IMG/VR virus record: IMGVR_UViG_3300027286_000002 | DNA: 64,000 nucleotides | Direction: 5' to 3' (one strand) | Origin: a virus | Lineage: Duplodnaviria > Caudoviricetes | Shown here: piece by piece, positions 1 through 64,000 of the stretch | Layout: every line of letters begins with the position of its first letter | Numbering within the stretch: position 1 is the first letter of the stretch | Position numbers and translations under genes: made by a program | The notes under the pieces: generated by a model | What the model was told of the DNA's origin: nothing | Seen by the model: the letters and a program-made list of their open reading frames with translations, nothing else | The model's database searches: none

Positions 1-343
1 TAATGTTATCTTCCCATACATCATCTACATCACTACCTTTAAGAACTTCAACAATACCATTGATTAAACTTTTAGGTGTCATGTTATGTCTATCTAGGAA
101 TAATTGAATGGCATCAGCTTTATCGTCTTTAAGTGCTTGTTTAATTTCTAGGTAAAATGATTCTTGATCTTGTTTAACTGCATTCCAAAGACCTTTTAAA
201 GATCCTTTACCTTTGGTTAAACCTGTAGCAGATGAAAGTAATGCTTTAAAATCTTTTTTACCTTCTGTGCATTTTCTACTTTGTCTTCTTTTTTGTTTAA
301 GAAGTTCTGCATCTTTATCTTCATCAGCATATCTTGAAAACAT
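1..343 (-). CDS. Hypothetical protein, runs off the left edge; paralogous to the N-terminal extension of the adjacent topoisomerase IB
   Basis: Not in ORF track. ATG at 343 after AAAAGGTAATAAAA; open frame MFSRYADEDKDAELLKQKRRQSRKCTEGKKDFKALL...LWNAV...DVDDVWEDNI continues to base 1. Confidence 0.75.
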   Translation of the reverse strand, partial: MFSRYADEDKDAELLKQKRRQSRKCTEGKKDFKALLSSATGLTKGKGSLKGLWNAVKQDQESFYLEIKQALKDDKADAIQLFLDRHNMTPKSLINGIVEVLKGSDVDDVWEDNI

Positions 344-355
344 TTTTATTACCTT

Positions 356-2083
356 TTAACCATTAGCAATAGCTTGTTCTAATAAAATTTGTGGATCAAA
401 TCTTAAAGTAGTTTGACCACTAACAACAATATCATCTAGCTTATCTGCCATTTTACCTGTGGATAAGAAAGAAAGCAAGACTTGAGGATTGATATAAGAA
501 TTGATGGTAGTGTCTGCACTGCCATATAAATGTTGATGGTTTAAAGCAATACTAGCATCCAAATATGCTTTACTTACAGCATCTAATGTTAAACTAATAA
601 TTTGATCTTTTACATCCGTGACTTTAGCTTTATGTAATTCTACAATTTTCTTATATATTTCTTTTTGACTAGCTTTAAGACTATCTAAAACTGTTTGACT
701 AGCTTTAAGTTTTCTAAAGTCAGTAAGTTTAATAGCAAAACCTGCAATGCCTACTAAATATTCTGTGAGTTTTGCTTGTGTAAATAAAGCACCACTATCA
801 TTTTCAAAAACATATTTATTTTCGCCTGTGCTTTCTATAATCTTTTCAAGAATTTTCACAAGCTGTGGATTGGTAATCTGTGCGATATTTAAAGATCCTT
901 TTTTCCCAATAAAATTTAATTCAAGACCACCATCTCTTAGTTTTTTAAAATGTTGCTTTAATAATGTAGATGCACCATAGGTTTGAACTTTCTCTAATTC
1001 ATTTCCTTCTTCATCTATTTCATCAGTAGGCACACCCATACCTTCATTGCCCGGGCGAATACCTGTTTCTAACATAATGGATATAATCAATCCCATAATT
1101 TTCTTATTATGGTTTGATCCTGCTATGTCTTTATCTAATGCTGATCTAATTCTACTATATGCAAGTAATAACTTCTTTTGTCTTTCTATCTTTGCTTCCA
1201 TATCATTCATTTTTTCAGCAAACATAGTCTTAATACCTGTGATCTTTTTATTGTTATCTACCTGCACAATCAGTGTATCAGGCAAAAACTTTAAAAAACT
1301 TTCAGGTATTGTTTCTATTAAAGTTTGTCTTTCTGTATCTAGCTTTTGTACTTTATATGATGATTTTAAACCATTTTGAATCCTTGTCCATACATCATCT
1401 AAATTGGTTGAACTCACCATAAAGTAATCTCTAATTGCATAATAAAAAGCTACAGGTGCATCACCAGCAAAATACTTTTCTACAAATAGCTTTACTTGAC
1501 TACTATTTTCACCTGCTAGGTCTTTTATTCTTTTCACAAATAAAACTTTGTTTTTACCTACTGCATTCCATATATCTTCAAATTTACCTGCTTCACCATA
1601 TACATTTCTAAACAAAGATCTAAAATCTTTTTTTCCTTGCTCTAAATGCTTCTCTTGTTGTTTCTTTTCCTGTTCTACTCTTTTTGCTTTATCTTCTCTT
1701 AAAGTATCTTTAATCGGTGGATATGATTCAAGATAGAGTACTTTTAATAAAGTTTCTTTCTCTGCCATCAATTGTTCTATATTGCCACCTGCAAAATACT
1801 TATCTCTTATCATATATGCAAAAGTATTCGTTCTTGAATCCTTGTTATCTTTATTAGTGCCTGTGTATTTACTAATAAATGCTTTAAATGCTTTATTCGT
1901 CAATATCCGTGCTTTATATTCTCTTGCTGTTTCACTTTTTTTAGGTGGCAAACCATCTGCTACTGCTTTCAATTCATCTGTAGCATTACTCTTATATTCT
2001 GTTAAAGATATTGACGATGTACTACCTGTCTTGACAAATGCTAATGCTTTCTTAAGCCAATAATTAAAATCTTTTCTTAACAT
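356..2083 (-). CDS. DNA topoisomerase IB with long N-terminal extension
   Basis: Topo IB catalytic residues in order: GIRPGN (R), FIGKKG (K), DFRK (R), ALNH (H), SYINP (Tyr nucleophile). Confidence 0.9.
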   Translation of the reverse strand: MLRKDFNYWLKKALAFVKTGSTSSISLTEYKSNATDELKAVADGLPPKKSETAREYKARILTNKAFKAFISKYTGTNKDNKDSRTNTFAYMIRDKYFAGGNIEQLMAEKETLLKVLYLESYPPIKDTLREDKAKRVEQEKKQQEKHLEQGKKDFRSLFRNVYGEAGKFEDIWNAVGKNKVLFVKRIKDLAGENSSQVKLFVEKYFAGDAPVAFYYAIRDYFMVSSTNLDDVWTRIQNGLKSSYKVQKLDTERQTLIETIPESFLKFLPDTLIVQVDNNKKITGIKTMFAEKMNDMEAKIERQKKLLLAYSRIRSALDKDIAGSNHNKKIMGLIISIMLETGIRPGNEGMGVPTDEIDEEGNELEKVQTYGASTLLKQHFKKLRDGGLELNFIGKKGSLNIAQITNPQLVKILEKIIESTGENKYVFENDSGALFTQAKLTEYLVGIAGFAIKLTDFRKLKASQTVLDSLKASQKEIYKKIVELHKAKVTDVKDQIISLTLDAVSKAYLDASIALNHQHLYGSADTTINSYINPQVLLSFLSTGKMADKLDDIVVSGQTTLRFDPQILLEQAIANG

Positions 2084-2132
2084 CCTTATATGCTCCTTAT
2101 TCTTAATTTAAAGAAAGCATATAAATTATTTA

Positions 2133-2420
2133 TTAAGGCATCTTGCCTGTGTTTATATACCTAAGCACACCTTTACATTCACTATATTTACTAGCTGATT
2201 CAATTGCCTGCTCTATCATCCATTGATGAAAATCAGGATCACTTTCCTGTCTTGCCTGTTCAATCCATTCTGCCATCCTGTCATTATGGTATTTCATTTC
2301 CATAATCAAGTGATGTAATTTCTCTTCTTTAATTTTATCTTTGTCTACACTTTCCACTCTAAGGTAAATAAGATAACCAAGATTTAAGAAGAGTAAAAAC
2401 GATAAAGTAAAATACTTCAT
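2133..2420 (-). CDS. Hypothetical protein with N-terminal membrane anchor
   Basis: Hydrophobic N-terminus (FTLSFLLFLNLGYLIYL) followed by helical soluble region. Confidence 0.6.
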   Translation of the reverse strand: MKYFTLSFLLFLNLGYLIYLRVESVDKDKIKEEKLHHLIMEMKYHNDRMAEWIEQARQESDPDFHQWMIEQAIESASKYSECKGVLRYINTGKMP

Positions 2421-2461
2421 TTAAAAAACCTTTCTTTTGTATGCTATTCTTATAAGAATAG

Positions 2462-2575
2462 AAACCATAGTTTCATTTTCAAGGTCAATTTTTCAGTGCA
2501 TTTTCAATATGGCTATTTTGACTGCAAAGAAACCTTTTGGAAATTTAATACAGCATTTCTAGGATAAAGAACTTT
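2462..2575. repeat. Dispersed non-coding repeat, copy 1 (copy 2 at 17193-17305)
   Basis: AAACCATAGTTTCATTTTCA...TTTTCA...TTTCAATATGGCTA.TTTG...AGCATTTCTA shared by both loci. Confidence 0.8.
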
Positions 2576-2577
2576 TT

Positions 2578-3129
2578 ATGACAAAAGAAGATTTAATAAA
2601 ATTATTAAATGAACATGGCAAAGCTAAAACCATATCTACAATCACAGGCTTGTCTTTAACTCAAATTTATAAATACATGAAACGATATGACATCAAATTG
2701 CCAAGTAAACAAATACCTAAAGAAAAACTACTTGAGATGTATCAAAATTTAAGTAGCAGGCAAATTGCTAAAGAACTTGATACATCTCATCAAACGATTG
2801 TGAATTGGCTGGATAAATACGAAATACAAAAAAAAGATCGTGGAATGCCTGCACACAAAAACAAATATCAGATCAGTAAAGACTTATTAAGTGTTTATGT
2901 AAAAGAACACAGATCATTAAATCAGATCAGTAAACATAGCAATATACCTTTAAGAGTAGTAAAGACTTTAATGCAGGAATATGGACTAAGTAAAATTGTA
3001 ATCGATAAAGCATATTTAGAAAGAGAATTTATATGTAATCAGAAATCAGTAAAGCAAATTGCAGATGAATGTAAAGTTTGTGATAAGACCATTTATTTCT
3101 ATCTTAAGAAATTTGATGTAAAGAATTAA
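2578..3129 (+). CDS. Tandem helix-turn-helix repeat protein
   Basis: About 3-4 units of L..Y....S..QIA......TI...L.KY.I. Confidence 0.75.
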   Translation: MTKEDLIKLLNEHGKAKTISTITGLSLTQIYKYMKRYDIKLPSKQIPKEKLLEMYQNLSSRQIAKELDTSHQTIVNWLDKYEIQKKDRGMPAHKNKYQISKDLLSVYVKEHRSLNQISKHSNIPLRVVKTLMQEYGLSKIVIDKAYLEREFICNQKSVKQIADECKVCDKTIYFYLKKFDVKN

Positions 3130-3704
3130 TCTAATGCAATTGGGATATAGGTATCAGTGAGTGCAAGATAACCATGTTTGTTTAAAAGATACTCTTCTAA
3201 AAGAAAGAAAATATCACTATCATCATTTGTATCACAATCATAAACTTCATCATCATTTTCAGGATTGACTACTAATTTAATGGTATCTACAATGTTTTCT
3301 ACCATGACAGGTGGAAGTTGGTTTTCTAAATCATGAAAAGGTAAAACTTCATGATTGACAAATGAATTTACATTTTTGATTTCTTTAAGAACATTCTTAT
3401 GTGGATACTTATCCAACCAAAAAGTAGTTTTAATAGTTTTATCAATGGTATCATCAAAAGTTTTGAGTAGGTAAATATCTTCTGTATTGAAAGTCCATAC
3501 AGTTTCTTTATTGCCTACTGAAAAATCACCATTAGAGTCTTGCTCAAAATTTTGCATGATGAAAGTGATGTCATCACCTTCAATAGATACAAGACTAAAC
3601 AAATTGTTAAAAGTCAATGCTGTTAACATATCATCTTGATTAACAAGTACAAGTGCAGATCCTGCTAATAAACTTTCGAGAAAGTATTCTTTTTTACTTT
3701 GCAT
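3126..3704 (-). CDS. Hypothetical protein
   Basis: 192-aa ORF coupled to upstream gene (TAATG overlap). Confidence 0.7.
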   Translation of the reverse strand: MQSKKEYFLESLLAGSALVLVNQDDMLTALTFNNLFSLVSIEGDDITFIMQNFEQDSNGDFSVGNKETVWTFNTEDIYLLKTFDDTIDKTIKTTFWLDKYPHKNVLKEIKNVNSFVNHEVLPFHDLENQLPPVMVENIVDTIKLVVNPENDDEVYDCDTNDDSDIFFLLEEYLLNKHGYLALTDTYIPIALD

Positions 3705-4174
3705 TAGTTTTTTCCTTTTCTAATTGCAGTGAAAAATTGTTTGACATTGAAATCTAAACCTTTGATGTCTAATTTAGAACTGAAATCTAAATAGATCATC
3801 AACAAATCGCAATATGCTGGATGTTCTACATACTCACTTGTTTGGTTGAAACTATAAAGTGAATCTCTAAAATTTGTTTTTTCTTCTGCATTTAAAGACA
3901 GTAGATGTGGTGCAACAAATTTATGAAATCCACTAAAAAAGAACACTACATCTTCTAAACGATCTGTTCCTTTTTCTACAAGTGTTGCTATTTCTTTTGG
4001 TGCTGTGTCTAAACACATTTTACCTTCAAAATAAAAACAATACATTGCAGGGATTTGAATTGGTCGACCACCAAATGTTGTGTGAATGATGCCATTCTCA
4101 TTTATTTCTAATGGTCTATCTGTTACAAGTCTTAAAATGCCATATGGTGGCATATTGAAATAATAAAGGTTCAT
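3704..4174 (-). CDS. Hypothetical protein
   Basis: Probable start MNLYYF at 4174 after AAAGGAAAAG RBS and promoter motif. Confidence 0.7.
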   Translation of the reverse strand: MNLYYFNMPPYGILRLVTDRPLEINENGIIHTTFGGRPIQIPAMYCFYFEGKMCLDTAPKEIATLVEKGTDRLEDVVFFFSGFHKFVAPHLLSLNAEEKTNFRDSLYSFNQTSEYVEHPAYCDLLMIYLDFSSKLDIKGLDFNVKQFFTAIRKGKN

Positions 4175-4205
4175 TTGCTTTTCCTTTGTTGAAGTCATAA
4201 GCATA

Positions 4206-4234
4206 AACACTTTGATTTTAATTTTATTGCAAGT
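4206..4234 (-). promoter_or_regulatory. Conserved ACTTGCAA-N14-AAGTGTT promoter-like motif
   Basis: Exact motif upstream of gene start, same orientation. Confidence 0.75.
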
Positions 4235-4240
4235 TCATAT

Positions 4241-4825
4241 TTATTTTTTTACAATTACACTAAAGGTATATTTCCCATCTTTGTGATTTAAAACAATCTC
4301 TTCTAATTCATTCGTTGAGATGATGTCCAATAACTGCATTGTTACTGCATTAAACACTTTGTTTTTTAAAGTTGTATTTTCTTCCTGTAGCTTTTTAGCT
4401 TTCTCTACATTGATTTGGGATAACTTCTTAAAAACCTCAAATTCTTCTTCTTTATCTTTGAGCTTCTTTTCTAGTTCTTCTATCTTTGTTGTCAATGGCT
4501 TACTGATTTCTTTATTATAATCAGTAAACATACCATCCCACCTATGAAACAAATCACCTAACTTTGTCATAGGCATATATGCAGGTGTAGACACTTTCTT
4601 TACAATATTTTCATCAAATGAAAATCCCTGTCTTAAAAGTTCAATCACTTTCTTTTGACCTTCAGGATTATTTTCAAGAATAATCTTTTTAAGGTTGCCT
4701 GCACTATTATATAAGTATGCCACCTTGTTTGGCACTTTATATCCTGATTGTAATTTCGCAAGTATCTCTTGAGGCAATACTCTTTCTTTCATGCCTTTAA
4801 GATTTATTAAAGTTTTTCGTTGCAT
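4241..4825 (-). CDS. Hypothetical coiled-coil protein
   Basis: Probable start MQRKTL at 4825 after AAGGAAAAAGAG; central KIEELEKKLKDKEEEFE coiled coil. Confidence 0.7.
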   Translation of the reverse strand: MQRKTLINLKGMKERVLPQEILAKLQSGYKVPNKVAYLYNSAGNLKKIILENNPEGQKKVIELLRQGFSFDENIVKKVSTPAYMPMTKLGDLFHRWDGMFTDYNKEISKPLTTKIEELEKKLKDKEEEFEVFKKLSQINVEKAKKLQEENTTLKNKVFNAVTMQLLDIISTNELEEIVLNHKDGKYTFSVIVKK

Positions 4826-4876
4826 CTCTTTTTCCTTTTTTGAGAAGTTCAAAACTCTTATATTTTTTTTCATCAA

Positions 4877-4907
4877 ACTTACAATCTTTTTTCATCCTTT
4901 AGTGTTT
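4877..4907 (+). promoter_or_regulatory. Variant promoter motif ACTTACAA-N15-TAGTGTTT
   Basis: One mismatch per box; upstream of 4939. Confidence 0.55.
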
Positions 4908-4938
4908 CTATCTAAACACCAAACCAAAGGATTAAAAA

Positions 4939-5247
4939 ATGTTAAATATCATCTCTGCACTTCAAAACAAAGACTTAACCATCACCATGTCCACTGATGT
5001 AGAAAACACAGGCATCATTTCTTTTAAAGAGATTTATCTTGATTTCTATCTTACACCTTCCCATTTTACTCTTGTTGAGTTCTTTTATGATCATTCTGTA
5101 GATTTCTATAATGAAGTAGAAATCTTATCTCTTGATACTGCAATGGATATCGACCTTCTTTCTGAACAAGTGAAAAACATTTTTCTTATTAGAGATTATG
5201 AGAAAACTGCATTTAATATTTATATGAGTGATCTTAGGAATTATTAA
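4939..5247 (+). CDS. Hypothetical protein
   Basis: AAAGGATTAAAAAATG start context. Confidence 0.7.
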   Translation: MLNIISALQNKDLTITMSTDVENTGIISFKEIYLDFYLTPSHFTLVEFFYDHSVDFYNEVEILSLDTAMDIDLLSEQVKNIFLIRDYEKTAFNIYMSDLRNY

Positions 5248-5286
5248 AACTTATAATATAAGTCCTTTCAAAAAAAAGGACTTGAA

Positions 5287-6399
5287 ATGAATAAAACTCT
5301 ACTCTTAAAACTCTATCTTGAAAAACCTGCCACTGATATTGCCAAAGAACATAATCTTAAACCTGTTCAAATTCAAAAACTCTTAAGACTTTATAATATA
5401 CCTAAACCTTATCGTAATAAAGATGGCAAAGCACTTGATGTAAATCACATCCTTGATCTCTACCATAACCAAAAGAAATCTATTAAAGAAATCAGCTCTA
5501 TGCTCAACTCTACTTTAGATATGATCACTAATCTCTTATATGACAGAACACCTACACCTAAACCTACCTGCGACCAGCTTAAAGCCTGCTTAAACCTTTC
5601 CAAAAGACAAATTGCTCTCAAATTCAATCTTAAAGAATATGATGTGCATAGACTATTACTTGAATATAAACTTAGCTACAATCCTTTTAACCTGTCTAAA
5701 GAAGAATTACAGAAAGAATACCAATCACAAACCATTTCACAGATAGCTAAAAAATATCATGTAGATGCTATCTATGTTTCTGTTAAACTTAAAGAATATG
5801 GCATCCTTAATGAAATCAATATAGAAGAACTTAAAAGACTTTATTGTGATGAAAGAAAAACCATTAAAGAAATCATTTATTTGTTAAATTCATCTGAAAC
5901 TACTTTGTGGCGACTTATTAAAAAACATAAACTGCAAAGACCTTTCAATCCTAATCCACATGAATTTTTTAAGCTGTGGCATGACAAGACCAAAACAGTA
6001 GATGAGAATATACGATATATGGCAGAATATTATAAAGTGTCTATAGGTATTATTCGCTTGACTGCTAGAAAATTAAATATCAGTAAAAAGACCACACCTA
6101 TCAAAATTAAATATACACAAGAGCAATTACAGGAACTTTATGACAAGCATGACTTATTTGGTTTATCTGTTATTCTTAAAATGAATGTTGCTAATGTAAA
6201 ACGAGCATTAGTAAGACATGGCATCACTATTAAAAAGCCACCTGTTAAACCAATGGATTTAGATCGGATTACACAGCTATATAAGACAAAATATTTAGAT
6301 TTAAAAAACTTGTATGCTATTCAAGAAATTGCAAAAGAACTAGATGTTGCACCTACAACACTTCACAGGTTTATTCGTTCACATAAAATTACAAGATAG
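5287..6399 (+). CDS. Tandem helix-turn-helix repeat protein (paralog of 8012-9154)
   Basis: About 7 HTH-like units; colinear similarity to 8012-9154 (LYCDERKTIKEI..TLWRLI vs LYCVEHKSLQEI..TLWRRI; NVKRALVRHGI vs NVKRALKRNGI). Confidence 0.8.
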   Translation: MNKTLLLKLYLEKPATDIAKEHNLKPVQIQKLLRLYNIPKPYRNKDGKALDVNHILDLYHNQKKSIKEISSMLNSTLDMITNLLYDRTPTPKPTCDQLKACLNLSKRQIALKFNLKEYDVHRLLLEYKLSYNPFNLSKEELQKEYQSQTISQIAKKYHVDAIYVSVKLKEYGILNEINIEELKRLYCDERKTIKEIIYLLNSSETTLWRLIKKHKLQRPFNPNPHEFFKLWHDKTKTVDENIRYMAEYYKVSIGIIRLTARKLNISKKTTPIKIKYTQEQLQELYDKHDLFGLSVILKMNVANVKRALVRHGITIKKPPVKPMDLDRITQLYKTKYLDLKNLYAIQEIAKELDVAPTTLHRFIRSHKITR

Positions 6400-6672
6400 T
6401 TCGTATGCTATTTTTTTCAAATCCTTTGGTTGCTGGTATTTTTTGTTTTGCATGATTTGTTGATTATCTTTATACTGATAAAGACCAATTTCTGTATGAC
6501 TATCAAATTTTTCCAAAACCAACTTATATTGACTACTACCTTTTTCAAAGGCTACAAAAAAGAAGTCTTGTTTTGGATTAGTCCAAACATCATGTAATGC
6601 AATGCAGTGATTTACTGCTAAAATCTCAAGTGCAAGTTTACTCATTGGATGAGTTTTATTTAAGTATGCCAT
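6379..6672 (-). CDS. Hypothetical protein
   Basis: 97-aa ORF with AAAGGAAAAAC RBS and promoter motif. Confidence 0.7.
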   Translation of the reverse strand: MAYLNKTHPMSKLALEILAVNHCIALHDVWTNPKQDFFFVAFEKGSSQYKLVLEKFDSHTEIGLYQYKDNQQIMQNKKYQQPKDLKKIAYELSCNFM

Positions 6673-6711
6673 ATTCGTTTTTCCTTTTTCATCAGTATTG
6701 GCAAATGATAA

Positions 6712-6768
6712 AACACATAAGATAAACTTTTATTGCAAGTTGCAATTTATTTTTATTGATAAATGTTT
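6712..6768. promoter_or_regulatory. Back-to-back divergent promoter motifs (TTGCAAGTTGCAA core)
   Basis: Minus copy 6712-6740 (ACTTGCAA-N14-ATGTGTT); plus copy 6740-6768 (TTGCAA-N15-AAATGTTT). Confidence 0.65.
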
Positions 6769-6812
6769 AGCTAATATCTGTAATTTCAAACTCTTTAAAA
6801 AGGAAAAACATC

Positions 6813-7031
6813 ATGTTAGAAATGCTTATTGACTACACAGACCACTTATCATTCATGGTAGATGAAACCTACTTAGATTTTCCCAACCACATGATTGCAT
6901 TTGAAGAAGATCTTTATGGCAATCTTTATCTTATTCAAAAGGATTGGATCTTTAGCAAAACACCTGTAGAATTTGAAGAAGCAGTAGAAATTGTTAAGAA
7001 CTTGCCTGAACCTATTTATTATCTAGATTAG
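6813..7031 (+). CDS. Hypothetical protein
   Basis: AAAGGAAAAAC RBS; 72 aa. Confidence 0.65.
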   Translation: MLEMLIDYTDHLSFMVDETYLDFPNHMIAFEEDLYGNLYLIQKDWIFSKTPVEFEEAVEIVKNLPEPIYYLD

Positions 7032-7248
7032 GTGCAAGGTAAAGATCACTTGAATTCTGCCACTCTGATTTATGTAAAGATTTAGCTATACTTAAAGATA
7101 GTGAACATCTAAAATATTCAGGATATACATAAAAACCTCTTGTACCACCATCTAATCTACAAGACCTTGAACTTATAGAAGACAAAGCAAATTTAAAAGT
7201 CTTAGAATTTAAAACTTCATCTGATGATATTTCTAACCAATAGATCAT
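7012..7248 (-). CDS. Mini-protein of the putative stand-alone methyltransferase specificity (TRD-like) family, array 1
   Basis: Probable start MIYWLEISS at 7248 (TAAAATG junction); family pattern W..S.V..SS..G..FR..LS..K..W.N..YLAP; closest to 54930-55166. Confidence 0.8.
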   Translation of the reverse strand: MIYWLEISSDEVLNSKTFKFALSSISSRSCRLDGGTRGFYVYPEYFRCSLSLSIAKSLHKSEWQNSSDLYLAPNLDNK

Positions 7249-7249
7249 T

Positions 7250-7489
7250 TTATATTTCACCACACTTTCCTATATACCTATCTGAATTATTTATCCAAGT
7301 AGGTTTAGACAACACTCTAGCACCAAATAAAGCAATTGCTAGTCTAAAGTTATCTGTGTATAGGTAATGTCCTATTCCTTTTATTGCCAGCTGTTTTGTT
7401 GGTGAGGTGGATGATGTTATATAAACACCTTGTAATGTATGACATACATCATTACTGTCATTGCTAAAGAAACCATAATGACTACTCAT
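7250..7489 (-). CDS. TRD-like mini-protein, array 1
   Basis: HYGFF.N.SNDV...TSS...KG.G.Y...NFR..I.LF.AR.L.K..WIN..D.YIGK; ATGA overlap. Confidence 0.85.
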   Translation of the reverse strand: MSSHYGFFSNDSNDVCHTLQGVYITSSTSPTKQLAIKGIGHYLYTDNFRLAIALFGARVLSKPTWINNSDRYIGKCGEI

Positions 7490-7719
7490 TTATCTTTTCC
7501 TATATACCTATCTTGATCGTTTATCCAATTATGTTTGGATAAAACCCTTGCACTATATAAAGCAATACAATGCCTTATGTTGCTTTGGTGTATATATGTT
7601 CCCATTCCTTTAATATCTCTGATAGTACCTGCTGTTGTAGATGATGCTAGATAAACAAGTTGACCAGAAAACTGTACATTATTTCCATATGATGCAAGGA
7701 AGCCATAGTGATTACTCAT
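7486..7719 (-). CDS. TRD-like mini-protein, array 1
   Basis: Family pattern; strongly similar to 11095-11340. Confidence 0.85.
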   Translation of the reverse strand: MSNHYGFLASYGNNVQFSGQLVYLASSTTAGTIRDIKGMGTYIHQSNIRHCIALYSARVLSKHNWINDQDRYIGKDK

Positions 7720-7956
7720 TTATATTTCTTTTCCTATGTAAACATCATTGTTATTTAACCCTGATCTCTTAATAAGAGATCTTGCACCAAACAGTCCTAT
7801 GGACAACCTAAAGTTATCTTTATACATATATGTACCAAAACCTTTAATATCTTTAGTAGTGGCTGGTGAAGTAGATGATGTTAGATACGCCCCAGATGCA
7901 GAATGACATACATCATTACATCCATTGTGAAAAAAACCATAAGGTGTTTTAGTCAT
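7720..7956 (-). CDS. TRD-like mini-protein, array 1 (first gene)
   Basis: Family pattern; AAAAGGAATTAACATG start. Confidence 0.85.
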   Translation of the reverse strand: MTKTPYGFFHNGCNDVCHSASGAYLTSSTSPATTKDIKGFGTYMYKDNFRLSIGLFGARSLIKRSGLNNNDVYIGKEI

Positions 7957-8011
7957 GTTAATTCCTTTTCAATATCTTATAAGATTTCTACAAGAAAGGA
8001 CTGCAAAAAAA

Positions 8012-9154
8012 ATGACAAAAGAATTATTAAATGATCTTATCCAAACCATGTCACATACTGAAATGGCATCTCATCTTAATATCTCGCTTAACCATTTAAG
8101 AAGACTATTAAGAGTTCACAATATCAAAAAACCTTTAAAAGATAAAGCAGGCAATCCTATTAATCTTAAATATGTTGAAACCTTGTATGATGCAGGACAT
8201 CCTGTTTCTAAAATCCATATTATGGTTAATGCTTCTTTTGATGCCATCTCTAACTACCTCAACCTAAATAAAATTCGTATTAGTAAAAAACTACTACAAC
8301 ACTACTTTATTGATGAAAAACTTTCCCTTACACAAATAGCTGATCGTTTTGGATCATCTCTTTCTACTATTAAAAAATACCTACTACTCTATGAAATCAT
8401 AAAACCTGATATTCATATTGAGAAACACGATTTAGAATCACATCCTAATATACTTGTTTCCGAACTAGCTATTCTCTTTAACACAGATAAAGAAACGATT
8501 AGCTACTTTCTTAAAAAATATGACTTGTCTAAAAAAGGCAAAGTCAATCAAGAAAAACTACAACAGCTTTATTGTGTTGAACATAAATCACTACAAGAGA
8601 TTGCAGACCATTTTAAAATCTCACATATAACTCTTTGGCGAAGGATTAGACAATATAAACTCACTAGAGAATTTAATCCTGATATAGACCTCTTTGAGCA
8701 AAAACTCTCTGAATATAGAGACCTACCTATGCACAAGGCTAAACAAAACCTTGCGAAATATTATAATGTTTCTGTTGGTGAAATTGAAATCTTTTTTAAA
8801 AAGCACAATCTACTTAAAAAAAGAAAAAGAAGAAAGGTTACCTACACAAATGACCAGCTAAGAAAGATGTATGAAAGACTTGGGATTAAAGGTCTTATGA
8901 AGAAACTAGATATGACTGAATATAATGTTAAAAGAGCATTAAAGAGAAATGGTATCTTGCCATATAGCAAACCAAATAAAAGACTTGTCTTATCTATTCC
9001 TAAAGACCATATCAAATATCTCTACCATAAGAAATATGAACATTATAATGCACCTAGTGCAAGACAAGCAATGGCAGATGAATTAGGTTTATCTTTATAT
9101 GCAGTTACAAGGTATATTCAAATGTATAATCTAAACAGACCAAGAATTTTCTAA
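8012..9154 (+). CDS. Tandem helix-turn-helix repeat protein (paralog of 5287-6399)
   Basis: Probable start MTKELL at 8012 after GAAAGGA; about 7-8 HTH-like units. Confidence 0.8.
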   Translation: MTKELLNDLIQTMSHTEMASHLNISLNHLRRLLRVHNIKKPLKDKAGNPINLKYVETLYDAGHPVSKIHIMVNASFDAISNYLNLNKIRISKKLLQHYFIDEKLSLTQIADRFGSSLSTIKKYLLLYEIIKPDIHIEKHDLESHPNILVSELAILFNTDKETISYFLKKYDLSKKGKVNQEKLQQLYCVEHKSLQEIADHFKISHITLWRRIRQYKLTREFNPDIDLFEQKLSEYRDLPMHKAKQNLAKYYNVSVGEIEIFFKKHNLLKKRKRRKVTYTNDQLRKMYERLGIKGLMKKLDMTEYNVKRALKRNGILPYSKPNKRLVLSIPKDHIKYLYHKKYEHYNAPSARQAMADELGLSLYAVTRYIQMYNLNRPRIF

Positions 9155-9167
9155 AAGGACACTTCTT

Positions 9168-9440
9168 ATGAAACCATTAAATCAAAATGTGATTATCAAA
9201 CCATCACCTGTAGAACCACAATCCCAATCAGGTTTATTTATTCCAGATACTGCTAAACAAGACCAATCTATTGCTACTGTGATTGCAATAGGCACAGGTT
9301 ATCCAAATGGCAAACCTTTAACAGTAAAGGTTGGCGATAAGGTAGTTTATTCCAAGTATGCAGGTGTAGAACTTAATTATGAAGATCAAGAGTATTTGGT
9401 CTTATCTGAATCGGATCTTTTGGCTGTGATTAAAAATTAA
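9168..9440 (+). CDS. groES: Co-chaperonin GroES (Cpn10)
   Basis: MKPL..NVIIKP...SGLFIPDTAK...VIAIGTG...VKVGDKVVYSKYAGVEL....YLVLSESDLLAVI, full Cpn10 signature. Confidence 0.95.
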   Translation: MKPLNQNVIIKPSPVEPQSQSGLFIPDTAKQDQSIATVIAIGTGYPNGKPLTVKVGDKVVYSKYAGVELNYEDQEYLVLSESDLLAVIKN

Positions 9441-9494
9441 TATTTTATTTATATGCAAGTCTTTATAAAACAACTTTGAAAAGGTAAAGATAAA

Positions 9495-9758
9495 ATGAGA
9501 AGATTTGCAAATACAGAATCATCAGAAATGCAAGCTAAAGTAATCCAAAAAATTCTTGAAAACCAAATTGCAGATAACTTTTATATAAATGATGAAATGA
9601 AAAAAAAAGTTAAACAGCTTTTAGCAACTATGGATATGGAAGCTATCGATGAAGATCTTATGGATGATATTGATTATGCTTTTGATGCTTATGCTAAAGC
9701 CATGCAGAATTTCTTTTATTATGCAGAGAAATTAGAAGATCTTATTAAACTTGTTTAA
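9495..9758 (+). CDS. Hypothetical protein
   Basis: 87 aa helical; AAGGTAAAGATAAAATG. Confidence 0.7.
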   Translation: MRRFANTESSEMQAKVIQKILENQIADNFYINDEMKKKVKQLLATMDMEAIDEDLMDDIDYAFDAYAKAMQNFFYYAEKLEDLIKLV

Positions 9759-9937
9759 AAAACCATTTTAGAAAAGAATGGTTTAAACCAAGTTAGCATT
9801 ATTGTACTTCCTATTCCACAACCTAATGCAGTTCCTATAAAGCACAGACAAAAAGTTAAGATTGCTTTATTTCTTATCTTATTATCACTCGCATCTACAT
9901 ATCCTGTTCTCTTTAAGAAAAACTCTAACTCATTCAT
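9755..9937 (-). CDS. Small membrane protein at end of array 2
   Basis: One hydrophobic helix; ATGA-coupled to 9934-10158. Confidence 0.55.
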   Translation of the reverse strand: MNELEFFLKRTGYVDASDNKIRNKAILTFCLCFIGTALGCGIGSTIMLTWFKPFFSKMVF

Positions 9938-10158
9938 TTATCTTCCTTACATGGTGCTAAATACCTATTAGGATTTAATATCCAATTTCCTCGTCCAATA
10001 ACTTCTCTATTTCTTGCAGTGGACAAGGCTACAAACACTCTAAAATTAATAGGAAAGATTTCAATACCTGATTTACTTGATGCTATGCTAGATAAGGTAA
10101 AAACACTATGCTCGTTTCTAGTAACTTCATTACTACTTGTTTCAAACCAACAGATCAT
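9934..10158 (-). CDS. TRD-like mini-protein, array 2
   Basis: MICWFE.SSNEV...LSS...G..I...NFR...AR...NW...YLAP. Confidence 0.85.
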   Translation of the reverse strand: MICWFETSSNEVTRNEHSVFTLSSIASSKSGIEIFPINFRVFVALSTARNREVIGRGNWILNPNRYLAPCKEDK

Positions 10159-10364
10159 TTTTCTTCATCCTTATTAGGTGCTAGATACACATTTTCATAT
10201 TTTATCCAATCATCTTGTATAATTCTTTTTGCCACAAATAAAGATATTCTTTTCTTATCATATCCATTTAAAAAAGCACTATGTCCTATTTTAGGTATGC
10301 TACTTAATACAGTAGTGCCTTGTGCATACAAATGCACAATATTACTATCAAATACAAAATACAC
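10155..10364 (-). CDS. TRD-like mini-protein, array 2
   Basis: GTG start; close paralog of 11576-11791 (MYFVFDSNIV...KIGH...GYD.KRISLFV...W....VYLAP). Confidence 0.8.
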   Translation of the reverse strand: MYFVFDSNIVHLYAQGTTVLSSIPKIGHSAFLNGYDKKRISLFVAKRIIQDDWIKYENVYLAPNKDEEK

Positions 10365-10366
10365 TT

Positions 10367-10582
10367 TTAGTTATCCTTATTAGGTTTTAAAAACCTGTCT
10401 TGATCATTTATCCTAGTATGTTTAGGTAAAATTCGAGCATTAAATAATCCTACACTTTCTCTAAAATTACTGTCCTGTACATATAAGCCTCCACTATGAG
10501 AATAAAATTTACAGGATTGCAAATAAACAAGTTGCTGTCCTTGCCATACATTATTTGAATCACTTATGAAATAAAATCTCAT
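10367..10582 (-). CDS. TRD-like mini-protein, array 2
   Basis: F..DSNNV..Q.VYL.S...GLY...NFR...LF.AR.L.K...IND.D.FL.P. Confidence 0.85.
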   Translation of the reverse strand: MRFYFISDSNNVWQGQQLVYLQSCKFYSHSGGLYVQDSNFRESVGLFNARILPKHTRINDQDRFLKPNKDN

Positions 10583-10583
10583 A

Positions 10584-10796
10584 TCATTTCTTTCTTAAAG
10601 CTAGATAAACATCATCTCTATTTATAAAGCTGGCTGTACTCACTAACCTTCTACTCATATATAAACAGACAGATCTTCTTATATTAAAAGGCTCTACATA
10701 TAGACCATGATTTACAGATGATACACCACTTAATAAAAATACATCCTGTATGTTTTTTCCTATGTTGTTATTATTGTTCTCAAACCAATAAACCAT
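10584..10796 (-). CDS. TRD-like mini-protein, array 2
   Basis: Family pattern; AAGGAAGATAGCTTATG start. Confidence 0.85.
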   Translation of the reverse strand: MVYWFENNNNNIGKNIQDVFLLSGVSSVNHGLYVEPFNIRRSVCLYMSRRLVSTASFINRDDVYLALRKK

Positions 10797-10828
10797 AAGC
10801 TATCTTCCTTATATATAGAAATCGTGAT

Positions 10829-10861
10829 TTTTTACCTATATTGTAAAAACATAGGTAAAAA
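10829..10861. terminator. Inverted repeat (possible terminator) inside array 2
   Basis: TTTTTACCTAT-N11-ATAGGTAAAAA in the only intergenic gap of the array. Confidence 0.5.
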
Positions 10862-10862
10862 C

Positions 10863-11102
10863 TTATATTGTTTTACCTATATAGACATCGTTACTGTTTA
10901 TCCAATTTGATTTTATTAATGATCTAACACTATATAAAGTAATACATCTTCTCATATTATTCTTATACATATATAAACCATTTCCCTGTACCTCTCCCCT
11001 ATTCATATGACCCGGGGATGTGAAAGATGTCATATAAGCACCTTGAGTAGCTCCTGTAATGTTATTTTCTTTAGATGTGAAAAAACCATAGTGATTACTC
11101 AT
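10863..11102 (-). CDS. TRD-like mini-protein, array 2
   Basis: MSNHYGFF subfamily. Confidence 0.85.
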   Translation of the reverse strand: MSNHYGFFTSKENNITGATQGAYMTSFTSPGHMNRGEVQGNGLYMYKNNMRRCITLYSVRSLIKSNWINSNDVYIGKTI

Positions 11103-11340
11103 TTATCTTATCCTCTCTTCCCATGTACCTATCTTGGTCGTTTATCCATGTGTGTTTTGATAACACCCTTGCACCATATAAAGCAATGACTTGCCGTATG
11201 TTACTTTGGTGTATATATGTTCCAAATCCTTTTAAGTGATGTTTTCCACCATCGGATGTTGAGGACATTAAATAAGCACCTTGAACAGACCACTGTACAT
11301 TATTACCTTCACTGATAAAGAAACCATAGTGATTACTCAT
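11095..11340 (-). CDS. TRD-like mini-protein, array 2
   Basis: MSNHYGFF subfamily; strongly similar to 7486-7719. Confidence 0.85.
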   Translation of the reverse strand: MSNHYGFFISEGNNVQWSVQGAYLMSSTSDGGKHHLKGFGTYIHQSNIRQVIALYGARVLSKHTWINDQDRYMGREDKINE

Positions 11341-11573
11341 CTTATCTTATCCTTACCTATATAGGCATCATTACTGTTTATCCATTGTGATTTTATAAGT
11401 GTCTTTACTACAAATAAACTCACTGTCTGTCTTATATTATTTTTCTCTACATAATAACCAGCTTGCCCCATTAAACCTATACCACATCTAGGATAAGACC
11501 TTGTACTTAATAAATAACAATCCTGCATACCATGCTGTATGTCATTCCCATTACTATTAAAATAACAAATCAT
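11337..11573 (-). CDS. TRD-like mini-protein, array 2
   Basis: MICYFNSNGNDI...LLST...GYYV..NNIR...LFV.K.LIK..WIN..D.YIGK. Confidence 0.85.
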   Translation of the reverse strand: MICYFNSNGNDIQHGMQDCYLLSTRSYPRCGIGLMGQAGYYVEKNNIRQTVSLFVVKTLIKSQWINSNDAYIGKDKIR

Positions 11574-11575
11574 TC

Positions 11576-11791
11576 TTATCTCTTTGGTGCTAAATAAACA
11601 TCATCATGCTTTTCCCATGATGATTTAATAACTGATCTACATACAAATAAAGATATTCTTTTTCTGTCATATCCTCTTAAATATGCACAGTGTCCTATCT
11701 TTGGCTCACCACTAAAAAGTAAAACCCAAGAAGTATTCGTCCTCACTATATTACTATCAAATACAAAATACATTCTATTACTTCGGATCAT
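11576..11791 (-). CDS. TRD-like mini-protein, array 2 (first gene, ATGA-coupled to the methyltransferase)
   Basis: ATG at 11791 overlaps the MTase TGA (TCAT at 11788-11791). Confidence 0.8.
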   Translation of the reverse strand: MIRSNRMYFVFDSNIVRTNTSWVLLFSGEPKIGHCAYLRGYDRKRISLFVCRSVIKSSWEKHDDVYLAPKR

Positions 11792-13350
11792 TCTTTTAAA
11801 AATCCATATTCATATACACCCGGTCTTAACTTATCACCTAAAACCTTATGCAATTCTTTTAACTTCTTAAAATCTGCATTATACTCTTTTTCCCAAAATC
11901 CCTTTAACTGATACCACCCACAATCCCAACATAATAACTGCAACTCAGGATTCGCTTTAGCATATGCCTCTCTTGTTGCCAATGACTTTAACCATAATTC
12001 TGTAGCATGAACTAATAATGCCACTGCCTCTTCACTTAATGTCAATTCTGCTATTAATGTAGACACATAAGATTCTTCATAATACTTCTCATAATCTGCT
12101 AACATCAATGCACTATGCTCTTCTATTGCACCACGAATGCCATATCTCTCTAACCAAAAGAAATGATTCTTAATTTGCCAAATCTCACCACCCCATGATA
12201 CATCTCTCATAGATGTACAATTATTCTTCGTTTCAAAAATAGAATAAATATGTCCATCATCCACCCACTGCTCATAGCCTGTCTTTACTTCACTTGATGT
12301 ATGCTTATATTTATTCCCTTCGTCTAACCACCTCTGTGTAAATGGTATCGATGGATATGCAATATATTCAATTTCTTTTTCAGGTGCTTTTTTAATTGGA
12401 CCCGTCTTTTCCCTTTCCTTGATTTTAAGACCACTTGTCATAATTGGATATTCATAGGTTTCCATATCTTTAATAGGTTCTCTAACCCACTCACTAGCTG
12501 GCATATGGTTATCGCAATTATAAATCTGTTTCCATCCATAATGACTTGCATCAAGATTTTTAATTTCTAACTTTGGATCTGTCTTAGTTTTCCCTTCACT
12601 CCAAATCGTAAAGCCTACTCCCCATTCAGATGAAACACCTGCAAATGCACTCGCATTAAAGAAAAATCCTGCTTTAAATTCAAAGGCATTGTAATACCAT
12701 TCTCTAAATTTCTTTGCTGTTTCCTGAATCATAAACTTGATTGGTGAAAAGAAACATAAACTGACTTTCTTATATCCAAAATACTTTGCCTGTCTTGCAC
12801 ATTCAAAAATAAATTGAAAATATAAATTAGAACGACAAGCACCTAAATGCAACATCTTTTCTTTAACAAGTGTATTACTCACACCTTCTTTATTTTCTTC
12901 ATCATCTGCAAGTGTACCTGCCGCCGCATATGGTGGATTAATAAAGAACACAAGTCTTTTACCTGCCTTTGCTCCTGCATATAACTGATCTTGCACTGCA
13001 TCTGGAATAACATTGCTTTCATCACCTAAGCTAAACAAACATCCATCTGTATCTGTTGGATTTAAGAAATCATACTTAAAAGCATTTTTAAATCCTTGCT
13101 TATGTAGTAAATCCACTTCAGGTTGCTCTAATGTAGATAAGATTAAATTCTTAAAATCATATTCTCTAATCAAATTGCCTGAGCCTGAACAACAATCCCA
13201 TACAAGACTTTCTTCTTTCCAAGTTTCACCTAAGACATTACTTGTTAAGGTATGTGCTTGATCCACCCATAAAGCTGGTGTAAAAAATGCACCTTGTCTT
13301 GTTCGGATTTCATTCTCTAAGGTTTCATCATATCTGTGATGTTCACTCAT
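11788..13350 (-). CDS. Orphan N6-adenine DNA methyltransferase (gamma class), target-recognition region apparently shortened
   Basis: Motif X GAFFTP, motif I VWDCCSGSGNL, motif IV FINPPY; no nuclease domain. Confidence 0.9.
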   Translation of the reverse strand: MSEHHRYDETLENEIRTRQGAFFTPALWVDQAHTLTSNVLGETWKEESLVWDCCSGSGNLIREYDFKNLILSTLEQPEVDLLHKQGFKNAFKYDFLNPTDTDGCLFSLGDESNVIPDAVQDQLYAGAKAGKRLVFFINPPYAAAGTLADDEENKEGVSNTLVKEKMLHLGACRSNLYFQFIFECARQAKYFGYKKVSLCFFSPIKFMIQETAKKFREWYYNAFEFKAGFFFNASAFAGVSSEWGVGFTIWSEGKTKTDPKLEIKNLDASHYGWKQIYNCDNHMPASEWVREPIKDMETYEYPIMTSGLKIKEREKTGPIKKAPEKEIEYIAYPSIPFTQRWLDEGNKYKHTSSEVKTGYEQWVDDGHIYSIFETKNNCTSMRDVSWGGEIWQIKNHFFWLERYGIRGAIEEHSALMLADYEKYYEESYVSTLIAELTLSEEAVALLVHATELWLKSLATREAYAKANPELQLLCWDCGWYQLKGFWEKEYNADFKKLKELHKVLGDKLRPGVYEYGFLKE

Positions 13351-14177
13351 TTTTTTTCTTTCACATGGTCTAAATGGTTAAAAAAAGTTTTCACTAAATC
13401 TGCTCTTGAAATTTTATCTTCCAACTCTTTTCTTAAAAAGAAACACTTGATCTTTGAATCATATTTATGTGTTTCCACTGATGCAAACTCTGCATCATCT
13501 TTTAAGATATATGTTGTCTTTAACTTCCCTGCAAAATCCAATACTATTAAATACAAACTCTGATCTTTAAATCCTAAAGAAAATACTTTGCTCGCTTTTC
13601 TTGATGCACCTTCTGCAATCTGATGCCACATCAAATTGCCTATTAATTCTACACCTAAATCTTTGGCATCAAAATTTGAGATATTTGCATATCTATTTGT
13701 ACGAAAGACTGCTCTCTTATCATCTAATGTTAGTCCTCTTAATTCTTGATTGCTCGCATCTACATGATAAGTATTATAGATATTAATCATATCACTTAAA
13801 ATCCCTGCCTTTTTCATCAGCTCAATCTTATTTTGCAAAATCCTTTTTGAACCATATTCCAAATCAAATTTTTGCCTGTATAAAACATCTCTTTGCTTTT
13901 CTAGTTCTAACATTTCTTTTTCTAATGTTGAATTAATTGCAACTGCCTCTTCTGTATGTTTTTCATATATATGACTATAATCATTCGGATATGATGTCAT
14001 TTGCTTTAATGGCTTTAATACTGCTCTACTCGCAAGCACTGCTTTATGCACACCATCATATTTATTTGATGCCTCTCGATATTCTTTATCAAGAGTTTCA
14101 TATCTTTTTTGTATAGATGCTAAAAACATCTCACACTGCTCTAAATATGTCATTTCTGCTTTCTCCTTTGTAAGCAA
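13347..14177 (-). CDS. Hypothetical protein with N-terminal coiled coil
   Basis: 276 aa, ATGA-coupled to the MTase. Confidence 0.7.
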   Translation of the reverse strand: MLTKEKAEMTYLEQCEMFLASIQKRYETLDKEYREASNKYDGVHKAVLASRAVLKPLKQMTSYPNDYSHIYEKHTEEAVAINSTLEKEMLELEKQRDVLYRQKFDLEYGSKRILQNKIELMKKAGILSDMINIYNTYHVDASNQELRGLTLDDKRAVFRTNRYANISNFDAKDLGVELIGNLMWHQIAEGASRKASKVFSLGFKDQSLYLIVLDFAGKLKTTYILKDDAEFASVETHKYDSKIKCFFLRKELEDKISRADLVKTFFNHLDHVKEKK

Positions 14178-14192
14178 GCTACTTATATTTTT

Positions 14193-14477
14193 TCACTTAA
14201 AGGTTTCCACTATTTCTTCTACTAAAGCACCTAAATTTTTCCTTAACACTTCTACTTTTACCAACCTGCCTGTGTTTAAACATATATATATCCGATCTGT
14301 TAACTCATCTGACTTGTCTAACACAACCTCTGCTTTCTCATTCACTATATATATTTCCTGCCCATTATCCACTACCATTGCTAATCTTGTCTTTATAAAA
14401 TAATCTCTTATCCTATTATATAATATCCGTCTCGGTGTTTCAAATGCAGGAAATACTCTATCCCTCTCATTATACAT
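14193..14477 (-). CDS. Hypothetical protein
   Basis: 94 aa, overlaps upstream gene. Confidence 0.65.
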   Translation of the reverse strand: MYNERDRVFPAFETPRRILYNRIRDYFIKTRLAMVVDNGQEIYIVNEKAEVVLDKSDELTDRIYICLNTGRLVKVEVLRKNLGALVEEIVETFK

Positions 14478-15075
14478 TTTTACAAAAACTCCTCAATACA
14501 CATGGTTTTAATACCTTTCCCTTATATAATCCACCTTCACATATCACCATTGGTATTTTACCATATCCACCATAACATCCACCTTCTGCTTCGCAATAAT
14601 ATCCACCCATGTCTTTAATCGCTTGTGCTAACACTGACATCCCTTTTAAAGACACTTGATTTAATAAATGCTTTTCTTCCACTGTTAACACACTCTCACC
14701 TGCTGTCTTAACTTCTTCTTTAATCACTTCCTCTACTACCACTTCCTCTTCTATCACTTCCTCTACTTCTTCTACTAATTCTTCTACAAATAAACTTTCT
14801 TGTCTTGCAGGTCTTGACCAATGTAATGGTTTCGGTACTACCAATACTCCTTTTTTCTTTAACTCAAATACCACTGATGATAAATTATTCGTAAATACTG
14901 ATACACCTCTATCATACACGCCCCAATGATTCTCATCTACTACTCCTAACTTCGATAAAACTAATGCTTTACCTTCTTTACCTGAATGTATCATTGCTCC
15001 TTCAGGTAACTCTAAAATCACCTGCTGAACTACTACCTTTAATGTCTTTCTTAAATCTTTTGCACTGCAAATCAT
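14470..15075 (-). CDS. Hypothetical protein (Glu/Val-rich linker, Cys/Gly-rich C-terminus)
   Basis: AGGAGAAAAG RBS; EEVEEVIEEEVVVEEV low-complexity tract. Confidence 0.7.
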   Translation of the reverse strand: MICSAKDLRKTLKVVVQQVILELPEGAMIHSGKEGKALVLSKLGVVDENHWGVYDRGVSVFTNNLSSVVFELKKKGVLVVPKPLHWSRPARQESLFVEELVEEVEEVIEEEVVVEEVIKEEVKTAGESVLTVEEKHLLNQVSLKGMSVLAQAIKDMGGYYCEAEGGCYGGYGKIPMVICEGGLYKGKVLKPCVLRSFCKNV

Positions 15076-15111
15076 TTTCTTTTCTCCTGTCTGTTGGTTT
15101 GTTTACTTAAT

Positions 15112-15140
15112 AACACTTGCTCTAAACCTTTATTGCAAGT
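15112..15140 (-). promoter_or_regulatory. Conserved promoter motif; could drive the operon containing the MTase and array 2
   Basis: ACTTGCAA-N14-AAGTGTT. Confidence 0.75.
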
Positions 15141-15752
15141 TCATTCAAATTTTACAAAATTCTGTAATGGTAGCTTTTTCACTTTCCCTTCAGAATTTTC
15201 CACTACTACTATATAACACACATACTGCTTATATACACTCTGTACTGATACCAACCTTAATAACTCTTCCTGCTTTACATCTTTTATATCAAAACCATAC
15301 TCATCTACACCTATATCTAATCCCATACCATAATACTCTTCTTCATATATCCTGCTATTCTCTAATAGTCCTTTAAATAACCTGTCATACTCACCTACCT
15401 TTGCTACTCTTGATTTTATGATATTCTCATTCCCTTTCGTTATCGTATATAACTTGTACTCACCTGTCATTATATAATGCACTTCAGATACTCCTAATAA
15501 ATTGTCTTTCTCTAAATAATACCCATCTCCTATGCCTATCATCTGCACAGGTGATAAAAATCTCAAATCACCTATATCCACTAAATACTTCTTTCTCAAC
15601 CTCTCATTAAATACCTTCTTCAACTCTAAATACTTTTCTTTGCCTATATACTGCTCTACTTCATTCTCTTTTACCTTAAATAAATTATCCGATGAATAAT
15701 CCATCTTCACATTTAATGTCTTTAATAATGCAAAATACATCTGCTCTATCAT
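15141..15752 (-). CDS. Hypothetical protein (paralog of 15749-16327)
   Basis: EVEQYIGKEKYLEL..RLRKKYL vs EISEYVGREKAQEI..EMEKKYL. Confidence 0.7.
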   Translation of the reverse strand: MIEQMYFALLKTLNVKMDYSSDNLFKVKENEVEQYIGKEKYLELKKVFNERLRKKYLVDIGDLRFLSPVQMIGIGDGYYLEKDNLLGVSEVHYIMTGEYKLYTITKGNENIIKSRVAKVGEYDRLFKGLLENSRIYEEEYYGMGLDIGVDEYGFDIKDVKQEELLRLVSVQSVYKQYVCYIVVVENSEGKVKKLPLQNFVKFE

Positions 15753-16327
15753 TCACTATCTCCTATTAACTTCTTTAAATCCCTTCCATTATAATACACA
15801 ATTTCACCTGTCCTTTTTTTTCTTAATACTACTTTTTTGTACTCACCTGTCATTTTTCCTATTCTCTCTATTCCCATATACTCATACTCTTTATATATGC
15901 TTTTCCTTTTCCTTATCCCTTCTTCATTTTCCTCTATAAACTTTCTGTAGTCATCTATTTCTCCTGCTACTGCTATTCGCTTTATACATTCCTTTTCCAT
16001 TACCATCTCTAAATCATAATTCTTTCCCATTAATACCATTAAATACCTGTGTTCACTTATCGTGTACATATATCCTTTTTCTTCTAATACTAATCCTGCT
16101 TTCCCTTTTATATATATTGGCTGTAAATATTCCCAGCTACCTTCTCTTAAATATTTCTTTTCCATTTCCCTTTTATGATTTCCCATTATTTCCTGTGCTT
16201 TTTCCCTGCCTACATACTCACTTATCTCTTCTTCTGTTAATCTTCCACATATTCCATCTGATGCAGGTAAGATCTCTTCTAATCCTATTTGCTTTCTGAT
16301 GCTGTTTATATAATTCAAAATTTCCAT
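15749..16327 (-). CDS. Hypothetical protein (paralog of 15141-15752)
   Basis: Colinear similarity; ATGA overlap. Confidence 0.7.
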   Translation of the reverse strand: MEILNYINSIRKQIGLEEILPASDGICGRLTEEEISEYVGREKAQEIMGNHKREMEKKYLREGSWEYLQPIYIKGKAGLVLEEKGYMYTISEHRYLMVLMGKNYDLEMVMEKECIKRIAVAGEIDDYRKFIEENEEGIRKRKSIYKEYEYMGIERIGKMTGEYKKVVLRKKRTGEIVYYNGRDLKKLIGDSE

Positions 16328-16331
16328 TTTC

Positions 16332-16859
16332 TTAAATCGTCTTCACAAGACCATTCTCTAAAATCTCTACTACATAATCATCTGTGCATACTCTAACCCA
16401 TTTGCTACACTCTAATCCTAATTTACTCTTCATCAAATCCTTTACTCGATTTACTATTCCTTTTGGTGTAAATCCTAAATCCATTCTGCCACTTTCTAAT
16501 TTACCATTAATGTAAATTTTGCCTGTGTTCTTATCTCTTAATAATCCGTGTAATTCTAAGTACTCAATATGATCTTCTGCAATCTTATCTTTGTTTTCAC
16601 CTAGTGAACTTTGCATTAAAGAAACTCGTAATCCTTTTCTGCCAAATGATTCACCAAAGATCGCATCATTCACATCTGTTGAACTTGCTTTAATCCCTTC
16701 CTTGTTTACCAACTTCACTGCTACATCTAAAGATACTTTTTCTAAAAAGGTATCTAGTCTTTTCAAGTCTGCTACACAATCACTCTTATAGTCATTGTCT
16801 AATCTTACTACCAAAACTTCGTTTGCATTCTTCTTGCTTGTTAATCTTGCTACGATCAT
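16332..16859 (-). CDS. Hypothetical protein (paralog of 17548-18072)
   Basis: DYKSDCVADL / GRKGLRVSL / TGKIYING vs DYKTIILNDL / GRTGLITSL / TGDLYCTG. Confidence 0.75.
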   Translation of the reverse strand: MIVARLTSKKNANEVLVVRLDNDYKSDCVADLKRLDTFLEKVSLDVAVKLVNKEGIKASSTDVNDAIFGESFGRKGLRVSLMQSSLGENKDKIAEDHIEYLELHGLLRDKNTGKIYINGKLESGRMDLGFTPKGIVNRVKDLMKSKLGLECSKWVRVCTDDYVVEILENGLVKTI

Positions 16860-16903
16860 TTTTTTACTCCTAAAAAGGTTTTTGTCTTTATTGACACTAT
16901 ATA

Positions 16904-16932
16904 AACACTCACCATTCAGATTAATTGCAAGT
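16904..16932 (-). promoter_or_regulatory. Conserved promoter motif
   Basis: ACTTGCAA-N14-GAGTGTT. Confidence 0.7.
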
Positions 16933-17100
16933 TCACTTAAAAAATCTCATCTCATTTTTTAAAATAAATTATAGTTTCATTTTCAGTTCTATTTTTTCCC
17001 ATACCAAAAAATACTGCAAATCACTTTTTAGCTTTCCTAAATAGATTTTACCTTTTTATTTCTCATCTCTTTTTTGACCTTAACCTTATATAGACATATA

Positions 17101-17199
17101 GACAGGCATATACACATTAAGACAGATATGGATAAATAAAGACAGGTATGGATTAAAACAGGTATGGATAAAATAATACAACATGGTTTGCCAAACCAT
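17101..17199. repeat. Iteron-like direct repeats plus hairpin
   Basis: GACAG(G/A)(T/C)AT at 17101, 17121, 17141 (20-bp period), ACAGGTATGGATA at 17158; ATGGTTTG-C-CAAACCAT at 17183-17199. Confidence 0.7.
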
Positions 17200-17305
17200 A
17201 GTTTCATTTTCAGGATGCCATTTTCAATACACTTTCAATATGGCTAATTTGGTCAAGTACCTTTAAAGGCAATGTTTTAATGAGCATTTCTATAATAGAG
17301 AAATC
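17193..17305. repeat. Dispersed non-coding repeat, copy 2 (partial third copy 16971-16986)
   Basis: Matches 2462-2575; ATAGTTTCATTTTCAG also at 16971. Confidence 0.8.
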
Positions 17306-17310
17306 TAAAC

Positions 17311-17532
17311 CTATGATTGATCTAGGTATGTATTGATAAATTGTATAAGGTATGCTTTTTGTTTATGGTTAGTATTAGGCAGGGAATTAAGAAAGTCAGT
17401 GAAAGCCATTTGGTTAGAGATAACATTCTTAATGCTAGTATTTAAAGCTATTAAATCAGGATCATGCTTAAAGGTAAAAAAACTAGAGCATTGTTTATTA
17501 GTATATGTCATACCAGCAAGATAAATAAGCAT
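17311..17532 (-). CDS. Hypothetical protein
   Basis: 73-aa ORF downstream of 17548-18072. Confidence 0.45.
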   Translation of the reverse strand: MLIYLAGMTYTNKQCSSFFTFKHDPDLIALNTSIKNVISNQMAFTDFLNSLPNTNHKQKAYLIQFINTYLDQS

Positions 17533-17547
17533 ATGGGAAAAGAACCT

Positions 17548-18072
17548 TTAGATGATTTGGTAGGTGTCAAGATTTTCAAGTTTATAGGTTCTGATTTTAT
17601 CTTTTTCAAATTTTGCAATTTTAGAAATCATATTCTTTAATTGCACAACAATGGTAGAGTTCACAGGTTTTTTGATTTCAGGATTAGGATCTTTTTCTAA
17701 AACGATTTCTTCAAGGATTAAACCTGTGCAGTAGAGATCACCTGTCTTGGTAGAAATCTTAACACCTGCAATGGTAGGATGATCATTATAAACTTGAGTT
17801 TTAGTAGGATCATCAGTTAAAGAATTTTGAAGAGAAGTAATAAGACCTGTTCTGCCATGCTTTACACCTGTTAAAGTATCTTCGCAATCTTGCATATTGC
17901 AGGTAATGCCATGTTCTACTGCAAGTTGGAAAACTTGATCAGGTGTAAATGCTTGTGCTTTTGCAAGATCATTTAGGATAATGGTTTTGTAGTCAAATGC
18001 AAATTGAAGTTTAACTTGAACTTTATCTTTGCAAGTGCCTGTCTTTGTAGTAATGAATAATGCTGTATCCAT
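17548..18072 (-). CDS. Hypothetical protein (paralog of 16332-16859)
   Basis: See paralog; AAAGGACTTCTAAAATG. Confidence 0.75.
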   Translation of the reverse strand: MDTALFITTKTGTCKDKVQVKLQFAFDYKTIILNDLAKAQAFTPDQVFQLAVEHGITCNMQDCEDTLTGVKHGRTGLITSLQNSLTDDPTKTQVYNDHPTIAGVKISTKTGDLYCTGLILEEIVLEKDPNPEIKKPVNSTIVVQLKNMISKIAKFEKDKIRTYKLENLDTYQII

Positions 18073-18115
18073 TTTAGAAGTCCTTTGTTTAGGTAGTCAT
18101 TATTGACAATATAAA

Positions 18116-18145
18116 AACACTAAGTAGCATAAGCATATTGCAAGT
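18116..18145 (-). promoter_or_regulatory. Conserved promoter motif
   Basis: ACTTGCAA-N15-TAGTGTT. Confidence 0.7.
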
Positions 18146-18163
18146 TAAAATAAAATTTATAAT

Positions 18164-18226
18164 GAAGATGCTTAATGCCTGTGTAGAAGATGGTTAGAAT
18201 GCCTGTGTAGAAGATGTTTAATGCCT
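18164..18226. repeat. Short imperfect tandem repeat
   Basis: GAAGATG..TTAATGCCT / GTGTAGAAGATGGTTAGAATGCCT / GTGTAGAAGATGTTTAATGCCT. Confidence 0.7.
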
Positions 18227-18266
18227 ATGCTGTATATAAATAAATGCCTTATCCCTGCCTTAAATC

Positions 18267-19814
18267 CTATTCATTTAAATCTTTAATCTTTAAACCATTT
18301 GAGATATATGGTCTAAATTCTAAATTCTTAATCATTTTATCAAATTGTTTTTGAAATGCTTTCGCAATATCGTTCGGATCAATTTGATCTTCAAGGTTGA
18401 GTTCTGCATTTTTATCAAAACTTTGATTATTGCCTGCACTACTTTCATTTGAACTTTCAGATTGATCATCATCTGTGATTTGATCATCATCATCACCATC
18501 ATCAATTTGATCATCATCAATTTGATCATCATCAATTTGATCATTACCATCAGTTTGATCATCACCATCAGTTTGATCATCATCAGATTGATCATCATCA
18601 GATTGATCATTACCATCAGATTGATCTTCCTTGCTGTCATCATCATCAGAAGGATTTTGATCATCACCATCAGTAGTTTGATCTTCTTTATCAGATTGGT
18701 CTTGATCATCCTTATCTTGATCATCCTTATCTTGATCATCCTTATCTTGATCATCCTTATCAGATTGATCATCATCATTCTTATCGGATTGGTCTTGATC
18801 ATCATCATTATCATCATCACCACCTTGACCACCATCACAATCATCATCCTGATCATCATTAGGTTGGTCTTGATCATCATTAGGATCATTAGGTTGTGGA
18901 TTTTTCTGTTGTGGTGGTTGTGGTTGTTGATCTTCTTTAGGTAACTGCAATGCCATAAGGATTTCCATTGCAATGGTTAAAGGTAAATGAACAGTTTTTT
19001 CAATTTCCTTTTCCATATCTGTTTTCTTTTTGAAAGTAGTATATTCATCAATACTTACTTGTAATTGTTGCCAAAGATGTTTAACAGATAATGCTACTTG
19101 CCAAAGTTTAGGATAAAGAGTTGCATACTCTTTAAAAACTCTTTGTTGAGATTTTGATTTGTGGTCTTTACCTAAATCTCTAATCATAAGAGAAATGCAA
19201 TTAGAAGGATTTTTTGCCATTTCACCAGATGTTCTTGCTTTACTTTCTAAGTCATTCCAAATCCATTCTTGAATAGAATGAAATCTAACTTCACTTTCAG
19301 GATAAAGTTTAGACATCATTTTTTCTAAACGAATATCTGCACAGACATTAGACCATCTGCCTAGAACTTTTAAAAGATTGAATTTCTTATCCACAAATTC
19401 TTTAAACACAGGAATGATTTTTTGTTGAGTAGTAGAAGATAAATCACTACCTGCCATATCACAAAGGATATGTCCAACTTCATGACTGCCACCACCTAAA
19501 CCTATTGCACGATCAATAGAAACTAATTTACTTGCTTCAACACTAGGTAAAATCAATTTCACTTTACTAGAGTATTGCATTCTCATAGATGCTACATATT
19601 CAGATACAACCTTATTAAGATCAGTAGTATCTTTACTGAAATTTACTCTTGAACCAATATGTGCAATGGATAACACAGGGAAAAATGCACCTACTGCAAA
19701 AGTAGTACCTGAACGAACGATTTCAACACCCTTTGAATCACACAATGCTTGGAATGCACCACGACCCATTTCAAGAGTATCTGCCTTATATAAAGAATTT
19801 TGACTAGCAACCAT
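18267..19814 (-). CDS. CobT-like N-terminal protein: HExxH metallopeptidase-like domain plus long Asp/Gln-rich linker, no VWA domain
   Basis: GGGSHEVGHIL motif; about 150-aa D/Q-rich tract. Confidence 0.7.
   Translation of the reverse strand: MVASQNSLYKADTLEMGRGAFQALCDSKGVEIVRSGTTFAVGAFFPVLSIAHIGSRVNFSKDTTDLNKVVSEYVASMRMQYSSKVKLILPSVEASKLVSIDRAIGLGGGSHEVGHILCDMAGSDLSSTTQQKIIPVFKEFVDKKFNLLKVLGRWSNVCADIRLEKMMSKLYPESEVRFHSIQEWIWNDLESKARTSGEMAKNPSNCISLMIRDLGKDHKSKSQQRVFKEYATLYPKLWQVALSVKHLWQQLQVSIDEYTTFKKKTDMEKEIEKTVHLPLTIAMEILMALQLPKEDQQPQPPQQKNPQPNDPNDDQDQPNDDQDDDCDGGQGGDDDNDDDQDQSDKNDDDQSDKDDQDKDDQDKDDQDKDDQDQSDKEDQTTDGDDQNPSDDDDSKEDQSDGNDQSDDDQSDDDQTDGDDQTDGNDQIDDDQIDDDQIDDGDDDDQITDDDQSESSNESSAGNNQSFDKNAELNLEDQIDPNDIAKAFQKQFDKMIKNLEFRPYISNGLKIKDLNE
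18460..18900 (-). repeat. Coding low-complexity repeats (DDQDK, DDQID, DDQTDG)
   Basis: TCATCCTTATCTTGA and TCATCATCAATTTGA 15-nt units. Confidence 0.85.
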
Positions 19815-19862
19815 TTGGCTACACCTTTCAAAAAAAGAGATTGACGATATGTCATAAGCATA

Positions 19863-19891
19863 AACACTTTGGACTAAGATTTATTGCAAGT
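19863..19891 (-). promoter_or_regulatory. Conserved promoter motif
   Basis: ACTTGCAA-N14-AAGTGTT. Confidence 0.75.
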
Positions 19892-19917
19892 TCACTTATA
19901 ATTAATTTTTTTTATTT

Positions 19918-19949
19918 TTTTCTGCATTTCTCTAGAGAAAAGCAGAAAA
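19918..19949. promoter_or_regulatory. 32-bp near-perfect palindrome between divergent promoters
   Basis: TTTTCTGC-A-TTTCTCT|AGAGAAA-A-GCAGAAAA. Confidence 0.6.
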
Positions 19950-20022
19950 TTTAGAAAATTTTTAGCCAGCGAAAAAAAGTATTAAAAAAGTTATTAGGAA
20001 AGTTATTAAAAAATATAAGTGA

Positions 20023-20052
20023 ACTTGCAATAAAAGAAAAGCTCAAGTGTTT
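20023..20052 (+). promoter_or_regulatory. Conserved promoter motif
   Basis: ACTTGCAA-N14-AAGTGTTT. Confidence 0.75.
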
Positions 20053-20097
20053 CTGACTACACAAACAAACCAAACCTAAAAAAAGGATGTAATCCAA

Positions 20098-20895
20098 ATG
20101 GATATTACAGCACAAATTCGCAATACAGTTCGCACAGCATTACCTGCATTTTTAGATGCAAATGCACCTATCAGAAACATTGAAGCAAAAGCAGGTCTTT
20201 TAAAGCAACTTGGTTTTACAAGTGATCAATTTGGTTTCACTGACTCAGGTGTTAGCAAGATTGAAATTCTCATCGGTAATGAATTTTTCAGATTAAAGAA
20301 GATGGGTCAAGTTGAACAAGATGGTTGGATTTGGAAAGTATGTAAAGATCAATCTGTTCAACCTGTCATTGAAGAAGTAGAACCTGTGATTGAAACTCAA
20401 CCTGTGATTGAAACAATGGTAGTAGACATACAAGAAGAAACACAACCATCAAATGATGAGTTAGTAAATCCTGCATTAAGCAATCCTTTATTGAGATGTG
20501 ATGGATTTAGAAACTCATTGATAGAAAGTATGCAGTGTTATGGCAACTATGACAAAAAAGAATGTAATGGTTGTTTACTAGCATTTTGGTGTAATTCATT
20601 TACCAATTTCAGAAAAGAAGAAAAGAAAGCAGATAGACAGGCAAAAAAACAAGCAAAGAGTGCAAAAGAAGCATTACTAGAAAAGTATGCAGATAAAAGT
20701 GTTTCTTTGACAAACCTATTAAACTTGATAGGCAATGCAGTAGAAGTAACAAATACAAGTGGTGGTCAAACCTATTGTATGTTTAACACCACAATAGAAA
20801 TTGCAAAAGATGCACCTTGTTTTTTTGTTAAGAACTTTGGTCTTATTTCAGTAGAAATCTACAATGAGATGAAACAAGTAGTAGTACAAAAATAA
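20098..20895 (+). CDS. Hypothetical protein with four-Cys motif
   Basis: QCYGNYDKKECNGCLLAFWC possible metal-binding site. Confidence 0.7.
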   Translation: MDITAQIRNTVRTALPAFLDANAPIRNIEAKAGLLKQLGFTSDQFGFTDSGVSKIEILIGNEFFRLKKMGQVEQDGWIWKVCKDQSVQPVIEEVEPVIETQPVIETMVVDIQEETQPSNDELVNPALSNPLLRCDGFRNSLIESMQCYGNYDKKECNGCLLAFWCNSFTNFRKEEKKADRQAKKQAKSAKEALLEKYADKSVSLTNLLNLIGNAVEVTNTSGGQTYCMFNTTIEIAKDAPCFFVKNFGLISVEIYNEMKQVVVQK

Positions 20896-20901
20896 ATACC
20901 A

Positions 20902-20930
20902 ACTTGCAATAAACCTAAATCCTAAGTGTT
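20902..20930 (+). promoter_or_regulatory. Conserved promoter motif
   Basis: ACTTGCAA-N14-AAGTGTT. Confidence 0.75.
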
Positions 20931-20972
20931 ATAGCTTATAACCAATCCAATCCTAACAAAAGGAAAATCCAA

Positions 20973-21998
20973 ATGGCAGTAGTAAGAACTCCAATTTTAA
21001 ATCTCAATAATGGTTTCACCAAGTCTTTCTCAGGCATCAATGCAAAGGTCAATCCTTTAACAGATGCAGATTTAAAGAAAGCAAATTGTTTTGCACCATC
21101 TGTTAAGCATTATGTACCTACAACAGATAGATGGGTTCAACTTGCAGTCATGACAGCATTGAAATCCAAAAAACATTTATATGTACACGGTAAAGCAGGT
21201 TCAGGTAAAGATGCACTTTTCCAACAAGTAGCAAATCAATACAGAATTCCATTCATCAATCTTTCTTTTAAAGAAGGTGTAGATGTGAATGAATGGATTA
21301 TCAGAAGAGAAATCAAGGCAGAACAAGGTGGTTTTTCTACCAAGATTGAAGAAGGTGTATTACTCAAGGCAATAAAAGGTTTTGAATGTGAAGATGGCAG
21401 TAGAATACCATATATGATTTTGATTTCAGATATGGATAGAGCATTACCATCACAACTTGAAGTATTAAGACAAGCATTGCAAGAAGGTACATCTGCATAC
21501 TTGATCAATCCTATTGATGGTGAACCTATCAATGTATTAGAAGGTACATTGTTTGCATTAACAGGCAATAGTGCATTAGATGGTGATTTAAGAGGCAATA
21601 TGGTTAGCAATAGACTAGATGCAAGTATCTTGAATAGACTTGTCTGTGTTCGTGCAAACAATCCAACTGATGAATTTTATATCAAGATACTTGCAAATGA
21701 GTTTCCTACCTTGACAAAAGATCAATGTCAATTGTTAATCACTTGCATGAATGCAACCAGCAAAATGGCAGAAGATTTAGCATTACCTATTGAGATCAGT
21801 ATCAGAACTACTAAGGCATGGGCAAGACTTGCAATAGATGCACTAGAATGTGGACTAGCAAAGAACTTTAAACAAGCAATCCAATTTGGATTTGATGGTG
21901 TTATAGATGGTTTCTTTAGTAATCCTGTGCAAGCAGAATCAATTAGAGGTGCAATTGATAATTTAGTAGGTGGCAGTGCAGAAGCAATTTTATATTAA
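20973..21998 (+). CDS. MoxR/CbbQ/CobS-like AAA+ ATPase with atypical Walker motifs
   Basis: GKAGSGKD (Walker A), MILISDMDRA (Walker B), LTGN sensor-1, LDASILNRL Arg finger; adjacent VWA gene. Confidence 0.85.
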   Translation: MAVVRTPILNLNNGFTKSFSGINAKVNPLTDADLKKANCFAPSVKHYVPTTDRWVQLAVMTALKSKKHLYVHGKAGSGKDALFQQVANQYRIPFINLSFKEGVDVNEWIIRREIKAEQGGFSTKIEEGVLLKAIKGFECEDGSRIPYMILISDMDRALPSQLEVLRQALQEGTSAYLINPIDGEPINVLEGTLFALTGNSALDGDLRGNMVSNRLDASILNRLVCVRANNPTDEFYIKILANEFPTLTKDQCQLLITCMNATSKMAEDLALPIEISIRTTKAWARLAIDALECGLAKNFKQAIQFGFDGVIDGFFSNPVQAESIRGAIDNLVGGSAEAILY

Positions 21999-22006
21999 TC
22001 GGATCT

Positions 22007-22036
22007 ACTTGCAATAAATTTAAATTCTAAGTGTTT
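22007..22036 (+). promoter_or_regulatory. Conserved promoter motif
   Basis: ACTTGCAA-N14-AAGTGTTT. Confidence 0.75.
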
Positions 22037-22069
22037 AGCTAATATCTCTAATCCAAAGGATAAAAACTC

Positions 22070-22906
22070 ATGTATCTAAATCATTTTAAAAATGTTCAAG
22101 AAGAATTAAGAAAATATGCAGTCGTTAAGACAAACGAACTTCGCAGGATTTTACTTGATGACCAAAATAAGAAATCATTTACAAAGAATGGTTTAAGTTT
22201 AAATGGTCGTGGCATTGTCAATACAGCAATTGCAATTGCAAATGGCAGGGAAAATTTAGATAGGTATAAGACCTTCCAGCAAAAGCAAACTACTCTTGCA
22301 GGATTTTCATTTGCATTTGATTTCTCAGGCAGTATGGCAAATGGTGGCATCACAGGCAGTTGTTCTTTTTTACCTAGATACCATGCACTTGTTTTAGCAA
22401 TGGAAAGTTTATTAAATGTCATTACTCCATTTGGCATAAAATCTTATATTGGTGGTGTCTTATTTGAACATAGTAGAAGAGATCAACACCAATTCCAAAC
22501 AAGTACTGATAACTTGCAAATCTCTTTAAAGGTTATTAAAAAAGATACTGAAAGATTTGATATCAATCGTGCATTTACAGGTACTCAACCTAAATCAAGT
22601 ACATACCTTTGTGCATATGCACAAGGTGCAATTGAAATGGCAAAAAGAATAAAAGGTGTAGATAAGCGAATAGCAATCTATATGACAGATGGTGAAGATT
22701 GGACTTCTTTACCTTATCTCAAATCAATTCAAGAACAAGCAAAATCTGAAGGCATTGATTTGATCTGTGCAGTTTTAGACCTTGATTTAGATCAAAGAAT
22801 GATTTCAGAATTGAAAGCAAAAGAAATAAATTTAGCAGTGTTTAAAACACCTCAAGAATTTATATCATCATTAACAGAAGTATTAAAAAACATCTACATA
22901 GGATAA
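22070..22906 (+). CDS. von Willebrand factor A (VWA) domain protein, CobT/CbbO C-terminal-like
   Basis: MIDAS motif FAFDFSGSM ... ST ... YMTDGED. Confidence 0.85.
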   Translation: MYLNHFKNVQEELRKYAVVKTNELRRILLDDQNKKSFTKNGLSLNGRGIVNTAIAIANGRENLDRYKTFQQKQTTLAGFSFAFDFSGSMANGGITGSCSFLPRYHALVLAMESLLNVITPFGIKSYIGGVLFEHSRRDQHQFQTSTDNLQISLKVIKKDTERFDINRAFTGTQPKSSTYLCAYAQGAIEMAKRIKGVDKRIAIYMTDGEDWTSLPYLKSIQEQAKSEGIDLICAVLDLDLDQRMISELKAKEINLAVFKTPQEFISSLTEVLKNIYIG

Positions 22907-22908
22907 AA

Positions 22909-23760
22909 ATGACTTCCTTCTCATTCAAAACTTTATTGAAAGTTGTTAGCAAAGAAGAACTACAGGCTATTGCTACTTCTTCTTTGAATATCGATGATCT
23001 ATGCACAAAACTTAATCTCAATAAAATGCAGATTAGATACCTTTACTCTAAAGCAGGCATTGAACTGTCTTTATTTAAATCCAAAAAACTTATTCCTAAT
23101 CCAGCACAGATATTCTCTAAAGAAGATCTCATTGTGCATATAGGCAAACCTTTACAGGTTGTCTGTAAAGAACTTAATCTGAAACCTAAAAAAGTTATTA
23201 AACTCTTTACTGAAAACAATTTACCTGTTCCTGTTCGTTCTAATAACTTTGCATCTAAATGTCCTGTTAGTAAACAAGACCTAGAACATGATTATATCAC
23301 TTTAAAGAAGTCTTTAAGTTTTATAGGTGAAAAATATGATGTCAGTAAACAGCAAGTTTCTAATTGGCTGTATTTCTATCAAATACCTGTAAGGTCAAGA
23401 GGCACTATACCTGAAATTCCTAGAAAGACTAGAAAACATCCCATGTGGTCTTGGACAGATGAAGAGTTCTTAAATAAAGTTAAGAGTTCTATCAGTTCGC
23501 AGGACTTCTGTAAAAAAGAAAATATCTCTTATGCACTCTTTAATAATTTCATTAAAGAAAGAGGTCTTAAACCACCTTTCCCAAAGCAAAAATTTCTTTT
23601 TACCAAAGAATATATAATAGATCTGTATCTGGTCAAGAGCATGACTATTAAAGAAATAGCAGAACAGGAAGGCTGTCATTGGCAAACCATTAATAGATGT
23701 TTAAAAGCATTTGGTCTTACAGGCAGTAAACCTAAAAGAAAAAGAAAGAACTTGCAATAA
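22909..23760 (+). CDS. Tandem helix-turn-helix repeat protein
   Basis: Units such as DLEHDYITLKKSLSFIGEKYDVSKQQVSNWL and IIDLYLVKSMTIKEIAEQEGCHWQTINRCL. Confidence 0.75.
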   Translation: MTSFSFKTLLKVVSKEELQAIATSSLNIDDLCTKLNLNKMQIRYLYSKAGIELSLFKSKKLIPNPAQIFSKEDLIVHIGKPLQVVCKELNLKPKKVIKLFTENNLPVPVRSNNFASKCPVSKQDLEHDYITLKKSLSFIGEKYDVSKQQVSNWLYFYQIPVRSRGTIPEIPRKTRKHPMWSWTDEEFLNKVKSSISSQDFCKKENISYALFNNFIKERGLKPPFPKQKFLFTKEYIIDLYLVKSMTIKEIAEQEGCHWQTINRCLKAFGLTGSKPKRKRKNLQ

Positions 23761-23780
23761 ATTTATATGGTTTAGTGTTT
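23750..23780 (+). promoter_or_regulatory. Conserved promoter motif
   Basis: ACTTGCAA-N15-TAGTGTTT. Confidence 0.7.
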
Positions 23781-23805
23781 TAGATAGTGAAAGGAAAGAT
23801 GAAAA

Positions 23806-24150
23806 ATGAAAAATATTCTCACTATCAAAGATTATACCTGCACTAGAACAGTTAGTGCAAATGGCAATGCAACCTACCTTTGTACCTGTCCTGCATGGGA
23901 TATGGCAATGAAAAGAGGTGTACCTTGTAAGCATATCTTATCAATCTTGTTTACAGGTTGTGATGTAACAAAATGGGAAACCATTCGTACAGCATTCGCA
24001 AAACAATTTAATATGTTACCTAGTAAAGCAGAAGTCATTTTAGGTAAAGGATTGAGATATAATGAACCTTCTGTTATTGAATGGTATGCAGATTATCAAA
24101 AATCACAAATCAAAAACATACCTAAAGAATTTGTTATTGGCGACATTTAG
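23806..24150 (+). CDS. SWIM zinc-finger protein
   Basis: YLCTCPAW....GVPCKHI (CxC-Xn-CxH). Confidence 0.8.
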   Translation: MKNILTIKDYTCTRTVSANGNATYLCTCPAWDMAMKRGVPCKHILSILFTGCDVTKWETIRTAFAKQFNMLPSKAEVILGKGLRYNEPSVIEWYADYQKSQIKNIPKEFVIGDI

Positions 24151-24976
24151 ATAAAATATATAAATAAGCAACTCTTTGAATACTGCTTCTTCGTAGACTA
24201 GCTACTCTACCTGTTGTATAATTACAGACACCTACATCTAAAATATGCTTTCCATCAGGATAAGCAGTAATAACTTTTAAAGTATTAAACCTGCTCAAAT
24301 ATGGTTTTTTCTTTTTTTCTTGCTCTAATGTTTTAATATCATCTTCTTCTTGTTTCTTCTTATCTTCTTTTTCTTTTTCTGTTAATGGTTTCTTATCGTC
24401 TTCATCAAAATGTTCTTTCGACACTTCTACATTAGATTGGTTTTCTGCTAAAAACACATACCAATAACCACTAATTTTCATTTCAAAAGGTTCTGTGCCT
24501 GCAGGATAATTTTTACCACTTGCTTTAGCCATACCTGTTGGATACCAAGTATCACCACTTCTCTTGAATCCCTTTTTATAGTTATTTTCCATATACCTTT
24601 CATAATTATTTAAAAATTTCCTAACAGCAGATTGAACAAAACTTAATGGCATTCCTCTGTAATCTAACATCATTTGACAATGTGGTTCAATAAAGATTTG
24701 TTTAAAAAATCTTTTTTCATTAAGATCTAAGGTACACACTTTTCGTGGATAGATATGCCACTCCCAACCTTTATCAGTATTTATCTTTGGTAAATTTGCT
24801 AAAGCATCTTCAAGTTTGTTATTCTGATTTGCCATCTCATCTTGAAATTCTTTAAACTTAGCTTGATTGAAGTCCAAAACTCTCTTATGTGTTAAACACC
24901 AGCCTGCTCCTCTGCCTACACTACCATAAGGTGGATTTAAATCCTTCAGTCTAAATGCTCTTTTTCTTAATCTCAT
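24134..24976 (-). CDS. Hypothetical protein
   Basis: 280 aa; AGGAGTATAAG RBS. Confidence 0.7.
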   Translation of the reverse strand: MRLRKRAFRLKDLNPPYGSVGRGAGWCLTHKRVLDFNQAKFKEFQDEMANQNNKLEDALANLPKINTDKGWEWHIYPRKVCTLDLNEKRFFKQIFIEPHCQMMLDYRGMPLSFVQSAVRKFLNNYERYMENNYKKGFKRSGDTWYPTGMAKASGKNYPAGTEPFEMKISGYWYVFLAENQSNVEVSKEHFDEDDKKPLTEKEKEDKKKQEEDDIKTLEQEKKKKPYLSRFNTLKVITAYPDGKHILDVGVCNYTTGRVASLRRSSIQRVAYLYILSKCRQ

Positions 24977-25013
24977 TTTCTTATACTCCTGTAATCCTTT
25001 AATCAGATGTTTC

Positions 25014-25337
25014 CTATGTTCTTAAAATAAATAAAGTATTAAATTCTTCTTTTAATATATCTAGTTCTTCACTGCTTAACTCTAAAACATCCGTGTGCTT
25101 TATATACTTCTGGTCAAAACAAACACCTATTGTTTTAATAAGCATATTGCCTAATACTTTCCTGTGATGAATGCCTACAGGTACTAATAAAGCATAATGC
25201 ACTTCTCTATTACTACCTGTACTGATTAAAACTTCTACTATAATGCCTAAACTCTCAATCCATATAAAATTTGGATCATAATAAGCTACTCTTTTATCTA
25301 CCAAAAGGTAATCAAATAAATCTTTTAAGGTAATCAT
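25014..25337 (-). CDS. Hypothetical protein
   Basis: Probable start MITLKDL at 25337. Confidence 0.6.
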   Translation of the reverse strand: MITLKDLFDYLLVDKRVAYYDPNFIWIESLGIIVEVLISTGSNREVHYALLVPVGIHHRKVLGNMLIKTIGVCFDQKYIKHTDVLELSSEELDILKEEFNTLFILRT

Positions 25338-25351
25338 CTTTTTTTTACTCA

Positions 25352-25381
25352 ACTTGCAAGAATTTTAAATCTTAAGTGTTT
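25352..25381 (+). promoter_or_regulatory. Conserved promoter motif
   Basis: ACTTGCAA-N14-AAGTGTTT. Confidence 0.75.
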
Positions 25382-25417
25382 ATGTCTTACATATACAAAC
25401 TGAAAGGTTAAAATCTT

Positions 25418-26002
25418 ATGTCATCTAAAAATACTGACATCAAATTCCAAACAGATAAACAAAATGCACCATCTTGGACAGTCAAGATGGAATTTATGGA
25501 AGGTGTTTCTCTAGAAAGAAACCATTCTTTCTTAGGTGTATATCCTAAATTGGCAGTTCAAAATGATAACCATTCTGTTATCTCTTTTAACTGTTTTGGT
25601 TTAAGATACAAACATATGGATAAATTCTCTATCTCTATCTCTAATGGTAGTGCAGAAATTGAAAAGTTTAAACTACCTGTAGGTATGTCCTTTGGCAGTG
25701 AAAAATTTCTACAATTTAATCTATATCCTACAAGTAACACAGGCAGTATTACTGTCACTGATACTTTTAAATCATATGTCTTAACTTGGGAAGAAAAAGA
25801 TGATCATGTCAGTTTAAAATGCAAAGACTTCCAAGTAGCAATCAATTATGTACATGGTGTTATTGATATTCCTAACATCACTGAAAATCAAATGATGTTA
25901 GATTTCTTTCTTCAATGTAAAGAAAAAAGCAATGATGCAGAAAATGACAAGTTTTTAGAAAAAATGATTGATAAATATTATAAGAATACAAACCTACAAT
26001 AA
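25418..26002 (+). CDS. Hypothetical protein (paralog of 27061-27606)
   Basis: FGLRYKHMDKFSISISNG vs FGLRYKHSDKFSISISEG. Confidence 0.75.
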   Translation: MSSKNTDIKFQTDKQNAPSWTVKMEFMEGVSLERNHSFLGVYPKLAVQNDNHSVISFNCFGLRYKHMDKFSISISNGSAEIEKFKLPVGMSFGSEKFLQFNLYPTSNTGSITVTDTFKSYVLTWEEKDDHVSLKCKDFQVAINYVHGVIDIPNITENQMMLDFFLQCKEKSNDAENDKFLEKMIDKYYKNTNLQ

Positions 26003-26013
26003 AGGAACTCGTT

Positions 26014-26421
26014 TTGAAAACTCAAATCTTAAACACTATGCGATTAGCTTTTGCTTTAAAACTCTTAACCAAAAATGAGTTTTTTACTTTAGCACCTTTA
26101 CCTGACTTCATTAAAACTAAAGATACCAATGGTCAATTAGACCTTGATATTGAAAAATCTGCACCTAAAGACTACACATATAAGTTCTTTATCTCTAAAA
26201 ACTCTACTGAACTTAGATTAGGTAACTTTTATGCAGTTGAAGTACTTCAAAATACTAATCGTATTCTCATTACTCAACACCTGTCTTATGAAGATAAAGA
26301 TCCTGTTCTCTTAAATGATGAGTGTTGCATCTCTTCTTCTGTTAATGGTTTTGGCTGTTCTAAAGATCTTATTGACTACCTTGTCTTTCTTTTCTCTACA
26401 GATGAAAACAAAATACAGTAA
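26014..26421 (+). CDS. Hypothetical protein
   Basis: TTG start after AAAGGAAC. Confidence 0.6.
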   Translation: MKTQILNTMRLAFALKLLTKNEFFTLAPLPDFIKTKDTNGQLDLDIEKSAPKDYTYKFFISKNSTELRLGNFYAVEVLQNTNRILITQHLSYEDKDPVLLNDECCISSSVNGFGCSKDLIDYLVFLFSTDENKIQ

Positions 26422-26422
26422 A

Positions 26423-26659
26423 ATGTTAGATCAATACTCTTTCTACCAACACCTACAAAGTGGTACTCTTAACCACTATGTTTTAGACAGCCATCTTTGT
26501 AGCCATAACCTTTTTTCTTTTTCTCTTAAAAATAACTCTTTCTTTATTTTTTGCTTTCGTTTACCTAATGGTCAATGGTTTTTTACCAATGGCTTTAACA
26601 AAGCTAAAAAAATCCGAAACATCCACTCTTTTCTTTCAGGACTTACTCATGGATCTTGA
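26423..26659 (+). CDS. Hypothetical protein (weakly similar to 46027-46308)
   Basis: Probable start MLDQYSF (TAAAATG junction); LQSGTLN vs VQSGTLN. Confidence 0.55.
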   Translation: MLDQYSFYQHLQSGTLNHYVLDSHLCSHNLFSFSLKNNSFFIFCFRLPNGQWFFTNGFNKAKKIRNIHSFLSGLTHGS

Positions 26660-26975
26660 TATTTTTAATGCTGTGAAAAACAGCATCTCTACCTGCAAGC
26701 AACATCTCTTAAATAATGATGTCCAATCCATTCAACAATGGTGGATTATTGATCAAGGATATGACAGTTTTGAAAACATCTGTTATGCAAGTTCAGGTCC
26801 CCATTTCTATATTTATGATTTTGGTTTCCTCTCAAGAGATGAAGTTGAGATCATCTATGAACTCGATAGACAAAATGCACAAATCATTTCCCTTGCTTTA
26901 AATACAGGTGATCTTTCTCAATTGCCTACTGCTCTTGATAATCTCAATAAAATCACTGAACTTTATCAAATTTAA
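26649..26975 (+). CDS. Hypothetical protein
   Basis: Probable start MDLDIF after CAGGAC. Confidence 0.6.
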   Translation: MDLDIFNAVKNSISTCKQHLLNNDVQSIQQWWIIDQGYDSFENICYASSGPHFYIYDFGFLSRDEVEIIYELDRQNAQIISLALNTGDLSQLPTALDNLNKITELYQI

Positions 26976-26986
26976 TTTTTTTCTCT

Positions 26987-27016
26987 ACTTGCAATTTTTT
27001 TCTTTCTTAAGTGTTT
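26987..27016 (+). promoter_or_regulatory. Conserved promoter motif
   Basis: ACTTGCAA-N14-AAGTGTTT. Confidence 0.75.
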
Positions 27017-27060
27017 ATCTATTACAAATCCACTCCACTCCAATATAAAGGTAGTTCTTT

Positions 27061-27606
27061 ATGTTTAAGTTTATCAATGATAAAGAAAATGCACCTTCTT
27101 TCAATAGTGCATCCTGTGACTTTGACCACGATGTTGATTATGAAAAAGATTTTTGTCTCACTTCATATGTCAATCTTGCACTCACTGAAGATAACACTCC
27201 TGTCATTTATCTCAACTCCTTTGGTTTAAGATATAAACACAGCGATAAGTTTTCTATCTCTATCTCTGAAGGTCGTATTTCCCAACATAAGACCATTCAC
27301 AATAAAGAAGATGATAGTCAATCCGATTTCATTTACCTTAACAGTCCTACAGGTAAAATTACTCTTTCCGATTCCTTTAAATCTTTTTCTATCTCTTGGA
27401 AAAAAGATAACCAACAAGTTCAAATCACTACCAGCGATTTGGATTCTGTTATCATCGATTTTGACAAAGGTGTTATTGATCCCAATATCCAAAGATATGT
27501 TGAGTTTATGATCGATATTTATGAAAATGCACCTGCAACAGTTAAACCTTCTCTTTGGAAAAAGATTTCTAATATTCGTAACAAATTCGGTATCCTCACT
27601 CAATAA
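27061..27606 (+). CDS. Hypothetical protein (paralog of 25418-26002)
   Basis: See paralog. Confidence 0.75.
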   Translation: MFKFINDKENAPSFNSASCDFDHDVDYEKDFCLTSYVNLALTEDNTPVIYLNSFGLRYKHSDKFSISISEGRISQHKTIHNKEDDSQSDFIYLNSPTGKITLSDSFKSFSISWKKDNQQVQITTSDLDSVIIDFDKGVIDPNIQRYVEFMIDIYENAPATVKPSLWKKISNIRNKFGILTQ

Positions 27607-27799
27607 ATAAACTAATTTATCACCTTATCTGTTTTTCCAAGTGAGGTGCAGTCCATAGGCAGATACAATCTAAGTGTTTGATTTTATTCATTTCATCAAA
27701 AATCGTTTTTATTCAAGTAAATAAACTGCTAGACCAATTTTAAAGATCATTTTTCTATCTATATTTTCTATATATTTGCATAAAAAGGAAAATGAAACC

Positions 27800-28093
27800 A
27801 TGATAGAAAAACAAATAGACCATAATGAAATTATATCTATCTGTGCAGGTGCAGGCTATATAGCTACTCATATCGCACAGCATTACCAATTCTATTATCC
27901 TAAACTCTTTTCTTCCTGCATTGCTTTATTTGTATTATGGCTTATATATGATCCTATAATACCAACCACAAACGAATGGTTATTGGCAGGTATTACAGGT
28001 TTCTTTAGTAATCTTATTATAGACCTATTCCACAAACCTAATAATGTGATATTATCCAAACTAGATGCTATCTTAATGGAAATAAAAAAATGA
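27800..28093 (+). CDS. Small multi-pass membrane protein coupled to the cyclase
   Basis: Probable start MIEKQ at 27800; 2-3 hydrophobic segments; ATGA overlap with 28090. Confidence 0.65.
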   Translation: MIEKQIDHNEIISICAGAGYIATHIAQHYQFYYPKLFSSCIALFVLWLIYDPIIPTTNEWLLAGITGFFSNLIIDLFHKPNNVILSKLDAILMEIKK

Positions 28094-28875
28094 GATTTGA
28101 AGAGAAAACACTAGCAATCGTATTACTTGATATTATAGGTAGCACTAAATTCGTTCAAATCGCAGGTGATCTCAAAGCCACTATGCTATTTCAAGTTCAT
28201 GACAAAATGGTTAGAGATTTAATCATTAGGTTCAGTGGTCAAGAAATTGACAGATCAGATGGCTTTCTTATTTATTTTGAAACCATTCAGGATGCTGTCA
28301 ACTTTGGTCTGTATTACCAAATGAATGTGCCTGATAAAACTAAACTTGCCTGCAGGATTGGTATCCATTGGTCTAATATTATTATTGTGCATCAAGATGC
28401 CAAATATGTACAAGGTGGTGCTAAACGAATGGAACTTGAAGGTGTTGGTAAAAACATCACAGCTAGAACTATGTCTATATGTGGCAAAGGTCAAGTCCTG
28501 CTCACTAAAGATGCTATGGATGAATTTAAAAAACAAGGCATTAATAGCTTTACTCCAAAATCCACTAAACAAACCTTTGTAGGTGCATATAAATTTAAAG
28601 GATTGAAACAATATATAGGCATCTATGCACTTGGTTTAGATAAAGACAGCTTGCGAATACCTGCTGATAGTGAAAAAGCTAAACGAATGGGTGGCTTAAA
28701 TGTCTTATCTATGAATGAAAAAGATGTTGCTTTCTATAATTACATCATTCAGATACTTGGCTGGATATTTATCCTTAGCTTTACTGTGATTTTCCTATTG
28801 CTCTTTTATTTATTCTTTGATCCTGTGCTTAGAGAACAGATTTTATTAAGTTTAGGTATCATTTATCAAAAGTAA
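28090..28875 (+). CDS. Class III nucleotidyl (adenylate/guanylate-type) cyclase with C-terminal transmembrane helix
   Basis: LLDIIGST (metal Asp 1), DRSDGF (Asp 2), CRIGIH, GKNITART (Asn/Arg), GQVLLT; C-terminal ILGWIFILSFTVIFLLLFYLFF. Confidence 0.85.
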   Translation: MRFEEKTLAIVLLDIIGSTKFVQIAGDLKATMLFQVHDKMVRDLIIRFSGQEIDRSDGFLIYFETIQDAVNFGLYYQMNVPDKTKLACRIGIHWSNIIIVHQDAKYVQGGAKRMELEGVGKNITARTMSICGKGQVLLTKDAMDEFKKQGINSFTPKSTKQTFVGAYKFKGLKQYIGIYALGLDKDSLRIPADSEKAKRMGGLNVLSMNEKDVAFYNYIIQILGWIFILSFTVIFLLLFYLFFDPVLREQILLSLGIIYQK

Positions 28876-28944
28876 CTGTTCAGAATACCCATTTTTTGAA
28901 CACATAGCACAGGTAACTGTTCAAAATATCTACTTTTTGAACAC
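28872..28944. terminator. Two 32-bp direct repeats, each a hairpin (probable bidirectional terminator)
   Basis: GTAACTGTTCA(G/A)AATA....TTTTTGAACAC at 28872-28903 and 28913-28944, between convergent genes. Confidence 0.55.
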
Positions 28945-29169
28945 TCAATATTGGTTTGATGGTATGGATAACTTTAAACCTGCGATTAAATGTTCTAATG
29001 GTAGGTCTTTAATATTAAGATATAACATATAGTTATGTCCTACAAGTTCTACATCACTTAATTCATTGATGTCTAAATCAAGTATATCAGGTACAATTTC
29101 ATATAAGACTGTCTTATATGTAAAATTGCCACCTGCTAATAACTCATTTGCTTTTTCAAGTTTATTCAT
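28945..29169 (-). CDS. Hypothetical protein
   Basis: 74 aa, ATGA-coupled. Confidence 0.6.
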   Translation of the reverse strand: MNKLEKANELLAGGNFTYKTVLYEIVPDILDLDINELSDVELVGHNYMLYLNIKDLPLEHLIAGLKLSIPSNQY

Positions 29170-29405
29170 AACTGCCTCACATAGACTTGGTGTGCCATTG
29201 AAAAAAAATCTGCATCTGTTTCATCTTCTACTTCTACATATATCTCAATATCATTATATTGATTCCATCCATATGGTTTTTCACTGCCATGTGGATAAAA
29301 ATATGGATTGTTTAGATCAGATGGATTTTCTATAACTGTGTTATAACTCGCATATCCTTCTAAAGTATGTAGTTCATGCGATACTTTATGTATGAGATTT
29401 CTCAT
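29166..29405 (-). CDS. Hypothetical protein
   Basis: 79 aa with AAGGAAATGAA RBS. Confidence 0.6.
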   Translation of the reverse strand: MRNLIHKVSHELHTLEGYASYNTVIENPSDLNNPYFYPHGSEKPYGWNQYNDIEIYVEVEDETDADFFSMAHQVYVRQL

Positions 29406-29420
29406 TTCATTTCCTTTTCT

Positions 29421-29657
29421 TTAATAGATTTCTGCTATTCTTTTTTCTTCTCTTTTGATGTCTGTGAGTATATGATTACATAACTCAATATTAGTTATGG
29501 TCTTCTCTACTCTACCTCTGCCTTTGATTTGTTTATTGTCATGTGAAAATAAATACTCAATGCAATCCTTTTTAGGAATCACTGCAAAGGAATATCTTTT
29601 TCCTACTACATCAAACAATCTACCTAACATTGGGATTAAGTCTTTTTCTTCAATCAT
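29421..29657 (-). CDS. Hypothetical protein
   Basis: 78 aa with AAAGGAAAAAAG RBS and promoter motif. Confidence 0.65.
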   Translation of the reverse strand: MIEEKDLIPMLGRLFDVVGKRYSFAVIPKKDCIEYLFSHDNKQIKGRGRVEKTITNIELCNHILTDIKREEKRIAEIY

Positions 29658-29690
29658 TTCTTTTTTCCTTTCTGATTTACTTAATAGATA

Positions 29691-29719
29691 AACACTAAAG
29701 ATAAATTTTTATTGCAAGT
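29691..29719 (-). promoter_or_regulatory. Conserved promoter motif
   Basis: ACTTGCAA-N14-TAGTGTT. Confidence 0.7.
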
Positions 29720-29723
29720 TCAT

Positions 29724-30179
29724 TTAAATTTTATAAAGTCTAAGAAAAGGTAGTAACAAGTCTGTAGATGCAAGTGCAGAATTAAAAAGAGAATTTAAGG
29801 ATGACATTTTATGTAACATAAGATTATCGGAAACAATAATTTCATCGGAAAGAATACCAAGAACATAAAGATTTTGATCTTTATCAAAAAAATGTGCAGG
29901 TAGTGAAGGATGTGGTGTGAAAGAATTTAAGATAACTTGATAGTATTCAAATTTCTGATGGATAAGAGAAAGAAAAAGATGTGCAACTTGTTCTGCTTGT
30001 TGAAAAGAGAAAGAGTATTTTCTTTGCAAGAAAGGTTTAAGAAGAAGTTTATGTGGTGAATCAAGAAATTCTTGAATGGTTTGTAAATCATGATCAAGAA
30101 GAACATGAAGATCAGAGACAGGTTGGATGTCAACCTGTGCAGAAGAGTTATCGAGTGCAAAATGGATATTGTAAAGCAT
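29724..30179 (-). CDS. Hypothetical protein (inverted paralog of 31704-32156)
   Basis: EFLDSP..LLKPF...NLYVLG...LHKMSS.NSLF...LPFLRLYKI vs EFLDTP..LLYPF...NLHVLG...LHKMST.NSLF...LPFVRLYKI. Confidence 0.75.
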   Translation of the reverse strand: MLYNIHFALDNSSAQVDIQPVSDLHVLLDHDLQTIQEFLDSPHKLLLKPFLQRKYSFSFQQAEQVAHLFLSLIHQKFEYYQVILNSFTPHPSLPAHFFDKDQNLYVLGILSDEIIVSDNLMLHKMSSLNSLFNSALASTDLLLPFLRLYKI

Positions 30180-30239
30180 AAGTGTTATCCTTTGTTAGAG
30201 TCAAAAGGATAACACTTATAAAAAAGAAAAATTGCAAGT
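30180..30239 (-). promoter_or_regulatory. Conserved promoter motif whose downstream box forms a 14-bp inverted repeat with the RBS
   Basis: Motif 30211-30239; AAGTGTTATCCTTT (30180-30193) / AAAGGATAACACTT (30204-30217). Confidence 0.7.
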
Positions 30240-30241
30240 TC

Positions 30242-30691
30242 TTATTTATCTTGATCAGGTTTAGGCATCCAATTTTCAATATTCTTATCAAGGACAACAT
30301 TTTTATCATCTTTGGTTTTAACCAGAGGCTCACCATTAGCAAAAACACTTAACTTTTCTATTAAAGCATTCTGTATCTCAAATAGCTGATCTGATTTCAT
30401 CTGTAAATGTATCTGTGCATCTCTTAACCTGCTTATTAAAGCAACACGATCCGCATTCGCTTGAGATAGCTTATCTTTAAGTTCGTTTATCTCTTCAGGT
30501 GATCTTCCTGAAGCAATCGTAAGCATACTAGGAATTTGACCTGTTAAGATACCTAAAGCACCTATCAATAATTCTCTATTGCTGTCTACGATTTGAAAGA
30601 AAGAGAGGAAAACAATAAGACCTAGAATTAAGACCATGAATAAAACAGAAAACCACCAGCCTTTAGTTTTTTCATCATGCTGTTCGATCAT
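30242..30691 (-). CDS. Membrane protein with coiled-coil C-terminus
   Basis: WWFSVLFMVLILGLIVFLSFF plus second hydrophobic segment; heptad-rich tail. Confidence 0.7.
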   Translation of the reverse strand: MIEQHDEKTKGWWFSVLFMVLILGLIVFLSFFQIVDSNRELLIGALGILTGQIPSMLTIASGRSPEEINELKDKLSQANADRVALISRLRDAQIHLQMKSDQLFEIQNALIEKLSVFANGEPLVKTKDDKNVVLDKNIENWMPKPDQDK

Positions 30692-30747
30692 AAGACTCCT
30701 TTTTTTTGAGATGTTTAAGAATAAGAAAAAAATAAAAGATTAAATGA

Positions 30748-30777
30748 ACTTGCAATAATTCTTAATCGCAAGTGTTT
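30748..30777 (+). promoter_or_regulatory. Conserved promoter motif
   Basis: ACTTGCAA-N14-AAGTGTTT. Confidence 0.75.
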
Positions 30778-30809
30778 CTACATATAACTAAACCATAAAG
30801 GATAAAAAA

Positions 30810-31106
30810 ATGATCCACTTTCAAGACCTACTAGAAACCTTAATTTCTAAATACAGCAACCTCGAAATCACATCCGTGTGTAGTTTCGATGGTTATATCT
30901 TTACCTGTCAGTACACAGGTAAAGACCTCAAAAAACAAACAAGATTTACTCTTGTTTATAGAACACCTGTCAATAAAGCAATCTGTTCTTTCCTTTTGTC
31001 TATACAAGACAAAAATGGTGTTCAAATCGAAGATAGATTTGAATCCTGTTCTTCACAAGACTGCCAAAAGGTAGTCAAAACCTTCTTACCAAAATCCATT
31101 AAATAA
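30810..31106 (+). CDS. Hypothetical protein
   Basis: AAAGGATAAAAAAATG. Confidence 0.7.
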   Translation: MIHFQDLLETLISKYSNLEITSVCSFDGYIFTCQYTGKDLKKQTRFTLVYRTPVNKAICSFLLSIQDKNGVQIEDRFESCSSQDCQKVVKTFLPKSIK

Positions 31107-31120
31107 TAAAGGACTTCATT

Positions 31121-31399
31121 ATGTTAAATCAAGCTATCATCTCTACTCTTTCTTCTGTATATGCAAATCTCAATACTGATATTTGGCAAAATGGCAGTAT
31201 TGATATCCATTTGGATGGCATTACTAAAATCCACATACATGGTTTAAAACAAATCCAACAAGGTAAAACCTATATCTTAGTTCAAGTCCTTAAATGCACA
31301 GGTGAGTTTACAAAGTCTAGGTCTTTCTATATCGATGAAACTAAACCTGCATCTATCATTCCTAAACTTAAATTCTTATTGAACAAAAAAGAATGGTAA
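31121..31399 (+). CDS. Hypothetical protein
   Basis: AAAGGACTTCATTATG. Confidence 0.7.
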   Translation: MLNQAIISTLSSVYANLNTDIWQNGSIDIHLDGITKIHIHGLKQIQQGKTYILVQVLKCTGEFTKSRSFYIDETKPASIIPKLKFLLNKKEW

Positions 31400-31429
31400 C
31401 TTGCAATGAAACACCATCCTTATTACAAT
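31399..31429 (+). promoter_or_regulatory. Sigma70-like promoter
   Basis: ACTTGCAA-17 bp-TACAAT. Confidence 0.6.
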
Positions 31430-31461
31430 AACACTCTTTCTCAAAAAAAAGGATATGCTCT

Positions 31462-31704
31462 ATGAAAGCTACTCTTTTCTCTACCAATGGTACTAAATCA
31501 GAAATCGAACTCACTTCTTTTTCTCATGCACAATCTATTGTTGATGGTCTTGTTGAAATCATTCCTATGAAGAATGATCTCATCCTTGTTAATGAAGAAG
31601 GTTTGGGATTAGAACTACCTTCTAATCCTTTCTTTCCTAACCTTAAAGGCAATATCCTTGTTGTCAATACCAAACTCTTTAACAACATTCCTTATAAAGA
31701 CTAA
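31462..31704 (+). CDS. DUF3846-like protein
   Basis: AQSIVDGLVEII.....LVNEEG...LPSN....GNILV. Confidence 0.6.
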   Translation: MKATLFSTNGTKSEIELTSFSHAQSIVDGLVEIIPMKNDLILVNEEGLGLELPSNPFFPNLKGNILVVNTKLFNNIPYKD

Positions 31705-32156
31705 TGTTTAGAACTCTACACAAACCTTTTCTTAATTCTTATGGCATTATTGAAATCTTGCCTATCTCTATCCAAACTCTCAACCAGCTTTATCAACAAG
31801 ATCTTTCTCTTCTTTCTGAATTTTTAGATACTCCTGCTAAAGCACTCCTTTATCCTTTCTTTAGAAATGAAAACTTTTCTTTTGATGATGCACATAAAGC
31901 TGTTCATGCTTTATCTCATGCCATCACTCTCAAATATCAGTTCTACATTTCTACTCTTAACTCTCTACAACCTACTCACTCTCTTTCTCTGTTCTCTGAT
32001 CATGATCAAAACCTTCATGTGCTTGGTCTTATCTCATCTGAAGAACACTCAGATGATGGTCTCCTACATAAAATGTCTACTACCAATTCTCTTTTTATGC
32101 ACATCCTTCCTAATATCCAGCTCTATTTACCTTTTGTCAGACTCTATAAAATCTGA
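31704..32156 (+). CDS. Hypothetical protein (paralog of 29724-30179)
   Basis: See paralog; TAATG overlap. Confidence 0.75.
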   Translation: MFRTLHKPFLNSYGIIEILPISIQTLNQLYQQDLSLLSEFLDTPAKALLYPFFRNENFSFDDAHKAVHALSHAITLKYQFYISTLNSLQPTHSLSLFSDHDQNLHVLGLISSEEHSDDGLLHKMSTTNSLFMHILPNIQLYLPFVRLYKI

Positions 32157-32454
32157 TTGCCTTTTTATTTACTTTAGTTATCTTAAAAAATCCCATTTCA
32201 ATCTTTTCAACTACTTAGATAAAATTTTTCCCATATAGATATATTTTTGAAAAATCGAATAACCTATTTATATACTTTATTTTCCCAAAACTATTTTCCG
32301 TTTGGATTTTTTATTTTTATTTTTCAATGCGGGTTTAGTCTTTTCTGCATACAGGACACCTACACACACACTTGAAAGTGTTTTGTGTGTGTCTTTTATC
32401 GTCCTTAAAGGAACTTAAAAAGAGTTTTAGCTGAGAAATAAAAGAATATGGAAA

Positions 32455-35400
32455 CTACTTTAAAGTGCCATTAACTTTATTTGCACGGATATTTAACCAA
32501 TAGTATCTACTAGATCGTAAATCAAAACTATCAATAGTATCTTCAAGGAAAGACTTTAAAGCACTAGGTAGAGAATTGAGATAGCCATCTAAAATTAAGA
32601 AAGGATCTTCAATATAATATCTTCGATCAAGGATGCTGAGTCTTTGATTAGTAGGTGTATAAGGATATATATCTACATTGCCTATAATGTCTATGAATTG
32701 AGGATTAGTAATAGTAGTAGTATCATCTAAACCTAAAATATCAAGATCAGATGAAGTGGCATAACCAGCATAGAAGAAATCTTGCCATGTAGATAAATAA
32801 GGTTGAGAGGCATATAAAGAAGAAAGATTATAGACATAAGATAATAATCTTTCATAAAGCAGGTATGCAATGCAAGGCAAAGGAAGATCATTAGATTGAG
32901 AACTTAGTTCTACAATAGACCATTGAGCAATAGGAATATCAACAGTAGGAATAAGACTAAAAGGATAATCAGTAGGGTAAGGATTATCATAAGAAAGATA
33001 ATCAGTACCTATTACAGGATCAAGAGTTAAAATTCTAGTGTTCGTATCTATTTCAACAATGTGATAAAGACCACGATTATCATCAAGAGTAGGATGATAA
33101 GAATTAGATCTAGCTTCTGCTTGTGGATTAGGATAAATGAAAAGGTATTGACCTGTCTTTAGAATAGAAATATCTTCGGATAAAGGGAAAGGGAATTGGT
33201 TAGTATTTGTTATAGATACAGTAGTGTTAGAAGATAGGATAAGATTTTGAGTGATGAGATCATTATTGATAAGCTGGATAAGAGATTGTTCTATAGGTCG
33301 AGAGGATTGTTTATAGGCATAGTAAAGAGTGTTGCTAGTAGGAACTACAGATTGGTCGAAAATAAGACAGGTAAAATTAGATGGATAATTAATATTAGTG
33401 ATACGAGCGAAAGGAGTAGAGGATTGGTAAAGAATATCACCAATAGAAAGAGCAGTGATATTAGTAGGATAATTAAAGGTTTTTAAGTATGGATTGAGAG
33501 TAGTGATGGATGTAGCTTTGGTTTGGATTCTTAGGTAGAAGTTTTTAATGTAGTCAGCTTGAAAGGAAGAGAATTTTTTATCAAATCGTCTAGTTCGTCT
33601 AATAGAGAAAGTGACAGGTAGAGTAAGGTCATTAGGTAAAGGATTGTTATTAGGTAAAGGATTTGGGAAAAGGTATGTATTGATGTCATTTAAATAAGTG
33701 CTGTAGGTGGTGTTTGGATTAGCAAGATTAGCATTAAGCAAGCTAGGTGCAGTAGAGTTTAGTTTAATGGCAGGTGTTGTTATTGAGTATGTAAGTGTAG
33801 CAGTGGTTATATATGCTCTTAAGAAGAGAGTAGGAGATGAGAAAGTGATTTTGTTATTAGATGTAGTGTTTGTATTAAAGAATTTGGTATGGTTGTTAAC
33901 AGTGGCATTGGCATTAAAAGGGAAGGTAGAAGAAAAGTTATCAAAGTCTACGATGGTTTGACCTGTGACATATCCTGATGTTAGGTTGATGGGTGTTAAG
34001 ATAGGAGTAGTGGTGTTTGTAGCATAGTCATATTGAACAATAGTACCAATAGAGATAATTTTAGTGGTTGGATTGTAGCTAGTGCCTGTGCATTTATAGA
34101 TAGTTTGATCTGAATCGATTTGGATAAAGATAGTTGTGTTAGTGAAAGTAGAAGTATCGAAATCATCTGTCATTTGGATTTGAGTATTATTAGCAGAAGA
34201 GAATTTAGGAAAGGATGGATTGAGATTGATGGAAATAGTAGGTGTTAATGCAGTTTCTTGAACGATACCTATAAGAGAAATACCTTTAAAGAAAACAAGA
34301 TCATTAGGCAGGACATTAGTGATGGTGGATGAGATATTAAAGAGAGTGAGATAATAAGCAGGATTAGATGAGTGATGAAAATAGGCTGTGTAATTAGTAG
34401 GTAGGTTGGATGAAGTGTCTACTTTAGCAGAGGTAAAGAGATTACCTTTAATATTACTGTATGGTAGAGTGGTGTTGCCTTTGCCAAAGAAAGAAGGGAT
34501 TTTAAGAGTGTGTGTGGAAGGTTGGGAATAGAAAGTGTATGGTTGAGTAGCATTAGCAGAAAAAGAAGAATTAGATGCAATAGATTGGATAGATGTAGAA
34601 GAAGTATTTAAGTCATAATAAGAAATATCAGTGATACCGATAATGAGTTCAGTTTGAACATTAACAGAGTCAATGGTTGAATTATGAGGTGCAAAATAAG
34701 AGAAGTTTAGATATTGGTGTGAGATAGAGCAACGATCTTCATTAATAGAAAGGTTATTATCATTATGGAAGGCATTATTGGAATGGTTATTAAGAGAGCA
34801 GGTGAAAGGGATCATGGTATTAAGAGGAATATCAGGAGTAAGACCATAAATAGAAGATAAGATGCCAACAGTTTGAAATTTAATTTCATTAATAGTGGAT
34901 AGGTCGAGATTAGAGATATTATAGCTTGTGGGGGATGAGATGGATGTGATGACAGACCATTGCGATGTACCAGCATTATATGTGAATTGGATGCAAGTGT
35001 CTGTGAATGATTGAGATTGGATAAATTTAAAGATGATAGGAGTTTGTTGAGTATTAAAAAGAGAAGTGAAATCGTAATTAGATGCAGATGGTACAAATTT
35101 TAATCTGTATTGATAAACTATAAATGGGAAAGCAGAAATCTGGACAGGCGAGTAGACAATAAATTCATTGCCTGTGATGAAGTTAGAGATTTTGTATTCT
35201 ACATTATTGTTATTAGAGTAGATATTCATTCTAGGAATAATGAGTTCTGATTCGCTAGAAGATTGGAAGTAGCCTTGTTCTTTAATGATGGTAAGGTCGT
35301 TTTTATCTGTTGGATTAATATTATCAATAAGAGTACCTGTAGTCGTGTCGATATTTAAATCAAAGCGAATTTCATCTGGGTAGACAGGATTTGACGAGTA

Positions 35401-38400
35401 GGTTTTATAGAGGATGTCTTTAATATCTCTAGTAAGTCTATTAAGGAGTTCTCTTTCTTTGCCATTGAGATTATTGTAAGGGATAGTCATAAGACCTGAA
35501 TCATTTTTATTAAGACCATTAAGAGCAGGCAAATCTTCAAAAGGTTTAGTATCTGTGTAGTTAAAGAAAACATCACCTTCAAGACATTCATTAGGACTAG
35601 GTGGATTTTGATTAACAAATTCTTTAATAGGCAAGTTTGGATCATTTAGAGAAGGATAGCTATTATCAATGATGCTACCTGTTTTATAATTTACTTTAAC
35701 ATCAAATCCGATACGATATTCAAAGAGAGTAGGTGTTTGGTTATCGATATCACCACCAGATAAATTTTGGATGATGGTTTGACCAAAGGTAGCAGATAAA
35801 GGAATATTATCAATAATAGGATTAGTAGTATTTAAGACAACATAGCAACCTTGTTTAATATCGCTGACAGTCGCATTACGATAGTCAAAAGTAAAATCAA
35901 CAACCACAGGATTATTTCTATCTTTAATAGAAGTGAAAGTGTTATTGTCATTGCTAAGAGCAAGCAGGTTGCCTATAGATAAAGGTGGAATAACAAGATC
36001 AGGATTACCTGATTGGACAGAATATGTAGAACCATTAGGAATAAGTTCATTGGTATTTGGCAGACCTGTATCTGGATCAATAGGAAATTCACTTAAAGGC
36101 ACGGAAGATAAGATAAAAGTAGGATTGGTAGAGATACTTGCATAGCCTGTTTTAGAGTAGTCATAAACAAAATAAGCACCTGCTCTTTTTCTAAGAGTGA
36201 CAGAAGAGATATTAGTGATAGGATTAAGAAGAGGATTAGAAATAGAACCTATTCGCTTGCCATAGGTATCAAGAAAGTTAAAATCACCATCACCTAAGAA
36301 ATAAGCAGATTGCATTTTTTCAGGATAAAGTCTTGAAAAGACACTATCTTTGCACATGGCTTTCCAAATGAAATACAGAGTGGAATTGATACCTAAGAAA
36401 TAATAAGTAGAAACAGATTTAGTGTCTGTTAAAACAATATCATCAATATCATTATAGATCATAGATTTTTGTTTATTGATAATCGTATCGATTTGAGATG
36501 CACTAGGTGTAGATCCACCTGTTAAACCACCTGTCAAAGAAGAAAAAGATGCACCTATTTTAATAGGATCAGTAGGTAAAAGATAGGTGCTAGGATTTTC
36601 TGTATTAAGGATTTCCAAAGCAACATATCTAGGATTTAATTGTCTAGTGAGAGGATCTTCTAAACCTGTGCCAAAATAATCAGAAGTTGCTTGAATGATT
36701 TCAAATTTAAAAGCACCATCTTGATCACCAACAGAGCGATCAAGGTCAAGAGTTTCAAGATTAGTGATTACTTGATTATAATCAGATAAATTTTTACGAG
36801 CAATCACATCTTTAGCTAGATCATCATAAATACCTAAACCTACACCTTTTGGTGTATCGCCAAAGGACTTTGATCTACCATTAGTTTGTGGACTGTTAAA
36901 ATTGATTTCAGTTTCATATTCAGATTGTTCTACTACTCTTAAATAGAATTGGTCTTGTGCATTGACCACACATTTGGCAAAAAGTTTTTTACCTGTATAT
37001 GGTGATTCGATATATTGATTGAAGTTTGCTTTATATGTAGGATAAATCAATCTGCCATTAGAAAGAAAAGGACTTAAACTTTGAGGTCTAGTGTGAAAGA
37101 AATAGTAAGCAACATTAGGTTGGACAGAGTGATTAAGATTTAATTGGATTTCACCTGTGGCATCATTAATAGAATAGTCATAGTTCACTACCAATTCACT
37201 GCCTATGCCATATTCCATATCATATTTAATAAGTTTGTAGTCTTGATCAGATAAGAAAGATTTCGCATAGATTTTAGTATCGTTTTGGTTATATACAGGT
37301 CTTGCACTAACTGTGATCACAGGTTCACTGCTAACATTAATGCTTAAAACACTTGTGAAAGTGATAATCGTTTTTGTTAGATCATCAGATAAGCGAATGG
37401 ATTTTACTTGGTAGCAATCTGTATCTAAAAACATCAAAGTGTTTACTTGAATATATGCAGTAATATCTTCACTAATGGTAAGATTGCTGGATAAAGGTTT
37501 GGCATTAATCACATGGTTATTATTGCCTGTGAGAGAACTTAAAGCAATAAAGATATTTTCATTAGATAAGACAAAGATTTTAGGATCATCACTAGGTGAT
37601 CTAGCACCACTATCAAATTTAGCTGGTGTATCAAAAGTGACATTAGTTTTACCATTCGCATAGGTAGCAGTATCTACAACAAAAAATTCAGTAGTGGATT
37701 TGATTACAGAGTTTGCTTTAATGATATTTGTGTAGTCGCCATAAATATCAAATCCTGTACTGCCTTTAGTGATTTGCATTAAAGGCAACCAAATAGGATT
37801 AACAACTTTAATTGTGTATTCACCACCTATTGCTTGTTTAACAGAATAAGAAATTTTGACTGTGTAGTCTTCTGTGTTTTCACTAGGTAAGGTTAAGATA
37901 TTTGTTGTGTAGTCGAAAGTAGGAATTTTAGTGTTATCAAAGATACCTACAATTTCAGCACCTACATAAACTTGTGGACTAACTGTCTGTTCTATTGTGT
38001 AGGCATTAGGATTAAAGCTGTATTTAGATGAAGTGATTTTAGTGGTCGTTTCATTTTGAATAGTGAAAAGAATAGGCTCAACAATTTGAGTGTTTTCATC
38101 CGTGTAATATTCAACTTCAATACCAACACCTGCATCCAAAGGACTTAAGAAAGAAATATTGCCACCTGTGGTTTCTACAACATAATCATCAGTAGAGATT
38201 TCTTCAATGATGTATGCAGGTTTATTAAGACCATAAAATTCACTTGTTGTTTCAGATGAGATCAATACTTCAATATTTTGATATGCTAATGGAATAAAGA
38301 CAACATCACCTGTAATAGAAGATAGGATATTAGATAAAGTGATTTCACCTGTGATACTGTCAATAGAAACATCAGATGATGGTGTGTCAAAGACAGGTGT

Positions 38401-41034
38401 GTATAAAGTAGCATCACTACCTACACGGATTTTAAATTCTAAAGCTAAAACTCTTGGATCAGTAATATCAACAAAGCATTGGTCGGTAGATAAACCTAAA
38501 GCAATATCTTTAAGGACAGTAATAGGCTGTTCTGTATTGTCATTATATCTAGCAATCAGATTATCTAGAGTAGAGCATTTAGCAGTGATGATTTGTTTAA
38601 GAGTGTTTGTTGTAGTCGCATGAACTTTCTTAACCTTTAAGAATGATCTTACATTATTAAGAGAAATAAAACATTCGGAAGTTAAGAGTGTTGGATCAGG
38701 TTCTGAATATCCTTTATATGCTTTCCAAGTAGTATCGGAAGGCATACTAGATAAAGTGAGTGTAACACCATCTACTTCATTTACTTTAAAGAAGTTTGAG
38801 TTCGTTTGAATCCAATCATTCGGATTAATATCATAGGTGTTATCTAAGACATATAGGTTATCATTGATAATGGCATTATAGCCTTGTTCAATTTGTTTAG
38901 AGTATCTAGTGAAGTATCTAGCAAAACCTGAAATATTTGTATCAAAGGTTTCATTCTCAATAAGATTAGCTGTGTATTTATCTTTGGTTAAAGTGATAGA
39001 AGTGGATTGATCAACAACACCGGGCTCAAGATCAAGAATGGTAGTAGGTGTATCTATTCTTCTAGTTCGTGTAATATTCCTAATCCAAGCAAATTTGCTT
39101 TCATTAAAAAGGTGTTGGATTTCTACATCAGCTGTTAAAGTATTCTTACCTACTTTAAAGAAAGTATTCGCATCATAGCCATCATAATCTTCTCTTGGGA
39201 TAAAATCTAAAAAGGCATAAGTGGATTGAATGATTTCTTTACTGACTTGAATATCATTATAGAGAATGTTGCTAGTGAAATCATAATCTGCATTGTCATT
39301 ATTTCTTTTTTGTAGATCTAAATAAAGACCTGTGGTTAAATACCAATCAGTAAGAATTTGATGTGCAACAAAACCTAATGCCTGTAGGATTTCTAAATCA
39401 GAAGTGTTTAAGATTTGAATAGATGAACTAGCTTTAAGCACAAGGTATCTATTTTCGGATTTAATAGGATTATTAGAAGATCCTAATAGATTGTCAAAAT
39501 GGTCTTGAATTTCCCATGCTTGTTTACTGCCAGCTAAACCACTAAAATTAAGATTTCTAGTGATACCATTGATAACTAATCTAAGTACACCACCTGTGAT
39601 TGTGTATTTGTCTTGTTTAGCTGAGTAAATTCTGAAATCACTACCTTCATTATATTTGGTGTAGGATTTAAGAGGAATAGCACTTTGCACAAAATAAAGA
39701 TATCTACCCTGTTGAAAGGATAAGAATGTAGATTTAAATTCAATATTGATAGTGAAGTCGATAGCATTTTTAACAAGTGTCAAATATGCTTTAGACCATT
39801 TAAGTTCATTTGGTACATCTTCATAGGTAGGATAAATATTGACATCAATCATATCACCCACATTATTGGCAACATAATTATATTTATTTAAGACTGCAAT
39901 CTTTAAACCACTGCCATCAGGTCTTGAACTTGTAGGATCATCACCTGTTGGTAAAATACCTGTACCATCTGCAATAACATCAAAGCCTGCTGTGAAGTTT
40001 GTTTTAGGATTAACTTTGCCATTCTCAATTAAGACAGGTTCAACAAAAGAAATAGGTTTAGAACTTAAGACAAGACCATCATAATAAAGAGTGTAGTTAT
40101 TAGGATTGAGTAAAGAAACCTTGCTTGTTTGTTTACTGATATATGCAATCCCTTTTTCTAAAGATAAGGGAAAAAGATTTTCATCATCATAATATTGAAC
40201 TGAAAGATATTCTCTATTGCCTAATCTTAATAAAGGTGTTTCAAATCCTTGTGGTTTAGGTGAAAGGTAATAAGCATCATATACAGGATGGACGATACCA
40301 TCTGACATATCTAGTGATTCATTAAAAAACCAAATCTCTTTACCTGCATTCGCTTGGATAAAGCTATCTTTAAATTGAACTTTATTTTGATCAACAAAGA
40401 TAACAGCATCAAAAGTACCATCGAAAGTAAAAGGATCAGGTTTAACAGAGAACTTTTTAGTTTCAGTTTGGATAAGGTCTTGACCAACATAAATAAGACT
40501 AACAAAGACATTATCTTCATCAATAATACCTTTAGGTAAAGTGTATTCAGATGTGTCTGGTGTTAAGATACCTAAGCTAACAGGTGACCCACCTTTTAAG
40601 AGTTTCCAATTTTGACCATCCCATTCAAATCTTTGTTTAGATGTATCATTTCTAGTCCAGTGAAATAAAGGTTCTTCGAGATAGAAATTTGCATCAGTGA
40701 GATTATTAACAAGAGAGTAGAAAAGATTAGGTTTAAGGAATTTGGTGGAAGTGGCAACAGGACTTTTAATAGCATCATAGGTTTGGATTTTGTATTCATA
40801 ATAGTTGCCATCCATATTACCTGTTGCAGTGATAGAGTAATTGCGAACAGGATTTAAAGACCATGCGATTTTAGAGTTATTAGTTGAGATGAGAAGATAT
40901 TCAACTTGACCTTGATCAAAGCATAAAGTACCTTGACGATAGGCATCACGATTACCAATAAATCTAGTCGCAAGGCTTGTAGTAGATTGGTTAGTGTTAG
41001 CATTTTTTGTATCTAAAATGATTTTACTAGACAT
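32455..41034 (-). CDS. Very large putative virion structural protein (baseplate/tail associated)
   Basis: 2859-aa uninterrupted ORF, T/S/N/D-rich beta-type composition typical of jumbo-phage baseplate proteins; no specific family recognised. Confidence 0.55.
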   Translation of the reverse strand: MSSKIILDTKNANTNQSTTSLATRFIGNRDAYRQGTLCFDQGQVEYLLISTNNSKIAWSLNPVRNYSITATGNMDGNYYEYKIQTYDAIKSPVATSTKFLKPNLFYSLVNNLTDANFYLEEPLFHWTRNDTSKQRFEWDGQNWKLLKGGSPVSLGILTPDTSEYTLPKGIIDEDNVFVSLIYVGQDLIQTETKKFSVKPDPFTFDGTFDAVIFVDQNKVQFKDSFIQANAGKEIWFFNESLDMSDGIVHPVYDAYYLSPKPQGFETPLLRLGNREYLSVQYYDDENLFPLSLEKGIAYISKQTSKVSLLNPNNYTLYYDGLVLSSKPISFVEPVLIENGKVNPKTNFTAGFDVIADGTGILPTGDDPTSSRPDGSGLKIAVLNKYNYVANNVGDMIDVNIYPTYEDVPNELKWSKAYLTLVKNAIDFTINIEFKSTFLSFQQGRYLYFVQSAIPLKSYTKYNEGSDFRIYSAKQDKYTITGGVLRLVINGITRNLNFSGLAGSKQAWEIQDHFDNLLGSSNNPIKSENRYLVLKASSSIQILNTSDLEILQALGFVAHQILTDWYLTTGLYLDLQKRNNDNADYDFTSNILYNDIQVSKEIIQSTYAFLDFIPREDYDGYDANTFFKVGKNTLTADVEIQHLFNESKFAWIRNITRTRRIDTPTTILDLEPGVVDQSTSITLTKDKYTANLIENETFDTNISGFARYFTRYSKQIEQGYNAIINDNLYVLDNTYDINPNDWIQTNSNFFKVNEVDGVTLTLSSMPSDTTWKAYKGYSEPDPTLLTSECFISLNNVRSFLKVKKVHATTTNTLKQIITAKCSTLDNLIARYNDNTEQPITVLKDIALGLSTDQCFVDITDPRVLALEFKIRVGSDATLYTPVFDTPSSDVSIDSITGEITLSNILSSITGDVVFIPLAYQNIEVLISSETTSEFYGLNKPAYIIEEISTDDYVVETTGGNISFLSPLDAGVGIEVEYYTDENTQIVEPILFTIQNETTTKITSSKYSFNPNAYTIEQTVSPQVYVGAEIVGIFDNTKIPTFDYTTNILTLPSENTEDYTVKISYSVKQAIGGEYTIKVVNPIWLPLMQITKGSTGFDIYGDYTNIIKANSVIKSTTEFFVVDTATYANGKTNVTFDTPAKFDSGARSPSDDPKIFVLSNENIFIALSSLTGNNNHVINAKPLSSNLTISEDITAYIQVNTLMFLDTDCYQVKSIRLSDDLTKTIITFTSVLSINVSSEPVITVSARPVYNQNDTKIYAKSFLSDQDYKLIKYDMEYGIGSELVVNYDYSINDATGEIQLNLNHSVQPNVAYYFFHTRPQSLSPFLSNGRLIYPTYKANFNQYIESPYTGKKLFAKCVVNAQDQFYLRVVEQSEYETEINFNSPQTNGRSKSFGDTPKGVGLGIYDDLAKDVIARKNLSDYNQVITNLETLDLDRSVGDQDGAFKFEIIQATSDYFGTGLEDPLTRQLNPRYVALEILNTENPSTYLLPTDPIKIGASFSSLTGGLTGGSTPSASQIDTIINKQKSMIYNDIDDIVLTDTKSVSTYYFLGINSTLYFIWKAMCKDSVFSRLYPEKMQSAYFLGDGDFNFLDTYGKRIGSISNPLLNPITNISSVTLRKRAGAYFVYDYSKTGYASISTNPTFILSSVPLSEFPIDPDTGLPNTNELIPNGSTYSVQSGNPDLVIPPLSIGNLLALSNDNNTFTSIKDRNNPVVVDFTFDYRNATVSDIKQGCYVVLNTTNPIIDNIPLSATFGQTIIQNLSGGDIDNQTPTLFEYRIGFDVKVNYKTGSIIDNSYPSLNDPNLPIKEFVNQNPPSPNECLEGDVFFNYTDTKPFEDLPALNGLNKNDSGLMTIPYNNLNGKERELLNRLTRDIKDILYKTYSSNPVYPDEIRFDLNIDTTTGTLIDNINPTDKNDLTIIKEQGYFQSSSESELIIPRMNIYSNNNNVEYKISNFITGNEFIVYSPVQISAFPFIVYQYRLKFVPSASNYDFTSLFNTQQTPIIFKFIQSQSFTDTCIQFTYNAGTSQWSVITSISSPTSYNISNLDLSTINEIKFQTVGILSSIYGLTPDIPLNTMIPFTCSLNNHSNNAFHNDNNLSINEDRCSISHQYLNFSYFAPHNSTIDSVNVQTELIIGITDISYYDLNTSSTSIQSIASNSSFSANATQPYTFYSQPSTHTLKIPSFFGKGNTTLPYSNIKGNLFTSAKVDTSSNLPTNYTAYFHHSSNPAYYLTLFNISSTITNVLPNDLVFFKGISLIGIVQETALTPTISINLNPSFPKFSSANNTQIQMTDDFDTSTFTNTTIFIQIDSDQTIYKCTGTSYNPTTKIISIGTIVQYDYATNTTTPILTPINLTSGYVTGQTIVDFDNFSSTFPFNANATVNNHTKFFNTNTTSNNKITFSSPTLFLRAYITTATLTYSITTPAIKLNSTAPSLLNANLANPNTTYSTYLNDINTYLFPNPLPNNNPLPNDLTLPVTFSIRRTRRFDKKFSSFQADYIKNFYLRIQTKATSITTLNPYLKTFNYPTNITALSIGDILYQSSTPFARITNINYPSNFTCLIFDQSVVPTSNTLYYAYKQSSRPIEQSLIQLINNDLITQNLILSSNTTVSITNTNQFPFPLSEDISILKTGQYLFIYPNPQAEARSNSYHPTLDDNRGLYHIVEIDTNTRILTLDPVIGTDYLSYDNPYPTDYPFSLIPTVDIPIAQWSIVELSSQSNDLPLPCIAYLLYERLLSYVYNLSSLYASQPYLSTWQDFFYAGYATSSDLDILGLDDTTTITNPQFIDIIGNVDIYPYTPTNQRLSILDRRYYIEDPFLILDGYLNSLPSALKSFLEDTIDSFDLRSSRYYWLNIRANKVNGTLK

Positions 41035-41041
41035 ATTTTGA

Positions 41042-41602
41042 TTATCCTATTTTACAGATGATTGGTGAAACAGAAGGTACTACACTAGCAGATCCGATGA
41101 CTGCACCAATACCTGTACCTGTGAGAAATAAGTTGCTTATACTAAGAGCAAAGGCATTTAAAAGCAAAGGATTTGGATTAGGTATTCCACTAGCAGGGAA
41201 AGCAGATTGTAAACTTGCTAGTAGAGTTGGATAAGGTGCAATGATATTAACAATAGCACAAGCACCTGTGCCCACAATAGGACTAATACCTGTAAATTGC
41301 ATAGGTAGAGTGCTTAAGCAAGTAGCAATCGCTTGAGCCATAGCAGTGGTGTTGGAGCTAACAAGACCATTAGCAATAAAACCTGTTAATGCTAATGGTG
41401 TATTAGGAATGATAATAACTTTACCATTAGCAGTGCCTACACCTAAAGTACCTGTGCAAGTGGCATTAGCGAAAACAGAAGAATTAATCCAATTAAAGAT
41501 ACCTAGACCAAGAGCATTAGTGGATAAGATCCAGCTTTGACCTTTAAGAGCAGGATTACTTGCAAGTAATGTAGATGCAATTAAAGGTGGTGAAATTGCC
41601 AT
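41042..41602 (-). CDS. Putative baseplate-associated structural protein (Ala/Gly/Pro-rich)
   Basis: 186 aa, directly upstream of the 2859-aa gene. Confidence 0.45.
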   Translation of the reverse strand: MAISPPLIASTLLASNPALKGQSWILSTNALGLGIFNWINSSVFANATCTGTLGVGTANGKVIIIPNTPLALTGFIANGLVSSNTTAMAQAIATCLSTLPMQFTGISPIVGTGACAIVNIIAPYPTLLASLQSAFPASGIPNPNPLLLNAFALSISNLFLTGTGIGAVIGSASVVPSVSPIICKIG

Positions 41603-41681
41603 GAGTGTAAAAATCCTTTGTATTATATTTATATATTATATGTATTGTATAGAAAGCATACACAAACAAAGGTGGAAAAAA

Positions 41682-42956
41682 ATGAAATTTGCAAGTGATG
41701 AAAAAGCACAAATCCAAAAGGCATTATGGGAAGTAGTAAGAACAGCATCAATGGCATTGATGAAATTAAATGAAATTGAAGGTGAAGAGGAAAAATTAGA
41801 GGAAGAAGAAAAACCACAACGAACAGCGAAAAAGGTAGAAGCGATGCCTATTAATCCAACACAAAAAACAGTATCAATGGCAGAAAGAATTGCATCATTA
41901 AGAAGTGGAAATAGGCAACAAAGCACAATGCCAGCTAATAATCAAAGACCTGAAGTAATTAGAAAAGCAAGTTTAACAGATGATAAGATTAAGTCATTTG
42001 CAGTAAGAATAGGTAATGAGATTTTGCCTAAAGTAAAAGATGAGGATTATGATTTAAGAGTATTATTTAAGCATTCAAGTACTTGGAATGAGATTAAAGA
42101 CAGTGTAGATAGTAATTCTATTAAATCTGTGGTATCATCTGTAAATGAACTTATTCAAGACAGGTTAGATCAAAAGTTTGCACAAGAGCAGGCTCAATTA
42201 AAAAAACAAGCATTATTAAAACAAAAGCAGGATTTATTAAAGCAAGCAGAAGAGCAAAAGCAATTAGAAATGGTTGAGGCTAGAAAGCAAAAGTTAGCCA
42301 AAGCACAAAAGAACATGGTGATGGCATCTATTATTAAAGAGATGAAACCATTTGTCAAAGCAGGCAATATGAATACGATTAATGTAGCATTACAGAAATC
42401 AGCAACATGGCAAAATATTAAATCAAATTTAAGTAGTCAAAATGAACGAAATGCTTTTGTTAGTGAAATGATTCAAGCATCAGGATTTTTAAATACAAAG
42501 AATGCAGATTTTCAAAGAGATGTAATTCCACCTAATAGAGATAGCTTTTCCACAGGTGTGCAGACAAATCGTGGTGTAGATAATTTTAAAGGCAAAGAAA
42601 GTTTACCTAAAGGATATTCAGATGACATAGGCAGTACAGCACCTGATTCACCTGTAAATAAGACTTTGAATTTAGATAGATCAGATAGTCATGGTAGAAC
42701 ACCAGCAGTAGCATTAAATAACATTACTGAAGTTGTGCAAAGTGGTGGATCAGCTAAAGTCATCCCTGATAATAAAGGATATGCAAATAATTCTAGTCCA
42801 TTAAGAACATCATCCGAAGATGAAGAATTAGAAAACCTTTGGAATACAGAGCCAAGTGAGGATGATGTAGAGCAGGATGAATTTGCATCAGAAGAATATG
42901 ATGATGGCATTAGTGAAGATATGGATGATGATGATTTCTTTGGCGATGAAGAATAA
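41682..42956 (+). CDS. Hypothetical coiled-coil protein with acidic C-terminus
   Basis: Probable start MKFASDEK after AAAGGTGG. Confidence 0.7.
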   Translation: MKFASDEKAQIQKALWEVVRTASMALMKLNEIEGEEEKLEEEEKPQRTAKKVEAMPINPTQKTVSMAERIASLRSGNRQQSTMPANNQRPEVIRKASLTDDKIKSFAVRIGNEILPKVKDEDYDLRVLFKHSSTWNEIKDSVDSNSIKSVVSSVNELIQDRLDQKFAQEQAQLKKQALLKQKQDLLKQAEEQKQLEMVEARKQKLAKAQKNMVMASIIKEMKPFVKAGNMNTINVALQKSATWQNIKSNLSSQNERNAFVSEMIQASGFLNTKNADFQRDVIPPNRDSFSTGVQTNRGVDNFKGKESLPKGYSDDIGSTAPDSPVNKTLNLDRSDSHGRTPAVALNNITEVVQSGGSAKVIPDNKGYANNSSPLRTSSEDEELENLWNTEPSEDDVEQDEFASEEYDDGISEDMDDDDFFGDEE

Positions 42957-43011
42957 TAGATTTAGATAAGAATGTTTAAATTGTAATTGTTTTAGATAAG
43001 AAATAATAGTT

Positions 43012-46000
43012 TTAGCAAGAATGTCTAACTTTATAAATGACATTTAAATATTGTTCAATCATGGTTTGGTCAAAGGTATCATCTTTTCTACTTTCCAACC
43101 AATTTTTAAGTGGCTGTGAAGCACCTATTTTAAAGTCGAACATGGCTTGAGAGATATTATCAAAATAGCTAGTCTTATTGAAATACACTTTATCTGTATC
43201 AAAGAAGATTTTCTCAATCTTATTATTGGTTGTGGCATTGTATGTAGATGTAGTATCTTGAGTAGTATCATCTAGGTGGATGACTCTTAACTTACTACCT
43301 GCATCTTTATATTGGATGAAAGTAGCAATAGATTGTGGATAAGGTACTCTTGGATAATTTGATTTAAGGAATTGGTTATATTTAGTAGTGTATGCTTTAT
43401 CGTTAAGGACACCATAGATATAATCCATAGTATCGAGAGAAGAGAAGGTTTGGTCTGTAGCTAGTGTGGGTTCATCTTGGTGAGATTTAGAGATTGCTTT
43501 CCCAAATTCGTTTAGAAAGTCAGTTGTGAAGTTAGATGATTGAGATGCAGGCATAATGCTACTGCCTTCATTATAGAGAAATAAAGGTGTAGAGTGAACA
43601 CCTCTGTCACCTTTAAAGAATTTAATATCAGGAATTGTTTTTGTGTATTGTATATGTGCAAAATTATCTTCAAAACAGGTTCGAGAATAAATTAAAAATA
43701 TTTGCTCTTTCGCTTGCTCATGTTTTTTGATTTCTTCTCTTCTACGAGCTGTCAATTTACTATCAAAGTAATGTCTAGTGTCAAAAACTCTATATGTTAA
43801 GGTAGAGAAAATACCATCCTCTTTCTTATTTATAGACTGCTGAATTTTCCTAGTGTTTACTGTTTCTGAACAGTCTAAAGGTAAGATACTATTTTTTAAA
43901 TAATTTTCTATTTTCATAGAAAGTCTATCTGAATTAGTATCTAAAAGTAAATTATCACAACCTGTTGTGATACCAATACTGCTTTCTTTAAAGCAATGTT
44001 CTAAAGAAAAACTATTTTGGTCGTATTCACTTTTAATAGAACTTTCTTGATAATATAAGTAATATTCAGGCTTGAATATCTCTATTTTTATAAAATTATT
44101 TTCCGAAATTGAATTTGTTTCCAAATATTTAAATTTACCTTCCTTTGAGCCTTTAATTTCATGATAGTGTACACTAGCCAAATTACCTACTACTTTCTTA
44201 TTAGTCTTAACGAAGAATGAGATGCACACAGGTGTCTTGATGTTAAAAACATTTTCATCTTTAAAATTAAGAATGTAAATCTCATCAAAACTTTCTAATA
44301 AAGACTTTCTCATATTTGTCATACCAATAGAAGATAAGAAACTACTGTTGGAAATATAAGCTACTACACCACTGCCATTTTGATCAATAAGATTCTGTGC
44401 ATACCTAATAAACTTAATGTAGTCATCATTTAAAGCACCACTGCTACCTTTCATAGCATAATCACCCATGAGATCATTAATAAACTTGCCATTATTCTTA
44501 CTCCTACCATTATAAGGTGGATTGCCAAGAACTACCATCACAGGCTGTTCTTGTCTTACTCTATTTGCTCCTATTGCCTCTTCATTTAATTGATAAACCA
44601 AATCACTCACACTCAATAAATGCTCTTCTACATCCACTGCACCATTTAAGGTGTTTGTTAAGTAAATGTTAAATCTTTCTGTATCTTCACTTAAACTGTC
44701 TTTTAATAACTCATACATCTTCATGTGTGCCATCACATAAGAAGGCATCATCAATTCAAAACCATTTAATCTAGGTATCAAATCTTTATTCACATAATCA
44801 TTCCATAAAGAAGGATACTTGTAATTACTCTTGATATATGAAACTACTGAATTTAAAAAATTGCCTGTGCCTGTCGCAGGATCTAAAATCTGTACCTTAT
44901 GCACATTTTCTTTATTTACCATTTCTGTTTTATATGAGTTTTCACCTACCTTTACTTTTTTATTGTAGGTATAGGATTGCTTTTCACTAGATGAAATACC
45001 ATCTTTAATAGCAAACTTAGTCTTTAAGATTTCATCTACACCTTTTACAATATAGTCCACTACTTCTACAGGTGTGTACCAAACACCCATTTGCTTTCTT
45101 AATTCAGGATCATATTGCTCTAAAAAATTCTCATAAAAGTGAATAACTATATCATTGTTAGCCAGCTTTAAAGATGAAATGATTTTACTCATATCCGTGT
45201 TAGCTAAAATGGTTGTGATTGCATCTATCAAATTATTGATGCTTTGGGATAACTCATTCTTATCATTGCTAATGGTATCAAAGAATTGCTTTAATAAAGG
45301 ATTGGTATTTGGGATAAGATTTGAAGCATCTGATCTAGTAAAGATAGCATTTGGATCTTTTTGGAAAGCATAATACCTTGATGCAAATAAACCATAACTT
45401 AAAGTTTGTGCATAAAGGTCTGCAAATTGACTGTTATCAATATCTTCAATAAGCATCTTTTTAAATTCATTTCTATATGCCACCAGCTTGTATTTCTTTT
45501 TGGTTTTAATCTTTTGCTCAATTTCAAGATCATCAGTATTTAAAGTAGATAAGATGTCTGCTTTAAGTAGCTTAGTTTTATCTGCAAGTTTTTTAGCTAA
45601 TGCCAAAGGATTATTAAAATGGATAGTGCTTGCCATGAAGTTATCTAGCAAGGTATTAAACTTATCAAAGCTGGCAGGATTGGTTTCATCTAGTTTGCAT
45701 TTATCTAATAGGATGCCATCTTGGTAAAATTCAAAGTCAATAAAGTTAGTGATAAGCAATTTAGGAAATGCCTGCTTATATCTATTGAATTGGTCTTGAT
45801 GTTTTTTATGAGATAAATCTTCATTAAGGTTTTTAGTTTCAATATAGAAAGCTACCAAAGAGTTTTGAGTATAGACTTCCATATCAATTTTATTTTTACC
45901 TTTGCCTGTTGGTTCATCAGTAAAGACAAGACCTTTAAGAATAGATTTAAGAGCAGGACGATAAGAGTATTCAGAACCATTACGAGATTCGATATCTTTA

Positions 46001-46026
46001 AGTTGGTTTAGGTATGTAGTAAGCAT
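43012..46026 (-). CDS. Type IIG / ISP-like restriction-modification fusion (putative nuclease + N6A methyltransferase + specificity domain)
   Basis: N-terminal E..ID...IETK PD-(D/E)xK-like motif; GVWYTP, ILDPATGTG, VLGNPPY; C-terminal YRVFD, PRVPYP, KIG..L.NWL..RK; no helicase. Confidence 0.85.
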   Translation of the reverse strand: MLTTYLNQLKDIESRNGSEYSYRPALKSILKGLVFTDEPTGKGKNKIDMEVYTQNSLVAFYIETKNLNEDLSHKKHQDQFNRYKQAFPKLLITNFIDFEFYQDGILLDKCKLDETNPASFDKFNTLLDNFMASTIHFNNPLALAKKLADKTKLLKADILSTLNTDDLEIEQKIKTKKKYKLVAYRNEFKKMLIEDIDNSQFADLYAQTLSYGLFASRYYAFQKDPNAIFTRSDASNLIPNTNPLLKQFFDTISNDKNELSQSINNLIDAITTILANTDMSKIISSLKLANNDIVIHFYENFLEQYDPELRKQMGVWYTPVEVVDYIVKGVDEILKTKFAIKDGISSSEKQSYTYNKKVKVGENSYKTEMVNKENVHKVQILDPATGTGNFLNSVVSYIKSNYKYPSLWNDYVNKDLIPRLNGFELMMPSYVMAHMKMYELLKDSLSEDTERFNIYLTNTLNGAVDVEEHLLSVSDLVYQLNEEAIGANRVRQEQPVMVVLGNPPYNGRSKNNGKFINDLMGDYAMKGSSGALNDDYIKFIRYAQNLIDQNGSGVVAYISNSSFLSSIGMTNMRKSLLESFDEIYILNFKDENVFNIKTPVCISFFVKTNKKVVGNLASVHYHEIKGSKEGKFKYLETNSISENNFIKIEIFKPEYYLYYQESSIKSEYDQNSFSLEHCFKESSIGITTGCDNLLLDTNSDRLSMKIENYLKNSILPLDCSETVNTRKIQQSINKKEDGIFSTLTYRVFDTRHYFDSKLTARRREEIKKHEQAKEQIFLIYSRTCFEDNFAHIQYTKTIPDIKFFKGDRGVHSTPLFLYNEGSSIMPASQSSNFTTDFLNEFGKAISKSHQDEPTLATDQTFSSLDTMDYIYGVLNDKAYTTKYNQFLKSNYPRVPYPQSIATFIQYKDAGSKLRVIHLDDTTQDTTSTYNATTNNKIEKIFFDTDKVYFNKTSYFDNISQAMFDFKIGASQPLKNWLESRKDDTFDQTMIEQYLNVIYKVRHSC

Positions 46027-46308
46027 TTATATTTCATGTCTTTTTTTGAGAACAAAAGAGTAAAGATCTGAGTCAATCTTTAGATATTTAGGTTGTGCAA
46101 AGAGATAAGTATCTTTGTATGAGTACAGCCATTCTTTTCCATCATGGTAAACATGATGGATTGTGTTGGTGTTTGTAACCAAAAGAAAACTATTAACATC
46201 AAGACTTTTAAGAGAGAGAAAAAAGAAATGATCATAGAACTTTGTGCAAAGAAATTCATTTAAAGTTCCACTTTGTACTTTAAGGTATAAATCTTCTTCT
46301 TTTAACAT
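46027..46308 (-). CDS. Hypothetical protein
   Basis: 93 aa, abuts the R-M gene start. Confidence 0.6.
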   Translation of the reverse strand: MLKEEDLYLKVQSGTLNEFLCTKFYDHFFFLSLKSLDVNSFLLVTNTNTIHHVYHDGKEWLYSYKDTYLFAQPKYLKIDSDLYSFVLKKRHEI

Positions 46309-46317
46309 TTTTGTGGA

Positions 46318-46599
46318 TTACTTAGACTTTCTATATGCTTCACAGATTTCTTTAAATCTTGCTTGACCATCTTTCCATTCTTGACTGTTATAGTCAGTGG
46401 TGTCTTCTTCCATAGGATATTCATCTTGTTTTTCAACAGGATCACACCATTCACTTGGATCAATATCTGCTAAAGACCATTCATCAGTGGATTTAGGTAA
46501 GGTACTCATTTGACCCCATGCAGGTGGTGCAGGATGTTCAGAAATGTTAGTCCAATTGAATTTAGGTTGGTTAGTAGACCATGTTTTTTGATTTGTCAT
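46318..46599 (-). CDS. Hypothetical acidic, Trp-rich protein
   Basis: AAAGGATTAG RBS and promoter motif. Confidence 0.65.
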   Translation of the reverse strand: MTNQKTWSTNQPKFNWTNISEHPAPPAWGQMSTLPKSTDEWSLADIDPSEWCDPVEKQDEYPMEEDTTDYNSQEWKDGQARFKEICEAYRKSK

Positions 46600-46639
46600 T
46601 TTGACTAATCCTTTGTGTTTTTGTTATTGATACTACATA

Positions 46640-46668
46640 AACACTTAGGATTAAGATTTATTGCAAGT
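46640..46668 (-). promoter_or_regulatory. Conserved promoter motif
   Basis: ACTTGCAA-N14-AAGTGTT. Confidence 0.75.
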
Positions 46669-47412
46669 TCAATAAGAAAAATATTTTTTCATAAAATAAT
46701 GTAATGGCTTTCTCTTATATTGGTAATGCAATCCATATTGCTCTTGGAAAGGATACATCTCATTCAAATCTCTAAGTTTTGATCCATATTTATTGACCAT
46801 GAGATCATGTAAATCATCAAGATCAGGGATATGTTTTAAAGAAGCAAGATCAGCCTCTACTTGCAGAGCAACAGATAATTGTTGAAAAATCCATTGCTGT
46901 GCAGGATGATCTAATAAGACATTTTGAAGAGTACTTAAAAGAACATCACCAAGAGAAAGGTAATAGAAAGTGAAGTAATAAGGATCATGTGATTCAAGGT
47001 ATTTAGAAATACAGTAATCAAGAGTAGAGAAAGTAGTTTTATCTTTAATGCGAGTATGCAAAGTAGTTGGACACAAAATACCATCTTGATCTTTAAAAGA
47101 ATAGACACTATCTTCAGCCAAAGGCACTGATCCAATTTCTTTACCTAAGATGGTAGTAGTATCTTTACCAGCTTGACGAGTATCTGTTAAAGTGGTGGCA
47201 TCTGCTTGATAAAGCATGAAAGCATACAAAGAGATATTTTCATTAGTGTTAAGTTCAAAACAAGTATGGTGTTGTAAAACATTTAACCATAATTCGGATT
47301 GAGAGTAAAAATTAGGATCAAGAGCCTGTAGGAAGTCTTTAACATCTTGATCATTTTCTTCAATTCGTTTTAAGACGATTTGTTCAAATTTTTGAAACAG
47401 TAGGTTAGACAT
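46669..47412 (-). CDS. Hypothetical protein
   Basis: 247 aa; AAAAAGGTAAAC RBS. Confidence 0.7.
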   Translation of the reverse strand: MSNLLFQKFEQIVLKRIEENDQDVKDFLQALDPNFYSQSELWLNVLQHHTCFELNTNENISLYAFMLYQADATTLTDTRQAGKDTTTILGKEIGSVPLAEDSVYSFKDQDGILCPTTLHTRIKDKTTFSTLDYCISKYLESHDPYYFTFYYLSLGDVLLSTLQNVLLDHPAQQWIFQQLSVALQVEADLASLKHIPDLDDLHDLMVNKYGSKLRDLNEMYPFQEQYGLHYQYKRKPLHYFMKKYFSY

Positions 47413-47546
47413 AGTGTTTACCTTTTTATTTAGATGTGGATGGTAAACAGACTTATAATAAAGTGTAGAGGATTTCTGTTTTTAATAATGAATTTATTTT
47501 ATATGTTTTTAAGAATGTTCATTTACTTTTTCAAAAAGGACAAAAA

Positions 47547-48311
47547 ATGTTTAGAAGATTAAACTCTTTAGCTAAAAAAATAGCAGTAGCATCTCAAAGA
47601 ACACAATCTAGTATTCCAGCTACTCGTAGTCGTTTTGCATCTCGTTCTCGTTTCGCTATGGAAGATCAAGGTGTGAGCCTTAGCGAACTTTCACCACAAA
47701 TGCAAGATACAGCACACTCATTATGGCTTGGTGGTGACAATCCCGAATATGAGATCGCACAAGATATTATTCATGATGAGATCAATCTATTAAATTCTAC
47801 TGTATTTCCAGAAATTACTATGGAAAAATACGGTTTAGAATATGATTACTATCATGGTGAATTTTCTGTTGAAATTGCTAGAATCGATTTTACCGATCTT
47901 TTGATGACACCACGATTTGCAAAGTATAAAAGTCTTGGTAAATTCCTAAGAAGCATTATCTCAGATTTTGATGATTCTAGTACCACAGTCAGTACAGGAT
48001 TTCATGGTGGCTACAAGTTGAAAGGAAATCAAGACTATGCTGAAGGCACAACAAGTTTCTTATTATATCGCATTCAAGACGAAATTGGTCAATATTATGG
48101 CTCTGATCCTAAAAAGGGATTTGCTGGTTTAAAGAATTTGGTTGAAGATTTTGTAGATGAGGTTAGAGAATATGTAACAGATTTCTTACATGAAATTACA
48201 CAGATCATTCGTAACGAATTTGAAAATATTGAAAGTTTTGAATATTTTAAAGACCGAGCAGAAGATAATGATTATAAATTTGACCCGAGGACAGGTAAAA
48301 TTGTTTCCTAA
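47547..48311 (+). CDS. Hypothetical protein with basic N-terminal leader and acidic body
   Basis: MFRRLNSLAKKIA...RSRFASRSRFA then acidic domain. Confidence 0.7.
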   Translation: MFRRLNSLAKKIAVASQRTQSSIPATRSRFASRSRFAMEDQGVSLSELSPQMQDTAHSLWLGGDNPEYEIAQDIIHDEINLLNSTVFPEITMEKYGLEYDYYHGEFSVEIARIDFTDLLMTPRFAKYKSLGKFLRSIISDFDDSSTTVSTGFHGGYKLKGNQDYAEGTTSFLLYRIQDEIGQYYGSDPKKGFAGLKNLVEDFVDEVREYVTDFLHEITQIIRNEFENIESFEYFKDRAEDNDYKFDPRTGKIVS

Positions 48312-48421
48312 TTACTTTTTTTAATAAAAACTACCTAACATATTAGATCACTTCTTTTTTAATAATGTATTTATTTTATATGTTTTATTTAAACTATAAA
48401 GATCAAAAAGGAAGTGATGCT

Positions 48422-48919
48422 ATGAATAAGCACAATGCTATTAAAAAAGCAATGCTACAAAGATTATCTGCTGATAATCAAAGAGATATTCCAAAATATG
48501 TACAAGACAAAGCAGAGTTTTTTGAAAAAGAAAAAGGATATGATACAGGATATGCTTTTAGTACAGCTTGGAGCATTTATTGTAAATATAAAAATCCCAA
48601 CGATAAAGCACATTGCACAAAAGATCCAAGTGAATATTTTACAGGTAAAACAGCAAGTTTCAAATATGCAGGTGCTGTAAAAGAAATGCTTATGGATGCT
48701 ATTGATGAAAGCATTAAATATCTTGAACAAATCACTAAACTTGATTTACTAGATGATGATGTTTTATTTGATCTTACACAGGAATATGTAATGAGTTCTT
48801 TTAATCCTAGAACAGAAATGCAGATTGAAAAGCTATTATTTTCAAAAGGTGTTAATAAATTTTTGATTGGTAAGTTTTTTAATAAAGTTCAATTTGAAAC
48901 ACAAGAAGTTCCATTTTAA
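48422..48919 (+). CDS. Hypothetical protein
   Basis: Probable start MNKHNA after AAAGGAAG; AFSTAWSIYCK motif. Confidence 0.65.
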   Translation: MNKHNAIKKAMLQRLSADNQRDIPKYVQDKAEFFEKEKGYDTGYAFSTAWSIYCKYKNPNDKAHCTKDPSEYFTGKTASFKYAGAVKEMLMDAIDESIKYLEQITKLDLLDDDVLFDLTQEYVMSSFNPRTEMQIEKLLFSKGVNKFLIGKFFNKVQFETQEVPF

Positions 48920-50254
48920 TTAAAAGGTAATCTTCATTTCACCTACTTGATTTCCATTTACATTTTTAATGACTACTTGACTGCATTCCTTTAAATCTAA
49001 ATCATTGATTTGGATATTTTCAATGATTAAGGTTGCACCTTCTGTCATTTGGAATTTCATTCCATTGATGCCTGCACTCTTAAACACTTTGGTTTCTGTT
49101 TTAATAGTATCTGTTTTCATAACAGGTATATCCTTTTCTATAGGTGGTTGCTCTACTATAGGTTGCTCTATAATGGTTGGTTGTTCTATAATGGTTGGTT
49201 GTTCTATAATGGTTGGTTGTTCTACAATGGTTGCAGGTTGCTCTACAATGGTAGGTTGGTTATCTAAAAGATGTTTAAAATCATCTTGGTATTTCATTTC
49301 CATCATGTCTTTTACTTCTGTTTTAAGTACAGATGGAATGCCACAACCAAAAATGCCTTTAAATGCTTGATCAATCTTATGGAAGTTTTTAGTCCATTCT
49401 TTATCAAGAACAGGATCAGTAACCATATCAATCAGCCATTGTCTTTTGATTTCAAGATACTGTTCTTTGCTGTATCGTTCTGATTTACCTTGTATTACAG
49501 ATAAAACATGATCTGTTAATAAGATCGCACCTTGTTCATACCAAGATTCTACTCTTGGTGGTAAAGGTGTGCTTGTAGTCATATCCAAAGGATTTTCAAG
49601 ACCATTTAAGAAATTGTTAATGTTTTCTCTGATACATTTTCTGTAAAAATCTACAGGATTTTCATTATGCACATTCACAGGTAGTAAACGATATGGTTTA
49701 TCCATACAGTTTTTTTCAATCACTAACCAATCTTCTTTTTGAATGATTGTTTTAATAAAATTTTCAACTGTGAACACAAAAAAGTCACTTTCTTGTTTGC
49801 AGTCCTCTGCTGGTAATAGAGATCTTAACATTTTAAACCTTTGTGATATTTCCCAAAAGTTTGGATAGTGTTTTTGAATGGTTTCAATCGTAGGTTTGAT
49901 TTTTTGCACAATCTCAATAAATGGTATGCCTAAATCATCTGCTTCTTTTTTTGCCCATTCTCTTATAGGATGTCCTGACATATCTTTTAAATGAAAGACA
50001 AGCATTGTAGTAAATGGAATGATTGGAAAAGACTTTTTGGTTGGATCTTTATGTCCACCAAACATAAAATTCATGCCTAGTTCTTTTCTCAATGCAGGTA
50101 AAATCACATCTTTAATGTTTTCCAACCTGCCACCTACAAAGTAGCATTGAAATGGAAAATTGAGATTGTCATTAGTGATTTGAAAGCTATTTGGATTATC
50201 AAATAATGCTTTAATTTTTTTGCCATCTGTTGGTAATGGTATGCTTGTTGTCAT
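48920..50254 (-). CDS. Hypothetical protein with DUF2325-like N-terminal domain and EQPTII repeats
   Basis: FVGG...LVFHLKDMSGHPIREWAKKEADDLGIPFIEI. Confidence 0.55.
   Translation of the reverse strand: MTTSIPLPTDGKKIKALFDNPNSFQITNDNLNFPFQCYFVGGRLENIKDVILPALRKELGMNFMFGGHKDPTKKSFPIIPFTTMLVFHLKDMSGHPIREWAKKEADDLGIPFIEIVQKIKPTIETIQKHYPNFWEISQRFKMLRSLLPAEDCKQESDFFVFTVENFIKTIIQKEDWLVIEKNCMDKPYRLLPVNVHNENPVDFYRKCIRENINNFLNGLENPLDMTTSTPLPPRVESWYEQGAILLTDHVLSVIQGKSERYSKEQYLEIKRQWLIDMVTDPVLDKEWTKNFHKIDQAFKGIFGCGIPSVLKTEVKDMMEMKYQDDFKHLLDNQPTIVEQPATIVEQPTIIEQPTIIEQPTIIEQPIVEQPPIEKDIPVMKTDTIKTETKVFKSAGINGMKFQMTEGATLIIENIQINDLDLKECSQVVIKNVNGNQVGEMKITF
49141..49260 (-). repeat. Coding tandem repeat, about 18-nt unit (TIIEQP)
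   Basis: TGGTTGGTTGTTCTATAA repeated. Confidence 0.85.
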
Positions 50255-50351
50255 TTAAAGTTTTCCTTTGTTGACTGTTTGGTTTTTATTCTTAAAGTAT
50301 TTAAAATTAAATTTTACATTTTTAGATCACTTTTTTTGTGATCACCTGCAT

Positions 50352-50903
50352 TTAGAACATTATCTTTTCTAAGACTTCTCTTAAATCACTTAATGTTCTA
50401 TGACTGCCTGTATCTTCAAAACCTTTTTCTTTTTGCTCTTCATAACTTTCATAGATACCGAAAAGTTCACCTGTCAAATCTGACATATCGGAATATTCGT
50501 TATGTTCTACTATGAGTTCAAATGGTTCTGTCAAAGTACCAAGTGTATTGAATATCTTTGATCTCATTGTCTTTTCAAGACTGTGAAATTCAGTTTCTGT
50601 TGCCACTTCTTCAAGTAAACCTCTTAACTTGCTAACTGTCTTTTCACAAATCTTAAAGTTTGCATAGACTTCACTTGCATCTTCTGCATCTCTCATGATG
50701 CTACAAATCACTTCTTCAATCTCATCATTCGCTTGATAGAGATCATGCTGTTTAGACAATGTACTATCTGTATAGTTAACTGCTACTGCTTTGACAACGA
50801 ATGCCTTGAAATCTGCCTCAAGACCTGCAAAGTCATTGTCATGTTTACTGTGTAGGTCTTGAAGACCTTTGAAAATATTTAGGATTAAAGATGACTTCTT
50901 CAA
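50352..50903 (-). CDS. Hypothetical protein
   Basis: AAAAGGATCAAAA RBS, TTG start, promoter motif. Confidence 0.7.
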   Translation of the reverse strand: MKKSSLILNIFKGLQDLHSKHDNDFAGLEADFKAFVVKAVAVNYTDSTLSKQHDLYQANDEIEEVICSIMRDAEDASEVYANFKICEKTVSKLRGLLEEVATETEFHSLEKTMRSKIFNTLGTLTEPFELIVEHNEYSDMSDLTGELFGIYESYEEQKEKGFEDTGSHRTLSDLREVLEKIMF

Positions 50904-50944
50904 TTTTGATCCTTTTGAGTGGTTGGTTTGTTTGGTAATAGGTA

Positions 50945-50973
50945 AACACTTAAGATCAGAACTTATTGCAAGT
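50945..50973 (-). promoter_or_regulatory. Conserved promoter motif
   Basis: ACTTGCAA-N14-AAGTGTT. Confidence 0.75.
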
Positions 50974-50987
50974 TCATTTAAGTTTTT

Positions 50988-51398
50988 TTATTCAACTAGG
51001 ATATACGATTGTAATCCATCGTTTTCATGTAGTGGTCTGAACTCAACAAGTTTAAAATTTCTTATTTTTTCAGACCAATCTTCTGCTGTCGGATCATGGA
51101 ATTTAGTTAAAAATTCAAAGACCATTTCATTTCTTAGTTTATTGAAACTAGGACTCAGATGCTCGATTTTATTAATCACTATCGTATAGTTAATACCTTT
51201 GTGATCTTCGGATTTGACCTTTGCCATGATAATTTCTTTACCATCGCTATCAATAAACCAAAGTGTTCTTTGGAATGCCACCAAAGATTTACTACGGATA
51301 CCATCATTCAACCATAATGATACCTGATTAGAGAGGAAGGATGAAATCACTTCGGAATTTGTAAATGTAGCCATAATAGCAACACTTCTTTCTGCCAC
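50988..51398 (-). CDS. Hypothetical protein
   Basis: 136-aa ORF; start uncertain. Confidence 0.55.
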   Translation of the reverse strand: MAERSVAIMATFTNSEVISSFLSNQVSLWLNDGIRSKSLVAFQRTLWFIDSDGKEIIMAKVKSEDHKGINYTIVINKIEHLSPSFNKLRNEMVFEFLTKFHDPTAEDWSEKIRNFKLVEFRPLHENDGLQSYILVE

Positions 51399-51475
51399 CT
51401 ACAAGTAAAGTAGCACAGAGTAAAAAGAACTAGAGTTTTCAAAGAGCTTACGATTTTTTCATTTCGTATCATATA

Positions 51476-51504
51476 AACACTTATGCTCAATTTAAATTGC
51501 AAGT
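51476..51504 (-). promoter_or_regulatory. Conserved promoter motif
   Basis: ACTTGCAA-N14-AAGTGTT. Confidence 0.75.
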
Positions 51505-51561
51505 TCATTTAAGTTTTTTCATATTCTTTTTATATTCTATCTATCTTTCATACATATAAAG

Positions 51562-52140
51562 ATGAAAGGTTTTAATCCTATGTTTTTTAAAAATCGTATT
51601 GCCAAAGCTAATGTAAATCCTGTTAGGCAAAGAACACAATACTCTTGTGTATCTGCATCTACTGCTATGGCATTAAATGCTTTAGGTTTTGACACATCAG
51701 AAGATGAAGTTCAAAAAGTAATTGGTGCTAAACCTATGCAAGGTGCTAGATGGGAAGAAGTTTTAGCCTGCCTGCAACATTATGGCTGTAGAGGTACTTT
51801 AGTTGTACCTTCTACTTTAAAGCAAGTTAAAGGCTGGACAGATCTAGGCAAGCCTGTTCTCATCTCTTGGAATCCTGAAGGTAGAGAATGGAGTCATGCA
51901 AGTTTAATTTTTGATGTAGTAGAAAAACCTGATGGTACTATGGATGTTTATGTTGCTGATCCAAATATCCCTGATCCTGATCAAACTGTTAGGATTGTAG
52001 ATTCAAGTACTTTCTATTCTAAATGGGCAGAGAAATGGCCCAATTACATGGTTCGTAGACCTGCTCTTATGGTTGATCGTGAAGTAAACTCAGAAGGTCG
52101 TCAAGTGATGGCATCTCTAAGAAAAAGAAAAGGATTTTAA
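51562..52140 (+). CDS. Peptidase C39-like cysteine protease
   Basis: RQRTQYSC (Gln/Cys), WSHASL (His), VADP (Asp). Confidence 0.8.
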   Translation: MKGFNPMFFKNRIAKANVNPVRQRTQYSCVSASTAMALNALGFDTSEDEVQKVIGAKPMQGARWEEVLACLQHYGCRGTLVVPSTLKQVKGWTDLGKPVLISWNPEGREWSHASLIFDVVEKPDGTMDVYVADPNIPDPDQTVRIVDSSTFYSKWAEKWPNYMVRRPALMVDREVNSEGRQVMASLRKRKGF

Positions 52141-52144
52141 TAAA

Positions 52145-53155
52145 ATGTTAAAAAGAAATAGATTTAATCGTTTTACTGCCTGTGGCTGTAATGGTGATGA
52201 TTCTCAACAAGAATTATCTCAACCTTTAATGATGAGAAGAGATTATGGTAGCATTGAAGCAAATGATATGTTTGCTGATTTTGATAAAGAATCTAGATTT
52301 CATGAAGGTCCCCAAGGCAAGAAAGAATTTAAAGAATGGTTTGAAGATCAACCTGAAGATTTTCAAGATGAATGGAAAGAAAACACTGATAAATATAAAG
52401 ATCAGTTTAAAAAAGCTGATTTGGAAAGACAGTCAAGATTTCATTCAGGACCCAAAGGTAAAAAAGAATGGAGCAAATGGATTAAAGAACAAGACTTTGA
52501 AGATGAATGGAAAGTAAACACCTGTATGTATGGTGGTACTATTACAGGTCAAGCACCTAAATCTCAAGAGTCCTGCGAAAAAGAATTGAATGTTAAACTA
52601 GCATCAAGAGTAGCTAATAAGTTTATTAATGCTAACAATACTCAAAATAAGTTTCTTAATAGAACTGCTAGAATGCTAGTAGCATCTATTGAATCTGAAA
52701 TGAATGATCTTTTAGCTGATGCTGATAAAGCTGATGAAAAAGCTAAAGAATATAAAACTGCATGGTCTAAACATGATTTGACATACCTTAAGAAATCAAA
52801 TGTTATTCCAGCTGATCTACATGATAAACTAGCATCGTCTTTTGATATTATTAAAAGTGCTGAAGAACTTGTTAAGAAAGCTGTGAGAACTCTTAAAGCT
52901 ACTGCAAAAAAGAAAAGAAAAGAAGCTAGAAAGCTAGGTAAGAAAGCTAATGCTATTATGGATATTCAAGCTGATTCAGATGGTTCTTATATGTCTGTTT
53001 CTCATATCGAACAAATGATTACTCAACTTTCTACTCTTGCTGATATGATTAATTCAGATACACCATTAGAAGATTGGGTTGAAAGTAAACTTGCTCATGC
53101 ACATCAAAACATTATGGATGTAGCAAGCTATATGCTATATAGTCCTAAATCTTAA
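52145..53155 (+). CDS. Hypothetical multi-module protein (possible virion protein)
   Basis: Internal duplication SRFH(E/S)GP(Q/K)GKKE..W...Q..F.DEWK.NT; C-terminal LEDWVESKL helical module. Confidence 0.7.
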   Translation: MLKRNRFNRFTACGCNGDDSQQELSQPLMMRRDYGSIEANDMFADFDKESRFHEGPQGKKEFKEWFEDQPEDFQDEWKENTDKYKDQFKKADLERQSRFHSGPKGKKEWSKWIKEQDFEDEWKVNTCMYGGTITGQAPKSQESCEKELNVKLASRVANKFINANNTQNKFLNRTARMLVASIESEMNDLLADADKADEKAKEYKTAWSKHDLTYLKKSNVIPADLHDKLASSFDIIKSAEELVKKAVRTLKATAKKKRKEARKLGKKANAIMDIQADSDGSYMSVSHIEQMITQLSTLADMINSDTPLEDWVESKLAHAHQNIMDVASYMLYSPKS

Positions 53156-53362
53156 ATACCATTTGATTGTCCACAGGTCTTTATCTACCATATAATCTAA
53201 TATCTCTAAAGACCAAAATAAAAAAAGGTAGCCTGATATTTTTACATACCAAACTACCTTCTCTTGTACTGCCAATTCGCTTTTAAATAATATGATGCTT
53301 ACTTTTATATAACATAGAAACCATAAAGCTAACCATATTATTAACATCAAATACCTTATCAA
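53135..53362 (-). CDS. Small membrane protein
   Basis: Two hydrophobic helices. Confidence 0.5.
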   Translation of the reverse strand: MIRYLMLIIWLALWFLCYIKVSIILFKSELAVQEKVVWYVKISGYLFLFWSLEILDYMVDKDLWTIKWYLRFRTI

Positions 53363-53394
53363 GAGACTTTATCAAGATAAGATATATTTAATGT

Positions 53395-53652
53395 TTAGGC
53401 TTTCTTAATGGCAAAGCCTGTTGCATACTTCTTTTTTGGATTTGCTTCTTTTTCTGCTTTTCTCTTTGCTTTTTCTGCTTTAGAGATTTCTAACAATTCT
53501 TTTCTTAAACCATTTAAAGATTTAGAAATTGTTAGAAGTTCTTTTCTTGCTCGCACACTTGGCTTGAGTTTGCCTTTTTCTGCTGATTCTACATCAGCTA
53601 CAACTGCTTGTAATTGTGCAATCGCTTCGGATAACTTTAATGATAATGTCAT
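53395..53652 (-). CDS. Histone H1-like protein (Hc1 family)
   Basis: AEKG....VRARKELL.I.K....LRKE..E.SK with Lys/Ala tail, matching the Hc1 pattern (E/K)GNKAA..R.RK...EI.K....FRK. Confidence 0.6.
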   Translation of the reverse strand: MTLSLKLSEAIAQLQAVVADVESAEKGKLKPSVRARKELLTISKSLNGLRKELLEISKAEKAKRKAEKEANPKKKYATGFAIKKA

Positions 53653-53679
53653 TTGAACATTTCCTTTGTTTTGATTGGT

Positions 53680-54054
53680 TTATTTTATAATACAATAAAA
53701 AGGTCTAAGGTATTCCACAATTTTTTTATGTGATGTCATTTTTATCACTGTCTGAAATTGCTCTTCACCACAGATCTTTGCTATGTCTATCAATTCCTGC
53801 ATCGTAGGTTTAATAATCGTGTTTACAAAAACATGATTTTCTTCCATATATACAAACTCATCTTTTCGGATTAGTCCTTTAAGATATAAGATAGTACTGC
53901 CATATTTTAAAACCCATGCTTCTGCTTCTCTCATTGCTCTTTTTTGTTTCTTATTTACTTTAGGTATAAGATCAGGTGGCAAAACCAACACAGGATCAAT
54001 CCACCTCTTAAAGTAAAAATTGTTTCCAAGATAATCTTTCAAGTTCATTCGCAT
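53680..54054 (-). CDS. Hypothetical protein
   Basis: 124 aa. Confidence 0.6.
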   Translation of the reverse strand: MRMNLKDYLGNNFYFKRWIDPVLVLPPDLIPKVNKKQKRAMREAEAWVLKYGSTILYLKGLIRKDEFVYMEENHVFVNTIIKPTMQELIDIAKICGEEQFQTVIKMTSHKKIVEYLRPFYCIIK

Positions 54055-54220
54055 CTTCCCATTTCAAGAAAATTAACTTTTCTTTGTTGATTACTTCTTC
54101 TTTGGTAGTGATGATCAAGTTATAAAACTTTAACTCGATCTTTAAATCTTTTTTTACTGCCAATGGCAATACGACTTGATAGCCATCACTAATGGCTTGG
54201 ATGATTGTTGAGTTTAACAT
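54008..54220 (-). CDS. Hypothetical protein
   Basis: 70 aa, coupled to upstream gene. Confidence 0.55.
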   Translation of the reverse strand: MLNSTIIQAISDGYQVVLPLAVKKDLKIELKFYNLIITTKEEVINKEKLIFLKWEDANELERLSWKQFLL

Positions 54221-54222
54221 TT

Positions 54223-54708
54223 TTATTTTCCCATTTGAAATTTGCCACCTACTTTTAAAGTTTTAGGTGGCAAAGACCATTCGTCTTGTTGAATGACAGG
54301 TTGTTGTGGTTTAAGGTCTTGTGGATTACCTACAAAATATAGATTTTGCACAGGTGTGTTTATCTCATCATTTTGAGATATGACAACAGGTTTTTCAATC
54401 TGTCCTATCTTATAATGTTTAGGCTGTGTTTTATTAAAATCTAAACTAGCTGGTGTCCATACATCAATAGCTGGATTGATATGGTATTCTTCAAAATCAC
54501 TGATGCCTTTATATTGAGATGCTTCAGATTGCTTTATTGTAGGTGTATTAAAAAACCTATCGACTTGAGTAATAATTCTTTCATCCCAAGTAGAAAATGC
54601 CCAGCTTGCTCTTTCACATTTTCTATTTTTACAAACCTTGCAAAACATTTCAGTAAAGTCTTTTTCTGTCATGCCTTGATTATTACATTCAAATAATAAA
54701 TCTTTCAT
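54223..54708 (-). CDS. Hypothetical protein with Cys motif
   Basis: FCKVCKNRKCERA; TAAAATG-coupled to array 3. Confidence 0.7.
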   Translation of the reverse strand: MKDLLFECNNQGMTEKDFTEMFCKVCKNRKCERASWAFSTWDERIITQVDRFFNTPTIKQSEASQYKGISDFEEYHINPAIDVWTPASLDFNKTQPKHYKIGQIEKPVVISQNDEINTPVQNLYFVGNPQDLKPQQPVIQQDEWSLPPKTLKVGGKFQMGK

Positions 54709-54709
54709 T

Positions 54710-54928
54710 TTATTTATCTTCTTTCTTTGGTGAGATATATAAATCAGAATCTACAATCCAATTATTTCTGCCTACGATTTCTCTTGCTCTTGCAATCGAT
54801 AATGCCATACACCTTCTAAAATTATCTTTTGTAATCACAAGTCCAGCTCCTTCATAATTGTTTATATAATGACATAGCTTTTCATTATATTGAAACCTAT
54901 TGCCACCATGATGAAACCAATATAACAT
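54710..54928 (-). CDS. TRD-like mini-protein, array 3
   Basis: Family pattern; closest to 55625-55846 (NNYEGAG/NNYQGAG). Confidence 0.85.
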   Translation of the reverse strand: MLYWFHHGGNRFQYNEKLCHYINNYEGAGLVITKDNFRRCMALSIARAREIVGRNNWIVDSDLYISPKKEDK

Positions 54929-54929
54929 T

Positions 54930-55166
54930 TTATCTACATTCTTTCTTAGGTGCTAAATACACATCTGCTTGATTTATCCAAGTATGTTTTATTAAAGATT
55001 TAGATACACTTAATGCTATGCTATCTCTAAAATAATAAGGCTGTAAAAAGAAACCTTGTTTGCCACAATCATCTCTACTAGCTTTTGAAGTAATAGAACT
55101 AATAAAATACTTATATTGTGATGAGTGCATTACATCATTTGATGATAATTCTAACCAACAAATCAT
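54930..55166 (-). CDS. TRD-like mini-protein, array 3
   Basis: Family pattern; closest to 7012-7248. Confidence 0.85.
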   Translation of the reverse strand: MICWLELSSNDVMHSSQYKYFISSITSKASRDDCGKQGFFLQPYYFRDSIALSVSKSLIKHTWINQADVYLAPKKECR

Positions 55167-55390
55167 TTCTCTTCATCCTTAATAATAGGAGCATAATATC
55201 TATCACAATTATTTATCCAAGTTCTATTTATAACATCTCTTCCTCTTGCTACATAGATAGACATATTTAATCTAAAGTTTTTCTGATCTATGTAATATCC
55301 TGAATGTCTACTAGATACACTTGATAAAAAGAAGACATGAGAATCAATAGATGTGATGTCATTATTTGAATTTTCAAACCAACAAATCAT
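55163..55390 (-). CDS. TRD-like mini-protein, array 3
   Basis: MICWFENSNNDI...FLSS...GYYI..KNFR...AR...TWIN..D.YYAP. Confidence 0.85.
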   Translation of the reverse strand: MICWFENSNNDITSIDSHVFFLSSVSSRHSGYYIDQKNFRLNMSIYVARGRDVINRTWINNCDRYYAPIIKDEEK

Positions 55391-55395
55391 TTTAC

Positions 55396-55623
55396 TTATC
55401 TTTCTATAGTAGGTTTAAAATACATATCATTAGCACGATGCCAATTCTCATATTTCCTAGAATCCATAAGATAACCTGTTCTCACAATATAGAAAGCTAA
55501 AGCATCTCTAAAATTAGTTTCTTTTATAGGTAATCCTGTGTTTCCAAAAGAACTTGAAGTGATTAACACAAATCGAGTATTTCTTTTCACTTCATTCGCT
55601 GACATCTCAAAACTAAAAATCAT
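55396..55623 (-). CDS. TRD-like mini-protein, array 3
   Basis: F..S.NEV...TSS...G..I...NFR...Y..R...NW...D.YF.P. Confidence 0.8.
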   Translation of the reverse strand: MIFSFEMSANEVKRNTRFVLITSSSFGNTGLPIKETNFRDALAFYIVRTGYLMDSRKYENWHRANDMYFKPTIER

Positions 55624-55624
55624 T

Positions 55625-55846
55625 TTACTTATCTCTCTTACATGGTGCTAAATGCACATCACAATCTTGATACCAATTTCTACCATTAGGCTGGACTAAT
55701 GCTCTAACATTAAAGAAAGCTATACTCTTCCTAAATGAGTTTCCCTCCCTTATATGAAATCCTGCACCTTGATAGTTATTTACTAAGAATACTAACTCTT
55801 TATTGTATCTTACTAAATTTCCATGTGAGTGAAACCAACAGATCAT
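55625..55846 (-). CDS. TRD-like mini-protein, array 3
   Basis: Family pattern. Confidence 0.85.
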   Translation of the reverse strand: MICWFHSHGNLVRYNKELVFLVNNYQGAGFHIREGNSFRKSIAFFNVRALVQPNGRNWYQDCDVHLAPCKRDK

Positions 55847-55847
55847 T

Positions 55848-56069
55848 TTACTTATCTTTCTTACATGGTGCTAAATATACATCAGGATCGTTCATCCATG
55901 TATTTTCAGGTAAAGTCCTAGCTATAAATAAACCTATTGTATTTCTAAACGATTCTTTATTTCTAGGATACATTCCACTAACATTAGATGATAATTTAGA
56001 TGAAATAAAACATACAAGTAAAGGATTGAACTGCACATTATTGCCATTATTATTAAACCAACAGATCAT
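55848..56069 (-). CDS. TRD-like mini-protein, array 3
   Basis: Probable start MICWFNNNGNNV at 56069. Confidence 0.85.
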   Translation of the reverse strand: MICWFNNNGNNVQFNPLLVCFISSKLSSNVSGMYPRNKESFRNTIGLFIARTLPENTWMNDPDVYLAPCKKDK

Positions 56070-56286
56070 TTTTTGTTCTTTCCACTGATAATGCCAAATA
56101 CACATCAGGATCATTCATCCAAGTATGTTTAGGTAAAGACCTTCCTATATATAAAGAAATTGACTTCCTAAAATTATCTTTTCTTATATAGAAACCATGT
56201 TGATTGTGATATGCACTACTAAATAATGCTACTTGCCAATGATTATGACATACACAACCACCACGATTATTAAAATAACAGATCAT
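56053..56286 (-). CDS. TRD-like mini-protein, array 3 (first gene, 6 bp after the DNA polymerase stop)
   Basis: MICYFNN...FSS...HGFYI..DNFRK...Y..R.LPK.TWMNDPDVYLA. Confidence 0.85.
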   Translation of the reverse strand: MICYFNNRGGCVCHNHWQVALFSSAYHNQHGFYIRKDNFRKSISLYIGRSLPKHTWMNDPDVYLALSVERTKNDLLV

Positions 56287-56292
56287 TTTAAT

Positions 56293-58893
56293 TTATTCCT
56301 TTAATAAGATAGATACATCTCTACCTTGATACATAATCTTAATGTCTTTACCTGCATTATTCTTAATCCATTCGCTTAACCTGTCTGTTTCACTATGAGA
56401 TAACTCACTCAACTCATAAATCTCATAATGCTTTGCTTTTTCCTCTTGCTCCGTGCTTAAGGTTGTTTCATTTAATACCTTTGGCTTTGGCTGTCCACTA
56501 TGATCTACTTTAAAAGCATTTACTAAAAACTCATCTTCACCTTTGCCTTCCCTTAACTCTTTCAAGTCATAAGGCACAGACCAATCTTTTCCTATCTCAA
56601 CATCCACTGTTAATGGTACAATCCAATTCTTATTTTGCAATGCTTTATTCCTAACCATAATATCACATAACAAAGGTATCGCTTCACCTATAATGTCTTT
56701 ATGGATTTCAAACACAATTTCATCATGCACTGTTAAAATCATCATTAGCTTATCAAACCAATTTCTCTTTTTAACATTCTCATAAATTAAACTCATTGCA
56801 ATCTTAGTAATATCTGCACTCGTACCTTGCACAGGTGAATTTACTGCCTTTCTCTCATCCTTTGATCTCAAAGAAAACTCTTTAGATTTAATATCAGGCA
56901 TTAACATTCTTCGACCAAAAGCTGTTAATACATATCCATTTTCTTTGGCAAAATCCACTTCCTTTTTCCACCACTTTGTTAAACCTTTATATGTCTTTGT
57001 AAAGGTTTGATATTTCTCATCACCTTCTTCTTGAGTACAACTAATAGTTCTAACTACTGCTTTACCTGTACCACCATAACATAAAGCAAAATTAACACCT
57101 TTCGCATTGCCTCTTAATGCTTTCCAATCAGGTCTTTTCTTTGCCTCTTCACCATAAAAAGCAACTGCTGTCAATGTATGCAAATCACCTATTTTATCTG
57201 ATCCACATATACAGATAGCTGGTGGTATAATAGGAAATCCATCTTCGCCTCGTTCTTTAGTATATTTACGATTGCATGATGAACATCTAAAAAATTCTTC
57301 AATCCATAAAGGCTCTTGACTAATGTTTGTTACAATTCTTAACTCAACACCTGCATAGTCAATTGCTACTAAATAATGATCAGGATTTCTTACTGCAATA
57401 CACTCTCTTAATCTTGAAGTAATCATTGGTCTTTTCGGATCATATCCTGATGGAATACCTTGAAAAGGTACTCTACAACCACCATCTTTTGTCTCCCATG
57501 GTCTACTTGTAGTACCACAACTAAAACGACCTGTATCTGCTCCGAACTGATTAAACTTTGGTTTTAATGTACCATCATCTGCAATATCTTCTTTCATAGG
57601 TATGAGATATTGACCTAATGCTTTAGCTAGTTCTCTTAATCTTTTAATCTTTCTCACAAATGGAAAAGTATCGGATGCCTCTTCAATTACTTCATCTAAA
57701 ACATCAGCACCTGTTGCCACTTGACCACTTGCAGTAGTTTGTAAATTAGGTACTTCTAATTCTCTAAACATCATGCCTAATTGTTGAGAAGATAAAATAT
57801 CATATTTATATTCAAAGACTACTTCTTCTTTTTGTTTAGGATTAGTTAAAGATGCTACCATTTTTCTAGCTACAAAATCTTCACCTGCCATATCTAAATG
57901 TGGATACATACGATCAGCTTCTTTTCTTGCCTCGTCTATGCAATCTTTAAAGCTATCTGTATTATCTGTATTAAACTTATTAACACCTTTTAAATCGCCT
58001 TTCATGATTTTAATGTATGCTGGCATAACATCTCTACCAAGTAATTCATTTGCTCCTTCATATACTTCAATAAGGCTGTCCATCCATTCCTTTTGACCAA
58101 TCTTAATAAACTCTTGTGTTTTCTTTTGATCAATATAAACTCTGTTTCTGTGCATCCACCTAACTGATGTATTGCATTTCTTTTCTATCATATAAAGACT
58201 AATCATTTCTTTAGGAAAGATGTCTTTTAAGATATTATAAAGTTTAAGAGTACATAAAGCATCAGCACCTGCATACCATACACAAGCATCCCAAGACGGA
58301 TCAAGAGTAGAATAATCTTTAATTTTAGATTTAGGAATGAGTTCATCAAGTTCAATCATTTCCCAACCTAATTTATCTTTAGACATATCTTTAAGACCAC
58401 GACCACCTTTATCACGACTGTTCATAAGACAAGCCATAATATAGTTATCTTCCCATAGCTTTGGATTTTCAAATCTTTCTTTACCTAAAAGAGTTTCGCC
58501 ATTATATTCTAAAAACTCTTGATCAAAAGCACCATTATGGAATATAGGAATAGCAGTAGCATTTACATTAAGCAAGCGACTAAATTCTCTATCTATGATT
58601 GACCATGAAACATTATGTTCTGTACCTGCACTGTGTCTAATAGGAAAGTAATATGCTTTCTTTTCATTCGGAGCAATAGAAATACCTACAATAGATGCTC
58701 TTGTTCTACCATGAAAAACACGATTATCTAAACCTGTTGTTTCTAAGTCTATGCCATAATGACTAGATGCCAAACATTCATCAATAGCTTGTTTAATATT
58801 ATCTTTAGTACCTAAAATGAGATCAACTTCTTTCATCCATTTTTTAGGTTTAACATCTGGTCTTTGTAGTGATTCAAAGAAATCTGAAAACAT
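56293..58893 (-). CDS. Family A DNA polymerase with 3'-5' exonuclease
   Basis: Exo I IDLETTG, Exo II FHNGAFD, Exo III YAGADA; motif A IDYAGVELRI, motif B RGNAKGVNFALCYG, motif C TVHDEIVFE. Confidence 0.95.
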   Translation of the reverse strand: MFSDFFESLQRPDVKPKKWMKEVDLILGTKDNIKQAIDECLASSHYGIDLETTGLDNRVFHGRTRASIVGISIAPNEKKAYYFPIRHSAGTEHNVSWSIIDREFSRLLNVNATAIPIFHNGAFDQEFLEYNGETLLGKERFENPKLWEDNYIMACLMNSRDKGGRGLKDMSKDKLGWEMIELDELIPKSKIKDYSTLDPSWDACVWYAGADALCTLKLYNILKDIFPKEMISLYMIEKKCNTSVRWMHRNRVYIDQKKTQEFIKIGQKEWMDSLIEVYEGANELLGRDVMPAYIKIMKGDLKGVNKFNTDNTDSFKDCIDEARKEADRMYPHLDMAGEDFVARKMVASLTNPKQKEEVVFEYKYDILSSQQLGMMFRELEVPNLQTTASGQVATGADVLDEVIEEASDTFPFVRKIKRLRELAKALGQYLIPMKEDIADDGTLKPKFNQFGADTGRFSCGTTSRPWETKDGGCRVPFQGIPSGYDPKRPMITSRLRECIAVRNPDHYLVAIDYAGVELRIVTNISQEPLWIEEFFRCSSCNRKYTKERGEDGFPIIPPAICICGSDKIGDLHTLTAVAFYGEEAKKRPDWKALRGNAKGVNFALCYGGTGKAVVRTISCTQEEGDEKYQTFTKTYKGLTKWWKKEVDFAKENGYVLTAFGRRMLMPDIKSKEFSLRSKDERKAVNSPVQGTSADITKIAMSLIYENVKKRNWFDKLMMILTVHDEIVFEIHKDIIGEAIPLLCDIMVRNKALQNKNWIVPLTVDVEIGKDWSVPYDLKELREGKGEDEFLVNAFKVDHSGQPKPKVLNETTLSTEQEEKAKHYEIYELSELSHSETDRLSEWIKNNAGKDIKIMYQGRDVSILLKE

Positions 58894-58949
58894 GATTGTC
58901 CTTTTAATAAAAAGAGTTCAATCATATTATATTATATTAAATCTTTTTT

Positions 58950-59681
58950 CTAAGTATTTTCATCCGTGTATCTATGTGCTTTAAGATTATATTGACAGCA
59001 CATCTCAATACCTACATTTAAACGATTGACTTCAAAAGACATGACAATCTTTTCTAAATGTGTTTGATCAATTTTTTGTTCATCAATAACTAATTGACCT
59101 TCCCCGGGGATATTATCTATGTTTTCTTTTCTTAAATCAATATTTGATTGAAAAACTTCATCTATAAAATCTTCAATCTTTTCATCATCAAAAAATCCTT
59201 CTTCACTTTCATCCCAACTGTCATCTTCATCTTCTTCTTCAAAACCAATGATTTGATTTTGAATTTCTTTCATCAGTTCATTTTTACCTGCATCAGTAGA
59301 AAGATCTGATTTAAGAGCAGTCAAAAGATCAGCTTGATTACCATAATTCTTAACAGCCTTTAATAACTTTTTTGCCATGTCTGTATGCAAGATATTTCCT
59401 TGAAAGAACATTCTTGCACCAATAACACCTTCAAGTTCATATTCACCACTGTGTAATAAACTTGGTCTTGTTAAAGTTACCATACCTTTTAAATATTCTA
59501 ATGGTGTTAGTGATTTAGTAGCATATACTTTTAAATTCATAATCGCATCTGCCAAAGCTGTGATTAAAGCATCTGCTACAATCTTTTCTTTATCGATTGG
59601 AATTAAATTAAAGAGATTGCTAAAAGCTAATTTGACAATAGATGTTGGACTAGCATACTTACTGATATATGAATACTTCAT
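58950..59681 (-). CDS. Hypothetical protein
   Basis: Probable start MKYSYISKYA at 59681 after AAAGGATT. Confidence 0.7.
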   Translation of the reverse strand: MKYSYISKYASPTSIVKLAFSNLFNLIPIDKEKIVADALITALADAIMNLKVYATKSLTPLEYLKGMVTLTRPSLLHSGEYELEGVIGARMFFQGNILHTDMAKKLLKAVKNYGNQADLLTALKSDLSTDAGKNELMKEIQNQIIGFEEEDEDDSWDESEEGFFDDEKIEDFIDEVFQSNIDLRKENIDNIPGEGQLVIDEQKIDQTHLEKIVMSFEVNRLNVGIEMCCQYNLKAHRYTDENT

Positions 59682-59747
59682 TTTAAATCCTTTGTGTTTT
59701 ATCAATACAAAGGATCATACTATAGAATAATTATAAAAAACACACCT

Positions 59748-60104
59748 TTATTGATTGATATAATGCAAAATCACTTTCTTTAAAAATTCAGGTTTGGATA
59801 CTAAGTTATACCATTTAAATGAATGACTTGAAAATTCACTATATGAATAAGTACCATCATTTCTTCCAACATCTGCTATTTTTTCTTCAGTGATCACAAT
59901 TTGAAGTTTAAAATTTCTACCGAAATAAATTCTATTGTCTTCACAAATGAAACTCTTTGCTTTAAGTTTATATTTCACTTGAAGATCATCAAAAGAGTTA
60001 AGAACATCACAAAGAATTTGTGCACCCTCGATACAATAATCTTCATTGCCTTCAATTTCCCAATCGATGTTATTAAGGTCTTGAATTTTTTGATTTAAGT
60101 CCAT
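59748..60104 (-). CDS. Hypothetical protein
   Basis: AAAAAGGAAAAG RBS and promoter motif. Confidence 0.7.
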   Translation of the reverse strand: MDLNQKIQDLNNIDWEIEGNEDYCIEGAQILCDVLNSFDDLQVKYKLKAKSFICEDNRIYFGRNFKLQIVITEEKIADVGRNDGTYSYSEFSSHSFKWYNLVSKPEFLKKVILHYINQ

Positions 60105-60145
60105 TTGACTTTTCCTTTTTAAGGTTGTGTTAATGATATTAGATA

Positions 60146-60173
60146 AACACTAAGACACTTAAAAAGATTGCAA
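60146..60173 (-). promoter_or_regulatory. Variant promoter motif
   Basis: TTGCAA-N15-TAGTGTT. Confidence 0.6.
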
Positions 60174-60188
60174 CTTTATTAAAATATT

Positions 60189-63100
60189 TTATCCATTTGA
60201 ACGAACATTAAATGTAAATTGAATATACAATAATGGGAATACTGGCTTGTAGAAAGCATTGATCAATAATCCTGTCGCATCTTCAGGATCTTGTACCACT
60301 GCCAAACCTGTATATGATTCAATGATGCCACTCAAAACAAGTCTTTGAAATTCATTATTGACTGCTAATAAAACCTGTGTTTGAATCACAGGTAAATTCT
60401 TAACACCAATAAATCCATCCAAAACACCTCTCATTGTTCTTTGAACTTGATCTGCAATTTGAATGATTGTAGGTGTCTTTGTCAATACAGATGACATATT
60501 GGTTGTTAAACCATGTCTAATCTTAATGGTTGTGCCTGCATTCTCAAGAATAGAAACACCTTTAACTGCTGTTGCATTTGCCTCAACAGGTGTTAGATTT
60601 CTCAATACACCATTAAAGCCATTTACTTGTCTTGATTCCCATGGGGTAGCAACATCAATATTAATAGATGTTGTTGTACCAGCTACTGCACAAGCTAAAT
60701 AGCGACCATCTACAATATAAGTAACAGGATTACCTGTTGCATTTGTGATAGTTAAACTTGCAATATCTGGATAAATAACACGAACACGACTTGAACCTGT
60801 AAGATTTGCCAAACGACCTGCTTCTTTTGGAATAGTACCACTTGCAAAACCTAAAATCGCTGTTCTTTCAGATCTAAATCTTAATGAACTTTGTAAATCA
60901 CAATGCTTGCTAATATGACTTAACAAACTTTCACTTGCAGGGATCAATGGCAAAATTACTGATGGTGTCAAAACTGCTGTAATGCCACCTTCAATAGAAT
61001 CAATCGCTTCAATCATTTGTGTTTCTGTGATTTCAGCACTACCTGCTAATCTCTTAATTTGTTTACAAGCAATTGTACCTGCACCATTCAAGATTGCAAG
61101 ATAAGCACCTAATGACATAGGATTTTGTGTAGATACTTCACCATATTCAGATACAACATCTGCAATGCTATTAAATACCTTTGTTGTATAGTCTACTTTC
61201 TCTTGTGTATAAGAGATATAATAAACTTGACCAATATCAGGTTCACTGCCACCTTTGTCAAAGGTTTCAAGATTAGCTGTATCACCTACTGAAACACCTG
61301 TTGTATTTGATACGATTACAGATACACCATTAACAAAGTTCTTTGGAATATTTGCATTACAAGTGATGTTTTGACTTACATTCCATTTAAAGAAAGCATT
61401 TGCATCTTGGGGATAATCTACACCACCATCTCTTGGCAAAATAGTGAATGTTAATCCTGTTACAGCATCTACATAGGTTTGACCAATATAACCATCTTGA
61501 CCAAGACCACTATTGAAAATAGAAGTATTAGCTGAACCTGATCCATTAGATACACTTGATTTTACATAGAAACCTTGTTTAGCATCTTCACCAACTGCAC
61601 CATCTAAATTTGTAATCTTTAATCCTGTGCCTTTGGTTGTAATCGCATTGCCACCTGTGAAATCTACAATAGATCCTACACCTGTGCTTAAACTTTCAAT
61701 CGCTAGATATTGCTTGTTAGTTGCACTAATATGTACAAAAGCAACAGCCTTTGATTTGAAATAGTCATTTGCAAGAGTTTCACCAAAAAGCAAATCTGTT
61801 AATGTATTTGATTGATGGCTCATTAATGCACTTACAATTTGACTTGCATTTACACTAGATGATGTAGAGGTTTGATTTGCAGTTAAACCTAAAGTTTCAT
61901 TTGCACTACCATTTAAAACTTTAAGATAACTATTTACAAAAGATCCACCACCTACAATACGAATGCCTGCACCTTCTTGAGTAGCTACTACAATAGCATC
62001 TACACCAGCATCAGCAAAAGCATTATTGATTTGATCTACAATAGAATTAGAGATCAAGATCAAACCATCTACAATACTCTCACCTACACAAGTTAAAGTG
62101 CCTGTGCCACTAGATGTAAATTCTACACTTACAATAGTTCCATTCACATCAAGCAATAAAGTATTATTAGCTGGATATGAGTTATTAGTACCATTATAGA
62201 ATTTCACAGCTGGTTGACTGTCTGCTGTCTTTTGTTCTGTCCAACCTGTTAATAACTTTAATGTAGGTTGTTGAACGACTGCACCTTTAAGAGCAGATGC
62301 AAAACTTGCTTTTAATCCTGCCTTTGTTAATAAGCTACCTGCTACTACACGGATACCTAACTCACCACTTGGTAAGAAATATGTATTGCCTTGAAAGAAA
62401 CGATTTCTCAAAATCAATCTTTCTTTTAAAGCACCACCACCTAGTGAAGTAGTAGCAACTTGTGCAACAGGTAAAAGACCAAATTTAGTTTGTGTACCAT
62501 CTGCATCATCTGTATCAATACCTGCAATGATAGCAAAATCATCTTCAGGATCAGCTTGGCTAATAAATTCAAGGTAACCATAGGTATCTTCATCAGCTAG
62601 AATGTGGACTACTGTGCCTGTACCACCTAAGAAAAATCCATTATTGTTAGCAGTAAAGACAGTACCAATATTATTATCTGCACTACCTACCATTGTATAG
62701 TCTGTACCACCTACTGTTAAAATAACATAGGTATCACCATCTACAATATCTTGAGCATCTACAATTTCAAATTTCTTGCCTAATTGATCTAAGCTAAAAA
62801 TCAAACGCCCTTGTGAATTTGCAGTAACAGAAATAATCACACCTTCAGTAACACCATCTACTTCATATTGAAGTAAAGCATCTACTAATGCACTATTGAT
62901 TTGTGTTTCAAGTTCTGTTGCCAAAGCAGTAGCAGTAGAATAAACAGCATCATTTAAAGTGATTGAAATTTCGCCTACTGTTCCATTTACATTACCTACA
63001 AATTGGAAAGATAAAGTATCATGGCTGTTTGCAATAATCTCTACACCACCATTTAAGGTAGTCATGGTTTGGTATTGAGCAGATACAGAATTACAAGCAA

Positions 63101-64000
63101 TATTAATAGCATTTGCAATATCTGTAGCAGTACAATTTGCGACTGTGCCAATGTTCACTACTACATCTTGATTATCCAGCTTTAATTGAATGCTGTCATT
63201 ACCTGCACTAATTGTACCTAAATCTTCCAATCCACTTTCTACTGTATATGGCAACACATCACCTACGATATGTGCAATCGCTCCAAAACGACCTGCACCT
63301 GTTGGTGCTGATAAACTTACACCACCTGTGATAGTTGCTTCATCAATAGCTAAATTGATTTGATCGCTTGTATCTTTAATGGTGAAATATGGACTTGCTC
63401 CACCACTAATATATAAAGCACTTGTAGGATTGCTAGATGCAAATTTAACAGTCACTGTTTCATTAATAGGTGTGCCTGTTGTGATACGAGCATCAGGTAG
63501 TAATTCACTGCCACTTGGGAAAGACAAATCTACACCATTTAAAGATGATCCTTTTGTACCTAAAGTAACATCATATAAAGCACTACCTTGCTTTAAAACT
63601 TGATATTTACCTGATCCACTTGCACCATCTGAAATACAAACAAATTGATATTGATTATTTCCACCAATAGTAGAATCAGTCAAAGTGTTATAATAGAAAG
63701 TAGCAAATACTTCTTTGCCTTCTTCTACTTCTTCAGATAAGACGATTGTGGAATCAACAGGATTAACACGAACGACTACTGAATCAGCTTTCTCAATCGC
63801 ATCGGTAAAATTATATCCTACTTTGACTTGAACTAAATCTGCTCTTGAAGTAGGTGTGCCTGAACCTGTACCATCGACAGGTTGGTATGGCAATTTAAAT
63901 GTGCTTGGTAAAGGTCTAGGTGGTACAACACTTGTGTCAATTACTCTTTCACATTTAACAAGATAAACCTTATCATCTTTTAAAGATGCTGTGATTTGGC
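60189..64000 (-). CDS. Contractile tail sheath protein, 5' end beyond window
   Basis: Sheath C-terminal domain (IRHGLTT...IADQV..MRGVLDGFIG...FYKPVFPLLYIQFTF); frame stays open from 63893 to base 64000. Confidence 0.85.
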   Translation of the reverse strand, partial: QITASLKDDKVYLVKCERVIDTSVVPPRPLPSTFKLPYQPVDGTGSGTPTSRADLVQVKVGYNFTDAIEKADSVVVRVNPVDSTIVLSEEVEEGKEVFATFYYNTLTDSTIGGNNQYQFVCISDGASGSGKYQVLKQGSALYDVTLGTKGSSLNGVDLSFPSGSELLPDARITTGTPINETVTVKFASSNPTSALYISGGASPYFTIKDTSDQINLAIDEATITGGVSLSAPTGAGRFGAIAHIVGDVLPYTVESGLEDLGTISAGNDSIQLKLDNQDVVVNIGTVANCTATDIANAINIACNSVSAQYQTMTTLNGGVEIIANSHDTLSFQFVGNVNGTVGEISITLNDAVYSTATALATELETQINSALVDALLQYEVDGVTEGVIISVTANSQGRLIFSLDQLGKKFEIVDAQDIVDGDTYVILTVGGTDYTMVGSADNNIGTVFTANNNGFFLGGTGTVVHILADEDTYGYLEFISQADPEDDFAIIAGIDTDDADGTQTKFGLLPVAQVATTSLGGGALKERLILRNRFFQGNTYFLPSGELGIRVVAGSLLTKAGLKASFASALKGAVVQQPTLKLLTGWTEQKTADSQPAVKFYNGTNNSYPANNTLLLDVNGTIVSVEFTSSGTGTLTCVGESIVDGLILISNSIVDQINNAFADAGVDAIVVATQEGAGIRIVGGGSFVNSYLKVLNGSANETLGLTANQTSTSSSVNASQIVSALMSHQSNTLTDLLFGETLANDYFKSKAVAFVHISATNKQYLAIESLSTGVGSIVDFTGGNAITTKGTGLKITNLDGAVGEDAKQGFYVKSSVSNGSGSANTSIFNSGLGQDGYIGQTYVDAVTGLTFTILPRDGGVDYPQDANAFFKWNVSQNITCNANIPKNFVNGVSVIVSNTTGVSVGDTANLETFDKGGSEPDIGQVYYISYTQEKVDYTTKVFNSIADVVSEYGEVSTQNPMSLGAYLAILNGAGTIACKQIKRLAGSAEITETQMIEAIDSIEGGITAVLTPSVILPLIPASESLLSHISKHCDLQSSLRFRSERTAILGFASGTIPKEAGRLANLTGSSRVRVIYPDIASLTITNATGNPVTYIVDGRYLACAVAGTTTSINIDVATPWESRQVNGFNGVLRNLTPVEANATAVKGVSILENAGTTIKIRHGLTTNMSSVLTKTPTIIQIADQVQRTMRGVLDGFIGVKNLPVIQTQVLLAVNNEFQRLVLSGIIESYTGLAVVQDPEDATGLLINAFYKPVFPLLYIQFTFNVRSNG

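What the first reader, a model, noticed from the sequence alone, without database searches (positions are those of the whole stretch)
9934..13350. Candidate new system: orphan methyltransferase core plus a library of 19 stand-alone specificity (TRD-like) mini-genes
Seen: 19 paralogous 69-81 aa ORFs in three arrays (4 at 7012-7956, 8 at 9934-11791, 7 at 54710-56286). They share the skeleton [FWY]..N/S.N.V...SS...G.Y/I...NFR...L[FY]..R...W.N..D.Y[LI][AG][PK] and are highly variable between these anchors. All are intact, with their own start and RBS-like sequence. The largest array begins in an ATGA overlap with the stop of an NPPY N6-adenine MTase. Recalled, not searched: full-length MTases of this type carry a segment with this same skeleton between P.[LM][ST]S[AG]LK and Y[EQ].[WF]..D...YS[IL]F, which is their target-recognition region. 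Inference: one catalytic core is loaded in trans with any of many interchangeable specificity subunits. The phage could then methylate many different motifs and pre-empt diverse host restriction systems without phase variation or recombination. Alternative: the mini-proteins act as decoys or dominant-negative inserts against host type IIG enzymes.
Basis: partly seen in the sequence, partly recalled or inferred. Interest (0 to 1): 0.95.

Follow-up and report, generated by a model that had tools for sequence, protein, structure and literature searches.

The report
Gapped phage methyltransferase with 19 plug-in modules
A freshwater jumbo phage encodes an adenine DNA methyltransferase that lacks one ~70-residue piece of its DNA-recognition domain, and encodes that piece separately as 19 divergent mini-genes, which probably lets one enzyme methylate many different DNA motifs to escape host restriction.

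Summary
The window holds 19 intact paralogous mini-genes (69-83 aa) in three minus-strand arrays. The largest array starts in an ATGA overlap with the stop of a 520-aa NPPY protein.

Full-length homologs carry one ~70-aa module at exactly the place where the window's protein has a gap. The mini-protein profile aligns to that module (hhalign 99%, E 8e-18).

Across 41 related phage loci the split is clean. Gapped enzymes are followed by stand-alone modules. Intact enzymes have none nearby. Other relatives carry 2-5 modules in tandem in cis.

The family has no match in Pfam, NCBIfam, PADLOC or PHROGs. Its fold is a gamma-class N6-adenine DNA methyltransferase (DrdV Z 18.9, M.TaqI 16.9), and the module lies in the domain at the TRD position.

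A predicted complex supports binding: score 0.81, best of 3 controls 0.00 (mark reached by 58 of 80 solved complexes and 2 of 110 mismatched pairs).

Orthologous modules are under purifying selection (dN/dS 0.11-0.30). Their exposed loops are 87% identical between orthologs and 18% between paralogs.

Best reading: a multispecific methyltransferase assembled in trans. Methylation, DNA specificity and anti-restriction are inferred, not shown.

The scan's first readers noted a similar arrangement on another genome (e1-5366064).

The parts
11788..13350 (-). Gapped gamma-class N6-adenine DNA methyltransferase, 520 aa. It has the catalytic core and most of the C-terminal (TRD-position) domain, has no N-terminal nuclease-like domain, and lacks the ~70-aa module.
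   Evidence: Motifs X, I and IV (NPPY) in gamma order. Homologs; alignments A2 and A5. Fold of an intact homolog matches DrdV, LlaBIII, M.TaqI, M.BseCI, CamA and MmeI. No hit in Pfam, NCBIfam, PADLOC or PHROGs.
12280..12426 (-). The gap: residues ~309-357, a charged ~45-aa linker that replaces the module. It is conserved among the gapped enzymes and keeps a possible remnant (WLDEGNKY) of the module's last element.
   Evidence: Alignment A2. Conservation in A7. The HMMER match of the enzyme breaks here, between profile positions 584 and 636. The linker is mostly outside the predicted interface.
11576..11791 (-). Module mini-gene, array 2, first after the enzyme (71 aa). Its start overlaps the enzyme's stop (ATGA).
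11337..11573 (-). Module mini-gene, array 2 (78 aa). This is the one used in the predicted complex.
   Evidence: Orthologs at 76-89% identity in L001, L004 and L006.
11095..11340 (-). Module mini-gene, array 2 (81 aa)
10863..11102 (-). Module mini-gene, array 2 (79 aa)
10584..10796 (-). Module mini-gene, array 2 (70 aa)
10367..10582 (-). Module mini-gene, array 2 (71 aa)
10155..10364 (-). Module mini-gene, array 2 (69 aa, GTG start)
9934..10158 (-). Module mini-gene, array 2, last (74 aa)
7720..7956 (-). Module mini-gene, array 1 (78 aa)
7486..7719 (-). Module mini-gene, array 1 (77 aa)
7250..7489 (-). Module mini-gene, array 1 (79 aa)
7012..7263 (-). Module mini-gene, array 1 (83 aa, GTG start)
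56053..56286 (-). Module mini-gene, array 3, first (77 aa). It starts 7 nt after the stop of the DNA polymerase A gene (56293-58893).
55848..56069 (-). Module mini-gene, array 3 (73 aa from the internal Met; the open frame reaches 56114)
55625..55846 (-). Module mini-gene, array 3 (73 aa)
55396..55623 (-). Module mini-gene, array 3 (75 aa)
55163..55390 (-). Module mini-gene, array 3 (75 aa)
54930..55166 (-). Module mini-gene, array 3 (78 aa)
54710..54928 (-). Module mini-gene, array 3, last (72 aa)
13347..14177 (-). 276-aa gene of unknown function just upstream. Its stop overlaps the enzyme's start by 4 nt. A ~268-aa gene stands at this position in the closest relatives only; its homology to this one was not tested. 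Whether it belongs to the system is unknown.
   Evidence: coordinates; a 268-aa gene upstream in L001-L003, but not in L004-L006. No family hit.

Best explanation
This is a multispecific adenine DNA methyltransferase built from separate parts. The 520-aa protein supplies the S-adenosylmethionine-dependent catalytic core and most of the C-terminal recognition domain. It lacks a ~70-residue module (three beta-strands and a helix) that intact relatives have in that domain.

Each of the 19 mini-proteins is a version of that module. Its conserved strands and helix dock into the empty slot, and its two variable loops stay exposed. The infected cell would then hold a mixture of up to 19 holoenzymes that differ only in those loops.

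I infer that the loops help read the DNA sequence. Each holoenzyme would then methylate a different motif, and the phage genome would be protected against many adenine-sensitive restriction systems at once.

Shown here: the homology of the mini-proteins to the module; the matching gap in the enzyme; strict co-occurrence; purifying selection; conservation of the exposed loops within each type; and repeated amplification of the module in relatives.

Supported by a model only: binding of a mini-protein to the enzyme.

Inferred: methyltransferase activity, DNA as the substrate, the module as a specificity determinant, and the anti-restriction role.
For: Homology and the gap:
- The profile of the 19 mini-proteins aligns to one internal segment of the full-length family (hhalign prob 99.0, E 8e-18; P0106 residues 339-406).
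- A full-family HMM matches the window's enzyme in two pieces (positions 242-584 and 636-826). It matches 14 mini-genes at ~580-652.

Co-occurrence:
- The window and 8 loci with gapped enzymes (L001-L007, L010) have 1-14 stand-alone modules within reach of the contig.
- The 31 loci with an intact (module-bearing) enzyme in reach have none nearby and carry the module internally.

Fold:
- An intact homolog models well (pLDDT 88.5) and matches DNA adenine methyltransferases: DrdV Z 18.9 (rmsd 3.5, 265 aligned), LlaBIII 17.4, M.TaqI 16.9, then M.BseCI, CamA, MmeI and BrxX.
- The C-terminal domain alone (pLDDT 93.6) gives only weak matches. However, 11 of the top 25 among 48,161 chains are TRDs or HsdS subunits (M.BseCI 325-574 Z 5.5, PglX, CamA, EcoR124I HsdS, DrdV).

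Binding:
- Predicted complex score 0.81, best of 3 controls 0.00. The mark was reached by 58 of 80 solved complexes and 2 of 110 mismatched pairs; own alignments were used, so these counts hold only roughly. About 200 contacts.

Selection:
- Each module type has orthologs at 70-89% identity in other phages. Paralogs within the window are mostly 36-58% identical.
- dN/dS of 18 ortholog pairs is 0.11-0.30.
- Positions outside the predicted interface are 87% identical between orthologs against 76% for interface positions. Between paralogs they are 18% against 34%.

Variability:
- In the intact family, the most variable stretch of the whole protein is P0106 321-372. This covers the first half of the module: entropy 2.1-2.35 bits against a mean of 1.27.

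Repeated amplification:
- Relatives carry 2, 3, 4 or 5 modules in tandem in cis. These arose independently, because the modules cluster by protein.
- The stand-alone state arose essentially once: 2 changes on the tree against 65 with shuffled labels.

Context:
- Loci of the gapped enzymes are rich in other DNA methyltransferases.
- The window strongly avoids short palindromes.
Against: - No experiment and no methylome; no RNA data were found.
- That the variable loops face DNA could not be checked, because model coordinates are not exposed by the tools.
- The C-terminal domain resembles solved TRDs only weakly (best Z 5.5, and Foldseek found nothing at E <= 0.001).
- The module is only about a quarter of that domain, so it may tune recognition rather than define it.
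- The complex score is a model's own confidence, obtained with my own alignments, and only one of the 19 mini-proteins was tried.
- Nineteen subunits competing for one enzyme raises an unanswered stoichiometry question.
- The linker that replaces the module is itself conserved, and its role is unexplained.
Confidence: 0.6

Rival explanations
1. The mini-proteins do complete the enzyme's fold, but their diversity serves something other than DNA sequence choice. Possibilities are escape from host factors that bind or degrade this surface of the enzyme, recruitment of the enzyme to different partners, or different timing (the three arrays sit in different operon contexts).
For: Binding is supported, but DNA contact by the loops is not shown. 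Array 3 follows the DNA polymerase gene and array 2 follows the enzyme gene, so expression may differ. The structural match to known TRDs is weak.
Against: Exposed loops are highly conserved within each type across phages and differ between types. This fits fixed ligands better than an arms race. The same region is the hypervariable spot of intact enzymes, as TRDs are in other methyltransferases. Tandem cis copies arose repeatedly, as in the multispecific Bacillus-phage enzymes (PMC12707154).
Confidence: 0.17
2. The mini-proteins are decoys or dominant-negative pieces. They would poison related nuclease-methyltransferase fusion enzymes of the host or of competing huge phages, rather than serve the phage's own enzyme.
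For: Long relatives have an extra N-terminal domain that may be a PD-(D/E)xK nuclease (motifs in A2; weak atlas leads to HSDR_N). They are carried by other huge phages, so conflict between phages is conceivable.
Against: Stand-alone modules occur only beside gapped enzymes. Intact enzymes already hold their own module in cis, which leaves no slot to fill. The conserved face of the mini-protein is the one predicted to dock on the phage's own enzyme. The first mini-gene is translationally coupled to the enzyme gene.
Confidence: 0.06
3. The complex acts on RNA or on another substrate, or has lost catalysis and serves only as a sequence-specific nucleic-acid binder. Examples would be a regulator of phage gene expression or a packaging factor.
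For: Activity is untested. NPPY also occurs in rRNA and protein methyltransferases (own knowledge).
Against: All top structural matches are DNA adenine methyltransferases, and the first RNA enzyme (KsgA) appears only at Z 13.9, rank 50. Motifs X, I and IV are intact and invariant across the family.
Confidence: 0.08

Closest known systems
Multispecific cytosine-C5 DNA methyltransferases of temperate Bacillus phages (SPR, phi3T, rho11s type)
   Same: One phage enzyme protects against many restriction systems by using several interchangeable recognition units with one catalytic core (PMC12707154, citing Trautner et al. 1996). Relatives of the window's enzyme with 2-5 tandem modules in cis copy this layout.
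   Different: Those are C5-cytosine enzymes with whole TRDs in one polypeptide. Here the enzyme is a gamma-class N6-adenine enzyme, the unit is a ~70-aa sub-module, and in this phage the units are 19 separate genes acting in trans.
Type I restriction-modification HsdM plus exchangeable HsdS specificity subunits (including phase-variable hsdS shufflons)
   Same: The catalytic subunit and the specificity subunit are separate polypeptides, and swapping the specificity subunit changes the target (PMC12707154). The HsdM fold matches the core (Z ~16). HsdS chains are among the weak matches of the C-terminal domain.
   Different: HsdS is a 400-aa protein with two TRDs and coiled-coil spacers, and it forms M2S1. 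Here a 70-aa piece fills a slot inside a domain that otherwise stays on the catalytic chain. All 19 variants are intact genes in one orientation with no invertase seen nearby, so no recombination looks needed (expression itself is untested).
Type IIL / IIG / ISP single-chain enzymes (MmeI, DrdV, LlaGI/LlaBIII) and BREX PglX
   Same: Best whole-chain structural matches: a gamma-class adenine methyltransferase followed by a TRD (DrdV Z 18.8 over model residues 1-578; MmeI, BrxX). Long relatives add an N-terminal domain at the place of the nuclease domain.
   Different: No sequence-family match. The window's protein has no nuclease domain and an incomplete recognition domain.
Naturally split methyltransferases (M.AquI, M.EcoHK31I; own knowledge) and engineered fragment complementation (M.SssI, PMC3404938)
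   Same: An active enzyme is assembled from two polypeptides.
   Different: Those have one fixed partner, not a library. They are C5 enzymes.

Membership tests
Gamma-class N6-adenine (amino) DNA methyltransferases | Motif order X (G.[FY][FY]TP), then I (D/E..G.G), then IV (NPP[YF]) | tested here: met
   GAFFTP at residues 20-25, VWDCCSGSGNL at 50-60 and NPPY at 138-141. These are invariant across 53 homologs.
Gamma-class N6-adenine (amino) DNA methyltransferases | Rossmann-like methyltransferase fold matching solved members | tested here: met
   The model of intact homolog P0106 (pLDDT 88.5) matches DrdV at Z 18.9, LlaBIII at 17.4, M.TaqI at 16.9 and HsdM at ~16. Foldseek gives E 3e-8 to 1e-6. 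The window's own protein was not folded alone.
Gamma-class N6-adenine (amino) DNA methyltransferases | SAM-dependent m6A formation on DNA | not testable with these tools
   Needs an enzyme assay or a methylome.
Gamma-class N6-adenine (amino) DNA methyltransferases | Match to a curated family model (N6_Mtase, Eco57I, MmeI_Mtase and the like) | tested here: not met
   No significant hit in Pfam, NCBIfam, PADLOC or PHROGs. The best were E 0.02-0.16 to PglX, MAD2 and MTase_II fragments. No PDB sequence hit even with a profile.
Target-recognition domain (TRD) of gamma-class enzymes / HsdS | Domain placed C-terminal to the catalytic domain | tested here: met
   The module lies at P0106 339-406, within the 296-584 domain that aligns with the TRD part of M.TaqI, M.BseCI, CamA and DrdV.
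Target-recognition domain (TRD) of gamma-class enzymes / HsdS | Clear fold similarity to solved TRDs | tested here: inconclusive
   Best Z is 5.5 (M.BseCI 325-574, rmsd 4.1, 134 aligned). TRD or HsdS chains take 11 of the top 25 ranks, but all others are below Z 5. Foldseek found nothing at E <= 0.001.
Target-recognition domain (TRD) of gamma-class enzymes / HsdS | Contacts DNA bases and sets the recognised sequence | not testable with these tools
   Indirect only: it is the most variable stretch of the family and has type-specific conserved exposed loops.
Type IIL/IIG restriction-modification fusion enzymes (MmeI/DrdV-like) | N-terminal PD-(D/E)xK nuclease domain on the same chain | tested here: not met
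   The window's protein starts at motif X. The ~270-aa N-terminal domain of long relatives is absent, and nothing like it was found elsewhere in the 146.7-kb record.
Multispecific phage C5 methyltransferases | C5-cytosine methyltransferase core (PF00145) with tandem TRDs in one chain | tested here: not met
   No PF00145 match in the protein or in the record. The modules here are separate genes. It works like this family but is not a member.
Type I HsdS specificity subunit | Two TRDs separated by conserved coiled-coil regions, ~400 aa | tested here: not met
   The mini-proteins are 69-83 aa: three strands and one helix.

The most novel reading that the evidence does not exclude
A virus keeps a genetically encoded library of plug-in sub-domain cartridges for one enzyme. 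Each of the 19 cartridges completes the recognition domain of the same gapped adenine methyltransferase and gives it a different DNA target. A single catalytic gene would then yield up to 19 specificities without recombination or phase variation. The same module has been amplified again and again in huge phages, 2-5 copies in cis or up to 19 in trans, which would make it a natural, swappable specificity cassette for DNA methylation.
Probability: 0.5. Interest if true: 0.9.

Novelty: new variant of a known kind. Interest (0 to 1): 0.85.

Why it matters
Phages are known to escape restriction with multispecific methyltransferases, but only as tandem TRDs in one cytosine-C5 enzyme.

Here the same goal appears to be reached in a different enzyme class and in a new way: a gapped enzyme plus a library of tiny trans-acting modules. 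The protein family is absent from Pfam, NCBIfam, PADLOC and PHROGs.

If each module sets a motif, three things follow:
- It would explain how huge freshwater phages cope with many restriction systems.
- It would define the minimal specificity-determining unit of a gamma-class methyltransferase.
- It would offer a natural kit of about 70-residue cartridges for retargeting DNA methylation. The top 150 hits alone include over 100 stand-alone representatives at the 50% identity level.

It is also a clear example of a protein domain broken into a scaffold and an exchangeable insert, a form of combinatorial enzyme assembly rarely seen outside immune-type systems.

Tried and rejected
Searches that found nothing:
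- No significant family was found for the enzyme, the mini-proteins or the long homologs in Pfam, NCBIfam, PADLOC or PHROGs.
- PDB sequence searches with a single sequence and with a 40-row profile gave no hit.
- tblastn of the enzyme against 50,697 GenBank phage records gave no match.
- Foldseek of the C-terminal domain alone gave nothing at E <= 0.001.
- A search for RNA runs found 20 freshwater or riverine DNA holders and no RNA holder, so expression is untested.
- Literature searches for a split or multispecific adenine methyltransferase with module arrays in jumbo phages found no description.

Ideas considered and rejected:
- The mini-genes are hypervariable, as in diversity-generating or arms-race evolution. 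Rejected: each type is conserved across phages and under purifying selection.
- The modules were recently captured from intact enzymes. Rejected: stand-alone modules form one clade with no cis modules inside.
- A separate nuclease-domain gene makes this a full restriction system. Nothing matched profile positions 1-241 in the record, but the record is only ~47% complete.
- The predicted interface is enriched in family-invariant residues of the enzyme. Counted by hand, this gave 24 observed against 18 expected, which is not convincing, so it is not used.

Full report
**What is there**

The window is part of a 146.7-kb virus record that CheckV estimates to be 47% complete, so the phage is probably a jumbo phage. 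Near-identical DNA occurs in at least 20 freshwater and riverine metagenome runs.

On the minus strand lie 19 intact paralogous mini-genes in three arrays: 7012-7956 (4 genes), 9934-11791 (8 genes) and 54710-56286 (7 genes). Each matches the family HMM at E 1e-21 to 1e-33. No further copies exist in the record.

One ORF (55848-56114) probably starts at an internal Met, which makes it 73 aa. The first gene of array 2 starts in an ATGA overlap with the stop of a 520-aa gene at 11788-13350. Array 3 starts 7 nt after the DNA polymerase A gene.

The 520-aa protein carries motif X (GAFFTP), motif I (VWDCCSGSGNL) and motif IV (NPPY) in the gamma-class order.

**The gap and the modules**

A protein search found 12 close relatives of 510-557 aa (67-91% identity). 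It also found hundreds of more distant homologs, 35-44% identical, mostly 800-870 aa and some 570-610 aa.

In the alignment, the long and middle forms carry a ~70-residue segment between the conserved SSGL.VK and GYEQWVDD elements. That segment has the same skeleton as the mini-proteins. The window's protein and all its close relatives have a conserved, charged ~45-residue linker there instead.

Three results confirm the match:
- Profile-profile comparison of the 19 mini-proteins against 40 intact homologs gives probability 99.0 and E 8e-18. The aligned region is exactly this segment, P0106 residues 339-406.
- A full-family HMM run over the phage record matches the enzyme in two pieces, positions 242-584 and 636-826.
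- The same HMM matches 14 of the mini-genes at positions ~580-652.

**Co-occurrence**

I fetched 41 related loci bearing a member of the family (L040 and L041 hold only the enzyme's first ~100 residues at a contig end). Every locus with a gapped enzyme (L001-L007, L010) has stand-alone module genes directly downstream: 14 in L001, at least 9 in L004, 8 in L010, 7 in L006 and 4 in L005.

The 31 loci where an intact (module-bearing) enzyme is in reach have none nearby and carry the module inside the enzyme. All these contigs look viral. Many are 100-536 kb long and carry phage replication and structural genes.

**What kind of enzyme**

No curated family matches any form of the protein in Pfam, NCBIfam, PADLOC or PHROGs. 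PDB sequence searches with a single sequence and with a profile also found nothing.

An AlphaFold2 model of an intact 584-aa homolog is confident (pLDDT 88.5, pTM 0.85). Its matches are DNA adenine methyltransferases:
- DrdV: Z 18.9, rmsd 3.5, 265 aligned. A second DrdV entry gives Z 18.8 over model residues 1-578.
- LlaBIII: Z 17.4.
- M.TaqI: Z 16.9, model 20-419 against chain 21-411.
- M.BseCI, HsdM, CamA, MmeI and BrxX follow.

The module forms strands 339-343, 355-358 and 367-370 and helix 375-387, inside the C-terminal domain that sits where these enzymes have their TRD.

Folded alone, that domain is very confident (pLDDT 93.6) but has only weak structural neighbours. The best is the TRD part of M.BseCI (Z 5.5). 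TRDs or HsdS subunits take 11 of the top 25 ranks among 48,161 chains. Foldseek finds nothing significant. I therefore call it a divergent domain at the TRD position, not a proven TRD.

**Does a mini-protein fit the gapped enzyme?**

I ran one predicted complex, the enzyme plus the mini-protein at 11337-11573, using my own alignments. The verdict was that the model supports binding without showing it. The score was 0.81 and the best of 3 controls was 0.00. That mark was reached by 58 of 80 solved complexes and 2 of 110 mismatched pairs, and these counts hold only roughly with my own alignments.

The model has about 200 contacts. The mini-protein touches the enzyme through the stretches that correspond to the module's strands and helix (residues 1-5, 19-27 and 40-76). 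Positions 14-18 and 28-39 stay free.

Interface positions are less variable across 51 mini-proteins than free positions (2.10 against 2.58 bits, p 0.03).

**Evolution**

- Each module type has orthologs at 70-89% identity in other phages, although the enzymes of those phages are only 69-91% identical. Paralogs within the window are mostly 36-58% identical.
- Eighteen ortholog pairs give dN/dS of 0.11-0.30. These are real, constrained genes.
- The free (non-interface) positions are more conserved than interface positions between orthologs (87% against 76%). They are much less conserved between paralogs (18% against 34%).
- This is the pattern expected for positions that define a type-specific function.
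- In the intact family, the most variable stretch of the whole protein is P0106 321-372, which is the linker and the first half of the module.

**Relatives with other layouts**

A search of 1.84 billion representatives with the module profile found 554 proteins at E <= 0.001. Among the 149 newly listed proteins of the best 150, 106 are stand-alone proteins of 64-134 aa.

- The strongest hits are enzymes with tandem modules in cis: P0121 has 5, P0123 has 4, P0122 has 3, and several others have 2. The enzyme in L035 also has 2.
- In L043 the enzyme is split at another point. A 515-aa gene holds the N-terminal domain and the core, and a 313-aa gene holds the whole C-terminal domain. The two genes overlap by 10 nt.
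- On a tree of 199 modules, 111 of 112 stand-alone modules fall on one side of a single branch (support 83), and no cis module falls on that side.
- The cis/trans state changes twice on that tree, against 65 (minimum 54) with shuffled labels.
- Tandem cis modules cluster by protein, so duplication in cis happened independently several times.

**Interpretation**

The simplest account is a methyltransferase whose recognition domain takes one of many interchangeable modules. Modules are arrayed in cis in some huge phages and encoded as a library in trans in this lineage.

This parallels the multispecific C5 enzymes of Bacillus phages, which array several TRDs in one chain to defeat many restriction systems (PMC12707154). 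It differs from them in enzyme class, in the size of the unit and in acting in trans.

Context fits an anti-restriction role:
- Loci of gapped enzymes hold several other DNA methyltransferases.
- The record has two tandem Dam-like genes.
- The window almost lacks GANTC, GCGC, CCWGG, GGCC and GCNGC.

Still inferred: catalysis, DNA as the substrate, that the free loops read bases, and protection from restriction.

**Rivals**

I considered three rival readings: module diversity serves something other than sequence choice; the mini-proteins are decoys against related enzymes; or the complex acts on a non-DNA substrate or has no catalytic role. They are weighed in their own sections. None explains the combination of strict co-occurrence, docking on the phage's own enzyme and type-specific loop conservation as well as the main reading does.

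**Earlier notes of this scan**

First-stage notes on the same genome describe the gap (e1-5320819) and array 3 (e1-5320829). I tested both and they hold. A note on another genome (e1-5366064) describes an orphan NPPY enzyme followed by seven free-standing modules. I did not examine that DNA.

**Verdict**

It is a new variant of a known strategy (a multispecific anti-restriction methyltransferase), built on an unannotated enzyme family with a new split architecture.

Noticed in passing
window 1-64000: Extreme avoidance of short palindromes. GANTC 0, GCGC 0, CCWGG 0, GGCC 1, CCGG 5 and GCNGC 2 (about 40 expected from base composition), while GATC occurs 271 times and AGCT 161 times.
   Followed up: partly
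window 7955-9154 (+): A 399-aa protein made of repeated helix-turn-helix units. It resembles the DNA-binding part of phage HNH homing endonucleases (phrog_8446, E 3e-20). It sits on the opposite strand between arrays 1 and 2. Genes with faint helix-turn-helix Pfam hits interrupt the arrays in L001 as well. It may be a mobile insertion that split one array.
   Followed up: partly
window 9168-9440 (+): A 90-aa ORF that looks like a GroES/Cpn10 co-chaperonin by eye. It lies in the plus-strand cassette between arrays 1 and 2. Not searched.
   Followed up: no
L035:9947-11965 (+); proteins P0121, P0122, P0123, P0124: Relatives of the enzyme with 2, 5, 3, 4 and 2 modules in tandem within one polypeptide. 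P0121 also looks circularly permuted or mis-joined, because the C-terminal helical part comes first.
   Followed up: partly
L043:712-2259 and 2250-3191 (+): Another natural split of the same family. A 515-aa gene holds the N-terminal domain and the methyltransferase core. A 313-aa gene holds the whole C-terminal domain with one module. The two genes overlap by 10 nt.
   Followed up: partly
long homologs such as P0057 residues 1-265 (L008:8001-8800): The ~270-aa N-terminal extension of the long forms has D...E.K-type motifs (TDG, then LLEAK). It gives weak atlas leads to HSDR_N nuclease domains and to the ISP coupler (scores below 0.9). Huge phages may therefore carry Type IIL-like nuclease-methyltransferase fusions. 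Not folded.
   Followed up: partly
G000:C1:2405-3376 (outside the window): Two tandem Dam-like (MethyltransfD12) genes. No C5 or N6_N4 methyltransferase was found in the 146.7-kb record.
   Followed up: no
window, 3' ends of the mini-genes (e.g. 11095-11110, 9934-9950): The conserved Lys/Asp/Glu-rich tails of the mini-proteins are encoded by AAGGA-type purine runs. These also serve as the Shine-Dalgarno-like sequence of the next mini-gene.
   Followed up: partly
L008 (436-kb contig): The neighbourhood of an intact homolog holds an anti-Pycsar Apyc1-like gene, two PARP-domain proteins, an NAD-dependent ligase, a sigma factor and an intein-like gene. This looks like a huge-phage counter-defence region.
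   Followed up: no

What the first reader, a model, noticed from the sequence alone, without database searches (positions are those of the whole stretch)
12280..12420. The methyltransferase appears to lack the segment the mini-genes encode
Seen: between YPIMTSGLKIKE and GYEQWVDDGHIYSIF the MTase has only 45 residues (REKTGPIKKAPEKEIEYIAYPSIPFTQRWLDEGNKYKHTSSEVKT). These contain no N..V, SS, G or NFR anchors; QRWLDEGNKY may be a remnant of the terminal W.ND.D.Y element. The rest of the gene is intact and runs on to a conserved-looking NNCTSMR..W.IKNHFFW C-terminus. From recalled homologs the equivalent span is roughly 80-90 residues. This points to a precise domain excision rather than decay.
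Basis: partly seen in the sequence, partly recalled or inferred. Interest (0 to 1): 0.85.

Follow-up and report, generated by a model that had tools for sequence, protein, structure and literature searches.

The report
Phage methyltransferase missing domain, supplied by mini-genes
A freshwater jumbo-phage DNA adenine methyltransferase has lost the core of one small internal domain, and 19 separate mini-genes in the same genome each encode that domain, which suggests (unproven) one enzyme core served by many swappable recognition modules to evade host restriction.

Summary
Observation confirmed. The 520-aa methyltransferase (window 11788-13350, minus strand) has 45 residues between SGLKIKE and GYEQW. 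Every homolog outside its own clade has about 81 residues there. All 12 close relatives (67-91% identity) share the same ~41-column gap.

An HMM built from the 19 mini-proteins matches every homolog outside the clade, in nearly all of them over the full length, exactly in that gap (E 1e-9 to 1e-21). It does not match the window enzyme. The reverse search agrees: the family profile hits the mini-genes at the gap positions.

Domain-less enzyme and free mini-genes always occur together: 5 of 5 loci, against 0 of about 140 loci whose enzyme keeps the domain. Other phage enzymes carry 2-5 tandem copies of the domain in one chain, and one of these is circularly permuted.

Modelling of a domain-keeping homolog gives a gamma-class N6-adenine DNA methyltransferase fold. 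Its C-terminal half resembles known target-recognition regions only weakly (Z 3.4-5.4). The variable half of the domain is among the most variable parts of the family.

Best reading (about 0.55): the mini-proteins dock in trans as interchangeable specificity modules, giving a multispecific anti-restriction methylase. Binding and specificity are inferred, not shown; the complex prediction gave no verdict. Earlier scan notes on overlapping windows of this same genome proposed the same idea; none concerned other DNA.

The parts
11788..13350 (-). 520-aa gamma-class N6-adenine-type DNA methyltransferase core. It has no N-terminal extension and no MINI domain core.
   Evidence: ORF. Motif I (VWDCCSGSGNL) precedes motif IV (FFINPPYAAAG). 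HMM parts MT_N 8-310 and MT_C 357-520, no MINI or EXT hit. Homolog model matches DrdV, LlaGI, HsdM, M.TaqI at Z 17-19.6.
12283..12417 (-). 45-residue remnant (residues 312-356) where homologs carry the ~67-aa MINI domain plus linker. It comprises a conserved bridging linker (about 312-336) and the retained W341...Y348 tail.
   Evidence: gap map; no MINI HMM hit; linker conserved 0.755 within the clade.
11576..11791 (-). Mini-gene B1 (71 aa). Its start overlaps the methyltransferase stop by 4 nt (ATGA).
   Evidence: Some population contigs lack exactly this gene (joint 11578->11792).
11337..11573 (-). Mini-gene B2 (78 aa)
11095..11340 (-). Mini-gene B3 (81 aa), 4-nt overlap with B2
10863..11102 (-). 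Mini-gene B4 (79 aa)
10584..10796 (-). Mini-gene B5 (70 aa)
10367..10582 (-). Mini-gene B6 (71 aa)
10155..10364 (-). Mini-gene B7 (69 aa, GTG start)
9934..10158 (-). Mini-gene B8 (74 aa)
7720..7956 (-). Mini-gene A1 (78 aa), first of the four-gene array A
7486..7719 (-). Mini-gene A2 (77 aa), 70% identical to B3
7250..7489 (-). Mini-gene A3 (79 aa)
7012..7248 (-). Mini-gene A4 (78 aa from the ATG; the ORF could start at GTG 7263)
56053..56286 (-). Mini-gene C1 (77 aa), first of the seven-gene array C, directly downstream of a DNA polymerase I-like gene (56293-58893)
55848..56069 (-). Mini-gene C2 (73 aa from the internal ATG; the ORF is open to 56114)
55625..55846 (-). Mini-gene C3 (73 aa)
55396..55623 (-). 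Mini-gene C4 (75 aa), the most divergent copy
55163..55390 (-). Mini-gene C5 (75 aa)
54930..55166 (-). Mini-gene C6 (78 aa)
54710..54928 (-). Mini-gene C7 (72 aa)

Best explanation
The 520-aa protein is an orphan, nuclease-less derivative of an unannotated, Eco57I-like (Type IIG-style) family of gamma-class N6-adenine DNA methyltransferases. In the ancestor of its phage clade, the core of a ~67-aa alpha/beta domain ('MINI': strand, short helix, two strands, helix, tail) was excised. This domain sits between the catalytic domain and the conserved C-terminal module, inside the region that corresponds by position to a target-recognition domain. The same genomes encode the domain as free-standing 70-80 aa proteins: 19 here, in three arrays, the largest translationally coupled to the methyltransferase gene. 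Proposed mechanism (inferred): each mini-protein docks non-covalently into the vacated site through its conserved C-terminal half (N-F/W-R..A-L..A-R...W.N..D.Y-L.P). Its variable N-terminal loops face the DNA, so one catalytic core plus N modules methylates N different motifs. That would protect the phage genome from many host restriction systems at once. Shown: the deletion, the homology of the mini-proteins to the deleted domain, their strict co-occurrence, the recurrent cis multi-copy forms, and the conserved-scaffold/variable-loop pattern. Inferred: physical binding, DNA reading by the variable loops, methylation activity, and the anti-restriction role.
For: (1) Complementarity. The mini HMM hits the gap segment of all 108 domain-keeping homologs and none of the 13 clade members. 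(2) Co-occurrence. MINI-less enzymes are followed directly by mini-gene arrays in the window, L009 (14 copies), L012 (4), L013 (at least 9) and L097 (8 adjacent; 12-13 in three arrays in its complete 316-kb genome). None of 80 cellular loci and about 60 viral loci with an intact domain has a free mini-gene within 6-10 kb. (3) Modularity. Relatives carry 2, 3, 4 or 5 MINI copies in one chain (the 3-5-copy forms whose contigs were read look phage-borne, L014 and L015), and such multi-copy forms arose in at least six lineages. P0121 is circularly permuted (C-module, then catalytic domain, then five hairpin+MINI units). This shows the domain need not be covalently joined to the C-module, and its five repeats are near-identical in the C-half but differ in the N-half. 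(4) The same pattern of conserved and variable positions appears in the window minis, 95 other free minis and 146 embedded domains. In 107 long homologs, the MINI N-half and the linker before it are the most variable region (2.2-2.65 bits against 1.3-1.8 elsewhere). (5) Fold. The catalytic domain of homolog P0106 (pLDDT 92) matches DNA N6A methyltransferases at Z 17-19.6, and the M.TaqI alignment runs through the MINI region. The C-half alone (pLDDT 96.8) ranks M.BseCI, PglX, CamA, DrdV and LlaBIII recognition regions and HsdS subunits as its top 8 of 48,161 chains. It also matches the C-terminal part of an AlphaFold DB protein annotated as Eco57I-methylase-domain-containing. (6) Gene organisation. 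There is an ATGA overlap with the methyltransferase stop, and the mini-genes are tightly packed (most with 1-2 nt gaps or 4-8 nt overlaps; one 66-nt gap before B5), with purine-rich SD-like leaders on most of them. (7) The retained linker is under constraint. Mini repertoires differ between phages much more than the core does: the core is 82-91% identical, while many minis have no counterpart above 50%. Co-occurring strains differ by whole mini-genes. (8) In relatives the locus sits among other DNA methyltransferases (three PF00145 genes in L013, one N6_N4 methylase in L012).
Against: No direct evidence of binding exists: the complex prediction gave no verdict. Similarity of the C-half to solved recognition domains is weak (Z at most 5.4; Foldseek found nothing in the PDB), so 'recognition domain' rests on position, ranking and variability. 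The enzyme keeps its own copy of the domain's W...Y tail, which each mini-protein also has; simple lock-and-key complementation would put two tails at one site. At 67 aa the domain is much smaller than Type I or Type IIG recognition domains (about 150-200 aa). Other stretches of the long homologs are nearly as variable (2.3-2.4 bits). Arrays A and C lie far from the enzyme gene. No expression data were found. The window enzyme itself was not modelled.
Confidence: 0.55

Rival explanations
1. Historical fission followed by new function. The mini-proteins do descend from the excised domain but no longer work with the methyltransferase. They act on their own, for example as small sequence-specific DNA binders or regulators, or as an expanded family of unknown role. 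The core is then either non-specific or has a fixed specificity.
For: Arrays A and C are 2.6-43 kb from the enzyme gene, next to HTH-array genes and a DNA polymerase gene. The enzyme retains its own tail and a conserved linker that might close the gap. The complex prediction was inconclusive.
Against: Co-occurrence with MINI-less enzymes is strict, 5 of 5 against 0 of about 140. Translational coupling to the enzyme gene is conserved at 70-91% core identity. An independent function would not require the enzyme to lack the domain in every genome that has the minis.
Confidence: 0.17
2. Decoys or inhibitors. The free domains mimic part of host single-chain restriction-modification enzymes of the same family (or PglX-like enzymes) and poison them, or they occupy target sites on phage DNA to mask them.
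For: Homologs with an N-terminal extension carrying a D...ExK motif (a probable nuclease) occur in many bacterial genomes. Phages often carry diversified anti-defence families. The variable loops suggest many targets.
Against: This does not explain why the phage's own enzyme lost exactly this domain, nor the strict linkage to such enzymes. Phages with intact enzymes never carry minis. Displacing a covalently tethered domain from a host enzyme would be hard.
Confidence: 0.1
3. Silent cassette library. The mini-genes are donor cassettes that recombine into the methyltransferase gene, giving shufflon or gene-conversion style switching of specificity.
For: Population contigs show rearrangements whose joints fall at mini-gene boundaries, and whole-gene presence/absence. 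Specificity-gene shufflons are known in Type I systems (established knowledge).
Against: All 19 copies are intact ORFs, each with its own start codon and most with an SD-like leader, and most are start/stop coupled. None of 13 clade enzymes has a cassette inserted. No recombinase or inverted-repeat system was noted beside the arrays, though no dedicated search was run.
Confidence: 0.05

Closest known systems
Type I restriction-modification methyltransferases (HsdM2-HsdS), including loci with several or phase-variable hsdS genes
   Same: The catalytic gamma-class N6A methyltransferase and the DNA-specificity element are separate polypeptides. The genes are adjacent and translationally coupled, as for EcoKI hsdM/hsdS (PMC3510504). 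One catalytic core can in principle use alternative specificity proteins. The C-half model ranks HsdS chains among its best PDB matches, weakly (Z 3.4-3.7).
   Different: The free piece is a 70-aa sub-domain, not a ~400-aa subunit with two recognition domains and coiled-coil regions. Most of the recognition-side scaffold (MT_C) stays on the catalytic chain. There are 12-19 simultaneously intact genes rather than one expressed hsdS plus silent partial copies. The system is phage-borne with no nuclease partner. There is no HsdM/HsdS Pfam signal.
Multispecific cytosine-5 methyltransferases of Bacillus phages (SPR, phi3T, rho11s type; established knowledge, cited in PMC8936443 and PMC12707154)
   Same: A phage counter-restriction enzyme in which one catalytic core works with several small (about 40-70 aa) recognition modules arranged in tandem. 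The cis multi-MINI relatives P0121-P0124 (2-5 copies) look like an adenine-methylase counterpart.
   Different: Those are C5 enzymes with all modules in one polypeptide. Here the class is N6-adenine gamma, and in the window clade the modules are separate genes in three arrays.
Single-chain Type IIG/IIL enzymes and relatives (Eco57I family, MmeI, DrdV, BpuSI; BREX PglX)
   Same: The best structural matches of the homolog model are DrdV Z 19.6, MmeI 16.5, PglX 15.3 and BpuSI 15.8. Long family members have the layout N-terminal D...ExK domain, then methyltransferase, then recognition-side module. There is weak profile similarity to Eco57I and PglX. An AlphaFold DB relative is annotated as containing an Eco57I methylase domain.
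   Different: No Pfam, NCBIfam or PADLOC model reaches threshold, so this is an undescribed family. The window enzyme lacks the N-terminal domain and the MINI core. The C-half is not recognisably the MmeI or Eco57I recognition fold by Foldseek.

Membership tests
Gamma-class N6-adenine DNA methyltransferase | SAM-binding motif I (D/E-x-x-x-G-x-G type) N-terminal to catalytic motif IV (N/D-P-P-Y/F) | tested here: met
   VWDCCSGSGNL at about residues 50-60 and FFINPPYAAAG at about 135-145. D52, G56, N138, P139, P140 and Y141 are invariant in the 23-sequence alignment.
Gamma-class N6-adenine DNA methyltransferase | Class I methyltransferase fold that superposes on solved DNA N6A enzymes | tested here: met
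   Tested on homolog P0106 (39% identical to the window enzyme; pLDDT 92): DrdV Z 19.6, LlaGI 18.1, HsdM 17.3, M.TaqI 17.1. The window protein itself was not modelled.
Gamma-class N6-adenine DNA methyltransferase | Demonstrated transfer of methyl to adenine N6 in DNA | not testable with these tools
   Needs an enzyme assay or methylome sequencing.
Eco57I / N6_Mtase Pfam families (PF07669, PF02384) | Score above the curated Pfam threshold | tested here: not met
   The window enzyme has no Pfam hit up to E=1. The best hit among relatives is Eco57I at E 0.1, 13 bits against a cut-off of 25.3.
Type IIG/IIL single-chain restriction-modification enzyme | Nuclease domain fused to the methyltransferase | tested here: not met
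   The window enzyme starts at the catalytic domain and has no EXT HMM hit. Long relatives have a ~260-aa extension with invariant D38, G39, E51, K53. The nuclease assignment rests on that motif only; there is no PDB sequence match.
Type I R-M methyltransferase with separate S subunit | Specificity subunit with two recognition domains separated by coiled-coil conserved regions | tested here: not met
   The mini-proteins are 69-81 aa and form a single small alpha/beta unit.
Type I R-M methyltransferase with separate S subunit | Specificity element encoded apart from, and assembling with, the catalytic subunit | tested here: inconclusive
   Separate genes are shown. Assembly is not shown; the complex prediction gave no verdict.
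Multispecific phage methyltransferase (SPR/phi3T kind) | Several recognition modules within one C5-methyltransferase polypeptide | tested here: not met
   The window enzyme has zero modules in cis and is of the N6A type. Relatives P0121-P0124 have 2-5 in cis but are also N6A type.

The most novel reading that the evidence does not exclude
A phage-encoded 'one core, many plug-in readers' methyltransferase. A domain-excised N6-adenine methyltransferase is completed in trans by any of 12-19 co-encoded ~70-aa micro-recognition proteins. This would give a combinatorially multispecific, rapidly re-assortable counter-restriction system. Cis multi-domain enzymes and a circularly permuted enzyme in other phages would be its evolutionary intermediates.
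Probability: 0.5. Interest if true: 0.88.

Novelty: new variant of a known kind. Interest (0 to 1): 0.8.

Why it matters
If the trans model holds, this would be the smallest free-standing DNA-specificity module known for a methyltransferase. It would also be the first adenine-methylase counterpart of the classic multispecific phage cytosine methylases, taken further to separate, reshufflable genes. It would explain how some jumbo phages can pre-empt many restriction systems with a single catalytic gene. It would also offer a natural plug-and-play scaffold for engineering methyltransferase specificity: 19 variants in one genome and about 100 free-standing clusters at 50% identity among the 150 best database hits listed (488 hits in all). 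The family has no Pfam, NCBIfam, PHROG or PADLOC model, although hundreds of members occur in bacteria, archaea and phages, so a whole family of probable Type IIG-like enzymes is currently unannotated.

Tried and rejected
These led nowhere.
- Pfam, PHROGs, NCBIfam and PADLOC scans of the enzyme, the minis and the neighbours gave only sub-threshold noise.
- PDB sequence searches with the enzyme and with the N-terminal extension profile found nothing.
- megablast and tblastn against GenBank phages found no match.
- Foldseek of the C-half model against the PDB gave nothing at E below 0.4.
- The ESM Atlas look-up of a mini-protein gave only chance-level hits.
- Source names for cluster members were 'hypothetical protein' or absent.
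- Three literature searches, plus a term search within the jumbo-phage comparative genomics paper PMC7824862, gave no description of such a system.
- No RNA run holds the stretch.

The complex prediction of core plus mini B1 returned 'no answer' (three runs scored 0.00, 0.78, 0.00). It counts neither for nor against binding.

Considered and rejected:
- Simple gene decay. The deletion is clade-wide, the remnant is conserved and the catalytic motifs are intact.
- Alignment artefact. Reciprocal HMM results agree.
- Mini-genes as spurious ORFs. There are 19 intact paralogs, conserved in four other phage contigs, and about 100 database clusters.

Not done:
- Per-residue mapping of the MINI domain onto DNA-bound M.TaqI or DrdV (no coordinates are available from the tools).

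Full report
**1. What is at the coordinates**

The window is part of a 146.7-kb IMG/VR virus record, estimated about 47% complete, with about 31% G+C. Near-identical DNA occurs in 20 river, lake and freshwater metagenomes. A relative whose enzyme is 82% identical has a complete 316-kb genome, so this is a jumbo phage.

The ORF at 11788-13350 (minus strand) encodes 520 aa. It has a motif I (VWDCCSGSGNL) followed by motif IV (NPPY), which is the gamma-class order.

**2. The gap is real and clade-wide**

A database search found 330 homologs.
- Twelve are close (67-91% identity, 510-557 aa).
- The rest are 34-44% identical. Most are 800-870 aa, because they carry a ~260-aa N-terminal extension.

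BLAST pairs with P0014 and P0057 show about 81 residues between SGLK.K and GYE.W where the window enzyme has 45. In a 23-sequence alignment, the window enzyme and all twelve close homologs share gaps of 27, 8 and 6 columns there. All ten more distant homologs are ungapped, including six that also lack the N-terminal extension. So loss of the N-terminal extension and loss of this segment are separate events.

**3. The mini-genes encode the missing segment**

The genome has 19 paralogous 69-81 aa genes in three minus-strand arrays: 7012-7956 (4 genes), 9934-11791 (8) and 54710-56286 (7).
- An HMM of the 19 hits all 108 domain-keeping homologs in hand, in nearly all of them over its full length (positions 3-70), exactly in the segment that is gapped in the window enzyme. 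E-values are 1e-9 to 1e-31.
- The window enzyme and P0001 score E 1.8 and 2.7; the other 11 clade members give no hit even at E 10.
- In reverse, the family profile hits the mini-genes at profile positions about 317-396.
- Against 1.84 billion representative proteins, the mini HMM finds 488 proteins. Among the 150 best listed, all but one (P0206, 1466 aa, no recognisable methyltransferase part) are either members of this methyltransferase family, with the hit between the catalytic part and the C-terminal part, or free 65-100 aa proteins (96 of the top 150).

I call the segment MINI.

**4. Co-occurrence**

Five independent loci have a MINI-less enzyme: the window, L009, L012, L013 and L097. All five have mini-gene arrays starting directly downstream. 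The complete relative genome has 12-13 minis, again in three arrays.

Eighty loci from bacterial and archaeal assemblies (mostly MAGs, so some contigs may be phage-derived) and about 60 viral loci encode an enzyme that keeps MINI. None has a free mini-gene in 6-10 kb of flank, nor anywhere in the two whole viral records searched.

On a tree of the concatenated core, the MINI-less enzymes form one clade on a long stem.

**5. The domain behaves as a module**

Relatives carry 2 copies (P0018, P0022, P0124, P0167, P0219), 3 (P0123), 4 (P0122) or 5 (P0121) in one chain. The two whose contigs were read (L014, L015) look phage-borne. These multi-copy forms are scattered over at least six lineages.

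P0121 is circularly permuted: the C-module comes first, then the catalytic domain, then five hairpin+MINI units, and the protein ends in a MINI tail. Its five units are almost identical in their C-terminal halves and differ in their N-terminal halves.

Three further results fit this.
- The same split into a conserved scaffold (N10, S23-24, G33, N-F/W-R 40-42, A-L, A-R, W58, D63, Y65) and variable stretches (6-9, 13-19, 25-32, 35-39) is seen in the window minis, in 95 other free minis and in 146 embedded domains.
- In 107 long homologs, the MINI N-half and the linker before it are the most variable region of the protein: 2.2-2.65 bits against 1.3-1.8 elsewhere. A few other 15-residue windows reach 2.3-2.4.
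- Mini repertoires turn over faster than the core. With the core 91% (L009) or 82% (L097) identical, many minis have no counterpart above 50%, and shared ones sit in different arrays.

Contigs from co-occurring strains lack exactly gene B1 (joint 11578->11792) or join different mini-genes at their boundaries. Such metagenome joints are only suggestive.

**6. What the domain is**

An AlphaFold2 model of the domain-keeping homolog P0106 (pLDDT 92, pTM 0.90) has an N-terminal class I methyltransferase domain. It superposes on DrdV (Z 19.6), LlaGI (18.1), a Type I M subunit (17.3), M.TaqI (17.1, aligned range 20-419), M.BseCI, MmeI, CamA and PglX, all of which are DNA N6-adenine enzymes.

MINI (residues 340-404) is strand, short helix, strand, strand, helix, extended tail. 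It lies in the region aligned to the recognition domain of M.TaqI.

The C-half modelled alone (pLDDT 96.8) has no Foldseek match in the PDB. In an unbiased alignment to 48,161 chains, its eight best matches are all recognition regions or specificity subunits of adenine methyltransferase systems: M.BseCI 325-571 (Z 5.4), PglX 674-929 (4.6), CamA 335-577 (4.3), DrdV 641-1029 (4.0), EcoR124I HsdS, an archaeal HsdS, LlaBIII and another HsdS (3.4-3.7). These Z-scores are individually weak; the consistency of the ranking is what counts.

In AlphaFold DB, the C-half matches the C-terminal part of a protein annotated as containing an Eco57I methylase domain. It also matches free 270-360 aa proteins that consist of this half only.

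The N-terminal extension of the long forms has invariant D38-G39 and E51-x-K53. This suggests a PD-(D/E)xK nuclease as in Type IIG/IIL enzymes, but the assignment rests on the motif alone.

**7. Mechanism**

The best-supported reading is that the mini-proteins are interchangeable specificity modules that complete the core in trans.

Shown:
- the complementarity of the deletion and the mini-genes;
- the strict linkage;
- the ATGA overlap and tight start/stop packing, with purine-rich leaders on most genes;
- the modular cis forms and the permuted form;
- the scaffold/loop pattern;
- a conserved bridging linker flanked by the two most conserved stretches of the clade's enzyme (0.94-0.99 identity at residues 291-310 and 361-390).

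Inferred:
- docking;
- DNA reading by the variable loops;
- activity;
- a counter-restriction role. The last is supported only by context: three C5 methylase genes beside the homologous locus in L013 and an N6_N4 methylase in L012.

Open problems:
- The core keeps its own W...Y tail, which each mini also has.
- The domain is small for a recognition domain.
- The complex prediction gave no verdict.
- There are no expression data.

I put this reading at about 0.55. The rivals are independent neofunctionalised proteins (0.17), decoys against host enzymes (0.10) and silent recombination cassettes (0.05). The remainder is unassigned.

**8. Comparison with known systems**

It works like a Type I M+S methyltransferase (separate specificity protein, coupled genes) and like the multispecific C5 methylases of Bacillus phages (several small recognition modules on one core). 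It is a member of neither.

By fold and layout it belongs with Eco57I-like Type IIG enzymes. However, it meets no curated family threshold, and it lacks the nuclease domain.

I class it as a new variant of a known kind. No paper found in three searches describes it. Earlier notes of this scan on overlapping windows of the same genome proposed the same model, and I tested their factual claims here.

Noticed in passing
P0121 (locus L015:698-3712): A 1004-aa phage methyltransferase of the same family, next to a small terminase gene. It is circularly permuted (C-module, then catalytic domain) and ends in five tandem hairpin+MINI units. Units 3 and 5 are near-identical throughout, including their variable halves.
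   Followed up: partly
L098, L151, L154, L155, L162; proteins P0192, P0210, P0225 and others: Some relatives are split just before MINI into an extension+catalytic ORF and a ~300-aa MINI+C-module ORF. In L098 the two parts are in one frame, separated by a single stop codon, which may indicate stop-codon recoding. The others are in different frames. AlphaFold DB also holds free 270-360 aa proteins made of this half only.
   Followed up: partly
window 6900-13400, population contigs: Contigs from four freshwater runs include variants that lack gene B1 exactly (11578->11792), variants that join mini-genes of array A to array B, and one in which 12281-12370 (the remnant linker) is replaced by 87 diverged bases. 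Co-occurring strains therefore differ in array content.
   Followed up: partly
L163 (P0057 context, 436-kb contig): A long form with the N-terminal D...ExK extension sits in a megaphage-like contig. That contig also carries an anti-Pycsar Apyc1-like gene, two PARP-domain genes, an NAD-dependent ligase, a sigma factor, a primase and a family A polymerase. So the 'cellular-type' long form is also carried by very large phages.
   Followed up: no
window 9168-9440 (+): A phage-encoded Cpn10/GroES homolog (PF00166, E 6e-26) lies between arrays A and B.
   Followed up: no
window 7955-9154 (+): A 399-aa protein built of many helix-turn-helix units (over 20 HTH Pfam families hit), divergent from array A. 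L009 has similar genes (products 372-378 aa with HTH Pfam hits) flanking its second mini-gene array.
   Followed up: no
window 9755-9937 (-): A 60-aa ORF with a hydrophobic C-terminal half overlaps the last mini-gene of array B by 4 nt. It may be a small membrane protein co-translated with the array.
   Followed up: no
window 13347-14177 (-): A 276-aa gene with no family match overlaps the methyltransferase start by 4 nt. A 268-aa gene lies at the same upstream position in L009, L010 and L011 (its homology to the window gene was not checked). It may belong to the same operon.
   Followed up: no

Follow-up and report, generated by a model that had tools for sequence, protein, structure and literature searches.

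Directly behind its DNA polymerase gene, the phage DNA analysed here (a stretch of 64,000 nucleotides, called the window below) contains array 3, a row of seven paralogous mini-genes of 72-78 codons each on the minus strand (54710-56286). The small proteins encoded there share homology with part of the recognition domain (TRD) in a widespread family of adenine-specific DNA methyltransferases (MTases), and the MTase of the same phage lacks this very segment. We consider it probable that the mini-proteins dock in trans into the gapped MTase and set the motif that it methylates, and that they form a swappable anti-restriction library which is expressed with the polymerase. In this genome the mini-gene family has 19 members, and the 12 outside array 3 lie beside the MTase gene (Table 1).

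Table 1. Array 3, its flanking genes and related features of the window (positions as in the window; L001, L002, L011, L012 and G002 are relatives).
Feature	Position	Strand	Remarks
Family-A DNA polymerase, 3'-5' exonuclease domain	56293..58893	-	PF00476 E 9e-70, PF01612 E 9e-10, phrog_17 E 1e-98
Cassette 1, type D, 77 aa	56053..56286	-	L012 ortholog 94% identity, with normal end
Cassette 2, type E, 73 aa	55848..56069	-	L012 ortholog 90% identity, omega 0.17
Cassette 3, type A, 73 aa	55625..55846	-	orthologs in L001 and L012
Cassette 4, type B, 75 aa	55396..55623	-	orthologs in L001 (89%) and L012 (97%); omega 0.09-0.14
Cassette 5, type F, 75 aa	55163..55390	-	L001 ortholog 85%, omega 0.11
Cassette 6, type G, 78 aa	54930..55166	-	L012 ortholog 90%, omega 0.18
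Cassette 7, type H, 72 aa	54710..54928	-	L001 ortholog 94%, omega 0.06
Conserved 161-aa gene, downstream boundary of slot	54223..54708	-	homolog directly 3' of array in L001, L002, L011, L012
Terminator-like hairpin with T-run	53220..53265	-	first such site 3' of polymerase, same strand
Gapped gamma-class adenine methyltransferase, NPPY kept	11788..13350	-	proposed cassette partner; omega 0.12 vs G002 ortholog
Array 2, 8 cassettes	9934..11791	-	directly downstream of methyltransferase gene
Array 1, 4 cassettes	7012..7956	-	

The first-pass annotation had placed seven mini-genes right after the polymerase, more than 40 kb from the MTase gene and coupled at their far end to the next gene, and this layout was recovered in full. 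All seven are minus-strand ORFs, the first ATG follows the polymerase stop after 6 nt, 1 nt separates the stop of the last cassette from the ATG of the 161-aa gene, and the MTase gene ends at 13350, 41.4 kb away. Inside the array, neighbouring cassettes overlap by up to 17 nt or lie up to 5 nt apart. Cassette 1 has lost its usual stop and extends with an altered C-terminus 17 nt into cassette 2, which starts at 56069 (MICWF, as in the paralogues) within the 3' tail of cassette 1; the ATG further upstream, with which the longest ORF opens, was rejected as its start. The ATG of cassette 6 overlaps with the stop (TGA) of cassette 5. All cassettes are intact ORFs, and neither an invertase nor silent half-genes were seen. 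The phage that carries array 3 is a giant freshwater phage, present in river and lake samples.

In a full-length alignment, the copies of array 3 show 28-51% identity to the first one, and a profile made from the seven scores each of them at E 1e-30 to 1e-36, which is far beyond chance. Orthologous cassettes are under purifying selection (omega 0.06-0.33). For cassette 3, the ortholog in L001 is 85% identical in the BLAST alignment (83.3%, with omega 0.08, as a separate pairwise figure), and the ortholog in L012 is 94.5% identical with omega 0.08. Chance ORFs and decaying repeats were ruled out by the profile scores together with the range of omega.

In the translation of the MTase gene, D-C-C-S-G-S-G-N stands upstream of F-F-I-N-P-P-Y, the motif order of the gamma class, and N-P-P-Y is invariant in the 12 and in the 38 homologs that were aligned. 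The enzyme matched nothing in Pfam at E 0.01 or better (N6_Mtase, Eco57I and MmeI models included) and nothing in PHROGs or PADLOC; its best NCBIfam match was MAD2 at E 0.16, and its sequence gave no match in the PDB. The MTase clade is outside current curated family models. The mini-proteins found nothing in Pfam, PHROGs, NCBIfam or PADLOC, and the protein of the 161-aa gene had no family match in these same collections and no usable match in the ESM Atlas. Megablast and tblastn searches of GenBank phages returned no match.

A profile built from all 19 copies matches one internal segment in long homologs of the phage MTase (E 1e-13 to 1e-20). The matched segment, of ~66 residues, follows the catalytic domain within the TRD region, and none of the phage-type enzymes was matched by the same profile. 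Where its aligned homologs carry ~95 residues, module included, the phage enzyme has ~44, and a short linker at the gap is conserved across the aligned phage-type enzymes. The sequence W-L-D-E-x-x-x-Y, which resembles the last strand of the module, is retained in the phage enzyme, so that the deletion and the mini-protein overlap. With regard to the earlier description of the mini-genes as TRD-like, they are homologous to the TRD segment that the phage enzyme lacks but are not whole TRDs. A reading of the mini-proteins as whole TRDs was rejected, as each corresponds to no more than the ~66 residues in the centre of a recognition domain that has ~160.

A library-wide search with the module profile retrieved 488 proteins. 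The best 150 of the 488 comprise enzymes with a nuclease-like domain, catalytic domain, module and C-domain, enzymes with catalytic domain, module and C-domain, and stand-alone modules. Single-chain relatives with 2, 3, 4 or 5 tandem modules also exist. Since one of these tandem-module enzymes is on a phage-like contig, they suggest that module multiplicity itself is selected.

Fold comparison for the MTase family was run on a single-chain homolog, P0212 (model pLDDT 88.8), and not on the phage enzyme. Among solved structures, the P0212 model is closest to DrdV, M.TaqI, M.BseCI, MmeI and CamA (Z 14-17), with values of Z 17.2 for DrdV (rmsd 3.6, 241 residues aligned), Z 15.2 for M.TaqI and Z 14.3 for MmeI. 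The module in P0212 follows the catalytic domain, where the solved relatives hold their recognition domain. A model of the recognition fragment reached pLDDT 91.3, and three strands and one helix are predicted in the mini-proteins. With this fragment, Foldseek gave no match at E 0.001 or better, and an exhaustive VIA search gave weak matches (Z 2.3-3.6), with seven of 48,161 chains at Z of at least 2. Six of the seven are recognition regions, namely those of M.BseCI, DrdV, LlaBIII, PglX, CamA and HsdS (1yf2, Z 2.3). The range matched in PglX falls inside the published TRD, residues 662-849 (PMC11341690).

Docking with the MTase was predicted for cassette 5. The three runs gave ipSAE values of 0.77, 0.74 and 0.00 (median 0.74), and the controls gave 0.01 as the best of three. 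Of 80 solved complexes, 58 reach the docking mark, as do 2 of 110 mismatched pairs, and a split-gene pair may pass it through likeness to the single-chain form. The pLDDT of the cassette in the three runs was 78, 70 and 32, and one run scored no docking. Residues of the predicted interface are more conserved than the others, the contrast being modest (mean entropy 2.15 vs 2.48, one-sided p 0.036). A member of array 3 is predicted by these models to dock onto the phage MTase.

Comparison with relatives, which were located through the polymerase, agreed with the expectation, raised in the first-pass annotation, of a conserved site with a variable array. The slot between the polymerase and the 161-aa gene is kept in four relatives and holds 2, 3, 11 or 13 cassettes there and 7 here (a series of five genomes). 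The contents differ, and shared cassette types stand in different order between relatives. Further, the last cassette of array 2 (9934-10158) has a counterpart of its own type in the polymerase array of L012. In the complete relative G002, three cassettes are located between a DnaB-like helicase gene and a DnaG zinc-ribbon gene; the corresponding slot of this genome is empty. Array placement among replication genes therefore recurs, and the two sites of this kind suggest a timing link between DNA synthesis and protective methylation. DNA contigs from four runs, mapped to the region, break up inside array 3, with loose ends at cassette borders (about 55361/55394, 55832-55863, 56073 and 56137). 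One of two contig joints skips 255 nt and the other jumps back 664 nt, both at low depth and with sides of 22-38 nt. The contig breaks in array 3 hint at population variants.

In the mechanism that we propose, the cassettes would be free-standing versions of a beta-beta-beta-alpha unit that forms the centre of the TRD in monomeric gamma-class N6-adenine MTases. The phage MTase would retain the catalytic domain, the outer recognition frame and the C-terminal helical domain, with the short conserved linker in place of the unit. A mini-protein would enter the gap via its conserved helix (N-F-R...A-R) and C-terminal strand, completing the DNA-reading domain, and its loops of hypervariable sequence (at residues about 13-18, 25-30 and 35-37) would choose the motif to be methylated. 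We infer that the mini-proteins bind the enzyme in the cell and that each module brings a different target motif. The modules probably fit into the phage MTase one at a time, so that one enzyme could mark many motifs. One catalytic core and a library of interchangeable modules could then protect the phage from many host restriction systems. Array 3 would be one of several storage sites of the library, in which whole cassettes are gained, lost and reshuffled, with recombination at the conserved junctions between cassettes as the probable route; the cassettes are most likely translated by coupling on the polymerase transcript, when new DNA is made. A broader reading, of a programmable MTase with ~70-residue plug-ins, whose libraries of 14 to more than 19 modules are traded singly between genomes and arrays and stand in part in replication clusters, which would let new DNA be marked at many motifs simultaneously, is put forward more tentatively, as a serious possibility that falls just short of being probable.

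The homology, the gap and the docking prediction would fit equally well if the mini-proteins completed or activated the gapped MTase and left its target unchanged, the copies serving dosage or escape from host inhibitors or being neutral duplications. This is rather unlikely in our view, as the copies are only about 30-50% identical, whereas dosage would favour similar ones. In addition, conserved docking positions are combined with hypervariable stretches and each ortholog is under purifying selection, the cassette sets differ between phages, and divergent modules, 2 to 5 of them, also occur fused within one enzyme. It is quite improbable that the mini-proteins are anti-restriction decoys, which would mimic a piece of restriction-modification enzymes of the same family in the host and poison or mislead them instead of serving the MTase of the phage. 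The full-length family with a nuclease-like N-terminus (~820 aa) is indeed common in bacteria, and diversified small-gene arrays of phages are typical of counter-defence. However, decoys would explain neither the segment missing from the phage enzyme, whose catalytic motifs are intact under purifying selection, nor the eight cassettes directly after the MTase gene; the site is already filled in the single-chain host enzymes, and the docking predicted is to the phage enzyme, with clean controls. A role as TRD-derived DNA-binding or regulatory proteins acting without the MTase, for example in replication or transcription, could be read from the two array sites adjoining replication genes (polymerase here, helicase and primase in G002) but is very improbable. 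A ~70-residue piece taken out of the centre of a larger domain would probably be unable to fold and to read DNA on its own, one docking run left the fold of the cassette uncertain (pLDDT 32), and one cassette type is found in both MTase-adjacent and polymerase-adjacent arrays.

Expression with the polymerase, the remaining part of the favoured reading, has its own alternative, namely that array 3 is transcribed separately and that its position is a tolerated insertion hot spot. Slots that are filled or empty depending on the relative are what hot spots would show, and a scan for sigma-70-type promoters gave matches at chance level (45 vs 43.7 expected). Promoters at the cassette junctions were rejected, as the repeated matches there stem from conserved codons and overlap start codons. 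Separate transcription is nevertheless unlikely: gaps of at most 6 nt are too short to hold a non-coding promoter, the AAGGA ribosome-binding motif for cassette 1 is within the last codons of the polymerase, and no terminator-like site is present between polymerase and array, nor any such hairpin from the polymerase until that at 53265-53220. With all genes on one strand and a spacing between a 17-nt overlap and 6 nt, the gene packing fits cotranscription of polymerase and array; as the first cassette directly adjoins the polymerase gene, a shared transcript is the most likely source of the mini-proteins. The polymerase cluster also includes several unknown genes and one for a large protein, whose match to tail sheath is weak, and in Pfam and PHROGs no recognised replication function was found for these other genes. 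Because of the tail-sheath-like and unknown genes, the cluster is not a clean replication operon.

Phages are known to evade restriction through orphan or multispecific methyltransferases. If confirmed, the arrangement described here would be a new way to encode multispecificity, would give about a hundred clusters of ~70-aa hypothetical metagenome proteins a function and would provide a natural minimal handle to retarget an adenine MTase. If the mini-proteins do act as plug-ins, a tiny detachable module could serve both to read and to engineer motif specificity, and the cassette count would predict the number of host restriction systems evaded. The polymerase-adjacent array points to a library spread across several sites, with cassette-by-cassette turnover among near-identical phages.

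Open-access papers and preprints yielded no published description of a core enzyme with dispersed trans-acting modules, and several known systems share parts of the design. HsdS, the specificity subunit of Type I systems, is a protein of about 400 aa in which conserved coiled-coil spacers separate two complete recognition domains, and it binds two HsdM. As proposed here, specificity comes from a separate, exchangeable polypeptide in trans, and there are loci with several or shuffling hsdS. The mini-proteins are not of this type, with a length of 72-78 aa, three strands, a single helix and no match to Pfam Methylase_S; they hold the ~66-residue core of one recognition domain, whereas the frame stays on a monomer-type enzyme. 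M.AquI and M.EcoHK31I are DNA methyltransferases made from two separately encoded chains, with one fixed partner and one specificity. They are two-chain MTases like the one proposed here, which has 19 or more alternative partners instead of one.

Structurally, the single-chain form is closest to the single-chain gamma-class enzymes of the MmeI, DrdV and PglX type (Type IIL/IIG and BREX), in which the recognition domain likewise comes after the catalytic one; long members of the present family also carry a nuclease-like N-terminus. In MmeI and PglX, a few residues of the recognition domain decide the motif (PMC4081073, PMC11341690). Their specificity shifts by point mutation within the chain and not by the swap of a detached sub-domain, and the present family, unlike them, has no Pfam or PADLOC match. 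The C5 MTases of Bacillus phages (SPR, phi3T, rho11s) are multispecific enzymes with several recognition modules, according to the passage in PMC12707154 that cites Trautner et al. (1996, EMBO J 15:1434). They methylate cytosine at C5 and hold their modules in one polypeptide, whereas the phage enzyme studied here is a gamma-class N6-adenine MTase, its NPPY denoting amino-methyltransferase chemistry, and each module is a protein of its own, of ~75 aa, encoded in arrays of which part lies 41 kb from the enzyme gene, with fused tandem forms only in relatives. The likeness lies in one catalytic core with alternative modules, several motifs methylated and escape from restriction, and it extends to the relatives of the present family that hold 2 to 5 tandem modules per chain.

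The window belongs to a 146.7-kb IMG/VR virus record (completeness estimate, 47%; GC, ~31%) in which the slot between a family-A DNA polymerase gene and the gene for a 161-aa protein is occupied by seven mini-genes, or cassettes. The first-pass annotation had proposed that seven mini-genes begin 6 bp after the polymerase stop and that their end is coupled to the 161-aa gene; the coordinates and full-length alignment bear out the former, and the latter holds as well, the last stop lying 1 nt from the ATG of that gene. The encoded proteins, of 72-78 aa, can be aligned over their full length, with 28-51% identity to the first copy, and share an M-I-C-W-F start, a conserved N-F-R...A-R helix and a W-x-N-x-x-D-x-Y-L-A-P end. 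Neighbouring cassettes overlap by up to 17 nt or are separated by up to 5 nt, most often as TAA-A-ATG, and the DNA repeats with a period of 220-233 nt, its most conserved stretches spanning the junctions.

Cassette arrays and neighbouring genes (copies in arrays 1 and 2 detected with a profile of seven copies)
Feature	Position	Strand	Remarks
Array 1	7012-7956		four copies
Array 2	9934-11791		eight copies, directly downstream of the 520-aa enzyme
520-aa protein	11788-13350		glycine-rich SAM motif, then N-P-P-Y
161-aa gene	54223-54708	-	
Cassette 7	54710-54928	-	
Cassette 6	54930-55166	-	
Cassette 5	55163-55390	-	copy used for complex prediction
Cassette 4	55396-55623	-	
Cassette 3	55625-55846	-	
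Cassette 2	55848-56069	-	
Cassette 1	56053-56286	-	first of seven
DNA polymerase, family A	56293-58893	-	PF00476, E 9e-70; 3'-5' exonuclease domain

One correction concerns cassette 2: its start, at 56069, falls within the end of cassette 1, whose stop is gone. Cassette 1 (at 56053-56120) lacks the usual A-P-x-K...stop end, runs 17 nt into cassette 2 and carries a different 13-residue tail, while its ortholog in the related locus L012 (94% identical) ends normally; the altered end could be a sign of early decay or a variant that is tolerated. The 161-aa protein, the constant downstream bound of the array, has a C-x-x-C-x-x-x-x-C cluster near its N-terminus, found no match in family searches or the Atlas, and shows an omega of ~0.2 between relatives. 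The 19 copies detected in the window with the seven-copy profile are all those of the whole record. Near array 1 lie two paralogous-looking proteins (5287-6399 and 7955-9154) with multiple helix-turn-helix matches (HTH_23 and others), the second gene being divergently oriented and overlapping the first cassette's start by 2 nt.

The proposed synteny comparison was carried out with four relatives found via the polymerase, their cassettes being clustered at 70% identity. In all four the array occupies the same slot: 5-7 nt separate its start from the polymerase stop, and a homolog of the 161-aa gene closely follows it. Array length and content vary.

Cassette types in the polymerase slot (a dot marks a cassette without a partner)
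Locus	Polymerase identity	Cassettes	Order
L002	90%	2	. C
L011	89%	3	...
Window	reference	7	D E A B F G H
L001	98%	11	. B F A... H C. J
L012	98%	13	D E. A. B. G. J. I C

Insertion, loss and movement of whole cassettes thus occur even among phages with 98% identical polymerases. Type I is shared between the polymerase array of L012 and the window's methylase-adjacent array, where it is the last gene (9934-10158); thus, the arrays draw on one pool. Cassette decay was seen in the complete relative (G002), as one ORF with two partial module matches (L003:2548-2841), an internal TAA (G002:208272-208505) and an isolated 90-nt remnant with two stops (G002:284709-284798). Orthologous cassettes of two close relatives have omega values of 0.06-0.33 (enzyme, 0.12). 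Their synonymous divergence is 0.12-1.45, whereas the neighbouring polymerase gives 0.08 and 0.27 for these genome pairs; the cassette values are ~1.6 to 5 times those of the polymerase (54710-56286 vs 56293-58893), all from small counts. The cassette alleles may therefore be older than their flanks, e.g. via exchange between lineages, or may change faster locally.

In the 520-aa protein the motifs are ordered as in gamma-class N6-adenine DNA methyltransferases. Neither it nor the mini-proteins matched Pfam, PHROGs, NCBIfam or PADLOC, and nothing resembling them was found in GenBank phages. Among homologs of the enzyme, one group is phage-type (510-557 aa, 67-91% identity), and hundreds of others are longer and ~37% identical. 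The mini-gene profile matches one internal segment, the module, in nearly all long homologs (E 1e-13 to 1e-20) and in none of the phage-type enzymes. In the aligned region, the phage enzyme has ~44 residues, a linker conserved among the aligned phage-type enzymes, versus ~95 in the others, module included. Residues ~337-348 of the gapped enzyme (W-L-D-E-x-x-x-Y) resemble the module's last strand (W-I-N-x-x-D-x-Y), which the mini-proteins also carry; thus, deletion and free module overlap.

An exhaustive search of 1.84 billion representatives with the module profile gave 488 matches. Stand-alone mini-proteins make up 96 of the 150 best matches; the remainder are enzymes with catalytic domain, module and C-domain (~540-600 aa), the same layout with a nuclease-like N-terminal extension (~820 aa), or enzymes with 2, 3, 4 or 5 tandem modules in one chain, one four-module enzyme lying on a phage-like contig. 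The full-length family is widespread in bacteria. A more distant phage contig, with an enzyme 70% identical, likewise has a gapped enzyme followed by stand-alone modules; an unrelated second methyltransferase gene (L098:2944-3837; PF01555, N6_N4_Mtase) lies mid-array there on the opposite strand. Chains with 2 to 5 modules include P0121, P0122, P0123, P0124, P0167, P0022, P0018 and P0219. P0122 has four consecutive modules with 3-7-residue linkers and only one frame, a layout that suggests alternate docking inside a single polypeptide; in other such chains the flanking frame is duplicated too. Proteins of ~300 aa (P0190, P0209, P0225, P0228, P0237, P0245, P0260 and similar) consist of a short catalytic-domain tail, one module and the C-terminal domain, and may represent an alternative split of the enzyme or gene calls that were cut short.

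The phage enzyme and cassette 5, each with its own alignment, were submitted to complex prediction. Docking scores were 0.77, 0.74 and 0.00 (one of three runs failed to dock), with partner pLDDT of 78, 70 and 32. Their median was 0.74, and the highest-scoring of three controls gave 0.01; of 80 solved complexes, 58 attain that mark, as do 2 of 110 mismatched pairs. The prediction supports cassette-enzyme binding, although split-protein halves often do well in tests of this kind. The predicted interface sets the module helix and C-terminal strand against enzyme residues 359-379, 501-519 and 274-290, and its positions are somewhat more conserved (entropy 2.15 vs 2.48 elsewhere, p 0.036). The most variable stretches of the mini-proteins are 13-18, 25-30 and 35-37.

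A single-chain homolog model (pLDDT 88.8) most resembled DrdV (Z 17.2), LlaGI, M.TaqI (Z 15.2), M.BseCI, MmeI (Z 14.3) and CamA, in all of which the recognition domain follows the catalytic domain; the module occupies the same position in the model. The recognition fragment modelled alone (pLDDT 91.3) gave no significant Foldseek match, and in an exhaustive alignment with 48,161 chains, Z was 2 or higher for only seven. Six of these are recognition regions (M.BseCI, DrdV, LlaBIII, PglX, CamA and Type I HsdS), with weak scores (Z 2.3-3.6); the PglX range matched falls inside its published TRD, residues 662-849 (PMC11341690). In these models, the module's place in the recognition domain is clear and its fold likeness to TRDs weak but pointed. 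The earlier description of TRD-like mini-genes thus stands in part: the match is to a segment in recognition-domain position, and the module falls short of a whole TRD, being the three-strand-plus-helix unit at the centre of a ~160-residue domain.

Independent transcription of the array is one alternative to its expression with the polymerase. Downstream of the polymerase, the first terminator-like hairpin, a strong one, lies at 53265-53220, and the AAGGA ribosome-binding motif for cassette 1 lies within the last codons of the polymerase, a pattern consistent with a single transcript whose genes are translationally coupled. No RNA run containing the phage was listed among 24 runs. In the complete 316-kb relative (G002), the only methyltransferase gene is followed by an array, two cassettes follow the polymerase, and a third site (L004:1773-2524) adds three more, flanked by the genes for a DnaB-like helicase (PF03796, E 3e-21) and for a zinc-ribbon protein of DnaG type (PF01807, E 1e-8). 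The window's own genome (L099:969-3006) has these two genes 4 nt apart with no cassette, so that the slot is filled in one genome and empty in the other, and two array sites lie among replication genes. Upstream of the polymerase and co-directional is a 1234-aa protein (60189-63893) with a weak C-terminal tail-sheath match (E 3e-4, below the Pfam cut-off); structural and replication genes thus appear mixed.

The most likely reading, which we consider fairly probable, is that the seven genes encode trans-acting recognition modules for the gapped methyltransferase, which belong to a library with rapid turnover and are produced along with the polymerase. The mini-proteins could instead complete the enzyme with target specificity unchanged, act as decoys against host enzymes of the same family, or be independent small DNA binders. 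None of these, nor independent transcription, accounts jointly for the enzyme's gap, the predicted docking, cassettes that are diverse yet under purifying selection, and relatives with several fused modules.

No description of detached sub-domain libraries was found in open-access papers and preprints. Among the closest known systems, MmeI, DrdV and PglX are related in structure, and a single chain determines their specificity (PMC4081073, PMC11341690). Type I HsdS provides specificity in trans, but as whole double TRDs. In Bacillus phages, multispecific C5 methyltransferases (Trautner 1996, cited in PMC12707154) follow the same logic as the phage cassettes and differ in their fused modules and chemistry.
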